Source of the DNA: Ardenticatenia bacterium
Lineage (GTDB): Bacteria; Chloroflexota; Anaerolineae; Aggregatilineales; JALXEW01
DNA: 40,823 bases
Reading direction: 5' to 3'
Assembly (NCBI GenBank): GCA_027069285.1
Contig: JALXEW010000258.1
Location: forward strand, 1 to 40,823
Under the pieces are notes generated by a model. That model ran no database searches, had not been told where the DNA came from, and saw nothing but the letters and a program-made list of their open reading frames with translations. Of this stretch, positions 1 to 40,823 are shown piece after piece (the first letter of the stretch is position 1; each line of letters starts with the position of its first letter). Position numbers and translations under genes: made by a program.

Positions 1-1805
1 CCCCCACACCGGCCCCGCTGGTGCCCATGCGCATCATCCACCTGGGAACCGGGATCGGGCCGATCGACATCTACCTGGACGGCACCCTGCTCGTACAGGG
101 ATTGCCGTATACCTACAACACCGGGTACGCAGACGTGGCGGCAGGCAACCACACCATGCGCGTCCTGGAAGCCGGAGCGCCGCGAGATTCGGACGCGCTG
201 ATCGAGACCACCATCTCGCCGGAACCCGGCCAGACCATCACCGCCACCCTGATGTCACAGGACGACACACCGCAGATCACCCTCTTCACCGATCCAACCG
301 AGCCGCTACCGGCGCACCTGGCACGCATCTCCCTGATCAACGCCACGAACATGCGCTCCCTTTCCCTGCGCGGGATAGACGGAGAACCCCTGGTCGGCCC
401 TGCGGGTCCGGGGGAAGAGGATAACCGCGAGATATGGGCCGGCAAATACGACCTGTGGCTCTTCAACGGCGATAGACCGACCGACTTCCGGCTGGAAGAC
501 GAGGAACTGGACGGCAACCGCGTCTACACATTCATCCTGGCCGGCTCCGAAAGAGACCTGCAACTGGTACGCCTGGAATCCCCATCCGAACCGATGGCAT
601 ATATAAGAATCGCACACGTGGCCGATACCGTCCCCGCTCTGGACTTTTACCTGGATGGCGAACTAAGCGCCCAACTGGACTATCAGGGAGCCACCGAATA
701 CATACCGGTCGAACCGGGGCCACACCGGATTCAGGGATACGCCCGCGACGCTCGCCCGGAAGAAGCGCCCGTACTGATGGAAAGCTCCCTGGGCCTGGCC
801 GACGATCAGGCCGTGACACTGGTAGCAGTTGACACACTTGACGGAGTGGACATCCTGACCTTTGAAGACGACCTCTCGCCGACCGGCAGGGATAAAGCCA
901 GGCTCACATTCGTCAACACAGTGCCCGACGCACCGGCATTCAACGTCCTGGAAGACGGCCAGGTGGTCGATGACATGACCCTGATCCCATTTCGGCGAGA
1001 AGGCCCCACAGTCGAGCTGGATGCCGGAGTCCATAACCTGCAGGCGATCCAACCGGATGCACAAACAATAATGGCCGACATGCCCGCCTTCAACCTGGTC
1101 GCCGGGCGGAGCTACCTGGTACTGGTGACCGGAGACTGGGATAACGAACCGCAAATGCATCCGGTGATCGTAGACTCCGAAGTCGGGCGAGAACCCCTAG
1201 GCCCCCATAGGGCCATGATCCGGCTGATGCACGCCGCATACGGCGTGCCGCCGGTGGACTTCTACCTGGGAGACCGCAGACTGGTATACCGGCTGGAATA
1301 CGGCCAGGGCACCGAATACATCACAGTATCGCTGGATTCGTTACAGCTGCGAGCGATCAACTCCGGCGGCGAACCGGATGCGGAAGCCGTGTGGGAAAGC
1401 GAACTCCCACTGGCCGAAAACGAAGCGATCACAGTCTACCTGCTGGATACCGTCGAGGGAACCGACGCGATAGTGACACACGATTCGCCCGAGCCACCAT
1501 CGGGCCAGATGGCCTCGGTAACCCTGATCTCACTGGTGCCGGAAGTGGAAGCAGTGAGCCTGCGCGATAGGCGTAACTCCCGATTCCTGATAGAGAACGT
1601 GCCATACGGCCAACCATCCGAACCGCTATACCTGCGGGCAGCCGACTACAGATTCCTGGACGTCGTGAGCGCCGCAGATGGCTCACTGGTGACCGAACTG
1701 GGCGAGCTCCGGGTGGAGGGCGGGACAAGCTACACCTGGATAGTGATCGGCCACATAGGCGGGGAACCGACCCCTCACGTAGTGCAACTGGGCCACCGTC
1801 CCTGA
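1..1805 (+). CDS. DUF4397 repeat protein, probably cell-surface; likely 5'-truncated by the window edge
   Basis: The frame stays open from the left edge, with no stop upstream of the GTG at 21. Six tandem units have alternating signatures, e.g. MRIIHLGTGIGPIDIYLDG, AYIRIAHVADTVPALDFYLDG, AMIRLMHAAYGVPPVDFYLGD versus ARISLINATN, ARLTFVNTVPDAP, ASVTLISLVPE. This is typical of DUF4397. PT-like residues at the very start look like a linker. Confidence 0.8.
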   Translation, partial: PTPAPLVPMRIIHLGTGIGPIDIYLDGTLLVQGLPYTYNTGYADVAAGNHTMRVLEAGAPRDSDALIETTISPEPGQTITATLMSQDDTPQITLFTDPTEPLPAHLARISLINATNMRSLSLRGIDGEPLVGPAGPGEEDNREIWAGKYDLWLFNGDRPTDFRLEDEELDGNRVYTFILAGSERDLQLVRLESPSEPMAYIRIAHVADTVPALDFYLDGELSAQLDYQGATEYIPVEPGPHRIQGYARDARPEEAPVLMESSLGLADDQAVTLVAVDTLDGVDILTFEDDLSPTGRDKARLTFVNTVPDAPAFNVLEDGQVVDDMTLIPFRREGPTVELDAGVHNLQAIQPDAQTIMADMPAFNLVAGRSYLVLVTGDWDNEPQMHPVIVDSEVGREPLGPHRAMIRLMHAAYGVPPVDFYLGDRRLVYRLEYGQGTEYITVSLDSLQLRAINSGGEPDAEAVWESELPLAENEAITVYLLDTVEGTDAIVTHDSPEPPSGQMASVTLISLVPEVEAVSLRDRRNSRFLIENVPYGQPSEPLYLRAADYRFLDVVSAADGSLVTELGELRVEGGTSYTWIVIGHIGGEPTPHVVQLGHRP

Positions 1806-1809
1806 AGGA

Positions 1810-3006
1810 CTACCTCTTCTCCGCATCCACGGGGACAGTGGCGGTGACAGTAGTGCCCTGATTAGGCACCGAGCGCACCCCCAACCTGCCGCCGATGGCA
1901 CTGGCCCTCAGGGCCATATTGGAAAGCCCGTGGCCGACCACAGGCTCCTGCACATCGGCGTCGAAACCGACCCCATCATCGCGAACGGTGAGGATGATAT
2001 GGCGTCCCTTGCGCCTGAGGCTCACCTCCAGGTGAGATGCCATCGCATGGCGGGCGGCATTCGCCAGTGCCTCCTGAGCTATATGGAATAACGCGGTGGC
2101 GGCATCGGCGCTCAAATAACGATCTACGCCCGGAGCGACCTCCAGGCGTATATCGGCGAGCGTATTGGCGCGGAACTCCTCGACCAACTGCTCCAGGCTC
2201 CCAACCAGATCATCCGCACGGAGCCTTTGAGGGCGCAGGTCAAGTATATACGTGCGTATATCCTGGATAATATGGTTCAGCCCGTCAATGCCCATCGAGA
2301 TATACTCACGGGCCTTATCCGGATCATCGTCCATAAGCCGGCGTCCGTGTTCCAAAGTCAGGCCGACGGCGTAAATGGACTGGATGATCCCATCGTGCAA
2401 ATCCATCCCGATCCGTTCCCTCTCCTCCAGGATCGCCATGCGCTGGACCTGTTGATACAACCGGGCGTTCTCGATAGCCACAGCGGCATGAGCCGCCAGC
2501 ATCTCGATCATATGCTGGTCTATATCATCGAACTCATCGCCGCCGATCTTATTAGTGATGTAGAGCCTTCCCAGCAACTCCCCGCGTGCCAATATAGGGA
2601 CGCTAAGCAGAGACGTCATCACCGGGTGATTTTCGCAAAACCCAGCAGAGCGTGGATGTTGGCGCAGATCTCGCAACCTTATCGGCTGCTTACTTTCCAG
2701 GAGTGCGCCCAGCAGCCCCTTACCTTCCGGACGAGTGCCGATAGCGGCCACCTCATCATCGGTCAACCCGGAGACCAGGAACTGCTCTACCTCGCCGGTG
2801 GGGCCGGGGATGATGAGCGCAGCATAGCGAGCGCCGGCCAGATCGCGTGCCAGGTGGACTGTTTTTTGCAGCACGCGAGAAAGCGAAAGCTCCGATGTCA
2901 GAGCCAACGCGGCCTCGTGGATCGCCTCCAGAGGCCGAACACGGGCACGAGACGCTCCGGCGGTGGACATGAGATGGGCTGTCTTCCGTCCTCTGGCCTT
3001 TTCCAA
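1810..3006 (-). CDS. Cytoplasmic GAF-domain sensor histidine kinase (HisKA_3/NarL-partner type)
   Basis: GAF-like N-terminal half. H-box ERERIGMDLHDGIIQSIY. HATPase_c boxes EALANAARHA, DDGVGF, GHGLSNM. No TM segment. The start is TTG at 3006 or ATG at 2970. No response regulator lies next to it. Confidence 0.85.
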   Translation of the reverse strand: MEKARGRKTAHLMSTAGASRARVRPLEAIHEAALALTSELSLSRVLQKTVHLARDLAGARYAALIIPGPTGEVEQFLVSGLTDDEVAAIGTRPEGKGLLGALLESKQPIRLRDLRQHPRSAGFCENHPVMTSLLSVPILARGELLGRLYITNKIGGDEFDDIDQHMIEMLAAHAAVAIENARLYQQVQRMAILEERERIGMDLHDGIIQSIYAVGLTLEHGRRLMDDDPDKAREYISMGIDGLNHIIQDIRTYILDLRPQRLRADDLVGSLEQLVEEFRANTLADIRLEVAPGVDRYLSADAATALFHIAQEALANAARHAMASHLEVSLRRKGRHIILTVRDDGVGFDADVQEPVVGHGLSNMALRASAIGGRLGVRSVPNQGTTVTATVPVDAEKR

Positions 3007-3112
3007 CTAAACTATAACGCACAGCACCGTGTCCGGCAACACAGATAGGGCGAAAGGCCCCGGCGCGGTAGGGGCGGGTGGCCCGCGCGCGGTGGGCATC
3101 TTGGGGAAGTGC

Positions 3113-3141
3113 TTGACAAGGGGCGTGAGCGGGTGTATACT
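3113..3141 (+). promoter_or_regulatory. Sigma-70-type promoter of the LacI/glycan operon
   Basis: TTGACA (3113-3118), a 17-nt spacer, then TATACT (3136-3141). Confidence 0.6.
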
Positions 3142-3151
3142 GGTCGTAGTT

Positions 3152-3165
3152 TGAGAGCGCTCCCA
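3152..3165. promoter_or_regulatory. LacI-family operator O1
   Basis: TGAGAGCGCTCCCA is a 14-bp pseudo-palindrome with a central CG and 6 of 7 arm positions symmetric. It fits the LacI-family TGnnnnCGnnnnCA layout and lies just downstream of the -10. Confidence 0.6.
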
Positions 3166-3224
3166 CGGCGCCCTCAGAGAAAACGGGCCAAAACGGCGCT
3201 TTTTAGCCTTTTTGACGGTGATTT

Positions 3225-3238
3225 TGAGAGCGCTCCCA
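3225..3238. promoter_or_regulatory. LacI-family operator O2 (identical copy)
   Basis: The exact same 14-mer TGAGAGCGCTCCCA ends 2 nt before the lacI-family ATG. It is 73 bp centre-to-centre from O1. Confidence 0.6.
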
Positions 3239-3240
3239 CA

Positions 3241-4269
3241 ATGGGCCGCAAACTAAACCTGGAAGATATAGCAAAACTGGCCGGCGTCTCACGCTCCACC
3301 GTCTCCCGCGTCATCAACGGCCACCCAAACGTCAGCCCCGAAACCCGCCGCCGCGTCCTCGACGTGATCGCCCGCGAGAACTTCCAGCCAAACCCCGCAG
3401 CTCGCACCCTCGTCACCAGCAGAACCCAGGTACTGGGCATCATCACACCCCAGGCCGCCACCAGCATCTTCACAGACCCGTACTTCCCCACCCTGATACA
3501 AGGCGTCACCCGCGTGGCAAACCAACACGACTATGCCGTCATGCTCTGGCTGGCCAACACCGGCGAGGATGCCGACCCGCTCTACCGGCGGATACTCGGA
3601 AGCCGGCTGATGGACGGGGTGGTAGTGGCCTCGGTAGTTGACGGCGACCCATTAATCCCACAGCTCATAGAGCGGGACTTCAACTTCGTGGTAGTCGGGC
3701 GGCCCACCTTCGACAACCTCAACTACGTGGACGTGGATAACCGCCGTGCGGCCAGAATCGCCGTCGAGCACCTGATCCGGCTGGGCCGGCGCAGAATCGG
3801 CACCATCACCGGCAGACTGGATATGGTTGCCGGTCAGGACAGGCTGAACGGCTACAAAGACGCCCTACTCGCATCCGGCCTACCGGTCGAGCCAGAGCTA
3901 ATAGCAGAAGGAGACTTCAGCGAGGCATCGGGTTACGTCGGCATGAAAGCGCTCCTGGAACGGGGCGTTGACGGCGTCTTCGCCGCCAACGACGTGATGG
4001 CCATCAGCGCCATGCGGGCCATCCGCGAGCACGGCCTGAGCATACCGGGTGACATCGCCCTGGTCGGATTCGACGACCTGCCGATGGCATCTGCCGTCAC
4101 ACCCGCGCTCACCACCGTCCGGCAGCCCATATCCCGGCTGGGCGAAATGGCAACCGAGGCACTGATCAGACTGATCGAAGGCCAACTCTCAACCCCCTAC
4201 CAGGCGATCCTGCCGACGCAACTGGTCATACGCGACTCGTGCGGTGCGGTCACCCGCACGGGAAGATAA
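3241..4269 (+). CDS. LacI family transcriptional regulator
   Basis: N-terminal HTH LEDIAKLAGVSRSTVSRVING followed by a periplasmic-binding-protein-like sugar-binding core. The track ORF start at 3109 would include the promoter and operators, so ATG 3241 is preferred. Confidence 0.9.
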   Translation: MGRKLNLEDIAKLAGVSRSTVSRVINGHPNVSPETRRRVLDVIARENFQPNPAARTLVTSRTQVLGIITPQAATSIFTDPYFPTLIQGVTRVANQHDYAVMLWLANTGEDADPLYRRILGSRLMDGVVVASVVDGDPLIPQLIERDFNFVVVGRPTFDNLNYVDVDNRRAARIAVEHLIRLGRRRIGTITGRLDMVAGQDRLNGYKDALLASGLPVEPELIAEGDFSEASGYVGMKALLERGVDGVFAANDVMAISAMRAIREHGLSIPGDIALVGFDDLPMASAVTPALTTVRQPISRLGEMATEALIRLIEGQLSTPYQAILPTQLVIRDSCGAVTRTGR

Positions 4270-4410
4270 CACCGATAACAAGGAGGTGATGAGCAGCCAA
4301 TAAGAACCCGGGCCGAAGCCAAACGGCCCCTACACGCGAGTTTTTCAAATTCGGCGCCTTGCCGCAGATAAAAGTGCCTGCCTTCTTTAATGCGTTTCGG
4401 AGGGATTAAG

Positions 4411-5772
4411 ATGAAGCGCAACTTTTGGTCAGCAGTAGCCGTCCTGGTCGTGACGGGGATACTTGCCGCAGGAAGCGGCGCAGCCCTGGCCCAGGACGAG
4501 ATCACCCTCACCATCTGGATCATGCCCAACGGCCCCGACCCGATGGGCGCGATCACCCAAGAGATCGAGGCCTTCGAGGCAGATCACCCCGGCGTGAACG
4601 TCGAAGCCGAAGTTCTGGACTGGGGTTCGGCCTGGACGCGAATCACCACCGCCGCCGTCTCCGGTGAAGGCCCGGACGTGAGCCAGCTGGGCACCACCTG
4701 GGTCGCCGCGATCGACGCATTTGGCGCATTGCGACCCTTCACCGAGGAAGAGATCGCGGCCATGGGCGGGCCTTCCAACTTCGTCCCGCCGTCCTGGGCC
4801 ACCACCATCCCGGTCGGCAAAATCAGCCCGGTCGCCGTGCCCTGGTTCGTGGACGTGCGGGCCATGATCTACCGCGCCGACATCTTCGAGGAGCTGGGAA
4901 TAGACCCAGATGAAGCCTTTGCCGATTGGGATAGCTTCGACGCCACACTCGCCCAGATCATGGACGCCGGCCTGACCACCACAACCGCCGACGGCGAGGA
5001 GGTCCCCATTTACGCATTCGCCTTCCCCGGCAAGAACGACTGGAACGTGCTCCACAACTTCGCCCCCTGGGTCTGGGGCGCCGGCGGCGACATCCTGAAC
5101 GCCACCTATACCGAAGCCGTCTTCAACTCCCCGGCGGCAATGGAAGGGGTTGAATTCTACACCAGCCTCTATACCAAAGGCTACACCCCACCCGACGCCC
5201 TCGAGCTGAACAGCGCCCAGATCGAGGGGCTTTACGCCGAGGGCCGCGTCGCCATGGTAGTCTCCGGGCCGTGGATCGTCCTCAACTCCCGAACCGACCC
5301 CGAAAACGGCGGCTTTGCCGGATCGCCCGCAGCCGAAAACCTGGCCGTGGCACAGATCCCCGCAGGCCCCGCCGGGCGCTACACCTTCGTTGGCGGCTCC
5401 GACCTGACCGTTTGGAACTCCAGCGAGCACCAGGACCTGGCGGTCGAGCTGGTGCAGTACCTGGTCTCCGCCGAGAGCCAGGTCCGCTACTGCTCCAACA
5501 TCAGTATGCTGCCCGCCGTAGTCGAGGCACTGGAAGACCCGTACTTCGCCGAAGACCCGGCCTATAGCGTCTTCATCGAAGCGATGGATAACGGGCGCAG
5601 CTACCCGACCATCCCCGCCTGGGGGCCGATCGAGACCGTCATGGTCACCAACCTCGGCGCCCTATGGGACGATGTAGCCGGCGTCAACGGCCCGTTTGAC
5701 CCAGAAACCATGATCCCCGCCCGGCTGGATGCCGCCGTGGAGGAAGTCAACAACGTCCTGGCCCAGCAGTAA
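4411..5772 (+). CDS. Sugar ABC transporter substrate-binding protein (family 1 extracellular solute-binding)
   Basis: Signal/anchor MKRNFWSAVAVLVVTGILAAGSGAALA. GGAGG sits 7-8 nt upstream of ATG 4411. Typical SBP_bac_1 length and motifs, e.g. QLGTTW and PWFVDVRA. Confidence 0.9.
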   Translation: MKRNFWSAVAVLVVTGILAAGSGAALAQDEITLTIWIMPNGPDPMGAITQEIEAFEADHPGVNVEAEVLDWGSAWTRITTAAVSGEGPDVSQLGTTWVAAIDAFGALRPFTEEEIAAMGGPSNFVPPSWATTIPVGKISPVAVPWFVDVRAMIYRADIFEELGIDPDEAFADWDSFDATLAQIMDAGLTTTTADGEEVPIYAFAFPGKNDWNVLHNFAPWVWGAGGDILNATYTEAVFNSPAAMEGVEFYTSLYTKGYTPPDALELNSAQIEGLYAEGRVAMVVSGPWIVLNSRTDPENGGFAGSPAAENLAVAQIPAGPAGRYTFVGGSDLTVWNSSEHQDLAVELVQYLVSAESQVRYCSNISMLPAVVEALEDPYFAEDPAYSVFIEAMDNGRSYPTIPAWGPIETVMVTNLGALWDDVAGVNGPFDPETMIPARLDAAVEEVNNVLAQQ

Positions 5773-5791
5773 GGGCCATTCGCATAAGGTC

Positions 5792-5820
5792 GTGCCGGTG
5801 GGGCAAACCCCTGCCGGCAC
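5792..5820 (+). other. Intercistronic GC-rich stem-loop between the SBP and permease genes
   Basis: GTGCCGG(T)GGGG-CAAA-CCCC(TG)CCGGCAC gives about 11 bp of pairing with no T-tract. It has the position typical of mRNA-stabilising hairpins after ABC binding-protein genes. Confidence 0.5.
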
Positions 5821-5841
5821 GGCCAACCCAGGAGGCGAGGG

Positions 5842-6798
5842 ATGAGCGTAGTCGGCCTTCGTCCGTTCTTCAGGCGGGTTTACCGGTACCGCCTGGCATA
5901 TCTCATGATCCTGCCCACTGCACTCCTGATGCTGACCGTCCACTTCATGCCCAGCATCGAGGGCTTCATCATGTCGATGCTCAAGCTGAATCAATTCACA
6001 CTCCGGTACTTCCTGCGAGCGCCGTTCATCGGGCTGGAAAATTACCGCTCCATCCTCACCGATCCGGGCAACCCGGTTGTGGCGGGCATCACCGGAGCGG
6101 CCCGCAATACCCTATTTTACACCATCGTGGTCAACATCGGAACCCTCGGGCTTGGACTGGTACTCGCACTACTACTTAACCGGCGGTTTCCGGGCCGACG
6201 CCTGGCAAGGACATTAGTGCTTCTGCCGTGGGTGGTGCCCACCTATGCCGTTGGCCTGCTCTGGGGCGCGATGTGGCTCCGGGAATCCGGCGTCATCAAC
6301 ATGATCCTGGTCGACTGGCTACACCTCCTCAGAGAACGGCCCTTCTGGCTCATCGGCCCGAATGCGTTCTGGGCCGTCGTCATCCCCACCATATGGCGCT
6401 TCCTGCCGTTCAACACCATCATGATCCTCGCCGGCCTGCAAGTGATCCCCGATGAACTTTATGAGGCCGCCTCGATCGACGGCGCGTCGGCCTTCCAGCG
6501 ATTCCGTTATATCACCGTACCGCTGCTGATGCCCGTATTGGCGATCATGCTGCTTTGGGGCGTGATCTTCACCGCGTTTGGCTACAACATCGTGATCATG
6601 ATGTTCGGCAACGGCGGCGGATTCCCAGGCGAATACGCCGACCTTTTGATGCCGGCCATCACCCGCCAATCGTTCGGGCTATGGCAATTCGGGTTGGGCG
6701 CTGCGGCCTCGATCCTGATGATGCTCTTTATGATGATATTCGTTGCCATCTGGCTCCGAGTCTTCCGCAACGTCCTGACCCAGGAGGGGAGTCTGTGA
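5842..6798 (+). CDS. Sugar ABC transporter permease (MalF/UgpA-like)
   Basis: Six predicted TM segments and an EAA-type loop (ELYEAASIDGASAFQRFRYITVPLL). AGGAGG sits upstream of ATG 5842. Confidence 0.9.
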   Translation: MSVVGLRPFFRRVYRYRLAYLMILPTALLMLTVHFMPSIEGFIMSMLKLNQFTLRYFLRAPFIGLENYRSILTDPGNPVVAGITGAARNTLFYTIVVNIGTLGLGLVLALLLNRRFPGRRLARTLVLLPWVVPTYAVGLLWGAMWLRESGVINMILVDWLHLLRERPFWLIGPNAFWAVVIPTIWRFLPFNTIMILAGLQVIPDELYEAASIDGASAFQRFRYITVPLLMPVLAIMLLWGVIFTAFGYNIVIMMFGNGGGFPGEYADLLMPAITRQSFGLWQFGLGAAASILMMLFMMIFVAIWLRVFRNVLTQEGSL

Positions 6799-7691
6799 TG
6801 GCCGCCACAACATCCGGCCTGGAGACGGTGCAAAATCGGCTTTCCGCCATAACCCTATATCAGCTCAGGCGCTGGGCACTGGAGCGATTGGCCGACCTGC
6901 TCCTCATAACCCTGATAATCCTGATGCTCTTCCCCATATTCTGGATGGTGGTCACCTCGTTCAAAACCAACGCCGAGATCACCTCAAACGTACTATGGCC
7001 ATCGGAGCTACAACTCCGAAACTACATCGACCTGTGGGATACGGTCAACTTCGGCCTCTACTATAGGAACAGCCTGATCATCTGCTCGACCACCACGGTG
7101 ATAGCGACATTATTCGCCACCCTGGCAGGTTACGCCCTGGCCCGGTTCCGGTTCCCCGGCTCGAACATCTTCAGCGTGGCCGTGGTCGGCACGCAACTGA
7201 TACCCGGCATTATGATGATGTTGCCGCTTTACCTGACCTTCCGCGAGGTCACGCGCATCACCGGCATACAGATAATCGGCACCCAGGGCGGGCTGATCCT
7301 GCTATACACCGGCTTCTACATCCCGCTGAGCCTCTGGATCGTGCGCGGGTTCTTCGCCGCCATCCCGCCCGACCTGGAAGAGGCGGCCCTGATCGACGGG
7401 GCAACCAGATTCGGCGCATTCTGGCGGATCGCGCTCCCCCTGGCACGACCGGGGATAGTGGCGACGGCCATCTACGTCTTCCTGACGGCGTGGGATGAGC
7501 TATTCTTCGCCTGGGTGATGGACGTGCAGACCATCCCGGTTGGCATCCGGCTCTACGTGGGCCAGTACGCCAACCGATTCGACCTGATGATGGCGGCAGC
7601 AGTCGTGGTCACACTACCGGTACTGATCGTATTCTTCCTGCTGCAAAAACACATGATCAGCGGCCTGACGGCAGGAGCGGTCAAGGGGTGA
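6798..7691 (+). CDS. Sugar ABC transporter permease (MalG/UgpE-like)
   Basis: The ATG at 6798 overlaps the upstream TGA (GTGATG). EAA loop LEEAALIDGATRFGAFWRIALPL. The track ORF start at 6555 is an out-of-gene extension. Confidence 0.9.
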   Translation: MAATTSGLETVQNRLSAITLYQLRRWALERLADLLLITLIILMLFPIFWMVVTSFKTNAEITSNVLWPSELQLRNYIDLWDTVNFGLYYRNSLIICSTTTVIATLFATLAGYALARFRFPGSNIFSVAVVGTQLIPGIMMMLPLYLTFREVTRITGIQIIGTQGGLILLYTGFYIPLSLWIVRGFFAAIPPDLEEAALIDGATRFGAFWRIALPLARPGIVATAIYVFLTAWDELFFAWVMDVQTIPVGIRLYVGQYANRFDLMMAAAVVVTLPVLIVFFLLQKHMISGLTAGAVKG

Positions 7692-7694
7692 GTG

Positions 7695-8720
7695 ATGAGG
7701 GTACCTGTCATCGGCGCCATAACCGTCGGCCTGATGGCCGCCACGGCAGCCGTGGCGGGAACGCCATCACCCACGCCGACACCCGGCCCGGACGTTCTGC
7801 CCGGAGACGCCGACATCCTGCTGCCGGAATCCGGTGTGCTGCACGGGGTGTTCCTGCCGGGCCATCCGCTCGTCACGCCGGAGGATGTTGACGAGTACGC
7901 CGACATGGTTGGGCTTCGCCCGGCCATACAATTGCTGTTCTTCGACTGGACGTACCGGACATGGGATGAGGTGGAGCGCCAGATAGAGGCGGGTGCGCCG
8001 GACATGACATACGTGGTGACGTGGGAGCCGCGCGTCTTCCCAAATAGCAACGTGCTCAATGACATAGCAAGCGGCTCGCAGGACCGCATAATCCGCTACT
8101 TTGCCGAGGGCGCCCGTGACTACGGGGAGCCGATCTTCTTACGGTTCGGCCACGAGATGAACGGGGATTGGTATCCCTGGTCGGGAGCCTGGAACGGGCG
8201 CGAGCCGGAGCGTTACATCACGGCCTGGCGCCACGTGCACGACATCTTCAACGAGGTTGGCGCCGATAACGTCATATGGGTATGGGCGCCGAACGCATGG
8301 AGCGTGCCCAACGAGCCGTGGAACGCCCTGGAGAATTACTACCCCGGCGATGAGTATGTTGATTGGGTCGGCGTTGACTTTTACGGCCTCATGGCCGGAT
8401 GGGGGCGCAACGATCCAGGGCCGGCGATAGACCGGGTATACCGGCTTTACGGCGACCGTAAGCCGATCATGATCGCGGAGACCGCAGCAGCCGATTCGAC
8501 CCATTCCGACCCGGCATACGGCATGACACGCGCCGAATGGATAAACGCCCTTTTCGACGCGATCGAGGCCAGGCCCAACGTCCGGGCGTTCATCTGGTTC
8601 AACATAGATAAGGAAGCGGACTGGCGTGTCGAGGCCGATCCAGAGTCGCTGGCCACGTTCCGCGACCGACTGCTCGGCGGGCCGTATCTGGATTCCGCCC
8701 CGACCGGAGCGCAGGAGTGA
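7695..8720 (+). CDS. Secreted glycoside hydrolase family 26 (beta-mannanase-like)
   Basis: Signal peptide plus a PT stretch (AAVAGTPSPTPTPGP). GH26 acid/base motif FGHEMNGDWYPWSG. Putative nucleophile region IMIAETAA. A GTG at 7692 is an alternative start. Confidence 0.8.
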   Translation: MRVPVIGAITVGLMAATAAVAGTPSPTPTPGPDVLPGDADILLPESGVLHGVFLPGHPLVTPEDVDEYADMVGLRPAIQLLFFDWTYRTWDEVERQIEAGAPDMTYVVTWEPRVFPNSNVLNDIASGSQDRIIRYFAEGARDYGEPIFLRFGHEMNGDWYPWSGAWNGREPERYITAWRHVHDIFNEVGADNVIWVWAPNAWSVPNEPWNALENYYPGDEYVDWVGVDFYGLMAGWGRNDPGPAIDRVYRLYGDRKPIMIAETAAADSTHSDPAYGMTRAEWINALFDAIEARPNVRAFIWFNIDKEADWRVEADPESLATFRDRLLGGPYLDSAPTGAQE

Positions 8721-8774
8721 CGGGACTCGCCCCATCCCGTTATCGGTTCCCGTGCGTCACGGAGGGGACGCCAG

Positions 8775-11183
8775 GTGAGAGTTATAGCCGGTCTTTCCAT
8801 CGTTTCTATCCTTGCCGGGGCATGTGTCCCGGCCATGTTCGCAACGGATACGCCTATGCCACTTGAGAGCACCAGACCAAGACCTGACTTTATCCCTGCT
8901 GCCGCGTGGGCCAGGCCGATCGGTTTACCGGTTGAGCGTGTCGGCCACCCACGCACAGAGTACCACATCGTTGACGACGGCCCGTACCAGGGGGCGCCGC
9001 TTGGCGGCCTGGGGGCGGGGACGTTCGGACGCACATTCCGGGGGGACTTCGCACGGTGGCACCTTGACATCGGAGTCCACCGCTACGAGACGCTCCCGGC
9101 CAACATGTTCAGCGTCTACATGCGGCGGGGCGATGAGACGATCGCGCAGGCGCTATGGACCGGCGCCCCGAACGGCGTGCTCCAAAGCTGGAACTGGAAC
9201 TACCCGATCGGCGGCGGCACCTACTACGCCCTATACCCACGATCCTGGTTCGTTTACGACTGGGAACGATTCCCGGTTGAACTCAGCGTGGAGCAATTCT
9301 CCCCGGTGATACCCGGCGACTATCGCGTCAGCAGCTACCCGATCGCCCTCTTCATCTGGGAAGCCCACAACCCGACCGACGAGACGATCACCGTCGGGAT
9401 CATGCTCACATGGCAGAACCTGCTGGGTCACGGCTGGGATCGTGACTTCATCGGCGGCCAGGCCCACCACGCCGAACGCGATGGCGACACAGTAGGAGTG
9501 GTAATGACCCGTTCCGACGACTTCACCGGCGAGGAGTGGGACGGCTCGTGGGCCATCGCGGCCATCGGATCGCCGGGAGTGCGGCTCTCATATAGGAGCC
9601 GATTCCGCGTCAACGGGGACGGCGCCGAAATATGGGGGGACTTCGCCGCCGATGGAGCATTAGAAAACATTGACGACCGGACGCCCTCCCGGATGGGGGA
9701 GGTACTGGGCGCAGGCATTGCCGCCACATTCGAGATCGGGCCTGGCGAAACCATCCGGGTGCCGTTCGCGGTGGCCTGGGACATGCCGGTGATGACATTC
9801 GGCAACGGGACAGGCTGGTACAAGCGCTACACCGCCTTCTTCGGACGGGACGGCCACCACGCATGGGAGATCGCCCGCGAGGGCCTTTCCGAATGGGAAA
9901 ACTGGCGCCGCAGGATAATCGAATGGCAGCAGCCGATCCTCAACGATCCCGGCAGGCCGGACTGGTACAAGACGGCACTATTCAACGAACTCTACTTCCT
10001 GGCCGACGGCGCAACCGCCTGGGAACACGGTCGCGTGGGCGAACCGGAGCCGCCGGACGACTACATCGGCGGATTCCTCTACATCGAATGCTTCGACTAC
10101 CCATTCTACGCCACCTTTGACGTGGATTTTTACGCCTCATTCGCACTGCTCCAGCTATGGCCGGAGCTTGAGGTACGGCTGATGCGAGATTTCGCCGCCA
10201 CAGTGCCGATGGAGGACCTGACCGAGCGCCAGATCATCGCGACCGGCGAGACGGCACCCCGTCTGCTGGCCGGCGCCGTGCCACACGACCTGGGCGCCCC
10301 CCATGAAGACCCCTGGCTGATGCCCAACGCCTACGACTACCAGGACGTGAACCGCTGGAAAGACCTCAACGCCAAATTCGTCCTCCGCCTCTACCGCGAC
10401 GTAGTGCTCTTGGGCCGAGACGACCTTGCCAGCGAACTATGGGCCGACGCGCTGATGGCAATGGACTACCTGGCCGAGATGGATCGCGATGGCGACGGGA
10501 TACCGGAAAACGAGGGGTTCCCGGATCAAACCTATGACACCTGGTCGGTCAGCGGGGTCAGCGCCTACAGCGGCGGGCTATGGTTGGCGGCCCTGCGTGC
10601 GGCCCGCGAGCTTGCGTTGCTGGCCGGTGACCCCGAATCCGCCGAGCGTTTCGGCGCGATGCTGGATACCGCGCTCCAGACCTACGAGGACGCGCTATGG
10701 AACGGCAGCTACTACAACTACGACAACAGCGACTCACCTTACCACGATAGCATCATGGCCGATCAGCTCGCCGGGCAGTGGTACATGGACGTGGTGGGAT
10801 TACCGCTGCTGCCTGACGATCACATCCGATCCGCCCTGGAACGCATATACGAAATGAACGTAATGCGCTACGGGAACGGTCGGCTGGGCGCGGTAAACGG
10901 CATGAGACCCGATGGCGAAGTTGACGATTCCAGCCAGCAATCGGTTGAAGTATGGAGCGGCACCACATACGCCCTATCGTCCCTGATGATGTACCGTGGC
11001 ATGGCCGAGCAGGCCTGGGCCACCGCACACGGTGCCTACCTTGTCACATATGAAACCGGCGCCTTCTGGTTCCGCACCCCAGAGGCATGGGACGCCGACC
11101 TGAACTTCCGCGCCACCATCTACCTGCGCCCGCTATCGATCTGGGCGCTGGAAACAGCATACCGCTCCACCCACGGGCGCTGA
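8775..11183 (+). CDS. GH116 family beta-glucosidase / GBA2-type glucosylceramidase homologue
   Basis: Hallmark N-domain motif GAPLGGLGAGTFGRTFRGDFARWHL and a C-terminal (alpha/alpha)6 DUF608-type region. GGAGGGG sits 7 nt before GTG 8775. The N-terminus is hydrophobic and signal-like. Confidence 0.85.
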   Translation: MRVIAGLSIVSILAGACVPAMFATDTPMPLESTRPRPDFIPAAAWARPIGLPVERVGHPRTEYHIVDDGPYQGAPLGGLGAGTFGRTFRGDFARWHLDIGVHRYETLPANMFSVYMRRGDETIAQALWTGAPNGVLQSWNWNYPIGGGTYYALYPRSWFVYDWERFPVELSVEQFSPVIPGDYRVSSYPIALFIWEAHNPTDETITVGIMLTWQNLLGHGWDRDFIGGQAHHAERDGDTVGVVMTRSDDFTGEEWDGSWAIAAIGSPGVRLSYRSRFRVNGDGAEIWGDFAADGALENIDDRTPSRMGEVLGAGIAATFEIGPGETIRVPFAVAWDMPVMTFGNGTGWYKRYTAFFGRDGHHAWEIAREGLSEWENWRRRIIEWQQPILNDPGRPDWYKTALFNELYFLADGATAWEHGRVGEPEPPDDYIGGFLYIECFDYPFYATFDVDFYASFALLQLWPELEVRLMRDFAATVPMEDLTERQIIATGETAPRLLAGAVPHDLGAPHEDPWLMPNAYDYQDVNRWKDLNAKFVLRLYRDVVLLGRDDLASELWADALMAMDYLAEMDRDGDGIPENEGFPDQTYDTWSVSGVSAYSGGLWLAALRAARELALLAGDPESAERFGAMLDTALQTYEDALWNGSYYNYDNSDSPYHDSIMADQLAGQWYMDVVGLPLLPDDHIRSALERIYEMNVMRYGNGRLGAVNGMRPDGEVDDSSQQSVEVWSGTTYALSSLMMYRGMAEQAWATAHGAYLVTYETGAFWFRTPEAWDADLNFRATIYLRPLSIWALETAYRSTHGR

Positions 11184-11285
11184 TCCGCCGCCGGGACGCC
11201 TACCGACACCGACCCTGCCGGCCACATCATCTGGACAGGCTCGGTTTTATTACCATATTGACTACTTGAGTTGCACAGCCCTGTG

Positions 11286-11303
11286 CGGTATACTCATATA
11301 CCG
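11286..11303. promoter_or_regulatory. Perfect inverted repeat CGGTATA-N4-TATACCG; candidate operator overlapping a possible -10
   Basis: 7-bp arms with a 4-nt spacer, AT-rich in a GC-rich context. It contains TATACT (11289-11294), which lies 17 nt downstream of TTGAGT (11266-11271). Confidence 0.35.
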
Positions 11304-11393
11304 GTGATGGGGAAAGGCAATATCATAGCCCGCAATTCCCCGCCGTCTTCTGTGCCCCCTTGTATCTCTAAGTAGCAGGGCAACGAACCTACA

Positions 11394-11403
11394 GAGAGCG
11401 CTC
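11394..11403. promoter_or_regulatory. Third copy of the LacI-operator core (GAGAGCGCTC)
   Basis: This 10-mer is identical to the core of O1/O2 but the flanks are not symmetric. It sits in the leader about 105 nt upstream of the opine-DH-like gene. Confidence 0.35.
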
Positions 11404-11508
11404 AAAGACGGTTCTGGGCCGCCTTAGGTGCACATCACGCACTCACAAAGGCACCCACATCTCGTGTAACCGCAGCATCGAGAAACCTTTATCCTGTGGA
11501 GGAGGACG

Positions 11509-12639
11509 ATGGGCGAGAAACGACAAATAACCGTGGTTGGGGCAGGTCACGGCGGCAAAGCGATGGCTGCAGACCTGGCCTACCAGGGGCATGAGGTCAA
11601 CCTCTTCAACCGCAGCTGGCACCATATAGACACCATCGCCGCGCGAGGTGGAATCGAGATCAAATTCGAGGACGGCACCCAGGGTTTCGGAAACCTGCGC
11701 AAAGTGACCAGCGAGATGGAAGAAGCACTCGAAGACACCGAACTGATCATGGTCGTAGTCCCCGCATCCGGCCACCGGGATGTGGCCAGGATGTGTGCCC
11801 CACACCTGAAAGACGGCCAGATCATAGTCCTGAACCCCGGCAGGACGGGCGGCGCATTGGAATTCCGCAAAGTACTACAAGAATCCGGCTGCACAGCCGA
11901 CGTGATCGTGGCCGAGGCCGCAACCCTGCTATTCGCCAGCCGCAGCACCGGCCCGGCAGAAGCCCGGATATTCCGCCGTAAGAACACTGTCCCGCTGGCG
12001 GCGCTACCGGCCACGCAAACACCAAAAGTGCTCGAAGTCCTGAAAGACGTATACCCGCAATTCATCCCGGCCCCGAACGTGCTCCACACCAGCACGAACA
12101 ACCTGGGCGCTATCTTCCATCCGGCCCTGAGCATACTGAACGCCGGCTGGATCGAAAGCACAGGCGGCGCCTTCCAGTTCTACATGGAAGGCGTGACACC
12201 ATCCACATCAAGAGTGCTGGAGCGCCTGGATAGGGAACGGGTGACCGTGGCCGCTGCAATGGGCGTGCGCGTGCAGACCAGTATGGAATGGCTCGCCGGC
12301 GCATACTCCGCCTACGGCGACACCCTCTACGAGGCCATGCACCGTAACCCCGGCTACAAGGGCATCATGGCACCGGCGACCTTACGCCATCGCTACATCT
12401 TCGAGGACGTGCCCTACAGCCTGGTGCCGATCGCCGAACTGGGGCGTCGTTTCGGCGTTGACGTTTGGGCAATGGACGCGATGATCCGCCTGGCATCCGT
12501 GATCCACGGCACCGACTACTGGCATCGGGGCCGCACACTGGAGCGCATGGGCCTGGTGGGCCTCTCCGTGATGGAGATCACACGCCTGGTCGAAACCGGC
12601 AACGCACGTGACGAACGGGACATAGCGGAGATGGGGTGA
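11509..12639 (+). CDS. NAD(P)-dependent octopine/nopaline (opine) dehydrogenase family protein
   Basis: Rossmann motif ITVVGAGHGGKAMAADL. The family-typical middle and C-terminal region includes NNLGAIFHPALSILNAGWIES and YIFEDVPYSLVPI. GGAGGAGG sits upstream of the ATG. Confidence 0.85.
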   Translation: MGEKRQITVVGAGHGGKAMAADLAYQGHEVNLFNRSWHHIDTIAARGGIEIKFEDGTQGFGNLRKVTSEMEEALEDTELIMVVVPASGHRDVARMCAPHLKDGQIIVLNPGRTGGALEFRKVLQESGCTADVIVAEAATLLFASRSTGPAEARIFRRKNTVPLAALPATQTPKVLEVLKDVYPQFIPAPNVLHTSTNNLGAIFHPALSILNAGWIESTGGAFQFYMEGVTPSTSRVLERLDRERVTVAAAMGVRVQTSMEWLAGAYSAYGDTLYEAMHRNPGYKGIMAPATLRHRYIFEDVPYSLVPIAELGRRFGVDVWAMDAMIRLASVIHGTDYWHRGRTLERMGLVGLSVMEITRLVETGNARDERDIAEMG

Positions 12640-14258
12640 AAATGGCCAAAAAAGTGCTCGCCGGCGCCATCGGTGATTGCGTACACGTGGCAGGAGTAAC
12701 CAGATTCCTGAACATAGCCGAAGACCTGGGCTACGAAACCCACTTCACCGGCCCCGCGACCGACCTGGAAACCTTTGTCGAACGGGCAGTCGAAATACAG
12801 CCGGACGTGATCGGCGTCAGCTACCGGCTGACCCCGGAGAACGCCCGGACACTCCTGACAGAACTGAAAGGGATGCTGGAAGCAGCCGGCCTAACCGATA
12901 AAACACTGATGTTCGGCGGCACCCCACCGGTCGCCGAAGTCGCCCGCGAACTGGGCTACTTTGACGTGATATTCAGCGGCGACGAACCCCCGCACCGGGT
13001 GCAGGCCGCGCTGCGCGGCGAGCGCGTGGATAAGCCCGACGAATCCTCATACCCGCAGACGGCAATAGAACGCATAAAGTGGAAAGCTCCCTACCCGATC
13101 CTGCGCCATCACTTCGGCATCCCCGCCCCCACCATCGAGCCCACCGTTGAAGGGATCGCCAAAATAGCCGAGGCCCATGTGCTGGACGTAATATCGCTGG
13201 GCGCCGACCAGGACGCACAGGAAAACTTCTTCCGCCCGCACCTGCAAGACCCACGGAGCAAGGGCGCAGGTGGCGTCCCATTCCGCACAGAAGATGACCT
13301 AAAACGGCTTTACCGGGCCAGCAGACGCGGCAACTATCCCCTCATGCGTTCCTACTCCGGCACCGCCGATCACATCAAATACGCCGAGATGCTGGTACGC
13401 ACGATAAACAACGCCTGGTGTGCCACCTCACTGTTCTGGTTCAACGCGATGGACGGGCGCGGCCCATCCCCACTGGAGCAATCGATCCGCGAGCACCAGG
13501 AACTGATGCGCTGGCACGGCGAGCGAGGCATCCCGGTTGAGGGCAACGAGCCATACCACTGGGGTATGCGCGACGCGCCGGACGTAGTAGTCTGCGCGGC
13601 CTCGTACATATACGCCCACAACGCCAAGAAAATGGGCGTGCGGGACTACATCGCCACCTACATGTTCGAAAGCCCGCCCCACCTATCCAACCGGATGGAC
13701 CTGGCCAAATGCCTGGCCCAGATCGAGATCGCAGAGTCCTTTGCCGACGCAAACTTCCGGGTCTGGCGGCAGACCCGCACCGGACTCCTGAGCTACCCGG
13801 TCGACCAAAGGCGTGCACGCGCGCACCTGGCCCAAAGCATCATGCTACAGATGGCCGTGAAACCGCACATCGTACACATAGTGGGCTACACCGAGGCAGA
13901 TCACGCAGCCACGGCAGACGAAGTGATCGAGAGCGCCGTGATGGCCCAGCAAGTGATAGAAACGGCCATACGCGGCACCCCGGATATGACCTGCGATCCG
14001 GTGGTGCAGGCCCGCAAAGAGGAGCTGCTTGCCGAGACTCACGAGCTGCTGGACGCCATCCGCGCCCTCGCGCCCAACTTGGAAGACCCGCTATCCGACC
14101 CGGCCACACTGGCCCGCGCAGTCAAAGAAGGCCTGATGGACGCGCCACAACTGCTCAACAACCCATACGCTCCGGGCAGGATACGCACCCGCAGCATCAA
14201 CGGCGCCATCGTAGCCGTGGACGAAAGGGGCCGCCCGTGGAAGTGGTACGCCCGGTAA
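12636..14258 (+). CDS. B12-binding-domain protein with a large uncharacterised C-terminal domain
   Basis: The N-terminal ~130 aa look like a Rossmann-like cobalamin-binding domain (GAIGDCVHVAGV ... GVSYRL ... MFGGTP). About 400 further aa have no motif I can name and no CxxxCxxC. The start overlaps the upstream stop (GTGA at 12636-12639); ATG 12642 is an alternative. Confidence 0.75.
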   Translation: MKMAKKVLAGAIGDCVHVAGVTRFLNIAEDLGYETHFTGPATDLETFVERAVEIQPDVIGVSYRLTPENARTLLTELKGMLEAAGLTDKTLMFGGTPPVAEVARELGYFDVIFSGDEPPHRVQAALRGERVDKPDESSYPQTAIERIKWKAPYPILRHHFGIPAPTIEPTVEGIAKIAEAHVLDVISLGADQDAQENFFRPHLQDPRSKGAGGVPFRTEDDLKRLYRASRRGNYPLMRSYSGTADHIKYAEMLVRTINNAWCATSLFWFNAMDGRGPSPLEQSIREHQELMRWHGERGIPVEGNEPYHWGMRDAPDVVVCAASYIYAHNAKKMGVRDYIATYMFESPPHLSNRMDLAKCLAQIEIAESFADANFRVWRQTRTGLLSYPVDQRRARAHLAQSIMLQMAVKPHIVHIVGYTEADHAATADEVIESAVMAQQVIETAIRGTPDMTCDPVVQARKEELLAETHELLDAIRALAPNLEDPLSDPATLARAVKEGLMDAPQLLNNPYAPGRIRTRSINGAIVAVDERGRPWKWYAR

Positions 14259-15095
14259 TCAACCCTCGCCCGCCGCAATCGGCACCTGGCTGGCATCGCC
14301 ACGCAGCACCACATATCTGCTGCGCACCCAGCCAACCCCGAACGGGGAGACCACCTGATACCAGCTCCAGTCCAGATTCCGGCCCACGATCTCCATCTCC
14401 GTGCTGCTGCGAACCGCGCCGAGTATCGCGTACTCAGTTCCCGGCCCCGCCCGGACGTTGAGATAAGCGGTGAAGACCACGGCATACGGAGTCGGTGGTG
14501 GCGGCGGCGGGACATAGGGGGAAACATCCGGCGTTCCGGACGCATCACCGCGCAGTGCCACATAGCTGGCCTTCACCCATCCGATGCCGTATGGCGAGGA
14601 GACTTGATACCAGCTCCAATCGGTATTGCGGCCCACAATGATCAGCTCCATGCCGGTGTGCACCACCCCGATAACCGGATAATCCAGACCCGGCCCGGTG
14701 CGCACGTTCAAATTCGGGGCGAAGATAACGGCAATCGGCTGCGCGTAAGAGCTGACCTGAATATCGGTCGTGACCTCCACGCCGCCGACATCACCGGCTA
14801 CGACTATATAGCGGGCCATCACCCAGCCGGTGCCGAACGGCGATTCGACCTGCCACCAAAGCCGATTCGCGTCACGCCCGACGATCGGCAACTGGTCTCC
14901 GCGATGCACCACGCCGAGTATGACAAAAGCCGTCCCAGGCCCCTCGCGCACATTGAGGTTATCCACATTGACGACGGCCACCGGGCCGCCCCCCTGGGCC
15001 GCAGCGTCCCCCACCGGGCCGACAGGGGCCGCCCATACCGTCCCCACCACGACAAACAGGGAGATGACGACTGCCAACAAAATCGATCTTCTCAT
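14259..15095 (-). CDS. Secreted/anchored protein with three bacterial SH3 (SH3b) domains
   Basis: N-terminal hydrophobic anchor, then three units of NLNVR.GPG....ILG.V..G..L.IVGR......WYQV.SP.G.GWV...Y. A PPPPPP linker precedes the third unit. Confidence 0.85.
   Translation of the reverse strand: MRRSILLAVVISLFVVVGTVWAAPVGPVGDAAAQGGGPVAVVNVDNLNVREGPGTAFVILGVVHRGDQLPIVGRDANRLWWQVESPFGTGWVMARYIVVAGDVGGVEVTTDIQVSSYAQPIAVIFAPNLNVRTGPGLDYPVIGVVHTGMELIIVGRNTDWSWYQVSSPYGIGWVKASYVALRGDASGTPDVSPYVPPPPPPTPYAVVFTAYLNVRAGPGTEYAILGAVRSSTEMEIVGRNLDWSWYQVVSPFGVGWVRSRYVVLRGDASQVPIAAGEG
14292..14981 (-). repeat. Three tandem SH3b-coding repeats (about 75 aa each)
   Basis: Repeated peptide blocks are visible in the translation. 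Confidence 0.7.
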
Positions 15096-15255
15096 AGGCT
15101 TCCACCCTCCTTGCCCGGCCTGCTTTTCGGTGCACGAACCCAGAAACAGTATAGCCTATGTGCGATTTTTACGCATCGCCGGAGTGGTGGGAGCAGTTGC
15201 CGTCCGGCCCCGCACTATGGTATATTCCCCCAGCAAGATCGGAATGGGAGATGAC

Positions 15256-16137
15256 ATGGCAGTTCGGGAACAGGCACCACAAGACCAAACAATCGCCCCT
15301 CCGCGCCCCACCGACGAGCGCGTCACGATCATAAAACCATCTCGCGGATGGGCCTCGCTCAACCTGGGCGAACTATGGGAATACAGAGAACTGCTGTACT
15401 TCCTGGCCTGGCGCGACGTCAAAGTACGCTACAAACAAACGATCATCGGCGTGGCATGGGCGATCATACAGCCGCTCTTCACCATGTTAGTATTCAGCCT
15501 GTTCTTCGGCATGTGGGCCAACATGCCGTCGGACGCAATACCGTACCCCATCTTCAGCTACGCGGCCCTGGTCCCCTGGAACTTCTTCGCCAACGGCCTG
15601 CGCCAGGCATCCGATAGCCTGGTGCTCAGCGCCAACCTCATACGCAAAGTCTACTTCCCGCGCCTGGTCATCCCGATCGCATCCGTGCTCTCCGGCGTAG
15701 TGGACTTCGGCCTGGCATTCCTGGTGCTGCTGGGCATGATGCTGGCATACGGCATAGTACCCAGCCTGGAACGGGTGATCTGGCTGCCACCGCTCCTACT
15801 GCTGGCCCTGATCACCGCCCTGGGAGTAGGACTATGGCTTTCGGCCATGAACGTGCAATTTCGAGACGTGCGCTACACCGTCCCGTTCCTGATCCAGCTA
15901 TGGCTCTTCGCCACACCGATCGCATATCCAAGCAGCCTGCTACCCGAACCCTGGCGGACTATCTACGGCCTGAACCCGATGGCAGGCGTAGTCGAAGGTT
16001 TCAGATGGGCACTTCTAGGCGCCGAGACCGCACCAGGCCCCATGATAGCCGCGTCCACCTTCGTCGCGGTCACGCTCCTGGTCGGAGGCGCCTTCTACTT
16101 CCGTCGTATGGAAAAAACCTTTGCCGACATAGTATAA
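15256..16137 (+). CDS. ABC-2 type (Wzm/TagG-like) polysaccharide-export permease
   Basis: Family-typical start ELWEYRELLYFLAWRDVKVRYKQTIIGVAWAIIQPL and six TM segments. GGGAG sits 5 nt before ATG 15256; ATG 15244 is an alternative. The track ORF start at 14830 is a shadow extension across the SH3 gene. Confidence 0.85.
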   Translation: MAVREQAPQDQTIAPPRPTDERVTIIKPSRGWASLNLGELWEYRELLYFLAWRDVKVRYKQTIIGVAWAIIQPLFTMLVFSLFFGMWANMPSDAIPYPIFSYAALVPWNFFANGLRQASDSLVLSANLIRKVYFPRLVIPIASVLSGVVDFGLAFLVLLGMMLAYGIVPSLERVIWLPPLLLLALITALGVGLWLSAMNVQFRDVRYTVPFLIQLWLFATPIAYPSSLLPEPWRTIYGLNPMAGVVEGFRWALLGAETAPGPMIAASTFVAVTLLVGGAFYFRRMEKTFADIV

Positions 16138-16165
16138 ACTCGCGAACCCCACGGCAGCGTTCGCT

Positions 16166-16867
16166 ATGATGGACCTGGAATCCTTACAAAAGAAAATCGG
16201 CATACAATTTTCCGATCTCTCCCTTCTCCAGCGCGCCCTGACCCATAGCTCATACCTCCACGAGCACGAAGACGAGGTGCTGGAGGATAACGAGCGCCTG
16301 GAATTCCTGGGCGACGCGGTGCTGGACTTCATGGTAGCCGCCATGCTATACCACCGCTTCCCGGAAATGCGCGAAGGGGAAATGACCCGCCTCCGCGCCA
16401 GACTGGTACGCATGGAAACCCTGGCCAAAATCGCCAGGAAAATGGGCCTGAACCAGGCCCTCTACCTGGGTCACGGCGAGGAAGAAAGCGGCGGCAGGGA
16501 ACGTCCCGGCAACCTCTGCGCAGTATTCGAGGCATTCGTCGGCGCCCTATACCTGGATCAGGGCCTGGATGCAGTCAGAGAAGTGATCGAGCCGGAGCTA
16601 CTGGCCGTCCTCGAAGACTCCTTCGAGGGAGAGGTGGATAAAGACCCAAAGAGCAAACTCCAGGAATGGAGCCAGGGCACACTCGGCCTGACCCCGGTCT
16701 ACAACACCGTGAAGACCAGCGGGCCGGATCACGCCAAAACCTTCACCGTCGAAGTACTGATAAACGGCAGGCGTTTTGGGATCGGCACCGGCAGGAGCAA
16801 ACAAGCCGCATCGCAAGAAGCCGCACGCGCCGCCCTGGCGGCCATCGAGGCCGGGGAGCTACCCTGA
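16166..16867 (+). CDS. rnc: Ribonuclease III
   Basis: Signature ERLEFLGDAVLDF and a C-terminal dsRBD (DPKSKLQEW ... GPDHAKTFTVEV ... GRSKQAASQEAA). Confidence 0.95.
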   Translation: MMDLESLQKKIGIQFSDLSLLQRALTHSSYLHEHEDEVLEDNERLEFLGDAVLDFMVAAMLYHRFPEMREGEMTRLRARLVRMETLAKIARKMGLNQALYLGHGEEESGGRERPGNLCAVFEAFVGALYLDQGLDAVREVIEPELLAVLEDSFEGEVDKDPKSKLQEWSQGTLGLTPVYNTVKTSGPDHAKTFTVEVLINGRRFGIGTGRSKQAASQEAARAALAAIEAGELP

Positions 16868-16870
16868 ACC

Positions 16871-17761
16871 TCAGCGTCGGAAATAAAGGGCGAACCCGGT
16901 CAGCACCTCACCCCCGGCAGGCGTGGCATCCTCATCCTCCGTCTCCGGCGTACACGGGCCGGTGATCAACTCGTCGGACCGCTCGCTAAGCCCCGGCAGA
17001 TCAACCCTATATGCCACATCCGGTTCCATACGAAAATCGGCATACGCCGGGCCTTCCTCCGGTTTCAACCCGGTGAAAAAGCGATCCTCACCGCCCTGCC
17101 AGCTCACCCTCACCTCGACCCCCGGCACCCCCTCGCCGTCCGCATCCTCCACATAAACCTCCAATACCCCCGAATAAGCCGGGTTACAAAACTCCTGCAC
17201 AAACACCAACTCGAAATCCCCGGTAGGGGTATCGGTCGGGCTTGGCGAAGGGGTGAGAGTGCCCAAAGTCGGCGTTGGGGACGGAGTACGGGTGGGGAAA
17301 CTCAGCACAATAGTCGGGGTTGGCGTCGGCGTCACCGGCGTAGGAGTCGGCGGGACGGTGGCATCCGGATTCCCTATAATCACATCCGCGCACCCGGCCT
17401 TACCCTGCAGCCGATAAAGCCGCACCATATCCGTCAGAATGCGTGACTCGGCATTAGAGCGCGGCCATCCGCCGACCACAAGCTCACACGCCATATCCGC
17501 CACCAACTGGAGCGGATCGTCAGAGCCGAACGCCGCCAGCCTCGACAGCGCCCGCTCCAGATCGCGATCCTGCCCGTAAGCTGCGGCGATCATCGCCACA
17601 TACTGCGCCTTACTTTCGGGATCGAGCTGCCAGGGAGCGGTATCGTACTGTACCAGAGGGTCCACATTCCAGGCATAGTAGAGCGACAGCCCCACGCCGA
17701 CCGCCAGACCCATCAGCACCCCGATCCACGAGACGGCCCCGCCCTTATGCTTAGCCTTCAT
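16871..17761 (-). CDS. Hypothetical single-pass membrane protein with PT linker; paralogue of the upstream gene
   Basis: N-terminal TM (VSWIGVLMGLAVGVGLSLYYAW), a ~110-aa domain similar to ORF 17758-18159, a PTPTP-rich linker and an acidic C-terminal domain. Its ATG overlaps the upstream stop (ATGA). Confidence 0.7.
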   Translation of the reverse strand: MKAKHKGGAVSWIGVLMGLAVGVGLSLYYAWNVDPLVQYDTAPWQLDPESKAQYVAMIAAAYGQDRDLERALSRLAAFGSDDPLQLVADMACELVVGGWPRSNAESRILTDMVRLYRLQGKAGCADVIIGNPDATVPPTPTPVTPTPTPTIVLSFPTRTPSPTPTLGTLTPSPSPTDTPTGDFELVFVQEFCNPAYSGVLEVYVEDADGEGVPGVEVRVSWQGGEDRFFTGLKPEEGPAYADFRMEPDVAYRVDLPGLSERSDELITGPCTPETEDEDATPAGGEVLTGFALYFRR

Positions 17762-18159
17762 TGCCCCCGGAACTCCGGCGTCTGCGTGGCAGGCAAACGG
17801 TATGGCTCCATCGGCGGGGTGAGCCGCCCCAGCGCCTCCGAGAGCGCCACCAGGTTGATGATGTCGGTCATACTACGCCCGGTGGAGATATAAGTCTCGG
17901 TCAGCTCCTGGACGTACTGGGGTATGTTGGTCTCGCCCAGCCACCGCAACTGCTCTATGGCGACACTCGGATCGCGATGCTGACGGAAGGCCGTTGCCAC
18001 CATCACGGTGTAGTCAGCGCGGTACACCTCGTCCAGGTCCCGCAGCGGGCTATGCACATACTCGACCGGCGCGATCACCCAGCCTATCGTCAGCCCGATC
18101 GCCACCCCGACCGAGCCGCCGAGCAAGAACGAGAACGCAAACCGCCAAAAACCCCTCAT
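17758..18159 (-). CDS. Hypothetical small single-pass membrane protein (133 aa)
   Basis: The start is taken at MRGFWRFAFSFLLGG (ATG 18159) because the longer track ORF runs through the tRNA gene. The TM plus ~100-aa domain aligns by eye with the N-terminus of the next gene. Confidence 0.6.
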   Translation of the reverse strand: MRGFWRFAFSFLLGGSVGVAIGLTIGWVIAPVEYVHSPLRDLDEVYRADYTVMVATAFRQHRDPSVAIEQLRWLGETNIPQYVQELTETYISTGRSMTDIINLVALSEALGRLTPPMEPYRLPATQTPEFRGQ

Positions 18160-18185
18160 GGAACCGGCCCCCGCCGTACCGGGCG

Positions 18186-18212
18186 ATAAAAAAGCCGGGG
18201 TCAGACCCGGCT
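18186..18212 (-). terminator. Rho-independent terminator after tRNA-Leu
   Basis: On the minus strand: AGCCGGG-TCTGAC-CCCGGCT followed by TTTTTTAT. It begins 7 nt after the tRNA 3' end. Confidence 0.7.
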
Positions 18213-18218
18213 GAGCCA

Positions 18219-18300
18219 TGCCGGAGGTGGGATTCGAACCCACACGGGTTGCCCCGCGCGATTTTGAGTCGCGTGCGTCTGCCTGTTCCGCCACTCCGGC
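18219..18300 (-). tRNA. tRNA-Leu (anticodon CAA)
   Basis: Hand-folded cloverleaf. Acceptor GCCGGAG/CTCCGGC, 3-bp D stem, anticodon stem CGCGA/TCGCG with loop CTCAAAA, long variable arm, T arm GTGGG-TTCGAAT-CCCAC. CCA is not encoded. Confidence 0.9.
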
Positions 18301-18355
18301 CAGCTGCCAATAGTATAGCACAGAACCGCCCTTTTGGCTACGCATCACCGAGCAG

Positions 18356-18385
18356 TTGACGCCTAGAACATAAGTTCGGTATAAT
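18356..18385 (+). promoter_or_regulatory. Sigma-70-type promoter of the radical-SAM gene
   Basis: TTGACG (18356-18361), an 18-nt spacer, then TATAAT (18380-18385). Confidence 0.6.
18366..18377. promoter_or_regulatory. LexA (SOS, Cheo-type) box GAACATAAGTTC
   Basis: Matches GAAC-N4-GTTC and lies inside the promoter spacer. The 14-mer TAGAACATAAGTTC is identical to the one at the uvrA promoter. Confidence 0.65.
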
Positions 18386-18396
18386 CCCAACAGGGG

Positions 18397-19554
18397 ATGA
18401 CGGCGAGGAGACAAATGCTCATCAAAGCACAGCCCGAACTTTCCGAAAAACTGGCGCTCATGGGCAACGCGGCCAGACATGAACCGGCTGGCGATGCGCC
18501 GGATGAGCAACTCGACAAAGCCATGCACTGCATCGCATACGTCGCCACGCCCCAGGGCCGCAAGCCGATACTGAAAGCACTACTCACGTCCCACTGCGAG
18601 CGCAGTTGCCACTACTGCCCATTCCGGGCCGGACGTCCCATGCGGCGCGTGAGCTTCACCCCGGATGAGCTGGCGGCGGCCTTCGATGCCATGCACCGCG
18701 CCGGATTAGTACAGGGCATATTCATCTCATCCGGCATCCTGAACGGCGGCGTAGCCATACAGGACAAAATCCTGGCGACCGCCGACATCATCCGTCACAA
18801 ACACAAATACGCCGGCTACATGCACATCAAGATAATGCCCGGTGCCGAATACGATCAGGTCCGCCGCGCCATGCAACTTGGAGATCGGGTCTCCGTCAAC
18901 CTCGAAGCGCCATCGGCAAAACACCTACAAAAGCTGGCTCCCCAAAAAAACTTCCACTCCGAACTAACAAAGCGGCTGGCCTGGACATATGAGATACGCG
19001 CCCGCGAGGGCCTGCGTGCCGGGACAGTGACCCAATTCGTCGTCGGAGCGGCAGACGAGACAGACCTGGAACTCTTAGAACTCAGCGCCAGGCTCTACCG
19101 CCAACTGGGCCTCCGCAGAGTCTACTTCTCGGCCTTCGAGCCGATCCCCAACACCCCGCTCGAGGGCCGATCGCCGACCCCACCGATCCGGGAGCGGCGG
19201 CTATACCAGGCCGGATTTCTCCTGCGCGACTACGGTTGGGACGTGGAAGAACTGCCTTTTGCGCCAGATGGTAACCTCCGCACCGATGTCGACCCCAAAT
19301 TAGCGTGGGCGCTGGAAAACCTGGCCGAGGCGCCGGTGGACGTGATGAAAGCCTCGCGCCGGGAACTCCTACATGTTCCAGGCATCGGCCCCAAAGGCGC
19401 CGACGCCATAATCAAAGCGCGGAAACTCGGCCCATTGCGCAGCCTGGAAGACCTGCGAGCCATCGGAATACGAAACGTCAGAAGGGCCGCCCCCTTCATC
19501 CTCTTCGGCGGGCGGCGCCCCGATCGGCAGCTGACGTTATTCCCCGCCGGATAA
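18397..19554 (+). CDS. Radical SAM protein with C-terminal helix-hairpin-helix ('putative DNA modification/repair radical SAM protein' type)
   Basis: CxxxCxxC cluster motif CERSCHYCPF. N-terminal KLALMGNAARHE block. C-terminal HhH LLHVPGIGPKGADAIIKARKLG. ATG 18415 (GAGGAG 4 nt upstream) is an alternative start. Confidence 0.85.
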   Translation: MTARRQMLIKAQPELSEKLALMGNAARHEPAGDAPDEQLDKAMHCIAYVATPQGRKPILKALLTSHCERSCHYCPFRAGRPMRRVSFTPDELAAAFDAMHRAGLVQGIFISSGILNGGVAIQDKILATADIIRHKHKYAGYMHIKIMPGAEYDQVRRAMQLGDRVSVNLEAPSAKHLQKLAPQKNFHSELTKRLAWTYEIRAREGLRAGTVTQFVVGAADETDLELLELSARLYRQLGLRRVYFSAFEPIPNTPLEGRSPTPPIRERRLYQAGFLLRDYGWDVEELPFAPDGNLRTDVDPKLAWALENLAEAPVDVMKASRRELLHVPGIGPKGADAIIKARKLGPLRSLEDLRAIGIRNVRRAAPFILFGGRRPDRQLTLFPAG

Positions 19555-21090
19555 CATCTCGCGGGCCTTTTGGCGCAACTCCCGTTTCAACACCTTCCCC
19601 GCCGCCGAGATCGGCAACCCATCCGTGAAGATCACGCGCTTTGGCACCTTATACCGCGCCAGGTTATCGTAAAGGAAATCCAGCAACTCCCGTTCCGAGG
19701 CCTCAATGCCCGGCCTGAGCACCACGAACGCCCAGCCCACCTCTCCCCACTTATCATCCGGCACGCCGACCACCGCGCACTGTGCCACTGCCGGATGGCG
19801 GTAAAGCACCTGCTCGATCTCGACCGGGTACACATTCTCCCCGCCGGAGATAAACATATCCTTCTTACGGTCTACAATGAAGAAATACCACTCCTCATCA
19901 TAATAAGCCAGGTCGCCGGTGTGGAACCACCCCTCATCGTCAACCGCCTCCTCCGTGGCCTGGGGATTATTGAAATAGCCGGAGCAGAACGACGGCCCCT
20001 TAAGCACCAACTCGCCCACCTGATTCGGCCCCAGCGGACGGTTTTGATCATCGACGATCCGGGCGTCCACGTAGAAATTAGGGCGCCCTATTGAGCCGGC
20101 CTTACGTTCCGCATCCTCCGGTGCCAGGGCGAAGATGCCAGGCCCGAACTCAGTCATCCCAAACCCCTGCTTGAACCGTACCCCCTTTTCCCGCATAAAC
20201 TGCCGGATCAGCGGGACAGGCAGCGGCGCACCGCCCGAAGTACAAAAGCGCAGCGAACTGAGATCGGCCTCCGGCCAATTCGGCGCCTGGGTCATCATCT
20301 GGTACATCGTCGGCACCCCGGCGAAAACCGTCGCCCTGTACTTTTGGATCAGGTCAAGCACCAGCGCCGGATCGAACTGGCGAATCAGCACCACCGTTCC
20401 GCCCAAGATCATCAGCGGCATAGTGTAGACCAGCAAACCGCCCGTATGGAAAAGCGGGAAGACGTTGACGGTAACGTCGCCCGGCATCAGATCATGGATC
20501 ACGGTATTAAGCGTATTCCACGCGATCATGCGATGGCTGATCTGAGCGCCTTTTGGGAGTCCCGTAGTGCCGCCGGTGAACAACAGGCACGCTATATCCT
20601 CCTCGGTCAGCGACTCGCACTCGACCGGCGTATTCGGCGCCGAATCCAGCGCCCGCTCGAACAGGATACTCCCCGGAAGCCCATCGGATTCGACGTGCAG
20701 CAGGCGCGGCTCGATCCCGGCCTCCCGAACCGCGTCGCCGACAGTCCGGGCGAACTCCGACGAATAGATCACCGCCTTTGGCGAGGTATCCCGCATAAGC
20801 GCGGCCAGCTCACGCCAATGCAACCGCCGGTTATAAGGCGTCAGGATCGCGCCGAGCTTCCCGCAGGCGAAAAACGCATCCAGGTACTCGACCCCATCAT
20901 AAGCGACGATCCCCACCCGGTCGCCTTTGGAAATGCCCGCCTCGCCACTCAACCAATTAGCGAGCCGATTCGCCCGATCATTCATCTGCGCATAGGTGAA
21001 ACTCACCGCCGGGCTTTTCCCCTCATCCACCACCGCGAGCCTATCCGGCGAGTAGATCGCCCGGCGTCCGGCGACATCACCGATGTACAC
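19537..21090 (-). CDS. AMP-dependent acyl-CoA synthetase/ligase (FadD-like)
   Basis: AMP-binding signature LFTGGTTGLPKGA plus GFGMTE, TGDLAYYDEEWYFFIVDRKKDMFISGGENV and the terminal PISAAGKVLKREL. GTG start with AAGGAG 8 nt upstream. Confidence 0.9.
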   Translation of the reverse strand: MYIGDVAGRRAIYSPDRLAVVDEGKSPAVSFTYAQMNDRANRLANWLSGEAGISKGDRVGIVAYDGVEYLDAFFACGKLGAILTPYNRRLHWRELAALMRDTSPKAVIYSSEFARTVGDAVREAGIEPRLLHVESDGLPGSILFERALDSAPNTPVECESLTEEDIACLLFTGGTTGLPKGAQISHRMIAWNTLNTVIHDLMPGDVTVNVFPLFHTGGLLVYTMPLMILGGTVVLIRQFDPALVLDLIQKYRATVFAGVPTMYQMMTQAPNWPEADLSSLRFCTSGGAPLPVPLIRQFMREKGVRFKQGFGMTEFGPGIFALAPEDAERKAGSIGRPNFYVDARIVDDQNRPLGPNQVGELVLKGPSFCSGYFNNPQATEEAVDDEGWFHTGDLAYYDEEWYFFIVDRKKDMFISGGENVYPVEIEQVLYRHPAVAQCAVVGVPDDKWGEVGWAFVVLRPGIEASERELLDFLYDNLARYKVPKRVIFTDGLPISAAGKVLKRELRQKAREMLSGGE

Positions 21091-21236
21091 AGCCTCGACT
21101 CCTTTCGCTCCAGACCATGCCGCACAATCCCATTATACCCCGCGCAACAAATTGCAGATCGGCTTCCTATATCGGGTGACACCATGCTACAATCCAAAAG
21201 ACATCCCAGAGTGCCGGCACAACCGGAGGGGTGATA

Positions 21237-22244
21237 GTGGAAAGCGAAAGCAAACACATCCTGATCACCGGCGGCGCGGGCTACATCGGCTCGATGCTGA
21301 CCGGCAGACTGCTTCGCGCCGGGCATCGCGTCACCGTGCTGGACGAACTGCTATGGGGCGGCGAGTCGCTACTGGCCTACTTCCCCCACCCGAACTTCCG
21401 TTTCGCCAAAGTGAACGTCACCGAGCCGGATATGGCACGCCCATACTTTGACAGCGTTGACGCAGTTATTCACCTGGCCGCCATAGTGGGCTTCCCGGCA
21501 TGTCAGCAAGTTGGCCCACAGGTGGCAAGACTCTACAACGTCGAGGCCACCAGATACGTCTTCGACCTGGCCGACCAGGCCGGCGCGGAACGCTTCATCT
21601 TCGCCTCCACATACAGCAATTACGGCATCTCGCCGGATGGCTCACCGGTGGACGAGGATTCCCCCCTCAACCCCCAATCCCTCTACGCCGAGACCAAGAT
21701 CGAGGCCGAGCGCTTCCTGTTAGAGCAGGGGAAGCACGCAAACTGCGCTCCGGTCATATTACGCTTTGCCACGCTATTTGGCATCTCCCCGCGCACCAGA
21801 TTCGACCTGATCGTCAACCAGTTCGTCCTGGAGGCGATGACGAAAGGAGAGCTGATAATATACCAGCGCGGCTACCATCGCTCATTCGTGCATGTGCGGG
21901 ACACCGTTGAGGGGATCGTACTGGCACTCTCGGCAGACCGGGAGAAAGTGGCCGGCGAGATATTCAACCTGGGCGACGAGCGTGGGAACAAAAGCAAGGA
22001 CGAGATCGTCGAGCTGGTCGCCGAAGTCGTGCCTGGCCTCAAAGTACGCTATAAAGACCTGACCTTTGGCGGGGATATGCGTGACATCCGCGTGCGATTC
22101 GACAAGATCAGGCGGGTACTGGGCTTCCGGGCGCGGATCACGGTGGAAGAGGGCATACGTGAAGTCCACGACGCCATCCGTCTGGGCGTGATCCGGGATC
22201 CGCTATCACCGAAATATCGCAACGCCACCTTCATAGTACAGTAA
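21237..22244 (+). CDS. NAD-dependent epimerase/dehydratase (extended SDR)
   Basis: ILITGGAGYIGS glycine motif and YAETK catalytic YxxxK. GGAGG sits 7 nt upstream of GTG 21237; the track start at 21231 is too close to the RBS. An extended -10 TGCTACAAT lies at 21185-21193. Confidence 0.9.
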   Translation: MESESKHILITGGAGYIGSMLTGRLLRAGHRVTVLDELLWGGESLLAYFPHPNFRFAKVNVTEPDMARPYFDSVDAVIHLAAIVGFPACQQVGPQVARLYNVEATRYVFDLADQAGAERFIFASTYSNYGISPDGSPVDEDSPLNPQSLYAETKIEAERFLLEQGKHANCAPVILRFATLFGISPRTRFDLIVNQFVLEAMTKGELIIYQRGYHRSFVHVRDTVEGIVLALSADREKVAGEIFNLGDERGNKSKDEIVELVAEVVPGLKVRYKDLTFGGDMRDIRVRFDKIRRVLGFRARITVEEGIREVHDAIRLGVIRDPLSPKYRNATFIVQ

Positions 22245-22279
22245 ATACGTGCAGCAGGCATAGTGATCGGGGGTGAGAA

Positions 22280-23824
22280 GTGAAATACAGGGCAACTCTC
22301 CTGGCCGGGGCGTTGATAGCGATACTGGTCGCGCAACCGGCAGCGGCGCAAGAGGGCGGATACGCCTTCGTACGCCAATGGGGTGGCGAGGGAACTGCCG
22401 AAGGGCAATTCAACTTCCCTCGCGCCATAGCCATCGGTCCGGACGGGAACCTATACGTGGCAGATAGCGAGAATCACCGCATTCAAGTCTTCGGCACCGA
22501 CGGCTCATTCATCCGGGCGTGGGGAAGCTACGGATCAGAGGCCGGGCAGTTTGACGTGCCACAAGGCATAGCAGTTGACGCCTGGGGATTCGTTTACGTG
22601 AGCGACAGGAACAACAACCGCATCCAAAAATTCACCACCGACGGGGAATTCGTCACAATGTGGGGCAGCGAGGGCATCGGGGCTGGGCAATTCATCGAGC
22701 CGCGCAACCTGGCAGTCGGTCCCGGTGGGAACATCTATGTAGCCGATAGCTGGAACCATCGCATCCAGGTATTCGACCCGGACGGGAGACTCGTGATCAC
22801 CTGGGGCGGGCGGGGCACCGAGCCCGGCAGATTCAACTACGCCACCGGAGTCACAGTCGACTCCGAGGGTTTTGTATACGTCTGCGACGCCGACAACCAG
22901 CGAATCCAAAAGTTCACCCCGGACGGCATCCCCGTCACAACATGGGGAGAAGAAGGGAGCGGCCCCGGCCAATTCTCACGGCCATATAGCATCTCGGCTG
23001 GCCCGGATGGTTACATCTACGTAGTGGACGAGTGGAACCACAGGATACAGAAATTCACCCCAGATGGTGGCTTCGTGACGATGTGGGGCAGCGAAGGCGA
23101 CGGCCCGGGCCAGTTCTACCTGCCGCACGGCGTCGCGATTGACACCGATGGATTCGTCTACGTGGTTGACGAGTGGAATCACCGGATTCAAGTATTTCGC
23201 CCGGAAGGCGAGGCCGAGGGAGCGCTCCCCCCGACGCCGGAACCGCTCACCCCGACACCGGAGCCGTTCACCGTTACCCTCACAGAGCCGCCCACCCGTC
23301 CCCCGACCGTGGCGCCGGTGCCGGGAACCGATTACTTTGAGGACTTTCAGGACAACGTAGCCGATGGCTGGACTTTGGGGCCGACCTGGTTCATATTGCA
23401 GGAACAAGGCGGGAACTACATCCTGGTCGGGTTCGGGCCGGACCTGTCCCTGCTTTCCGAAATGGCCTGGGTCGACTTTGAGATGCAGTGCCGGCTCAAC
23501 ATCAGAGATGGCGAACCGCTCGTTATATTCAGGGGCGCCCCGGAGAACAGATACGTCCTATACCTCAGTGAAAATAGCACACAACTACTGCACATCGAGG
23601 ACAGCACCCCATCGCTCCTATCCGCCGGAGAACCGGTGCCACGCGACACATGGTTCACCCTGGACATAATAGTCGTAGGGCAGACAGTGCAAATCCTGGT
23701 CGACGGCAGGCTATACATAGACTCGATAGACCCCGCAGCGCCGCCGGAGGGAGTAGTCGGCTTCAGGGGGCCTACCGTCGGGGAAGTATGGGTGGATGAC
23801 GTGGCGGTAGGCCCCGTCGAATAA
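22280..23824 (+). CDS. Secreted six-bladed NHL-repeat beta-propeller protein with PT linker and C-terminal LamG/DUF1080-like domain
   Basis: Signal peptide, then six ~47-aa units ending in NHRIQ(V/K)F. A PTPEPLTPTPEP linker follows. The C-terminal beta-sandwich-like domain ends in GEVWVDDVAVG. Confidence 0.85.
   Translation: MKYRATLLAGALIAILVAQPAAAQEGGYAFVRQWGGEGTAEGQFNFPRAIAIGPDGNLYVADSENHRIQVFGTDGSFIRAWGSYGSEAGQFDVPQGIAVDAWGFVYVSDRNNNRIQKFTTDGEFVTMWGSEGIGAGQFIEPRNLAVGPGGNIYVADSWNHRIQVFDPDGRLVITWGGRGTEPGRFNYATGVTVDSEGFVYVCDADNQRIQKFTPDGIPVTTWGEEGSGPGQFSRPYSISAGPDGYIYVVDEWNHRIQKFTPDGGFVTMWGSEGDGPGQFYLPHGVAIDTDGFVYVVDEWNHRIQVFRPEGEAEGALPPTPEPLTPTPEPFTVTLTEPPTRPPTVAPVPGTDYFEDFQDNVADGWTLGPTWFILQEQGGNYILVGFGPDLSLLSEMAWVDFEMQCRLNIRDGEPLVIFRGAPENRYVLYLSENSTQLLHIEDSTPSLLSAGEPVPRDTWFTLDIIVVGQTVQILVDGRLYIDSIDPAAPPEGVVGFRGPTVGEVWVDDVAVGPVE
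22367..23197 (+). repeat. Six tandem NHL-repeat coding units
   Basis: The repeated peptide G.G.GQF..P.G.A....G..YV.D..N.RIQ.F sits at about 47-aa periodicity. Confidence 0.75.
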
Positions 23825-23838
23825 GCCGCCAGACCGCC

Positions 23839-24828
23839 CTACTTACCCATCATAGGCGCCTCCCCGCCCAGGAGCAGATCGTCCAACGGCGTACCGTTGA
23901 TCGAGCCAAGCGTGCCCGGCGCCCCGATCACCATCTCGAAGTACCGGCGCTGCTCGAAACAATCATCACCCTCCTGGACGATCAGCCCGATCATGGCCTC
24001 GGTGCCGTCTTCCGAAAGGGTAAACGGGCCGGGCAGGGCACAGGAATTGGAAAAATCGGCGAAAATCCTCAGCGCGATAGCCTCATCCGGCTCCAGGTCA
24101 TCCAACCGCGCCGTCTGAACCGCCTCAACCCTTACCAGCTCATCAGTTTCCACCGTATTGCCGAACAAAGTCAGGTCCGGCTCCTCATAATCCGAGAACC
24201 TGAGCCAGGCAACGCCGATCGGATCGGCCTGAAGGATCACATTATACGGGGGTTCAACATCGTACCATACGACGGCCACCACCGGCAGCTCCGCACTCAA
24301 ATACACTGCGGTCACCAGCGACGGGAAATACCCGGCACGCGCCGCCTCCCCGGTATCGAAGTCAAGCGGCACCCTCTCCCACGTGGCCCCTTCCTCCACA
24401 TCGAATCCCTGCTCCGCCAGGTAAGCCTCCAGCGCCGGGATCAGATTCTCCTCAACATTGACCCACTCGCCGGAGACCTCGCCTTCCGGCGACACCCGGC
24501 CAACCCAGATGCCCGGGCGGGAAATATCGGTCAACGCCACCTCGTACTCCGGGGAAGGCACCACCGGGGCACCGACTCTGGCCCGCCAGCTATCGTAAAC
24601 GAAGCCGGTCGTACCAAAGCCCACCAGCCCCATAGGAGTCCAATCCTGGGCCTCCCACTCAACCGCAGGTGGTGGCGGTGATTCCACATCCTGCGCGATC
24701 TCATCCAGCACCAGCTGGAGCACATCCACCGGCTCGATATACCCCTGGGCGCTCACACCTACCGCCGTGAGCACCGCCGCCAACGCCATCACAACTGCCA
24801 TAATGCGGACCGGTGTCATCATGCCCAT
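23839..24828 (-). CDS. Hypothetical secreted acidic protein
   Basis: Long ORF with signal peptide (IMAVVMALAAVLTAVGVSAQG) and strongly acidic composition. I recognise no motif. Confidence 0.65.
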   Translation of the reverse strand: MGMMTPVRIMAVVMALAAVLTAVGVSAQGYIEPVDVLQLVLDEIAQDVESPPPPAVEWEAQDWTPMGLVGFGTTGFVYDSWRARVGAPVVPSPEYEVALTDISRPGIWVGRVSPEGEVSGEWVNVEENLIPALEAYLAEQGFDVEEGATWERVPLDFDTGEAARAGYFPSLVTAVYLSAELPVVAVVWYDVEPPYNVILQADPIGVAWLRFSDYEEPDLTLFGNTVETDELVRVEAVQTARLDDLEPDEAIALRIFADFSNSCALPGPFTLSEDGTEAMIGLIVQEGDDCFEQRRYFEMVIGAPGTLGSINGTPLDDLLLGGEAPMMGK

Positions 24829-25002
24829 ATCCTCCTTTCCCAGTCACGCGGCATCAGGCCGATTCCGGCCTGCCGGTTATTTTGGCATATCGGCCACATC
24901 ACGCAAAGCGCGGATGCACAATAAGCCGGCTCAGATCACCGGCACCCTGATAAGAGAGTCGCCGGGAAGGCCACTTATGGGCTTCCCACATCCTCCTACC
25001 CC

Positions 25003-25031
25003 TTGACATCGGGGCCGTTTTATCCTACGAT
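25003..25031 (+). promoter_or_regulatory. Sigma-70-type promoter of the fadR operon
   Basis: TTGACA (25003-25008), a 17-nt spacer, then TACGAT (25026-25031). Confidence 0.55.
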
Positions 25032-25041
25032 ACCCCCAAAC

Positions 25042-25052
25042 TGGTCAGACCA
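25042..25052. promoter_or_regulatory. FadR/GntR-type operator TGGTC-A-GACCA
   Basis: Perfect 5-bp inverted repeat within AACTGGTCAGACCACTT. It resembles the E. coli fadB FadR site CTGGTACGACCAG and lies about 10 nt downstream of the -10. Confidence 0.6.
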
Positions 25053-25074
25053 CTTACCACATGCGGAGATACAT

Positions 25075-25797
25075 ATGGATTGGGACCCGCCGTCAAAGCC
25101 CGCCGAACTAACCGAACATCGCCTGCTCAGAGCGATACTCGACGGCGTATTCCCCCCCGGCTCGACCCTACCGGGCGAAAGGGAACTGGCCCGCCGACTG
25201 GGCGTAACCAGGCCAACCTTGCGAGAAGCATTACAACGCCTGGCACGCGACGGCTGGCTGGAGATACATCAAGGCCGCCCCACCAGAGTCCGGGACTACT
25301 GGCGTGACGGCAACCTGAACGTGCTCAGCGCAATGGTGCGGGTCAACCACACCCTGCCGCCGGACTTTGTGACGAACCTGCTGGAAGTGCGAGCAGTACT
25401 GGCGCCGGCCTACACCCGTAGCGCAGTCAAACACGGCCCGCGCGAAGTGATCGCCCTGCTGGAAAACCTGATCCGCCTGGACGACACCCCGGAAGCATTC
25501 GCCGAAGGGGATTGGTCGCTACACAGGCAACTCACCCTCAGCGCCGGCAACCCGGTTTACGTGCTGCTGCTCAACGGATTCCAGAGCTTTTACGAGAAAA
25601 TGGCCCTCACCTACTTCTCATCCCCACAGGCACGCAACTTCTCCCGCGCCTTCTACCGTGACCTGCTGGACGCCTTCGAGCGAGGCGATCAAGACGCCGC
25701 AGAAGAGATCACCAGGCGGGTGATGCTCGCCAGCATACACTTTTGGCGCCTGGCGACGGATGGGCGGATGGAGAAAGGCGATGAGAAGATGGAATGA
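25075..25797 (+). CDS. fadR: Fatty-acid-responsive GntR-family regulator, FadR orthologue
   Basis: Resembles E. coli FadR by eye along the whole length. Examples: [47 protein letters not shown] versus [47 protein letters not shown], and a C-terminal [14 protein letters not shown] block. GGAG sits upstream of ATG 25075. Confidence 0.85.
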   Translation: [240 protein letters not shown]

Positions 25798-27370
25798 GTG
25801 GGGGGCAGAAGGCGTAACATACCCCCTAAAGCAAGGCCTCATCTCATTCCTCGAACGCGAAATCGGGCCAGGGCATCCCTGGACACCCGTCCCAATGGAA
25901 TCCGTAAAACCACCGCCATCGGCGCTACCATCGCACCCGCTGGTCGCAACCGATGACGAATCCCGCATACGCCACGCCCTGGGGCAGAGCCTGGCCGACG
26001 TGATCCGGCTTTGGAGCGGTGCAATACCCGCCTTCCCAGACGGAGTAGCATATCCCCTCGCCGATGAGGACGTCGAGACCCTGATCCGCTTCGCGCTCGA
26101 AACCGATTCCGCCCTGATCCCATATGGCGGTGGGACTAGCGTGGTCGGCGGGATCAACCCACCACCCGACCGAAAGCCGATCCTCACAGTAGACATGAGC
26201 CGCATGATGACACTTGAAGCCCTGGACGCCGAAAGCCATCTGGCGACCTTCGGCGCCGGAGTCACCGGCCCCCGATTGGAAGCACAACTACGTGCCCACG
26301 GCTTCACATTAGGCCATTTCCCGCAATCGTTCGAATTCTCCACCCTGGGCGGGTGGATAGCGACCAGATCGAGCGGGCAACAATCACTGGGCTACGGCCA
26401 CATTGAAGACCTTTTCGCAGGCGGCAGAGTCATCACCCCTGTCGGACTGCTGGAACTGCCCCCGTTCCCGGATTCCGCCGCCGGGCCGGATCTGCGACAA
26501 CTGATTCTCGGCTCCGAAGGCAGACTGGGAGTGATCACCCAGGCGACCGTGCGTATAAGGCCGGTTCCCAGGCACGAAAGCTTCTTCGCTGCCCTATTCC
26601 CAAATTGGGATTCCGGGCTGGCGGCAATGCGCGAAATAGCCCAGGAACGGCTACCGCTGAGCATGATGCGTCTGAGCAACGGCGCGGAAACCCGCGCCTT
26701 CATCGCCATCTCCGGCATCGAGGAGCGCTTCCCAGGGCCGATGAAAGCGATCAAAAAACTACTGGGTGGTGATGAGATGTGCCTGTTCCTCTTCGCGATC
26801 GGCGGCACCAGGCGCAAAGTCCGGGCCGGGCGGATCGCGACCCAGGCCGCGATCCGACGTCACAAAGGCCTCAGCATCGGGCGTTCGATAGGGGAGCGAT
26901 GGCGCAAAGACCGATTCCGCACCCCTTACATGCGCCGCTCGCTGCTGGAGCGGGGATGGGGCGTCGAGACAGCTGAAACCGCCGTCCCCTGGTCGCGCGT
27001 GACCCGGCTGATGAAAGCATTAGAAACAGCCCTGCGCGACGCACTAAATGACGAGGGGGAACGGGTATACCCATTCACACACCTATCGCATAGCTACAAC
27101 GACGGCGCGGCGGTATACACCACCTTCATATTCCGTCTGGGCCGGGATGCAGATACCGCACTGGCCCGCTGGGAAAAACTAAAAACCACCGCCTGTCGCG
27201 TCATAACGTCCCACGGTGGCACCATCTCACATCACCACGGCGTGGGAACATACCACCTCCCGTACATGGAAGCGGAAAAGGGCAAACCGGGCATGGAAGC
27301 ACTCCGCGCGGTGGCCTCTGCCCTCGACCCGGCAGGCATTATGAACCCCGGCAAGATGCTACCCTGGTGA
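25781..27370 (+). CDS. FAD-linked oxidase, alkyl-dihydroxyacetone-phosphate synthase (AgpS)-like
   Basis: N-terminal RWNEWG (AgpS-type RWNGWG). PCMH FAD-binding region PDGVAYPLADEDVETLIRFA...IPYGGGTSVVGG. C-terminal SHHHGVG. Overlaps the fadR stop by 17 nt. Confidence 0.85.
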   Translation: MRRWNEWGAEGVTYPLKQGLISFLEREIGPGHPWTPVPMESVKPPPSALPSHPLVATDDESRIRHALGQSLADVIRLWSGAIPAFPDGVAYPLADEDVETLIRFALETDSALIPYGGGTSVVGGINPPPDRKPILTVDMSRMMTLEALDAESHLATFGAGVTGPRLEAQLRAHGFTLGHFPQSFEFSTLGGWIATRSSGQQSLGYGHIEDLFAGGRVITPVGLLELPPFPDSAAGPDLRQLILGSEGRLGVITQATVRIRPVPRHESFFAALFPNWDSGLAAMREIAQERLPLSMMRLSNGAETRAFIAISGIEERFPGPMKAIKKLLGGDEMCLFLFAIGGTRRKVRAGRIATQAAIRRHKGLSIGRSIGERWRKDRFRTPYMRRSLLERGWGVETAETAVPWSRVTRLMKALETALRDALNDEGERVYPFTHLSHSYNDGAAVYTTFIFRLGRDADTALARWEKLKTTACRVITSHGGTISHHHGVGTYHLPYMEAEKGKPGMEALRAVASALDPAGIMNPGKMLPW

Positions 27371-27410
27371 GCGTGGTCTTGGCGCCGCCTGAGAAAATCG
27401 GAGGGACATC

Positions 27411-29027
27411 ATGTGGGGCAAAAACTGGCGTCAGGAAATTTGGGCCGGCCTGAGCGACAGCATCTGGGACTTGATCGTGATCGGTGGGGGGATCACAGGC
27501 GCCGGTATCCTGAAAGAAGCCGCAAGACTCGGCCTGCGGGCGCTAATGCTGGAGCAAAACGACTTCGCATCCGGCACATCAAGCCGTTCGTCCAAACTGG
27601 TACACGGTGGGCTGCGCTACCTCCGCCAATTTCAATGGCGCCTCACCAGAGCCTCAGTCCGCGAGCGGGAACACCTGCTTGAAGTAGGCGCCGGGCTGAT
27701 CGAGCGGCTTGGATTCCTTTACGCGGCCTACGAGGGAACCAGACCCCCGGCCTGGATGATCGCCACCGGCCTGACCGTTTACGACATCCTGGCATTACGA
27801 TGGGATCACAAATACCTTGATGCCGACTCATTCCGGGAGCTGGCGCCCGATCTGACCGCCATAGGCCTGCGGGGCGGATTCAGCTACTACGACGCCAAAA
27901 CCGACGACGCCAGGCTCACCCTCCGCGTGATCCGCGAGGCAGTCCGCAAAGGCGCCACAGCACTCAACTACGCACAAGTCGTGGGCCTGACCTTCCGGCG
28001 CGATGGACAAGTCGGCGGCGTCATCGCGCGCGACCGTGAAACCGGGCAGACCACCAACATCACCGCAAAAGTCGTGATCAACGCTACCGGCGCCTGGGCA
28101 GATGAGCTACGCGCACAGATCGGAGCCAGGCCCAGACTACGCCCGTTACGGGGCAGCCACCTGATATTCCCCGCCTACAAGCTGCCAGTCGCCCAGGCGA
28201 TCACATTCCCCCATCCGGACGATGGTCGACCGGTATTCGTCATCCCCTGGGAAGGCGCCACGCTCCTCGGCACCACCGATTGCGACCATCGCGAGCCGCT
28301 CGACCGCGAACCATCCATCTCGCCGGACGAAGTACGCTACCTGATGCGGGCGTTGGAAGCGCACTTCCCCGCCCTGCACCTCCGCCCATGCGACGCCATC
28401 GCAACATTCTCCGGCGTGCGACCGGTCATAGGCACCGGCAAAGATGACCCATCCAAAGAATCGCGCGAGCACGCGATCTGGGACGAACGCGGGCTGATCA
28501 CCGTCACCGGCGGCAAGCTGACCACATTCCGCCTGATGGCATTGGATACGTTAAAGGCAGCCTCGGCCTACCTATCGCCCATACCGCCCATCCGACCCGA
28601 CCACCCGATCCTGGACCCGGTGGGCGATCTGGCACCGGAACTGGAAGCCCTGCCGCCCACCGACCGGCTCAGGCTTTACGGTCGCTACGGGGCCGAAGCG
28701 GCACACGTCATCAGGGCGGCGGGCAAGGGAGAACTGAAGCACATCCCCGGCACCCAGGCGCTATGGGCAGAAGTGCGATGGGCAGCGCTGGCCGAGGGAG
28801 TGGTACACCTTGACGACCTCCTCCTGCGGCGCGTCCGCCTGGGCCTGCTATGTCCCGAAGGCGGCCTGGGCCTGCTAGACCGCCTGGAGCCACTCATCCG
28901 CGCCGGAACCGGATGGGACAAACGCCGCTGGCAACAGGAAGTGGAGCGATACACCGGGATATGGCACAACTCCTACTCGGCCCCAGGCGAGGACAAACCG
29001 CTATCCGACGTCCTCGACGTAGCGTGA
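27411..29027 (+). CDS. glpD: FAD-dependent glycerol-3-phosphate dehydrogenase/oxidase
   Basis: DLIVIGGGITGAGI dinucleotide motif, SSRSSKLVHGGLRYL, and a GlpD-type C-terminal helical domain. GGAGGG sits upstream of the ATG. Confidence 0.88.
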   Translation: MWGKNWRQEIWAGLSDSIWDLIVIGGGITGAGILKEAARLGLRALMLEQNDFASGTSSRSSKLVHGGLRYLRQFQWRLTRASVREREHLLEVGAGLIERLGFLYAAYEGTRPPAWMIATGLTVYDILALRWDHKYLDADSFRELAPDLTAIGLRGGFSYYDAKTDDARLTLRVIREAVRKGATALNYAQVVGLTFRRDGQVGGVIARDRETGQTTNITAKVVINATGAWADELRAQIGARPRLRPLRGSHLIFPAYKLPVAQAITFPHPDDGRPVFVIPWEGATLLGTTDCDHREPLDREPSISPDEVRYLMRALEAHFPALHLRPCDAIATFSGVRPVIGTGKDDPSKESREHAIWDERGLITVTGGKLTTFRLMALDTLKAASAYLSPIPPIRPDHPILDPVGDLAPELEALPPTDRLRLYGRYGAEAAHVIRAAGKGELKHIPGTQALWAEVRWAALAEGVVHLDDLLLRRVRLGLLCPEGGLGLLDRLEPLIRAGTGWDKRRWQQEVERYTGIWHNSYSAPGEDKPLSDVLDVA

Positions 29028-29144
29028 GCTGGCCGGGATAGGCACAGAACCTGCCACTCCATCGGGATACGGCAAGGTTGGCACCCACCATACATATTGG
29101 GTATCTTAGTCCACAGGCCATAAAACCGTGGAGGGCAGCGTGCC

Positions 29145-30680
29145 ATGAGGGGCAGCCGACCGAACATCATCCTCATCGTCCTGGATACAGTGCGCCGCGA
29201 TCACCTATCACTCTACGGCTATGAGCGGGAAACCTCACCGCGCCTGGACGAATTCGCAGCGGACGCCACAACATTCCAAAACGCCATCTCCGCCGCACAA
29301 TGGACGATCCCATCCCACGCCTCGATGTTCACCGGCCTATATCCCACCTCGCACCGCACCACACAAGGCTACTCGGTCCTGCCCCGGTCACACGTGACCC
29401 TGGCAGAACTCCTCCGGCTGCACGGCTATCACACCGTCGGCTTCTGCAACAACCCGCTCGTCGGCGTGCTGGAAAACGGACTGCGGCGCGGATTCACCGA
29501 ATTCTTCAGCTACGGCGGCGCCATACCCGTACGCCCCAGATTCGGCAAAGGAACCCTCGATAAGCTACGCGAGGCAGTGAACCGTCGGCTACTCGCCATC
29601 TCGATCCCCATACAAAACATGTTTGCCCGATCGGACTTCCTGTTCCGTCTCTCGCTGAACCCGCTTTTCGTGCCGATCTGGTCTCGTCTGGCACGCTTCA
29701 AAGGCGACACCGCCCGTTCCATAGACGACGCGATACGCTACCTGCGGGCCGGCCCGCCGGAGCCTTACTTCATGTTCATCAACCTGATGAGCGCACATCC
29801 TCCCTACACACCGCCCAGGCAATTCCGCGAGAAATTCGCCCCCTACCTGGCGCACGACCGGGAGGCACGACGCATAATCCGCTCATTCAACGCCGACGCC
29901 TCCCGATGGCCCAGTCCCCTGGATCGGCCCATGAGCGAACTCGAACACCGCGTGCTCACCGACTTCTACGATGCCGAGATCGCCGGTCAAGACGCGGAAC
30001 TGGGACGCCTGCTGGATGAGCTACATCGGAGCGGGGCACCGGAAAACTCGATGGTCATAATCACATCCGATCACGGCGAAGGGTTGGGCGAACACGGATT
30101 CTTCGGCCACGGATTCGTGGTATACGGGGAGTTGATGAACGTCCCGCTCATCATCAAATACCCGGCGGAATACCCGGTCGGCACCAGGATCAAAACATTT
30201 GTCTCCACCAGAAGGCTTTTCCACACCGTATTGGATGCCGCCGGCATAGAGCCGCCCGATAGAGAAGACGTGCGGGAAATGAGCCTGGCCGCCACAGCAG
30301 CCGGTCACGACCCGGAGAAACACCTATTTGCCGAAGCGATCCCGCCGGTTACATTCATACACGTACTCGAACACAAAAACCCGTCCCTGATAGACCGCCT
30401 GAGCCTCCGCGAGCCACGTCGGGCAGTCTATCGTGACAGGATGAAACTGGCACAGGTGGGAGGTCGCGTTGAGGGATTGTTCGACGTGCTAAACGACCCC
30501 GGAGAGATCAACGACCTCTCCGCCGAAAAACCGGCCCTGGTTGCCGAGCTAAAACAGAAACTGGCAGAATTCATCGGTCAGGCAGAAGCCAAGGCAAGCC
30601 CCGAAAGCACCCCCCATCTTGACGTCGAGGGGGATAAGAAAGTGGCGGAAAGACTGAGGGCGCTGGGATACATGGAGTGA
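29145..30680 (+). CDS. Sulfatase-fold (alkaline-phosphatase superfamily) hydrolase/transferase, cytoplasmic
   Basis: NIILIVLDTVRRDHLSLYGY metal-site motif and ITSDHGEGLGEHGFFGH. The position of the usual C/S-x-P-x-R reads T-I-P-S-H. No signal peptide. Confidence 0.85.
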   Translation: MRGSRPNIILIVLDTVRRDHLSLYGYERETSPRLDEFAADATTFQNAISAAQWTIPSHASMFTGLYPTSHRTTQGYSVLPRSHVTLAELLRLHGYHTVGFCNNPLVGVLENGLRRGFTEFFSYGGAIPVRPRFGKGTLDKLREAVNRRLLAISIPIQNMFARSDFLFRLSLNPLFVPIWSRLARFKGDTARSIDDAIRYLRAGPPEPYFMFINLMSAHPPYTPPRQFREKFAPYLAHDREARRIIRSFNADASRWPSPLDRPMSELEHRVLTDFYDAEIAGQDAELGRLLDELHRSGAPENSMVIITSDHGEGLGEHGFFGHGFVVYGELMNVPLIIKYPAEYPVGTRIKTFVSTRRLFHTVLDAAGIEPPDREDVREMSLAATAAGHDPEKHLFAEAIPPVTFIHVLEHKNPSLIDRLSLREPRRAVYRDRMKLAQVGGRVEGLFDVLNDPGEINDLSAEKPALVAELKQKLAEFIGQAEAKASPESTPHLDVEGDKKVAERLRALGYME

Positions 30681-30685
30681 ACCAC

Positions 30686-31774
30686 ATGCGCGACCGGATT
30701 CTGGCAGTGATCGCACCCTTGCTACTCCTACTGGTGATCACATCCGGCAGAGCATTACCCGTCGGCGCCGATAGCGGCCCCTCGCCGGAAGAGTGCGCGG
30801 CGATAACAGGCACCCTGCCGGACGCCTGTTGGGCGACCCTGGGCATCTCCCCGCCCGTAGTCCGCGTCATTATGAGCACCCTGGAGCAATACCCGACCCC
30901 CAACGTCATCCGACTGCTCCCCGATGAGGCCGGCCTCACCGAGCGGAACTACGCCCGCGTGATCGCAGAGGAACCCGTGACCATTTACGACTCACCCGAC
31001 GGCCAACCGGTCGAGACATTGGACGTGGGCTTCAACTTCGTCTCGGTCGAAGACCGCATAGGTGACTGGCTCCAGATAGACATCCGCAAATGGGTTCGGG
31101 CAGAAGTCCTGCGCAGAGTAGAGCCATCATCGTTCGCCGGTGTGCTACTGCCGGAGCCGGTGACCTTACCCTTCGGATGGGTTCTGGGCGACGTGCGCCC
31201 CAGCCCCTGGCCCAACATCAATCCGCCGGACGACACCCCGGTGATACCCAGATACACCCTGGTCAACATCTTCGCATCGGCGCGGGTCGGCGACTGGATA
31301 TGGTACCTGGTCGGGCCGGGTCAGTGGATACATCAGACCAGGATGGCAATAGTGCGCTCGGTTCCCCGTCCCTGGCCGGTAAGCGGTCGCTGGATAGCAG
31401 TTGACCTCTACGAACAGACCCTGGCCGCTTACGATGGCGATCGGATGATATTCGCGACCCTGGTATCCACCGGACTGCCCGATTGGCCCACCAACGAGGG
31501 CCTGTTCCGCATATACCGCCGCGTGGAGCTGACGGTGATGAGCGGAGCAGCCGGCCAGCCGGACTTCTACTACCTCCAGGACGTGCCCTGGACGATGTAC
31601 TTCGACCAGGACATAAGCCTGCACGGCACATACTGGCACGACGGCTTCGGATACCGCCACAGCCACGGATGCGTGAACCTCTCATTCACCGATGCCAGGT
31701 GGCTCTACGAATGGACGGAAGAGGGAGCGCCGAACGCATACGTCTACGTCTACAGCACCGGCGAATACCGCTGA
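30686..31774 (+). CDS. L,D-transpeptidase (YkuD domain) with N-terminal anchor
   Basis: Catalytic motif HGTYWHDGFGYRHSHGCVNL and N-terminal TM ILAVIAPLLLLLVI. GGAG sits 8 nt upstream of ATG 30686. The GTG at 30677, overlapping the upstream stop, is an alternative. Confidence 0.85.
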   Translation: MRDRILAVIAPLLLLLVITSGRALPVGADSGPSPEECAAITGTLPDACWATLGISPPVVRVIMSTLEQYPTPNVIRLLPDEAGLTERNYARVIAEEPVTIYDSPDGQPVETLDVGFNFVSVEDRIGDWLQIDIRKWVRAEVLRRVEPSSFAGVLLPEPVTLPFGWVLGDVRPSPWPNINPPDDTPVIPRYTLVNIFASARVGDWIWYLVGPGQWIHQTRMAIVRSVPRPWPVSGRWIAVDLYEQTLAAYDGDRMIFATLVSTGLPDWPTNEGLFRIYRRVELTVMSGAAGQPDFYYLQDVPWTMYFDQDISLHGTYWHDGFGYRHSHGCVNLSFTDARWLYEWTEEGAPNAYVYVYSTGEYR

Positions 31775-31806
31775 CCAAAACACATCACAGGGGAAACAAC
31801 GCACGT

Positions 31807-33720
31807 TCACCGCAACGGGATCGACACATGCCCCGCACCATCCACAGAACCATCCGGCAGGACACGGTACATGCCCACAGTCAAAAACAAAGGCCCATCA
31901 ATCGCCTCAGGCGGCAACAAGGCCCTATGGGCATCCGCGACCAACTCCCCAGGTTCCCATCGCGACGTGGGATACCATCCGCTCACCGGCGCAGAGCTAT
32001 CAGCCTGGGCCAGCAAATCCGCCGGATCGGTTACCGGGCCGGTTCTGCCGACGTGCACCATCACGCTATAATCGGCGCCGACCGGCTCAACCGCCCGCCA
32101 AAAGACCAGCACGTCCAACGTCAGGCTTTCCTCATCCAGCCCCGTCTCCACCCCGACCACCTGCACCCCATTATCAAGCGTAGCCAGCGGGGTCATCGCA
32201 TCGCCACGCCACGGCTCCCGCGATAGCTCCACCAGGCCCGGAGGCCCACAGGCCCTCAGATGTAACCTCCCAAGTCGCTCCTCGAACCATTCGGGCGGGA
32301 ATATATACAGCATCTGATCCGTCGTACAGATTCGCAGCCCGGCATCGAGCATAGCCCCCAGGTCGGCCCGGTGATCCACCACGGCAAAGCCATCCAATCG
32401 CCCATCGACATGCAAACCCCACCAGGCCGCGAAGTACGAGCGACCCCACGGCTCCACCACCACCAGGGATCGCGAATCCGGCGGCAGCGGGCCAACCTCC
32501 CCCAGCAGCGAGATCAACTCCTCAGACGCCGGATCACGGGTGATACCGGTCACAAACCGCAAATTAACGGCGAACAGGAAAACCGCAAACAGCAGAAATC
32601 CCACCGAGATACCGCCACGCTCCCAACCCCGTCCGACCCTGCGGCCAAACGCCACAGCGGATACCAGGATCAGAGCAGCCCCCAAAGGCATCAAAGTAGC
32701 CTCCGGTAGCACCGTTTCCGGGAAAACCGTCACAAACGCCAGATACGATCCGACCAGAAGGGCCATCACAACACCGAACCCGCGACACGTGACCCGGCCA
32801 CACCTATCAGAGCTAAACGCCAACCGGATAAGCGAAACGGCCAGCAACAACACGCCCACAACCGTAACCTGATCGAGCAACACCCGCACGGCCTTGAGAA
32901 AATTACCCGGCACAACCATCGGATCGAGCGCCGGGATCATCAGATCGGCCACCTCCGCGCCGAAGAAAACGCGCCGGAACCCATCCCACGTATCGGTCCG
33001 ATCGTAAAGGAACGGGGCGCCATGAGCCGCCCTCACAGGCAGATAAACATACGGCAGGAACCCGGCAGCAAACAGCGCGATCGAACCGGGCAGTGCCCGC
33101 ACGAAAGCCCCCCTCGCATCCGGATCACGCATCTGGGGCGCCCAAAGCGCCAATACAAAGGGAACGGTCAGCAGCAGCAACCGGTGATGGGCCACGCCGA
33201 AGCCAAAAAGCACCGCCAACGCCAAATAATCCCGCACCCGCCAGGGACGGGGCGCAGTAAGCGCCACAAACACGATCCCGGCCCAAAAAGCCATACTCAT
33301 GGCATACACCTCGGCCACCGTCGCGTGCACCCACACCGACTCCAACCCACCCCAGGCCAGCAGCCCCGCGCCGGCACACCACCCATCAACGCCCATCCGC
33401 AACATCAGAGCATATAGCACCGCCCCGGCGATCAAAGTCGCCGCCGAGCTAAAAAGCGACGGAGCCATCGCCGCGCCGACCAGGCCTCGCATCGCCAGCG
33501 TGAACAGCCACCCCAAAAACGTATACAGCGGATAACCCGTATAATGCATCACCCCGCCGACATTCAAAACGATCTGAATCTCGCCGGTATCTATAGCATA
33601 GGGGCTATCGGAGCCGTTAATATGCGTCTCCGCCGTGCTCAGGTAAACTATCGCCAGCAATACAAGCGCCACGGCGCCGGGGAACCACTTCCCCGTCGCC
33701 ACAGAGGTAATCCGTGACAT
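31807..33720 (-). CDS. DUF2723-type GT-C-fold membrane glycosyltransferase-like protein
   Basis: The N-terminal loop SDSPYAIDTGEIQIVLNVGGVMHYTGYPLY resembles the DUF2723/PMT-like motif. About 11 TM segments and a ~200-aa soluble C-terminal domain. Confidence 0.8.
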   Translation of the reverse strand: MSRITSVATGKWFPGAVALVLLAIVYLSTAETHINGSDSPYAIDTGEIQIVLNVGGVMHYTGYPLYTFLGWLFTLAMRGLVGAAMAPSLFSSAATLIAGAVLYALMLRMGVDGWCAGAGLLAWGGLESVWVHATVAEVYAMSMAFWAGIVFVALTAPRPWRVRDYLALAVLFGFGVAHHRLLLLTVPFVLALWAPQMRDPDARGAFVRALPGSIALFAAGFLPYVYLPVRAAHGAPFLYDRTDTWDGFRRVFFGAEVADLMIPALDPMVVPGNFLKAVRVLLDQVTVVGVLLLAVSLIRLAFSSDRCGRVTCRGFGVVMALLVGSYLAFVTVFPETVLPEATLMPLGAALILVSAVAFGRRVGRGWERGGISVGFLLFAVFLFAVNLRFVTGITRDPASEELISLLGEVGPLPPDSRSLVVVEPWGRSYFAAWWGLHVDGRLDGFAVVDHRADLGAMLDAGLRICTTDQMLYIFPPEWFEERLGRLHLRACGPPGLVELSREPWRGDAMTPLATLDNGVQVVGVETGLDEESLTLDVLVFWRAVEPVGADYSVMVHVGRTGPVTDPADLLAQADSSAPVSGWYPTSRWEPGELVADAHRALLPPEAIDGPLFLTVGMYRVLPDGSVDGAGHVSIPLR

Positions 33721-34357
33721 GTCCCTGGCCGATCAATGCATACCGCGAGAGTTATGGAACGCGATCCGGCTGGCCTCGGCATCCATCGGATGTGTGATCT
33801 GCGTGGGCGCCGTAGCACTCGCGTTCGGACTGGGCAACCCACAGCCGGCAGGCCCACTGCGATGGCAAACCGGCGATTCCCCCGACGTCTGGCGGATCGA
33901 GCCGCAGCACGCACCGATGGACAACGCCCAAATGCTCCTCGGCAGTGGGGATGAAACCCTTGCGACCGCGCCGGTTCGTGCCCGCCTTCCCTTCACCGTC
34001 GAAGTGGAAGCCGCCATAGTGCTAAACGAGCCAGATGCCTGCATCGGCCTCTGGGCCGACGCCGACGGGCCGCTGATCGTCGCCATTGATGGGGAAGGGT
34101 ACTTCTCATTCCGGCACAGAATCGGCGGGAGAACCCGATGGCTTGTAAACTGGCGGGAATTCCCACACATCCGCCTGCCGCCGATGGCGAATCGCATCCG
34201 ACTGGACGTTAATTATAGCGGCGCAACAGCCTGGATCAACTCCGAAAGGGCATTCCGTGCCCACGTGGACGATCTACCCGGCGACGGGACATGGGGCATC
34301 TACTCCTGCGGGCTTGGCGAGGTGACATTCACAGCCGCCAGGCTCTACATGCCCTAG
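33719..34357 (+). CDS. Hypothetical single-pass membrane protein with LamG-like beta-sandwich ectodomain
   Basis: TM ASIGCVICVGAVALAFGL. The C-terminal domain has the pattern F.VEVEA....G....G....I.G.G.....N.I.L.V.....INSE....GTWGI. This is the only in-frame start that keeps the TM. Confidence 0.55.
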   Translation: MSLADQCIPRELWNAIRLASASIGCVICVGAVALAFGLGNPQPAGPLRWQTGDSPDVWRIEPQHAPMDNAQMLLGSGDETLATAPVRARLPFTVEVEAAIVLNEPDACIGLWADADGPLIVAIDGEGYFSFRHRIGGRTRWLVNWREFPHIRLPPMANRIRLDVNYSGATAWINSERAFRAHVDDLPGDGTWGIYSCGLGEVTFTAARLYMP

Positions 34358-35844
34358 CCGCCGAGCGCAATCATCACCACCCTGGGCGTGATCCACGCCT
34401 CGATCATGGCACTGACCATCAACATCGGCAGCACCAGCCCGATCCACACCTGCAAAGTCTCGGCCAGAGCCACCAGCCAGGCCTCCCCCACAGTCTGGCC
34501 CCTCGGCGGCCTGATGAGCACCGCCCCCAAACGTAAGGCCGCCGCCGAGGCAATCACCGCCGCCGGTATCTCGATCACGCTATGTGGCAGCACCGCCGCC
34601 AGGAATATCACCGGAGAGACACCCGTATTCACAAACTGCGCCAGGATAAAGCCCAAGATCATCAACGGCGCCATCACGATCACCGCCGCGCCGACCCCGA
34701 ACGTGAACACGGCCAGCACCAGGCCGACCAGGAGCACCCGCAGATTTTGCCATATAATCAGCGGGATCAGCGAACTGCCGCCCCCGGCCAGCTCGTACAC
34801 CATGACGAAATTATCCAGCCAGGTATCGGTATCCATCTCGTCCAGCGGGATGTGGAACGCCGGGTCCTGGGCATATGACCATCCCACACCGAACCCCGCG
34901 ATCAAACAGAGGACGATGGCGATCGCCGGCTTCCACAACTTCCCTGCGGCGCCGAGCACCTCACGACGCCACCACCCCCAGAGGTCAAAACGCCCCTCAC
35001 CCCGGAAGTGGCCCCAGAATATCTCCCACGCCCAGGCCACATTGATCACATCCAACTCGCGGCCAAGCAACTCCTCGCGGTTGAAAATGTGGGCGCCCAT
35101 GCGCACAAGCAGCACCGCCGCAACCAGCAGCCCCACGAAAATACTCCACAGCGCGTCATAAGCGGCGAAGAACATGATCACACTTTCCAGCTGCACCAAC
35201 AGAGCCGCCGGCACGACTATAAAGCTCGCCAAAAGGTTGGCCGCCCTGACCGATGTGGTCTGACTGGAGATCACCACCGCCGCCGAGACCATCACAAGCG
35301 CCTGAGCAGTCGTCAGCAACACGATCTGAACCAGCAGCTCGGTTCCGGGCCACCAGCGCAACTCCCCAAACCGCAAACCCACCAGATAGACCGCCATGCC
35401 GGAATAACTGGCCACCAACGGCGGGATCATCGCCGCCAGCGTCTTGCCGATGTAAAGCTCGGTATTAGTCAGCGGCGTCGCCAGCAACGGCTCCAAACTA
35501 CGGCGTTCCTTCTCCCCCACAAAAGTCTCCAACGCTATCACCATCGAGATCGAGATCGGGAAGAAGCCAACCACCATCAGCAAAAACGGTATCGTCCGCT
35601 CGCCGATCAGCCTGGCCCCATGCCCCTGCACAAACGCCATGAACTTATCCGCCGCGAGCTGAGCCAGAGCAGGGAATATCAGCGTCATAATGATGATCGG
35701 GCTTAATATACGCCAATCCCGCAGGCTATCGCTCACCTCGCGCCTGGTCACTATCAGCGCATTACCCAAACTGGCGCGGGCCGATTGGAGCGAACTCCTA
35801 AGCGACTTCACGTTCAAATTCACCGGCAACCTCACCTTTCTCAT
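34354..35844 (-). CDS. Fusion permease: ABC-2 type transporter domain plus SpoIIM (DUF95)-like domain
   Basis: The N-terminal ~270 aa is an ABC-2-like 6-TM permease. The C-terminal ~200 aa carries the SpoIIM-type motif AAVLPHSVIEIPAAVIASAAALRLG ... MIEAWITP. The start is ATG 35844 or GTG 35811, and either overlaps the ATPase gene end. Confidence 0.8.
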   Translation of the reverse strand: MRKVRLPVNLNVKSLRSSLQSARASLGNALIVTRREVSDSLRDWRILSPIIIMTLIFPALAQLAADKFMAFVQGHGARLIGERTIPFLLMVVGFFPISISMVIALETFVGEKERRSLEPLLATPLTNTELYIGKTLAAMIPPLVASYSGMAVYLVGLRFGELRWWPGTELLVQIVLLTTAQALVMVSAAVVISSQTTSVRAANLLASFIVVPAALLVQLESVIMFFAAYDALWSIFVGLLVAAVLLVRMGAHIFNREELLGRELDVINVAWAWEIFWGHFRGEGRFDLWGWWRREVLGAAGKLWKPAIAIVLCLIAGFGVGWSYAQDPAFHIPLDEMDTDTWLDNFVMVYELAGGGSSLIPLIIWQNLRVLLVGLVLAVFTFGVGAAVIVMAPLMILGFILAQFVNTGVSPVIFLAAVLPHSVIEIPAAVIASAAALRLGAVLIRPPRGQTVGEAWLVALAETLQVWIGLVLPMLMVSAMIEAWITPRVVMIALGG

Positions 35845-36754
35845 CCCCCTCAACCACACGCAGGTACACATCCTCCAGGCTTTGCGGCACCTCGCTAAGC
35901 GTGACCACATCCACACCCAACCCGATCAGGCGCCTGATCACCAGCGGATTAACCCGTTCCGGTTCCACGGTCACATACCTTATCCTATCGGTATCCTCGC
36001 TCACCACCTCGACCAGATCGGAAAGCTCCTGGGCGACCCCATTCACCTGTCCCCGCACCCGCAACTCCATCAGCGGCGGGCCTAGCAACCTCTCCGAAAG
36101 CTCACGGAAAGTGCCATGCGCGATTATCCTGCCGTGGCTGATTATCGCGATCTCATCGGACAACTCCTGTGCCTCCACCAAATTATGCGTCGTAATGATG
36201 ATCGTGCGCTCGTCACGGCGCAGCTCCTGTATGGCATCGCGCACCTGCCTGGCACTGCCCGGGTCCATCGCCGAAGTAGGCTCATCCAACAGCAACACCG
36301 GCGGATCGTGCAGCAATGCCCTCACCAAAGCCAGCTTCTGGCGCATACCTTTGGAATACTCGCCCAGGCGCCGGTTTACCGAATCGCCTAACCCGAACCG
36401 GTGCATCAACTCGACCGCCCGGCGGCGCCTCAGCTCGTCGGGGATGTGATATATACGCCCAAAGAAATCCAGATAGTCCAACGCCCGCATCCGCAGGTAA
36501 AGGCCATGATGTTCGGTCAGAACCCCCACATGTGCCCTCACCTCCACCGGCTGAGTCGTCACATCATACCCGGCCACGGTAGCCCGTCCGGCGGTCGGCC
36601 TCAAAATAGAAGTGAGCATTCGGACGGTAGTCGTCTTACCGGCACCGTTTGGCCCCAAAAGTGCCAGCACGGTACCCGGCTCCACCTTAATAGTCAGCCC
36701 GTCCACCGCCCTGAAATCCCCAAAATCCTTAGTTAGCCCCTCGGTCTCTATCAC
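35798..36754 (-). CDS. ABC transporter ATP-binding protein (ABC-2 partner type)
   Basis: Walker A GPNGAGKTT, signature YSKGMRQK, Walker B LLLDEPTSAMD. GTG 36754 is preferred, with GAGGGTGAGGAC just upstream and a plausible promoter TTGGCC-17-TACAAT at 36814-36786 on the minus strand. The track start at 36904 would put that promoter inside the gene. Confidence 0.85.
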   Translation of the reverse strand: MIETEGLTKDFGDFRAVDGLTIKVEPGTVLALLGPNGAGKTTTVRMLTSILRPTAGRATVAGYDVTTQPVEVRAHVGVLTEHHGLYLRMRALDYLDFFGRIYHIPDELRRRRAVELMHRFGLGDSVNRRLGEYSKGMRQKLALVRALLHDPPVLLLDEPTSAMDPGSARQVRDAIQELRRDERTIIITTHNLVEAQELSDEIAIISHGRIIAHGTFRELSERLLGPPLMELRVRGQVNGVAQELSDLVEVVSEDTDRIRYVTVEPERVNPLVIRRLIGLGVDVVTLSEVPQSLEDVYLRVVEGDEKGEVAGEFEREVA

Positions 36755-36953
36755 GTCCTCACCCTCATCTGGCGTCGTTTCTAATATTGTAGACCCCGAC
36801 GCATCGCCGGCCAATAGCCAAAAGGGACAATTCCCACACCCGGCACCGGGCTTTGCGACACATCCGCAACCCTGGTAAGCTAAATAGATGCGCCGATGAG
36901 ACACGGCAACCGACTATCGGCGCGGAAACCGGCCCTACCGCATCCGGCGCCCC

Positions 36954-36982
36954 TTGACAGGGCAGGGAGATGGGGATATTAT
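36954..36982 (+). promoter_or_regulatory. Sigma-70-type promoter of uvrA
   Basis: TTGACA (36954-36959), a 17-nt spacer, then TATTAT (36977-36982). Confidence 0.6.
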
Positions 36983-36984
36983 TA

Positions 36985-36996
36985 GAACATAAGTTC
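36985..36996. promoter_or_regulatory. LexA (SOS, Cheo-type) box GAACATAAGTTC
   Basis: TAGAAC-ATAA-GTTCTA starts 3 nt after the -10 and covers the expected transcription start. uvrA is a classical SOS gene. Confidence 0.7.
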
Positions 36997-37010
36997 TAAG
37001 AGTCGCCATC

Positions 37011-39920
37011 ATGGCTCAAGATAAAATCATAGTGCGCGGCGCGCGCGAACATAATCTCAAAAACATAAACGTGGAGATACCGCGCGGGAAACTGGTGGTC
37101 ATCACCGGCATCTCCGGCAGCGGCAAATCATCCCTGGCGTTCGACACCATATTCGCCGAGGGACAACGGCGCTACATCGAGAGCCTATCGGCATATGCCA
37201 GGCAATTCCTGGGCCGCGTGGAAAAACCGGATGTCGAACAGATCGAAGGCCTCTCCCCTGCGGTAAGCATCGACCAAAAAGGCGTCAGCCGCAACCCGCG
37301 CTCGACCGTTGGCACGGTCACCGAGATATACGACTACCTGCGCCTGCTTTACGCTCGAATCGGAATCCCCCACTGTCCCGTCTGCGGCGAAGTGGTACAA
37401 CGTCAGAGTGCCCAACAGATCGTGGAAAAGATCGAAGCCCTGCCGGATGGGACTCGCATCCAGATATTGGCGCCGCTCGTCCGCGACCGGAAGGGTCACC
37501 ACAGCCGCGTATTCGAAGAAGTACGCAAAGCCGGTTTCGTCCGCGTGCGGGTTGACGGCCAGGTCTACGACGTTGACGAGGGGATCGAACTCGATCGCTA
37601 CAAAAAGCACACTATAGAGGTAGTCGTAGACCGAATAATCGTGCGCAGATACGACGATCGGGAAAGCGAGGACGCCGAATCGGCCCGTTCCAGGCTGACC
37701 GATAGCGTCGAGACCGCGTTGGAAATGGGCGAGGGCGTGGTCGTGATCAACAACGTCAGCGCCAACCCACCACAGGACATGATCTTCAGCGAGCATCTGG
37801 CCTGCGTCCACGGCCACATGAGCCTGCCGGAATTCGAGCCACGCTCATTCAGCTTCAACAGCCCGCACGGCGCCTGCCCGACCTGTCAGGGACTGGGCTT
37901 CAAACTGGAGATAGACCCCGACCTGCTGATCCCGGATAAAAACCGCAGCATCGCAGATGGCGCCATCGAAATGTGGGGAGTTGACGACAAAACCAGCACC
38001 CGATGGCAAATATTTCAAGCGCTTTCCGATCGGTACGGGATACCCCTGCACGTCCCCTGGGGAAAACTTTCGGAAGAGCACCGGCGGATAATACTTTACG
38101 GCACCGGCGGAGAGCGAATCCGGGTGCGATATGTAGACCGCGACGGCAACTACCGAGAATTCACATACAAATTCGAGGGCGTGATACCAAATCTCCAGCG
38201 CCGCTACGAAGAAACCACATCCGAAGCGATGCGTGCCCGCATCGAGAGCTACATGACACATCGGCCATGTCCGGATTGCAAAGGCGCCAGGCTCAAGCCA
38301 GAGGCACTGGCGGTCACCGTCGGCGGCCTGAACATATACGAAGTCTCCAAAATGCCGGTCTCCCGCCTCAAAGAGTGGGTGGATAAACTCCGAGGCACCA
38401 ACGGCGAGAAACCACTACTCAACGAGCGCGAGCTGACCATCGCCGACCAGATACTGAAAGAAATCTCCGACCGCGTGAACTTCATGGCCGACGTAGGCCT
38501 GGACTACCTGACCCTGGATAGACTAGCCGGCACCCTCAGTGGTGGCGAGGCCCAAAGGATACGTCTGGCCACCCAGATCGGCTCCAGGCTAACCGGCGTG
38601 CTTTACGTCCTGGACGAACCGTCCATCGGGCTGCACCAGCGTGACAACGCCCGCCTGATCCGGACCCTGGAAGCGATGCGCGACCTGGGCAACACCCTAC
38701 TGGTCGTCGAACATGACGAATCCACTATCCGCGCCGCCGACTGGGTGATCGACCTGGGGCCTGGGGCAGGCGAACTGGGCGGCAGAGTCGTCGCCGAGGG
38801 AACGGTGGAGCAGATCATGGAAAACCCCGATTCGCTCACCGGTGCCTACCTCTCACGCAGGCTAAGGATACCGATGCCATCCCGTCGCCGGCCCGGAAAC
38901 GGCAAAGCCCTGGTCATACGGGGCGCACGTGAGCACAACCTCAAAAACATAGACGTGCGGATACCGCTTGGAATGCTGGTTTGCGTCACCGGCGTCTCCG
39001 GCTCCGGCAAAAGCACACTGGTGGTGGACGTGCTATACCGCAAACTCGCGCAAGTGCTGCACGGAGCACGCATACGACCGGGTGCCCACGATACCATCGA
39101 AGGGATAGAGCACATAGACAAGGTAGTCAACATAGACCAGTCGCCCATAGGGCGTACCCCCCGCTCGAATCCGGCCACCTATACCAAACTATTCGACGCC
39201 ATCCGGTCGCTCTTTGCCGAACTGCCGGAAAGCAAAATACGCGGCTACACTGCCGGGCGATTCAGCTTCAACGTGCGCGGCGGGAGATGCGAAGCCTGTC
39301 AGGGCCAGGGCCAGCTACAGATCGAAATGCAATTCCTGCCCGACGTATTCATCCCATGCGACGTCTGCAAAGGCAAAAGGTACAACCGGGAGACGTTACA
39401 GATACGATACAAAGGCAAAAACATCGCCGACGTGCTTGACATGACCGTAACCGAGGCGCTGGAATTCTTCTCCAACATCCCGCCCATAGTCAACAAACTG
39501 CGCACCCTCGAATCGGTCGGCCTGGGCTACATACGGCTGGGGCAACCGGCGCCCACACTTTCGGGTGGCGAAGCCCAAAGAGTCAAACTCAGCAGGGAAC
39601 TGAGCAAACGCGCCACCGGGCGCACCCTCTACGTACTGGATGAGCCGAGCGTTGGCCTCCACGCCGCAGACGTATCACGTCTCATAGACGTACTTCAGCG
39701 CCTGGTTGACCAGGGCAACACCGTAGTCATCATAGAGCACCACCCAGACATCATCAAAGTGGCCGATTACATCATCGACCTGGGGCCAGAAGGCGGGGAC
39801 GAAGGCGGCTACGTGATCGCCACCGGCACACCGGAAGCCGTCAGCCGCATGGAACATTCCTATACCGGCCAATTCCTGCGCGAGTATCTGGCAAGAGAGC
39901 GCGAATTCGCCAAAACCTGA
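37011..39920 (+). CDS. uvrA: Excinuclease ABC subunit A
   Basis: Unmistakable UvrA: [42 protein letters not shown], two ABC modules, zinc-finger cysteines ([25 protein letters not shown]). Confidence 0.97.
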
Positions 39921-39928
39921 AAACACAT

Positions 39929-40816
39929 CTACCTGACAACGACCACCCGCCCGATCTCCACCCCATCATCACCGGATTCCGTGGGCAACCTCTCCCCGGT
40001 CCGCCAGTCATATATCCCCACGCGCAAGACATACTCCCCAGGCCGGGCATCAATCGGGATCGTCAACGCCCTATAATCCACCACCCTCTCGCCCGGAAGC
40101 CACGTATGGATCGGCGCAAGCCCGTTCATGGGAGCGCCATCACTCTGTGCCACCAACTCCCCAGACCCAACATCCAACAAGTGCATGTAAACCACCAAAG
40201 AGTCCCCATCGACGGCGGATTCGGCTTCCCACTCAAGCGGCACCATCAGAGAATCCCCAGGCGATAACTCCGGGGGCGGCGGAACCGGATACACCACCGT
40301 AATGCCACCTGTGAATCGGGCAACCCGGCGTCCCGGCCCAAAATCGCTCCTGGTAACCGCCAGCGCCACATGCGCGTTACCATACCATCTGTCCAACGCG
40401 ATCCCCGCCCGCTCGCGGAACCAGTTCCCGGCCAGGTTTGAAGGATCATCCAGGCCCACAAGATAATTCAACATCCACACACGCCCGTACCGATCCAATA
40501 TCGGCCCAAGCTCCTCATCCAACCGCTCGCGGTTGAAAAATCCCAAGACCCGATCCATCTCCGTGACCTGTGGCATGTAACAATAAAGATAACCGACCAT
40601 CCACGTATAGTCATAGATGAGCAAATCCCCAGGCCGGATCAGACGCGCCAGATCATCCGCCAGTGGGCGCCAATCCTCATCCGGGTCGGACGGAGTGGAG
40701 TAATGCGCGTACAACGTAGACCCCCAGGGGATCAGGAGAGCAGCCAACAAAACAACCGAGAGCCACGCCCGCCTCCGCGCAGCGCCGACCGCCGGATACA
40801 TCACCCCCGCGCCCAC
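39929..40816 (-). CDS. Hypothetical membrane-anchored protein carrying a C-terminal module also found on the DUF2723 GT-C protein; possibly 5'-truncated by the window
   Basis: One TM (AWLSVVLLAALLIPW), then a soluble domain ending ...LTIPIDARPGEYVLRVGIYDWRTGERLP. The reading frame remains open to the right window edge, so the true start could lie outside. Confidence 0.65.
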   Translation of the reverse strand: MGAGVMYPAVGAARRRAWLSVVLLAALLIPWGSTLYAHYSTPSDPDEDWRPLADDLARLIRPGDLLIYDYTWMVGYLYCYMPQVTEMDRVLGFFNRERLDEELGPILDRYGRVWMLNYLVGLDDPSNLAGNWFRERAGIALDRWYGNAHVALAVTRSDFGPGRRVARFTGGITVVYPVPPPPELSPGDSLMVPLEWEAESAVDGDSLVVYMHLLDVGSGELVAQSDGAPMNGLAPIHTWLPGERVVDYRALTIPIDARPGEYVLRVGIYDWRTGERLPTESGDDGVEIGRVVVVR

Positions 40817-40823
40817 CCGCAGC

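Follow-up and report, generated by a model that had tools for sequence, protein, structure and literature searches.

An opine dehydrogenase and a predicted B12-dependent mutase-like protein encoded as a conserved gene pair in bacteria and Asgard archaea

What might an opine dehydrogenase do beside a cobalamin enzyme? The question is raised by two adjoining genes in a stretch of 40,823 nt from an Ardenticatenia bacterium (this whole stretch is called the window here). Gene 1 encodes a protein of the opine dehydrogenase (ODH) family and gene 2 a protein with a B12-binding domain. We know of no characterised opine dehydrogenase that is encoded beside a cobalamin enzyme or works with one, and hence of no precedent for the chemistry that such a pair would carry out.

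Both genes proposed in a first-pass annotation are present as open reading frames (Table 1). The 4-nt overlap claimed for them, GTGA at 12636-12639, is also seen when gene 2 is read from its GTG, with the ODH stop and this start sharing the four letters. The public gene call for an identical protein is 538 aa long and implies the ATG at 12642 as the start instead, 2 nt past the ODH stop. With either start, the two genes are tightly coupled.

Upstream of the ODH gene lies a GH116 gene, and the gap between them was described as 325 bp holding a long, hairpin-bearing leader. The gap is indeed 325 nt long. A promoter scan places a sigma-70-like site at 11266-11294 (TTGAGT-17-TATACT), and the ODH ATG is immediately preceded by a strong Shine-Dalgarno sequence, GGAGGAGGA. 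The hairpins fared less well: an Rfam search of the leader gave zero matches even at E ≤ 10, blastn against the upstream regions of 21 relatives found no conservation, and in predicted folding the leader does not surpass shuffled sequences (z = -1.16; 26 of 200 shuffles fold equally well). The region is unremarkable and is not a recognisable regulatory RNA.

Table 1. Coordinates of the gene pair, its domains and its upstream region in the window
Feature	Position	Strand	Basis
Intergenic region, GH116 gene to ODH gene	11184..11508	+	Promoter scan, sequence, Rfam, blastn, fold z-score
Opine-dehydrogenase-family NAD(P)H oxidoreductase, CENDH type, 376 aa	11509..12639	+	PF02317, PDB 1bg6
Single-chain B12-dependent mutase-like protein, 540 aa (GTG) / 538 aa (ATG)	12636..14258	+	AlphaFold2, Foldseek, hhalign
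Cobalamin-binding Rossmann domain, residues ~6-126	12651..13013	+	PF02310, PDB sequence matches, Foldseek
G-D-C-V-H-V-A-G motif, residues 13-20	12672..12695	+	Alignment to 4jgi, conservation in 112 sequences
AdoCbl-mutase-type (beta/alpha)8 barrel and C-terminal subdomain, residues ~152-540	13089..14255	+	Foldseek, hhalign, PF06368 sub-threshold

Gene 1 belongs to the octopine/nopaline-dehydrogenase family, as first read. It matches PF02317 (1.3e-47, 162 bits against a 30-bit cut-off), and residues 3-360 give a full-length alignment to Arthrobacter CENDH (PDB 1bg6, E 1.1e-80). Residues 6-108 match NAD_Gly3P_dh_N and ApbA, that is, an NAD(P) Rossmann domain, with a GxGxxG near the N-terminus (sequence VVGAGHGG). 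In the 1bg6 alignment, His204, Arg295 and Asp300 fall opposite CENDH His202, Arg292 and Asp297, which are reportedly catalytic. Homologues of this ODH form more than 7000 clusters at 90% identity and are about 70% identical across Anaerolineae.

The cobalamin-binding-type Rossmann domain reported at the N-terminus of gene 2 is likewise established, residues 6-113 matching PF02310 (4e-10, 40.0 bits against a 32.1-bit cut-off). Its sequence matches in the PDB are to the B12 domains of lysine 5,6-aminomutase beta, of MtaC-like proteins and of mutases, and by Foldseek the domain superimposes on the HCM small subunit (4r3u_C) with a TM of 0.85. In an HMM alignment to 4jgi (‘EGDLHDIGK’), the His of the cobalt-ligand motif DxHxxG falls on His17 and its Gly on Gly20; both residues are invariant among 112 sequences. 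So is Tyr63-Arg64-Leu65 of the conserved SYRL segment, and the GG segment shows partial conservation, with Gly95 kept in at least 90%. The position of the motif's Asp is held by Cys15, itself conserved in at least 90%, and Asp14 lies one residue earlier. The canonical form, as DPHTxG, is retained in a paralogous class whose members are about 620 aa long.

The change from Asp to Cys, together with the loss of the His motif in one distant member (P0275), would fit a B12-like domain that no longer binds cobalamin or merely senses it, in a cofactor-independent enzyme or a regulator. We give this reading hardly any weight, given the invariant positions just listed and Gly95. In addition, a Pfam search of gene 2 found no DNA-binding or signalling domain, and the protein is 70-78% identical across Anaerolineae, a very high conservation that an enzyme would be expected to show.

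The first-pass annotation left the following 400 or so residues unassigned, finding no radical-SAM cysteines, no obvious mutase signature and only a loose resemblance to the large subunits of B12 mutases. A profile search agrees on the first point, with no radical-SAM match. The resemblance was the right lead, too weakly put, and the lack of a signature is contradicted by the structural and profile comparisons. With an AlphaFold2 model of gene 2 (pLDDT 93, pTM 0.89) as query, the best Foldseek match in the PDB is the epsilon subunit of glutamate mutase, GlmE (6h9e_B; E 2.6e-15, TM 0.59/0.65, rmsd 4.0, 432 columns), followed by OraE, KamD, MCM, HCM and IcmF, so that the top matches are almost all adenosylcobalamin (AdoCbl) isomerases. 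Based on hhalign, the barrel alone matches a 60-sequence GlmE alignment with a probability of 91.9% (E 6.8e-7), and the profile alignment takes in the C-terminal ‘GLLDAPQL...G...TR..GA’ versus ‘GVLDVPFAP..GK..PVRDN.GA’. PF06368 (MutE) reaches residues 278-528 at 21.8 bits, below its 26.6-bit cut-off, which a relative, P0247, exceeds (27.5 bits, profile positions 21-383). Gene 2 thus fuses a B12 domain to a GlmE-like mutase TIM barrel. This match is one of fold and superfamily; at family level, the C-terminal part falls into no family of known substrate. NCBIfam gave no GlmE match to gene 2 at E ≤ 0.01 and no equivalog model above cut-off, which agrees with the earlier statement that no pathway could be named.

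We found the pairing of the two genes to be widespread. Among 89 related loci, the ODH gene is on the same strand as the B12 gene in 86 and within 300 nt of it in 80. Both gene orders occur and the flanking genes are unrelated, in several bacterial phyla as well as in Asgard archaea; for example, the pair is retained in Halothermothrix, in Anoxybacter and in Asgard archaea. The functional pair first suggested by the overlap is therefore borne out by neighbourhood conservation: the two genes form a functional pair kept across bacteria and Asgard archaea. Clustered at 90% identity, the gene 2 family itself falls into more than 7500 groups, and at 50% into 773; at least 597 stretches of DNA, nearly all from different species' genomes, encode a relative. 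The annotations of its members go no further than ‘cobalamin-dependent protein’, ‘methionine synthase’ and ‘methylmalonyl-CoA mutase cobalamin-binding subunit’.

The module is, however, not undescribed, as the first-pass annotation had supposed. Zhang, Rodionov, Gelfand and Gladyshev (2009, BMC Genomics 10:78; PMC2667541) predicted a new family of B12-dependent proteins with a distant N-terminal B12-binding domain and a predicted TIM barrel, ‘always adjacent’ to a pfam02317 octopine/nopaline dehydrogenase. They found it in 11 genomes, with Chloroflexi and Clostridia represented, in some genomes near a D-Ala-D-Ala ligase and a glutamine-hydrolysing asparagine synthase, and they gave no function and no tie to glutamate mutase or GlmL (PMC2667541). 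The B12-like N-terminus, the PF02317 partner, Ddl/AsnB and the Chloroflexi were all recovered independently here. That the two families are the same is judged from these matching descriptions. The literature searched yielded no functional study or substrate for the family. The pair is a genuine, widespread module of a probable AdoCbl mutase and an ODH, already described and still an orphan.

Accessory genes hint at its chemistry. MutL/GlmL is fused to three homologues of gene 2 (P0278, P0290 and P0298), and at locus L059 a stand-alone GlmL lies directly upstream, scoring 600 bits against the equivalog model for ‘methylaspartate mutase accessory protein’ (NF040745, cut-off 475). GlmL homologues are also found directly upstream at L044, where the order is GlmL-ODH-mutase, and at two Anaerolineae loci, L014 and L012, whose mutases are 72-74% identical to the window protein. 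At L012, GlmL and the mutase are present and no ODH was found within 14.8 kb. GlmL was not found in the window, nor in most Anaerolineae loci. Asparagine synthase B (AsnB; 557 bits against NF006949, cut-off 499) adjoins the pair or sits between its two genes in 10 of the loci, about six others have it at a distance of a few kb, and a D-Ala-D-Ala-ligase-like ATP-grasp gene is a recurrent extra in some lineages. These accessory genes point to an acidic amino-acid skeleton, aspartate- or glutamate-like, that is further amidated or ligated.

These neighbours bear on whether gene 2 might be a corrinoid methyl-carrier or methyltransferase, with the ODH either unrelated or a redox-support partner. 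Some NCBI records do name family members ‘methionine synthase’, TIM barrels can serve as methyltransferase domains too, and MttB, Met_synt_B12 and S-methyl_trans genes surround the pair at one Heimdallarchaeal locus. Nonetheless, methyltransferase genes are not conserved neighbours at the related loci, and a GlmL reactivase, fused or as a neighbour, is a feature specific to AdoCbl mutases. The Rossmann domain begins at residue 6, and the four-helix cap (B12-binding_2, PF02607) sought ahead of it gave no match. Finally, matches with a TM above 0.4 are AdoCbl isomerases, while methionine synthase is matched via the Rossmann domain only, with a TM of about 0.2. We consider a methyltransferase very improbable.

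The identity of the accessory protein, the best structural and profile match and the order of genes at L044, which mirrors the E. coli O157 cluster glmS-glmL-glmE-methylaspartase, would all fit if gene 2 were a fused, divergent glutamate (methylaspartate) mutase, converting L-glutamate to (2S,3S)-3-methylaspartate. The ODH would then replace methylaspartate ammonia-lyase as the next enzyme; it might, for instance, oxidise 3-methylaspartate to 3-methyloxaloacetate and on to 2-oxobutyrate, or N-alkylate 3-methylaspartate. The frequent neighbour AsnB works on an aspartate skeleton, in keeping with such a reaction. Nonetheless, methylaspartase and mesaconase genes were seen in none of the 89 loci, the PF06368 and NCBIfam searches stayed below threshold or empty, and identity to GlmE is low, at 14-15% when aligned by Foldseek and 22% when aligned by profile.

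The substrate pocket tells a similar story. In GlmE, Arg66, Arg100, Arg149, Glu171 and Tyr181 are said to bind glutamate. Invariant Arg238 and Glu420 of gene 2 align with GlmE Arg149 and Glu330, a conservation that speaks for glutamate mutase, but the position of Arg100 is taken by an invariant Gln195. GlmE Glu171 falls opposite Asp273 (profile alignment) or Cys262 (sequence-profile alignment), hence an Asp at best, and the Tyr177/Tyr181 loop falls opposite a gap. The equivalent of Arg66 is uncertain, and the first two barrel strands align at low confidence. On these alignments the glutamate-binding residues appear to be only partly matched, which argues against a plain glutamate mutase, and we regard that assignment as unlikely.

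An aminomutase is somewhat less likely again. Gene 2 would in this case be a class III PLP-assisted B12 aminomutase of the lysine 5,6- or ornithine 4,5-type, and the ODH would oxidise the new amine, on the model of the 2,4-diaminopentanoate and 3,5-diaminohexanoate dehydrogenases of ornithine and lysine fermentation, where a mutase likewise hands over to an NAD(P) dehydrogenase that works on a C-N bond. The best sequence matches of the B12 domain are indeed lysine 5,6-aminomutase beta subunits (KamE, E 5e-7), and by fold OraE and KamD come directly after GlmE. The Foldseek E-value of GlmE is nevertheless five orders of magnitude better than those of the aminomutases. A conserved Lys was sought in the 112 sequences: none is invariant anywhere, and none reaches 90% within residues 1-128, which hold the Rossmann domain. 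GlmL-related proteins do occur in ornithine degradation (NF040744 match), but the L059 protein scores only 399 bits against this ornithine Or-4 model, below its score for the GlmL model.

On balance, we favour a self-contained two-enzyme module in which gene 2 is an AdoCbl radical isomerase of the glutamate-mutase lineage, its sigma/GlmS-like and epsilon/GlmE-like parts fused. The folds and families, the conserved ligand His, the synteny and the accessory genes are observed, while the cofactor form (AdoCbl), carbon-skeleton chemistry, the order of steps and the class of substrate are what we infer from them. Several observations count against the module: Cys15 in the canonical Asp position; the PF06368 score below cut-off and the empty NCBIfam search; the partly matched glutamate-binding residues; the lack of GlmL in the window and most Anaerolineae loci; L012 without an ODH in 14.8 kb; and the absence of a known precedent for an opine dehydrogenase cooperating with a B12 enzyme.

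Under the favoured two-enzyme module, His17 would replace dimethylbenzimidazole as the lower cobalt ligand (base-off/His-on), and the TIM barrel would cover the upper face, holding the 5′-deoxyadenosyl group and the substrate. Homolysis of the Co-C bond would yield an adenosyl radical that takes a hydrogen from the substrate, leading to a 1,2 carbon-skeleton shift. As substrate we propose a relative of glutamate, probably not glutamate itself, among the amino- or imino-(di)carboxylic acids. Gene 1 would act on a C-N bond of the same metabolite, using NAD(P)(H): it could condense a 2-oxo acid and an amine reductively into the mutase substrate, or it could remove the mutase product and thereby draw forward a mutase reaction whose equilibrium is unfavourable, the part that methylaspartase plays in the classical glutamate pathway. 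The module of some lineages also includes a GlmL-type reactivase, asparagine synthase B and the D-Ala-D-Ala-ligase-like ATP-grasp enzyme. More tentatively, the reaction could be a new AdoCbl rearrangement. The ODH might, for example, make or use a glutamate- or aspartate-like acid that is N-substituted (opine-type) or otherwise modified, and gene 2 might shift the carbon skeleton of this acid.

To our knowledge, the AdoCbl-dependent isomerases catalyse only a small number of known reactions, to which new ones are rarely added. If this more tentative reading is true, the B12 isomerase reaction would be a new one and the pathway the first known to join an opine dehydrogenase to B12, conserved from Chloroflexi and Halanaerobiales to Asgard archaea; at 70-78% identity across Anaerolineae, it would probably be a core function there. 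Once the reaction is identified, thousands of annotations could be corrected, models of how much B12 is needed in habitats rich in Chloroflexi (sludge, sediments, hot springs) could take in a further cobamide-dependent function, and a bacterial CENDH-type opine dehydrogenase would gain its first physiological role. Because the module consists of two genes only, the question is directly addressable by heterologous expression.

Among known systems, gene 1 is most like CENDH, the N-(1-D-carboxyethyl)-L-norvaline dehydrogenase of Arthrobacter sp. 1C, with about half of the positions identical (E 1e-80). It shares with CENDH and other opine dehydrogenases (octopine DH, 3c7a; CntM) the Rossmann domain and the PF02317 helical domain. 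Those enzymes are not known to be encoded beside a cobalamin enzyme or to work with one, whereas gene 1 adjoins the gene of a B12-domain protein.

For gene 2, KamDE (lysine 5,6-aminomutase) and OraSE (D-ornithine 4,5-aminomutase) are the second-best fold matches, with KamE closest in B12-domain sequence, and in their pathways an NAD(P)-dependent amine dehydrogenase acts after the mutase. They differ in domain order and in carrying a PLP lysine in the Rossmann domain, where gene 2 has no conserved one; the accessory protein of gene 2 relatives is of the GlmL type and not of the ornithine Or-4 type. Glutamate mutase (GlmS/GlmE, or MutS/MutE; 1cb7, 1i9c, 6h9e) is closer: its barrel is the one matched best in fold and profile, the B12 domain of gene 2 is, like that of glutamate mutase, predicted to be of the base-off/His-on type, the Arg149 and Glu330 equivalents are kept, and some gene 2 relatives likewise have GlmL as an accessory in the operon. 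Nonetheless, GlmS and GlmE are separate subunits with a DxHxxG motif, whereas gene 2 is one chain with the B12 domain first and CxHxxG. Their partner is methylaspartase, and that of gene 2 is an opine dehydrogenase: when the E. coli O157 cluster is set beside L044, the ODH stands where the lyase is.

The opine-dehydrogenase-family gene (ODH) and the gene for the B12-domain protein (B12 gene; its product is the window protein) meet in the window at GGAGATGGGGTGAAAATGGCC, where the GTG at 12636 gives a 4-nt overlap (GTGA) with the ODH. An alternative ATG lies at 12642, 2 nt past the ODH stop, and this start is implied by the public call of 538 aa for the identical protein P0001. Either way, the sequence points to close translational coupling of the two genes.

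We checked 89 distinct loci encoding relatives of the B12 gene (L numbers) for an ODH by tblastn. The ODH lies on the same strand within 300 nt of the B12 gene in 80 of them and at 301-700 nt in two more, while in another four only inserted pathway genes separate the two on one strand. Two contigs are too short to tell, and the ODH is absent from a single locus, L012. Loci of the clade with 68% or higher identity to the window protein carry the genes as ODH-then-B12, those of the clade with 55-62% identity mostly as B12-then-ODH (for example, L005 and L035 are inverted relative to each other), with both members on one strand throughout L005-L084. Such proximity amid varying flanking genes strongly supports a functional pair. 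The pair proposed by the first-pass annotation is a genuine and very widespread conserved module. In L012 (Anaerolineales; 1710-4868), a gene for the reactivase GlmL precedes one for a mutase that shares 72% identity with the window protein, with no ODH within 14.8 kb.

Features of the gene pair and its surroundings in the window
Feature	Coordinates	Strand	Remark
Sugar-utilisation operon	3109-11183		Same direction as the pair, directly 5' of it; LacI, solute-binding protein, two permeases, GH26, GH116
GH116 glycosidase gene	8775..11183		Upstream of the pair; last gene of the sugar operon
Sigma-70-like site	11266-11294		In the leader
ODH ORF	11509..12639	+	376 aa, ATG start
B12 ORF	12636..14258	+	540 aa, GTG start
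SH3b-repeat gene	14259..15095	-	Convergent with the B12 gene
Mechanical ORF	17758..18528	-	No Pfam match
tRNA	18219-18300	-	Sole Rfam match in the whole window
Radical-SAM protein with helix-hairpin-helix domain	18397-19551	+	Few kb 3' of the pair, no apparent link
AMP-binding (acyl-CoA-ligase-like) enzyme	19537-21090	-	Few kb 3' of the pair, no apparent link

The closest relatives of both proteins come from Anaerolineae/Anaerolineales MAGs (70-78% identity), and the window is an ordinary chromosome segment of the Anaerolineae (Chloroflexota). Pfam scans of 27 other window ORFs found no genes for B12 biosynthesis, B12 transport, adenosyltransferase or GlmL. The sugar operon is not kept beside the pair in other genomes. 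The tRNA falls inside an ORF with no Pfam match, which is therefore probably no gene. At the other end of the pair, the B12-gene stop (14256-14258) abuts the stop of the SH3b-repeat gene with zero spacer. The window protein ends in PWKWYAR (7 residues), while all homologues instead have '...PLSExER...' followed by 10-25 more residues. This suggests that the 3' end of the window B12 gene (14230-14275) has been remodelled.

The gap of 325 nt between the GH116 gene and the ODH is confirmed, and a strong Shine-Dalgarno sequence lies in it ahead of the ODH ATG. Rfam searches gave nothing in this leader, either at the gathering threshold (whole window) or at E<=10 (11100-11600), and blastn found no similarity to 21 upstream regions with the same gene order or across all loci. 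Its folding energy does not stand out from that of shuffled sequences (z = -1.16; 26 of 200 fold equally well). On these grounds we reject a riboswitch or leader RNA; the leader with several hairpins described earlier adds nothing to the case.

The ODH matches PF02317 (1.3e-47), with an NAD(P) Rossmann domain at the N-terminus. Residues 3-360 align with Arthrobacter N-(1-D-carboxyethyl)-L-norvaline dehydrogenase (CENDH, 1bg6; E 1.1e-80), whereas the match to octopine dehydrogenase is weaker (only 6e-9). In the 1bg6 alignment, His204, Arg295 and Asp300 correspond to CENDH His202, Arg292 and Asp297, which are reportedly the catalytic residues (after Britton et al. 1998). Taken together, these matches place the ODH firmly in the opine dehydrogenase family, with the bacterial CENDH type. 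Plasmid homologues, as in an Agrobacterium-type opine context, were looked for and none were found.

In the window protein, residues 6-113 score above the PF02310 cut-off, and the closest PDB sequence matches of this B12 domain are lysine 5,6-aminomutase beta, corrinoid proteins and mutase small subunits. Across 112 family sequences the domain keeps a G-D-C-V-H-V-A-G motif, with Cys15 in at least 90% and His17 and Gly20 invariant. Set against DxHxxG in an HMM alignment to 4jgi (EGDLHDIGK), His17 and Gly20 match the motif's His and Gly, and Cys15 takes the place of the Asp. The Rossmann fold has no cap domain ahead of it, which lowers the weight of a corrinoid methyltransferase, a reading we hold to be very improbable.

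PDB sequence and A2 profile searches returned nothing outside the B12 domain, so structure prediction was required for the rest of the protein. PF06368 (MutE) gave only a sub-threshold match on residues 278-528 (21.8 bits, cut-off 26.6). A first AlphaFold2 model, built from 15 close homologues (pLDDT 74, weak in residues 160-277), already matched glutamate mutase epsilon (GlmE; 1cb7_B, E 2.8e-12). A later model, drawing on 112 diverse members of the family (pLDDT 93, pTM 0.89), took its place, and for this one Foldseek returned two glutamate mutase epsilon structures, 6h9e_B (E 2.6e-15) and 1cb7_B (1.2e-14), with TM 0.59/0.65 and rmsd 4.0 Å over 432 columns. The next matches were ornithine 4,5-aminomutase, lysine 5,6-aminomutase, methylmalonyl-CoA mutase, 2-hydroxyisobutyryl-CoA mutase and IcmF.

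With one GlmE sequence, hhalign gave a probability of only 0.8-15%. We also built a GlmE profile of 60 sequences, seeded with E. coli O157 GlmE from the annotated glmS-glmL-glmE-methylaspartase cluster and extended with homologues of at least 60% identity out of metagenome contigs. Against this alignment, profile-profile comparison reached 90.7% probability for the full protein (E 1.3e-6) and 91.9% for the barrel alone (E 6.8e-7). The C-terminal segment 'GLLDAPQL..N..A.G...T....GA..AVD' is a convincing match to GlmE 'GVLDVPFAP...N.GK..P.RDN.GA.R'. By fold, profile and segment match, the window protein is a predicted fusion of a B12-binding sigma and an epsilon part, of the glutamate-mutase lineage. 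The roughly 400 aa that the first-pass annotation could not assign are thereby assigned as a GlmE-like barrel.

We compared the active sites by alignment, and the correspondences are tentative. The residue roles in GlmE are reportedly those of Reitzer et al. 1999 and Gruber et al. 2001. GlmE Arg149 corresponds to an invariant Arg238 in both alignments, and Glu330, at the adenosyl ribose, to an invariant Glu420. Arg100 is replaced by an invariant Gln195. The counterpart of Glu171 is ambiguous (Asp273 in the profile alignment or Cys262 in the sequence-profile alignment), the Tyr177/Tyr181 loop is unmatched and falls in a gap, and the placement of Arg66 on Arg157 or His159 is unreliable. Five more barrel arginines are invariant in the 112 sequences (Arg157, Arg275, Arg312, Arg381 and Arg460). 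We read this as a putative mutase that keeps the adenosyl site but has a substrate site reshaped to take some other, probably polyanionic, compound. A substrate with a modified amino group would fit both the missing counterpart of Arg100 and the altered Glu171 position. That the protein is a plain fused glutamate mutase we regard as unlikely. A PLP aminomutase is less likely still, as the alignment of the 112 sequences has no invariant Lys at any position; we also considered the orphan B12-dependent leucine 2,3-aminomutase.

Clustering of 1068 neighbouring ORFs from 83 loci revealed no recurrent neighbours besides the ODH, asparagine synthase B (AsnB) and a generic ABC ATPase family. At 10 loci (L008, L024, L065 and L090 among them) AsnB (557 bits against NF006949, cut-off 499) adjoins the pair or sits between its two members, and about six further loci have it at a distance of a few kb. 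GlmL and a D-Ala-D-Ala ligase (Ddl)-like gene are rare neighbours. GlmL-type proteins accompany adenosylcobalamin (AdoCbl) mutases. GlmL/MutL lies immediately 5' of the mutase in L059, L044, L014 and L012. The L059 operon comprises ODH, Ddl-like ATP-grasp, 4HBT, GlmL, mutase and HD genes, and its GlmL reaches 600 bits with the equivalog model for GlmL (cut-off 475) and shares 36% identity with E. coli GlmL. L051 (on the opposite strand) and L054 have further Ddl-like homologues close to the pair. Among the homologous proteins (P numbers), P0278, P0290 and P0298 are MutL fusions. Among the indirect evidence, this fusion and adjacency in relatives points best to AdoCbl as the probable cofactor and to radical chemistry. 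Of the rival readings, we give least credence to a non-cobalamin or sensor protein.

Some neighbourhoods are particular to a few loci. In Heimdallarchaeaceae L087 (4889-12039), and in this locus only, the pair is flanked by MttB-family methyltransferase, Met_synt_B12 and S-methyl_trans genes, which may reflect chance or a tie to methyl-group metabolism. In both Halanaerobiales genomes, Halothermothrix L085 and Anoxybacter L086, an EF-G paralogue lies 5' of the pair and a Crp/Fnr-family protein, possibly a dedicated regulator of it, directly 3'. In L086, an ISL3 transposase gene lies between the EF-G gene and the pair.

The window protein's family is large: it forms over 7500 clusters at 90% identity and 773 (E<=1e-3) or 182 (E<=1e-30) clusters at 50% identity, and relatives are encoded in at least 597 stretches of the species-genome collection. 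Among the matches listed it is mostly found in Anaerolineae. Other bacterial members come from Roseiflexus, Bipolaricaulota, Sumerlaeota, Fraserbacteria, Poribacteria, Actinomycetota and Bacillota (Halothermothrix orenii, Anoxybacter fermentans, Halanaerobiales), and archaeal members from Heimdall-, Thor- and Promethearchaeota. A peptidoglycan D-amino-acid route was considered for the pair, but the occurrence of the family in Asgard archaea speaks against a role in peptidoglycan alone. Two paralogous classes of this superfamily exist: one of ~620 aa (P0285, P0289, P0292) with a canonical DPHTxG and extra sequence inserted behind the B12 domain, and one of ~1250 aa (P0278, P0290) fused to a complete GlmL/MutL reactivase. 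NCBIfam has no model for the mutase-like part of either class. Homologue P0247 is fused to a glutathione-synthetase/RimK-type ATP-grasp domain, and P0254 to an M15 peptidase (weak match).

Zhang, Rodionov, Gelfand and Gladyshev (2009; PMC2667541) reported a family with a distant N-terminal B12-binding domain and a predicted TIM barrel. By description, it matches the present family point by point, so, contrary to the earlier suggestion, the module is not undescribed. This was the only relevant paper in the full-text literature searched, which leaves out most subscription-journal papers and gave no functional characterisation. NCBIfam (June 2026) has no model naming the window protein, consistent with orphan status, and the earlier view that the pathway cannot be named still stands. 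The fused, ODH-coupled form would be a variation on the known AdoCbl isomerases of the glutamate-mutase lineage. If the reaction proves new, it would be of high interest for B12 enzymology, an interest tempered by the 2009 publication.

On balance we favour a fused GlmSE-type AdoCbl carbon-skeleton mutase that shares one amino- or imino-(di)carboxylic acid with a CENDH-type ODH. An osmolyte pathway and an isoleucine precursor route via 3-methyloxaloacetate were also considered for the pair. Within the favoured mutase-ODH reading, the ODH might build an N-substituted substrate for the mutase. Alternatively, it may consume the mutase product and would thereby pull the equilibrium, as its place in the operon suggests: in L044 the order is GlmL-ODH-mutase, and compared with the E. 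coli glmS-glmL-glmE-methylaspartase cluster the ODH occupies the operon position of methylaspartase.

Follow-up and report, generated by a model that had tools for sequence, protein, structure and literature searches.

A radical-SAM/HhH gene of Chloroflexota with a predicted LexA-type operator in its promoter spacer and without a linked DUF4130/UdgX partner

The radical-SAM locus and its promoter

The window analysed here, an entire contig of 40.8 kb, carries on its forward strand a gene (18415–19554) whose product of 379 amino acid residues was assigned to the radical-SAM/HhH (helix-hairpin-helix) proteins by TIGR03916, PF04055, PF12836, an AF2 model and fold matches. Ahead of the gene, a promoter scan found the -35 hexamer TTGACG (18356–18361) and the -10 hexamer TATAAT (18380–18385) on the same strand; together they agree with the consensus at 11 of 12 positions over a spacer of 18 nt, and the orthologues have an element similar to the -10 hexamer. 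Inside this spacer lies the palindrome GAACATAAGTTC (18366–18377), the GAAC-N4-GTTC core of a predicted LexA-type operator, TAGAACATAAGTTC (18364–18377, forward strand), which was recognised by motif match, by a matrix derived from foreign promoters and by comparison with orthologues. The original prediction had put the box between the two hexamers; the three elements are indeed arranged in this way, and the arrangement is conserved in orthologous promoters. Moreover, two independent assemblies agree in every letter of the promoter sequence. The likely start codon of the gene is ATG 18415 and not the in-frame ATG at 18397, from which a product of 385 residues would be made, because the former is preceded by a probable Shine-Dalgarno sequence, GAGGAG (18405–18410, forward strand, 4 nt upstream), and agrees with the database call P0001 (379 residues) and with the N-termini of the orthologues. 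This GAGGAG falls in the 18-nt stretch 18397–18414, ahead of the start codon that aligns with that of the orthologues.

The neighbours on both sides are the ones originally described, a tRNA-Leu gene upstream and a convergent acyl-CoA ligase gene overlapping the 3′ end by 18 bp, and both are context rather than part of the module. The divergent tRNA-Leu(CAA) gene (18219–18300, reverse strand) was called by ARAGORN and by Rfam (RF00005, 57 bits), and the Rfam scan returned no RNA family besides tRNA. The ligase gene (19537–21090, reverse strand) was identified as an ORF with matches to family profiles; its convergent position at the 3′ end means that the radical-SAM gene has no downstream operon partner.

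A second copy of the 14-mer had been claimed for the uvrA promoter, and it is present there, 18.6 kb from the first one. The gene uvrA (37011–39920, forward strand; NF001503, 1528 bits), encoding excinuclease ABC subunit A and a canonical SOS gene, is preceded by a promoter of the form TTGACA-17 nt-TATTAT (36954–36982, forward strand), which matches at 11 of 12 positions in the promoter scan. Directly 3′ of its -10 element, covering the site at which transcription is expected to begin, lies the second predicted LexA-type operator, again TAGAACATAAGTTC (36983–36996, forward strand), with the palindrome AGAACATAAGTTCT at 36984–36997, supported by the motif and by its matrix score.

Taken by themselves, the statistics of the window are weak evidence and are not significant: two exact GAAC-N4-GTTC sites were seen where 0.47 are expected, but two or more sites also arose in 7 of 100 shuffles of the window, and repeated 14-mers are frequent in it (41, as against about 13 in shuffles). 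Such figures could also be produced if both boxes were chance matches in AT-rich promoter DNA. The significance of the two boxes comes instead from their conservation across orthologues (see below) and from a 14-bp weight matrix that was built solely from the radical-SAM promoters of other genomes. With this matrix the uvrA site is the top site of the window (22.9 bits) and the radical-SAM site scores 21.4 bits, while the next best site reaches 10.9 bits, leaving a gap of 10 bits that chance matches would hardly explain. The other matches in the window, with one or two mismatches, were rejected, as all are intragenic with GC-rich spacers and none scores above 10.9 bits.

The operator in related genomes and the case for LexA

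For comparison, 80 orthologous loci were taken from GTDB species representatives (51–64% protein identity, 10-kb flanks, 1.42 Mb in total), nearly all of them labelled as Chloroflexota (Anaerolineae, Caldilineae, Ktedonobacteria, Aggregatilineales and Phototrophicaceae). An exact GAAC-N4-GTTC site occurs near the radical-SAM start (-250 to +60) in 46 of the 80 loci, usually about 25 nt upstream, and these 46 sites belong to only 64 exact sites in the whole 1.42 Mb, which is an enrichment of about 140-fold at this gene. When one mismatch is allowed and the spacer is AT-rich, a site stands at the equivalent place in 77 of the 80 loci, with the consensus aGAACAwaTGTTCg/t. In 67 of these 77 loci a TTGACA-like hexamer stands 3–4 nt upstream of the site and a TATAAT-like hexamer 0–2 nt downstream of it, the promoter spacer being mostly 17 nt in the orthologues, and the sequence around the operator and the hexamers diverges from one orthologue to another. 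Furthermore, the start codon follows the -10 element at a distance of 6–8 nt in 54 of the 67 relatives, from which the transcripts of the radical-SAM gene in the relatives are predicted to be mostly leaderless. Most of the 18 other exact sites in these loci have GC-rich spacers, are inside genes and look like chance occurrences; the few with AT-rich spacers (in L004, L006, L027, L036 and L038) have no identifiable downstream gene. By this comparison the GAAC-N4-GTTC box is confirmed as a conserved, putative operator inside the promoter spacer. The assumption that both boxes are accidental, which the window statistics alone would have permitted, is refuted by the comparative data, since in the majority of the 80 loci the site stays in one and the same place of the promoter despite diverging flanks, and we give it practically no credence.

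The same motif is found at other SOS genes, as the original prediction had anticipated. The loci of 80 metagenomic uvrA orthologues (63–74% identity, 711 kb) contain 26 exact sites altogether; 17 of the orthologues have such a site in the 200 nt preceding the gene, and about 13 more have a site with one mismatch, so that the box is present at uvrA in roughly 20–40% of the relatives. Their usual layout, TTGACG-17-TACAAT with the box 2–3 nt later, is close to the one in the window. In addition, the motif closely follows the -10 element of recA in one genome, the Anaerolinea MAG at locus L056. The LexA of Dehalococcoides reportedly binds GAAC-N4-GTTC as well, but without regulating recA, which suggests that the SOS regulons of Chloroflexota may be atypical. 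No description of an SOS regulon in Anaerolineae, Caldilineae or Ktedonobacteria was found in the literature searched.

That the operator is bound by LexA is a well-supported inference. The box fits the Gram-positive consensus to which it had been ascribed, since LexA of Firmicutes and Actinobacteria has GAAC-N4-GTTC as its established motif (PMC3323433). Support comes from three canonical rSAM-UdgX operons on proteobacterial chromids, in each of which the LexA box typical of the phylum lies 29–39 nt upstream, namely GAAC-N7-GAAC in Azospirillum and Paracoccus and CTGT-N8-ACAG in Caballeronia; none of the three loci has a second motif of this kind. For three other phyla, moreover, LexA control of the family has already been published, the COG1573-COG4277 operon being SOS-regulated in Verrucomicrobia, Alphaproteobacteria and Bacteroidetes (PMC8565304). 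The palindrome might instead be bound by some other regulator, in which case the radical-SAM gene would stand outside the SOS response. This would be in line with the results of tblastn, by which no lexA was found in the window and 160 related loci (about 2.1 Mb) with E. coli and B. subtilis LexA as queries, and with the Pfam inventory of the window, which holds no LexA; the binder is deduced from the motif. However, the missing match says only that lexA is unlinked to these loci, and a different regulator would have to recognise the established LexA consensus, also at uvrA and recA. It would also be hard to explain, if LexA were not the common factor, why the box of the proteobacterial homologues, in the corresponding position, is in each case the LexA motif of the phylum, which is unrelated to the palindrome. 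In addition, SOS regulation of the family has been published. We therefore regard a regulator other than LexA as very unlikely.

The protein, its subfamily and its neighbours

TIGR03916 (rSAM_link_UDG) is the best and sole strong NCBIfam match of the protein, with 262.1 bits (E 1e-77), which is below the cutoff of 343.5 bits; PF04055 (Radical_SAM) matches at 42 bits and PF12836 (HHH_3) at 33.2 bits (cutoff 27). The earlier assignment to a radical-SAM/HhH 'DNA modification/repair' type is borne out by these matches, and no unrelated radical-SAM family was indicated by the HMM search. TIGR03916 is likewise the sole match of the 27 clade members tested, all of which fall below the cutoff (best E 2.8e-78, about 264 bits), whereas three canonical members score 547–578 bits. 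Because the whole tested clade stays under the cutoff, the protein is, as judged from these profile scores, a member of a Chloroflexota-wide sister subfamily of TIGR03916 and not a marginal or stray member of the family; the score under the cutoff also means that its function may differ from that of the canonical family. The CxxxCxxC motif for the [4Fe-4S]/SAM cluster (18595–18618, forward strand; C61, C65 and C68 of the 379-residue protein) is invariant in the 27 clade members and the three canonical proteins, to which the identity over the full length is 38–41%; many invariant residues, in the catalytic core as well as in the HhH domain, are common to both groups. The N-terminus is different: the three canonical proteins have three cysteines there (in ASC, GIC and GRC), of which the middle one alone (C39) is retained in the Chloroflexota clade, where 4 residues are deleted at the position of the first.

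The AF2 model of the protein is confident, with a pLDDT of 87.5, and its nearest solved folds by Foldseek are generic radical-SAM TIM barrels, such as those of HydE, BioB, ThiH, LipA and MiaB/RimO, with a TM score of about 0.45; the best 50 matches comprise HydE, BioB, ThiH, HydG, LipA, MiaB, RimO and PFL-AE. When a profile of the clade was compared with PDB sequences, only HhH and HydE-type matches were obtained, the HhH domain leading to the ComEA structures 2duy and 8dss. Together with the match to PF12836, the ComEA profile matches predict that the C-terminal HhH (19330–19464, forward strand) is a ComEA-like DNA-binding domain. None of the nearest solved folds is a DNA repair enzyme, which leaves room for a substrate other than damaged DNA, such as RNA or tRNA in a modification reaction or a small molecule, with the HhH domain as a general nucleic-acid tether. 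A preprint of August 2026 on the canonical rSAM-DUF4130 pair points the same way in part, since the narrow channel described there favours single-stranded nucleic acid, the type of which is not distinguishable; the preprint still treats the pair as functionally unassigned, in agreement with the earlier statement that the chemistry of the family is unassigned. On the other side, LexA control of the family extends over at least four phyla, whose operators differ, the canonical members have a protein of the uracil-DNA-glycosylase family as their linked partner, and the HhH domain resembles the DNA binder ComEA. The retention of a LexA box in homologues across three unrelated LexA motifs is a strong argument for a role of the enzyme in coping with DNA damage, and a substrate of another kind appears improbable to us.

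The three canonical genes are followed by a fusion of TIGR03915 and TIGR03914 (DUF4130-UdgX), which agrees with the earlier remark that a UDG-like partner is normally adjacent. At the Chloroflexota locus the absence of a linked partner, also remarked on before, was substantiated: tblastn with the three canonical partners found no DUF4130/UdgX partner in the 40.8-kb contig or in the 80 loci with their 10-kb flanks, and the Pfam inventory of the window contains no UDG and no DUF4130. The solo arrangement is, on the evidence of these genomic sequences, a property of the Chloroflexota clade and not of a single locus. No other gene has taken the place of the partner as a conserved neighbour in these loci, since the clustering of 291 flanking ORFs gave a largest cluster of 15 members, which is clade-specific, and the representatives assigned by Pfam are unrelated housekeeping proteins (a solute-binding protein, DHO dehydrogenase, D-Tyr deacylase, thymidylate kinase, an epimerase, an aldo-keto reductase and an ABC ATPase). 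In three Phototrophicaceae loci, the box is followed by a gene for a 276-residue protein without family assignment and then by the radical-SAM gene, with overlapping stop and start codons.

The enzyme might nevertheless not be self-sufficient and might work with an unlinked partner of the DUF4130/UdgX type (TIGR03915/TIGR03914) or an analogue of it, perhaps under the control of LexA too. In the canonical relatives the partner gene always comes next, and for them the August 2026 preprint reports that AF3 predicts a large interface between rSAM and DUF4130. The 276-residue protein, encoded behind the same box in the three Phototrophicaceae operons, indicates that accessory proteins do occur. Against this stand the lack of a partner by tblastn within 10 kb in the 80 loci and in the contig, the unconserved neighbours, the scores of the whole tested clade below the TIGR03916 cutoff, and the loss of two of the three canonical N-terminal cysteines, which would fit a changed mode of action. 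We consider the need for an unlinked partner rather unlikely. The boldest form of the solo reading, namely that the gene encodes a self-sufficient, single-polypeptide DNA repair enzyme, that DUF4130/UdgX is missing genome-wide and that the gene is the most consistently LexA-controlled one of the phylum, above uvrA, is put forward only tentatively, as a possibility that is less likely than not. If it is true, the solo enzyme would offer a minimal system in which the lesion chemistry of TIGR03916 proteins in general could be worked out.

Proposed function and comparison with known systems

We propose that this is a monocistronic SOS gene of Chloroflexota (Anaerolineae-like), read from a sigma-70-type promoter with GAAC-N4-GTTC in the spacer between the -35 and -10 hexamers. 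LexA would bind to the operator in the spacer and block RNA polymerase; upon DNA damage, the self-cleavage of LexA, stimulated by RecA, would release the promoter, and uvrA, whose transcription start is covered by an identical operator, would be induced together with the radical-SAM gene. The product would then be held on DNA by its C-terminal ComEA-like HhH domain, where it presumably cleaves SAM, and the resulting 5′-deoxyadenosyl radical would abstract a hydrogen atom from a damaged nucleotide. The lesion might be directly reversed or processed, possibly by the enzyme alone, and the logic could be that of spore photoproduct lyase, which is a guess. The SOS regulation of the gene and a DNA-directed role of its product are, in our judgement, probable, while direct reversal of the lesion in particular, which is suggested by analogy, is a doubtful proposition.

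Proteins of the radical-SAM/HhH 'DNA modification/repair' family are widespread and have been met under SOS control time and again, and the Chloroflexota subfamily appears to have dispensed with the linked DUF4130-UdgX partner. Its one-gene version should be easier to express and to assay than a two-component system. Moreover, the spacer operator has been kept across at least three classes, by which the gene could serve as a marker gene for an otherwise undescribed SOS regulon of Chloroflexota.

Among known systems, the canonical TIGR03916 proteins are the nearest. Both groups have a radical-SAM core with CxxxCxxC and a C-terminal HhH, and both have a LexA-type box directly upstream of the gene. 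However, the Chloroflexota protein scores below the cutoff, lacks a linked partner, has one of the three N-terminal cysteines and a deletion of 4 residues, and its gene is monocistronic and, in relatives, predicted to be mostly leaderless. Spore photoproduct lyase (SPL) and the SplB-like proteins (COG1533) are widespread radical-SAM repair enzymes regulated by the SOS response. They resemble the present case as LexA-controlled radical-SAM enzymes with hydrogen abstraction on DNA lesions, which is presumed here, and they provide a working analogy for the mechanism. A closer kinship with SPL was rejected, since no SPL chain was matched by the clade profile at E ≤ 1 and none is among the best 50 fold matches; SPL is not known to have a C-terminal ComEA-like HhH domain. 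As for the operator, GAAC-N4-GTTC is known as the Cheo box, the SOS box of Bacillus subtilis and Mycobacterium. The Chloroflexota box has the same palindrome, an AT-rich spacer of 4 nt and the overlap with the core promoter in common with this Gram-positive type, but it occurs here in Anaerolineae, Caldilineae and Ktedonobacteria, and its placement in the 17-nt spacer is unusually fixed. The gene represents a variant, without the partner, of an SOS repair module known before; what is new is its setting in Chloroflexota, the partner-less sister subfamily, and the fixed design of promoter and operator, which in the relatives is predicted to be mostly leaderless.

Promoter architecture of the radical-SAM genes

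When the promoter regions approximately 30–60 nt upstream of the radical-SAM start were compared among the orthologous loci L001–L080, the start codon was found 6–8 nt past the -10 hexamer in 54 of 67 promoters, from which the radical-SAM mRNAs of those relatives are predicted to be leaderless. The copy in the window differs in that 18 additional nucleotides (18397–18414), containing a GAGGAG Shine-Dalgarno motif, precede the equivalent start. In three Phototrophicaceae genomes (L063:8521–10001, L067:9110–10001 and L080:9128–9999), the GAAC-N4-GTTC box lies upstream of a gene for a 276-aa protein, the stop of which overlaps the start of the radical-SAM gene. Searches of Pfam and NCBIfam placed this protein in no family, and it has a weak match (E 2e-3) to the C-terminal repeats of squalene-hopene cyclase; it may be a lineage-specific accessory protein.

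Boxes at uvrA and at other promoters

The uvrA operator of the window is located in a divergent intergenic region of 106 bp (36905–37010), which is shared with a gene on the minus strand for a DrrA-like ABC transporter ATPase (35798–36904), followed by a gene for an ABC-2/SpoIIM-like permease. The predicted binding of LexA at this operator could in principle affect the promoter of the DrrA-like ATPase as well. Among the relatives, the uvrA box is far less universal than that of the radical-SAM gene, since exact boxes were found at 17 of the 80 uvrA orthologues (L084–L163) versus 46 of the 80 radical-SAM loci; in several contigs, uvrA is preceded, at a distance of about 85–105 nt, by a recurrent one-mismatch variant, GAATATGTGTTC or GAATAAGTGTTC. 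In addition, some relatives carry tandem or overlapping boxes, for example, two overlapping ones between uvrA and a divergent gene (L115:1900–1935). Downstream of the box-containing promoters at L004:6530–6570 and L006:16600–16640, no gene could be identified, and these promoters may serve unannotated small SOS genes.

Repeats ahead of a LacI-family regulator

Two direct copies of TTTGAGAGCGCTCCCAC, which has a palindromic core, are present in the window (3150–3166 and 3223–3239), both downstream of a TTGACA (3114)/TATACT (3137) promoter and just ahead of the ATG (3241) of a LacI-family regulator, the gene of which adjoins a cluster that comprises a sugar ABC transporter, GH26 and GH116. They are probably an auto-operator pair of this regulator.

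N-terminal cysteines compared with TIGR03916

In an alignment, over the N-terminal 60 residues (window 18415–18600), the canonical TIGR03916 proteins, represented by three sequences only, have three cysteines (ASC, GIC and GRC) before the CxxxCxxC motif, whereas the Chloroflexota clade retains just the middle one (C39), with a conservation of at least 90%. Judging from this alignment, the clade may have lost either a metal or auxiliary-cluster site or a partner interface.
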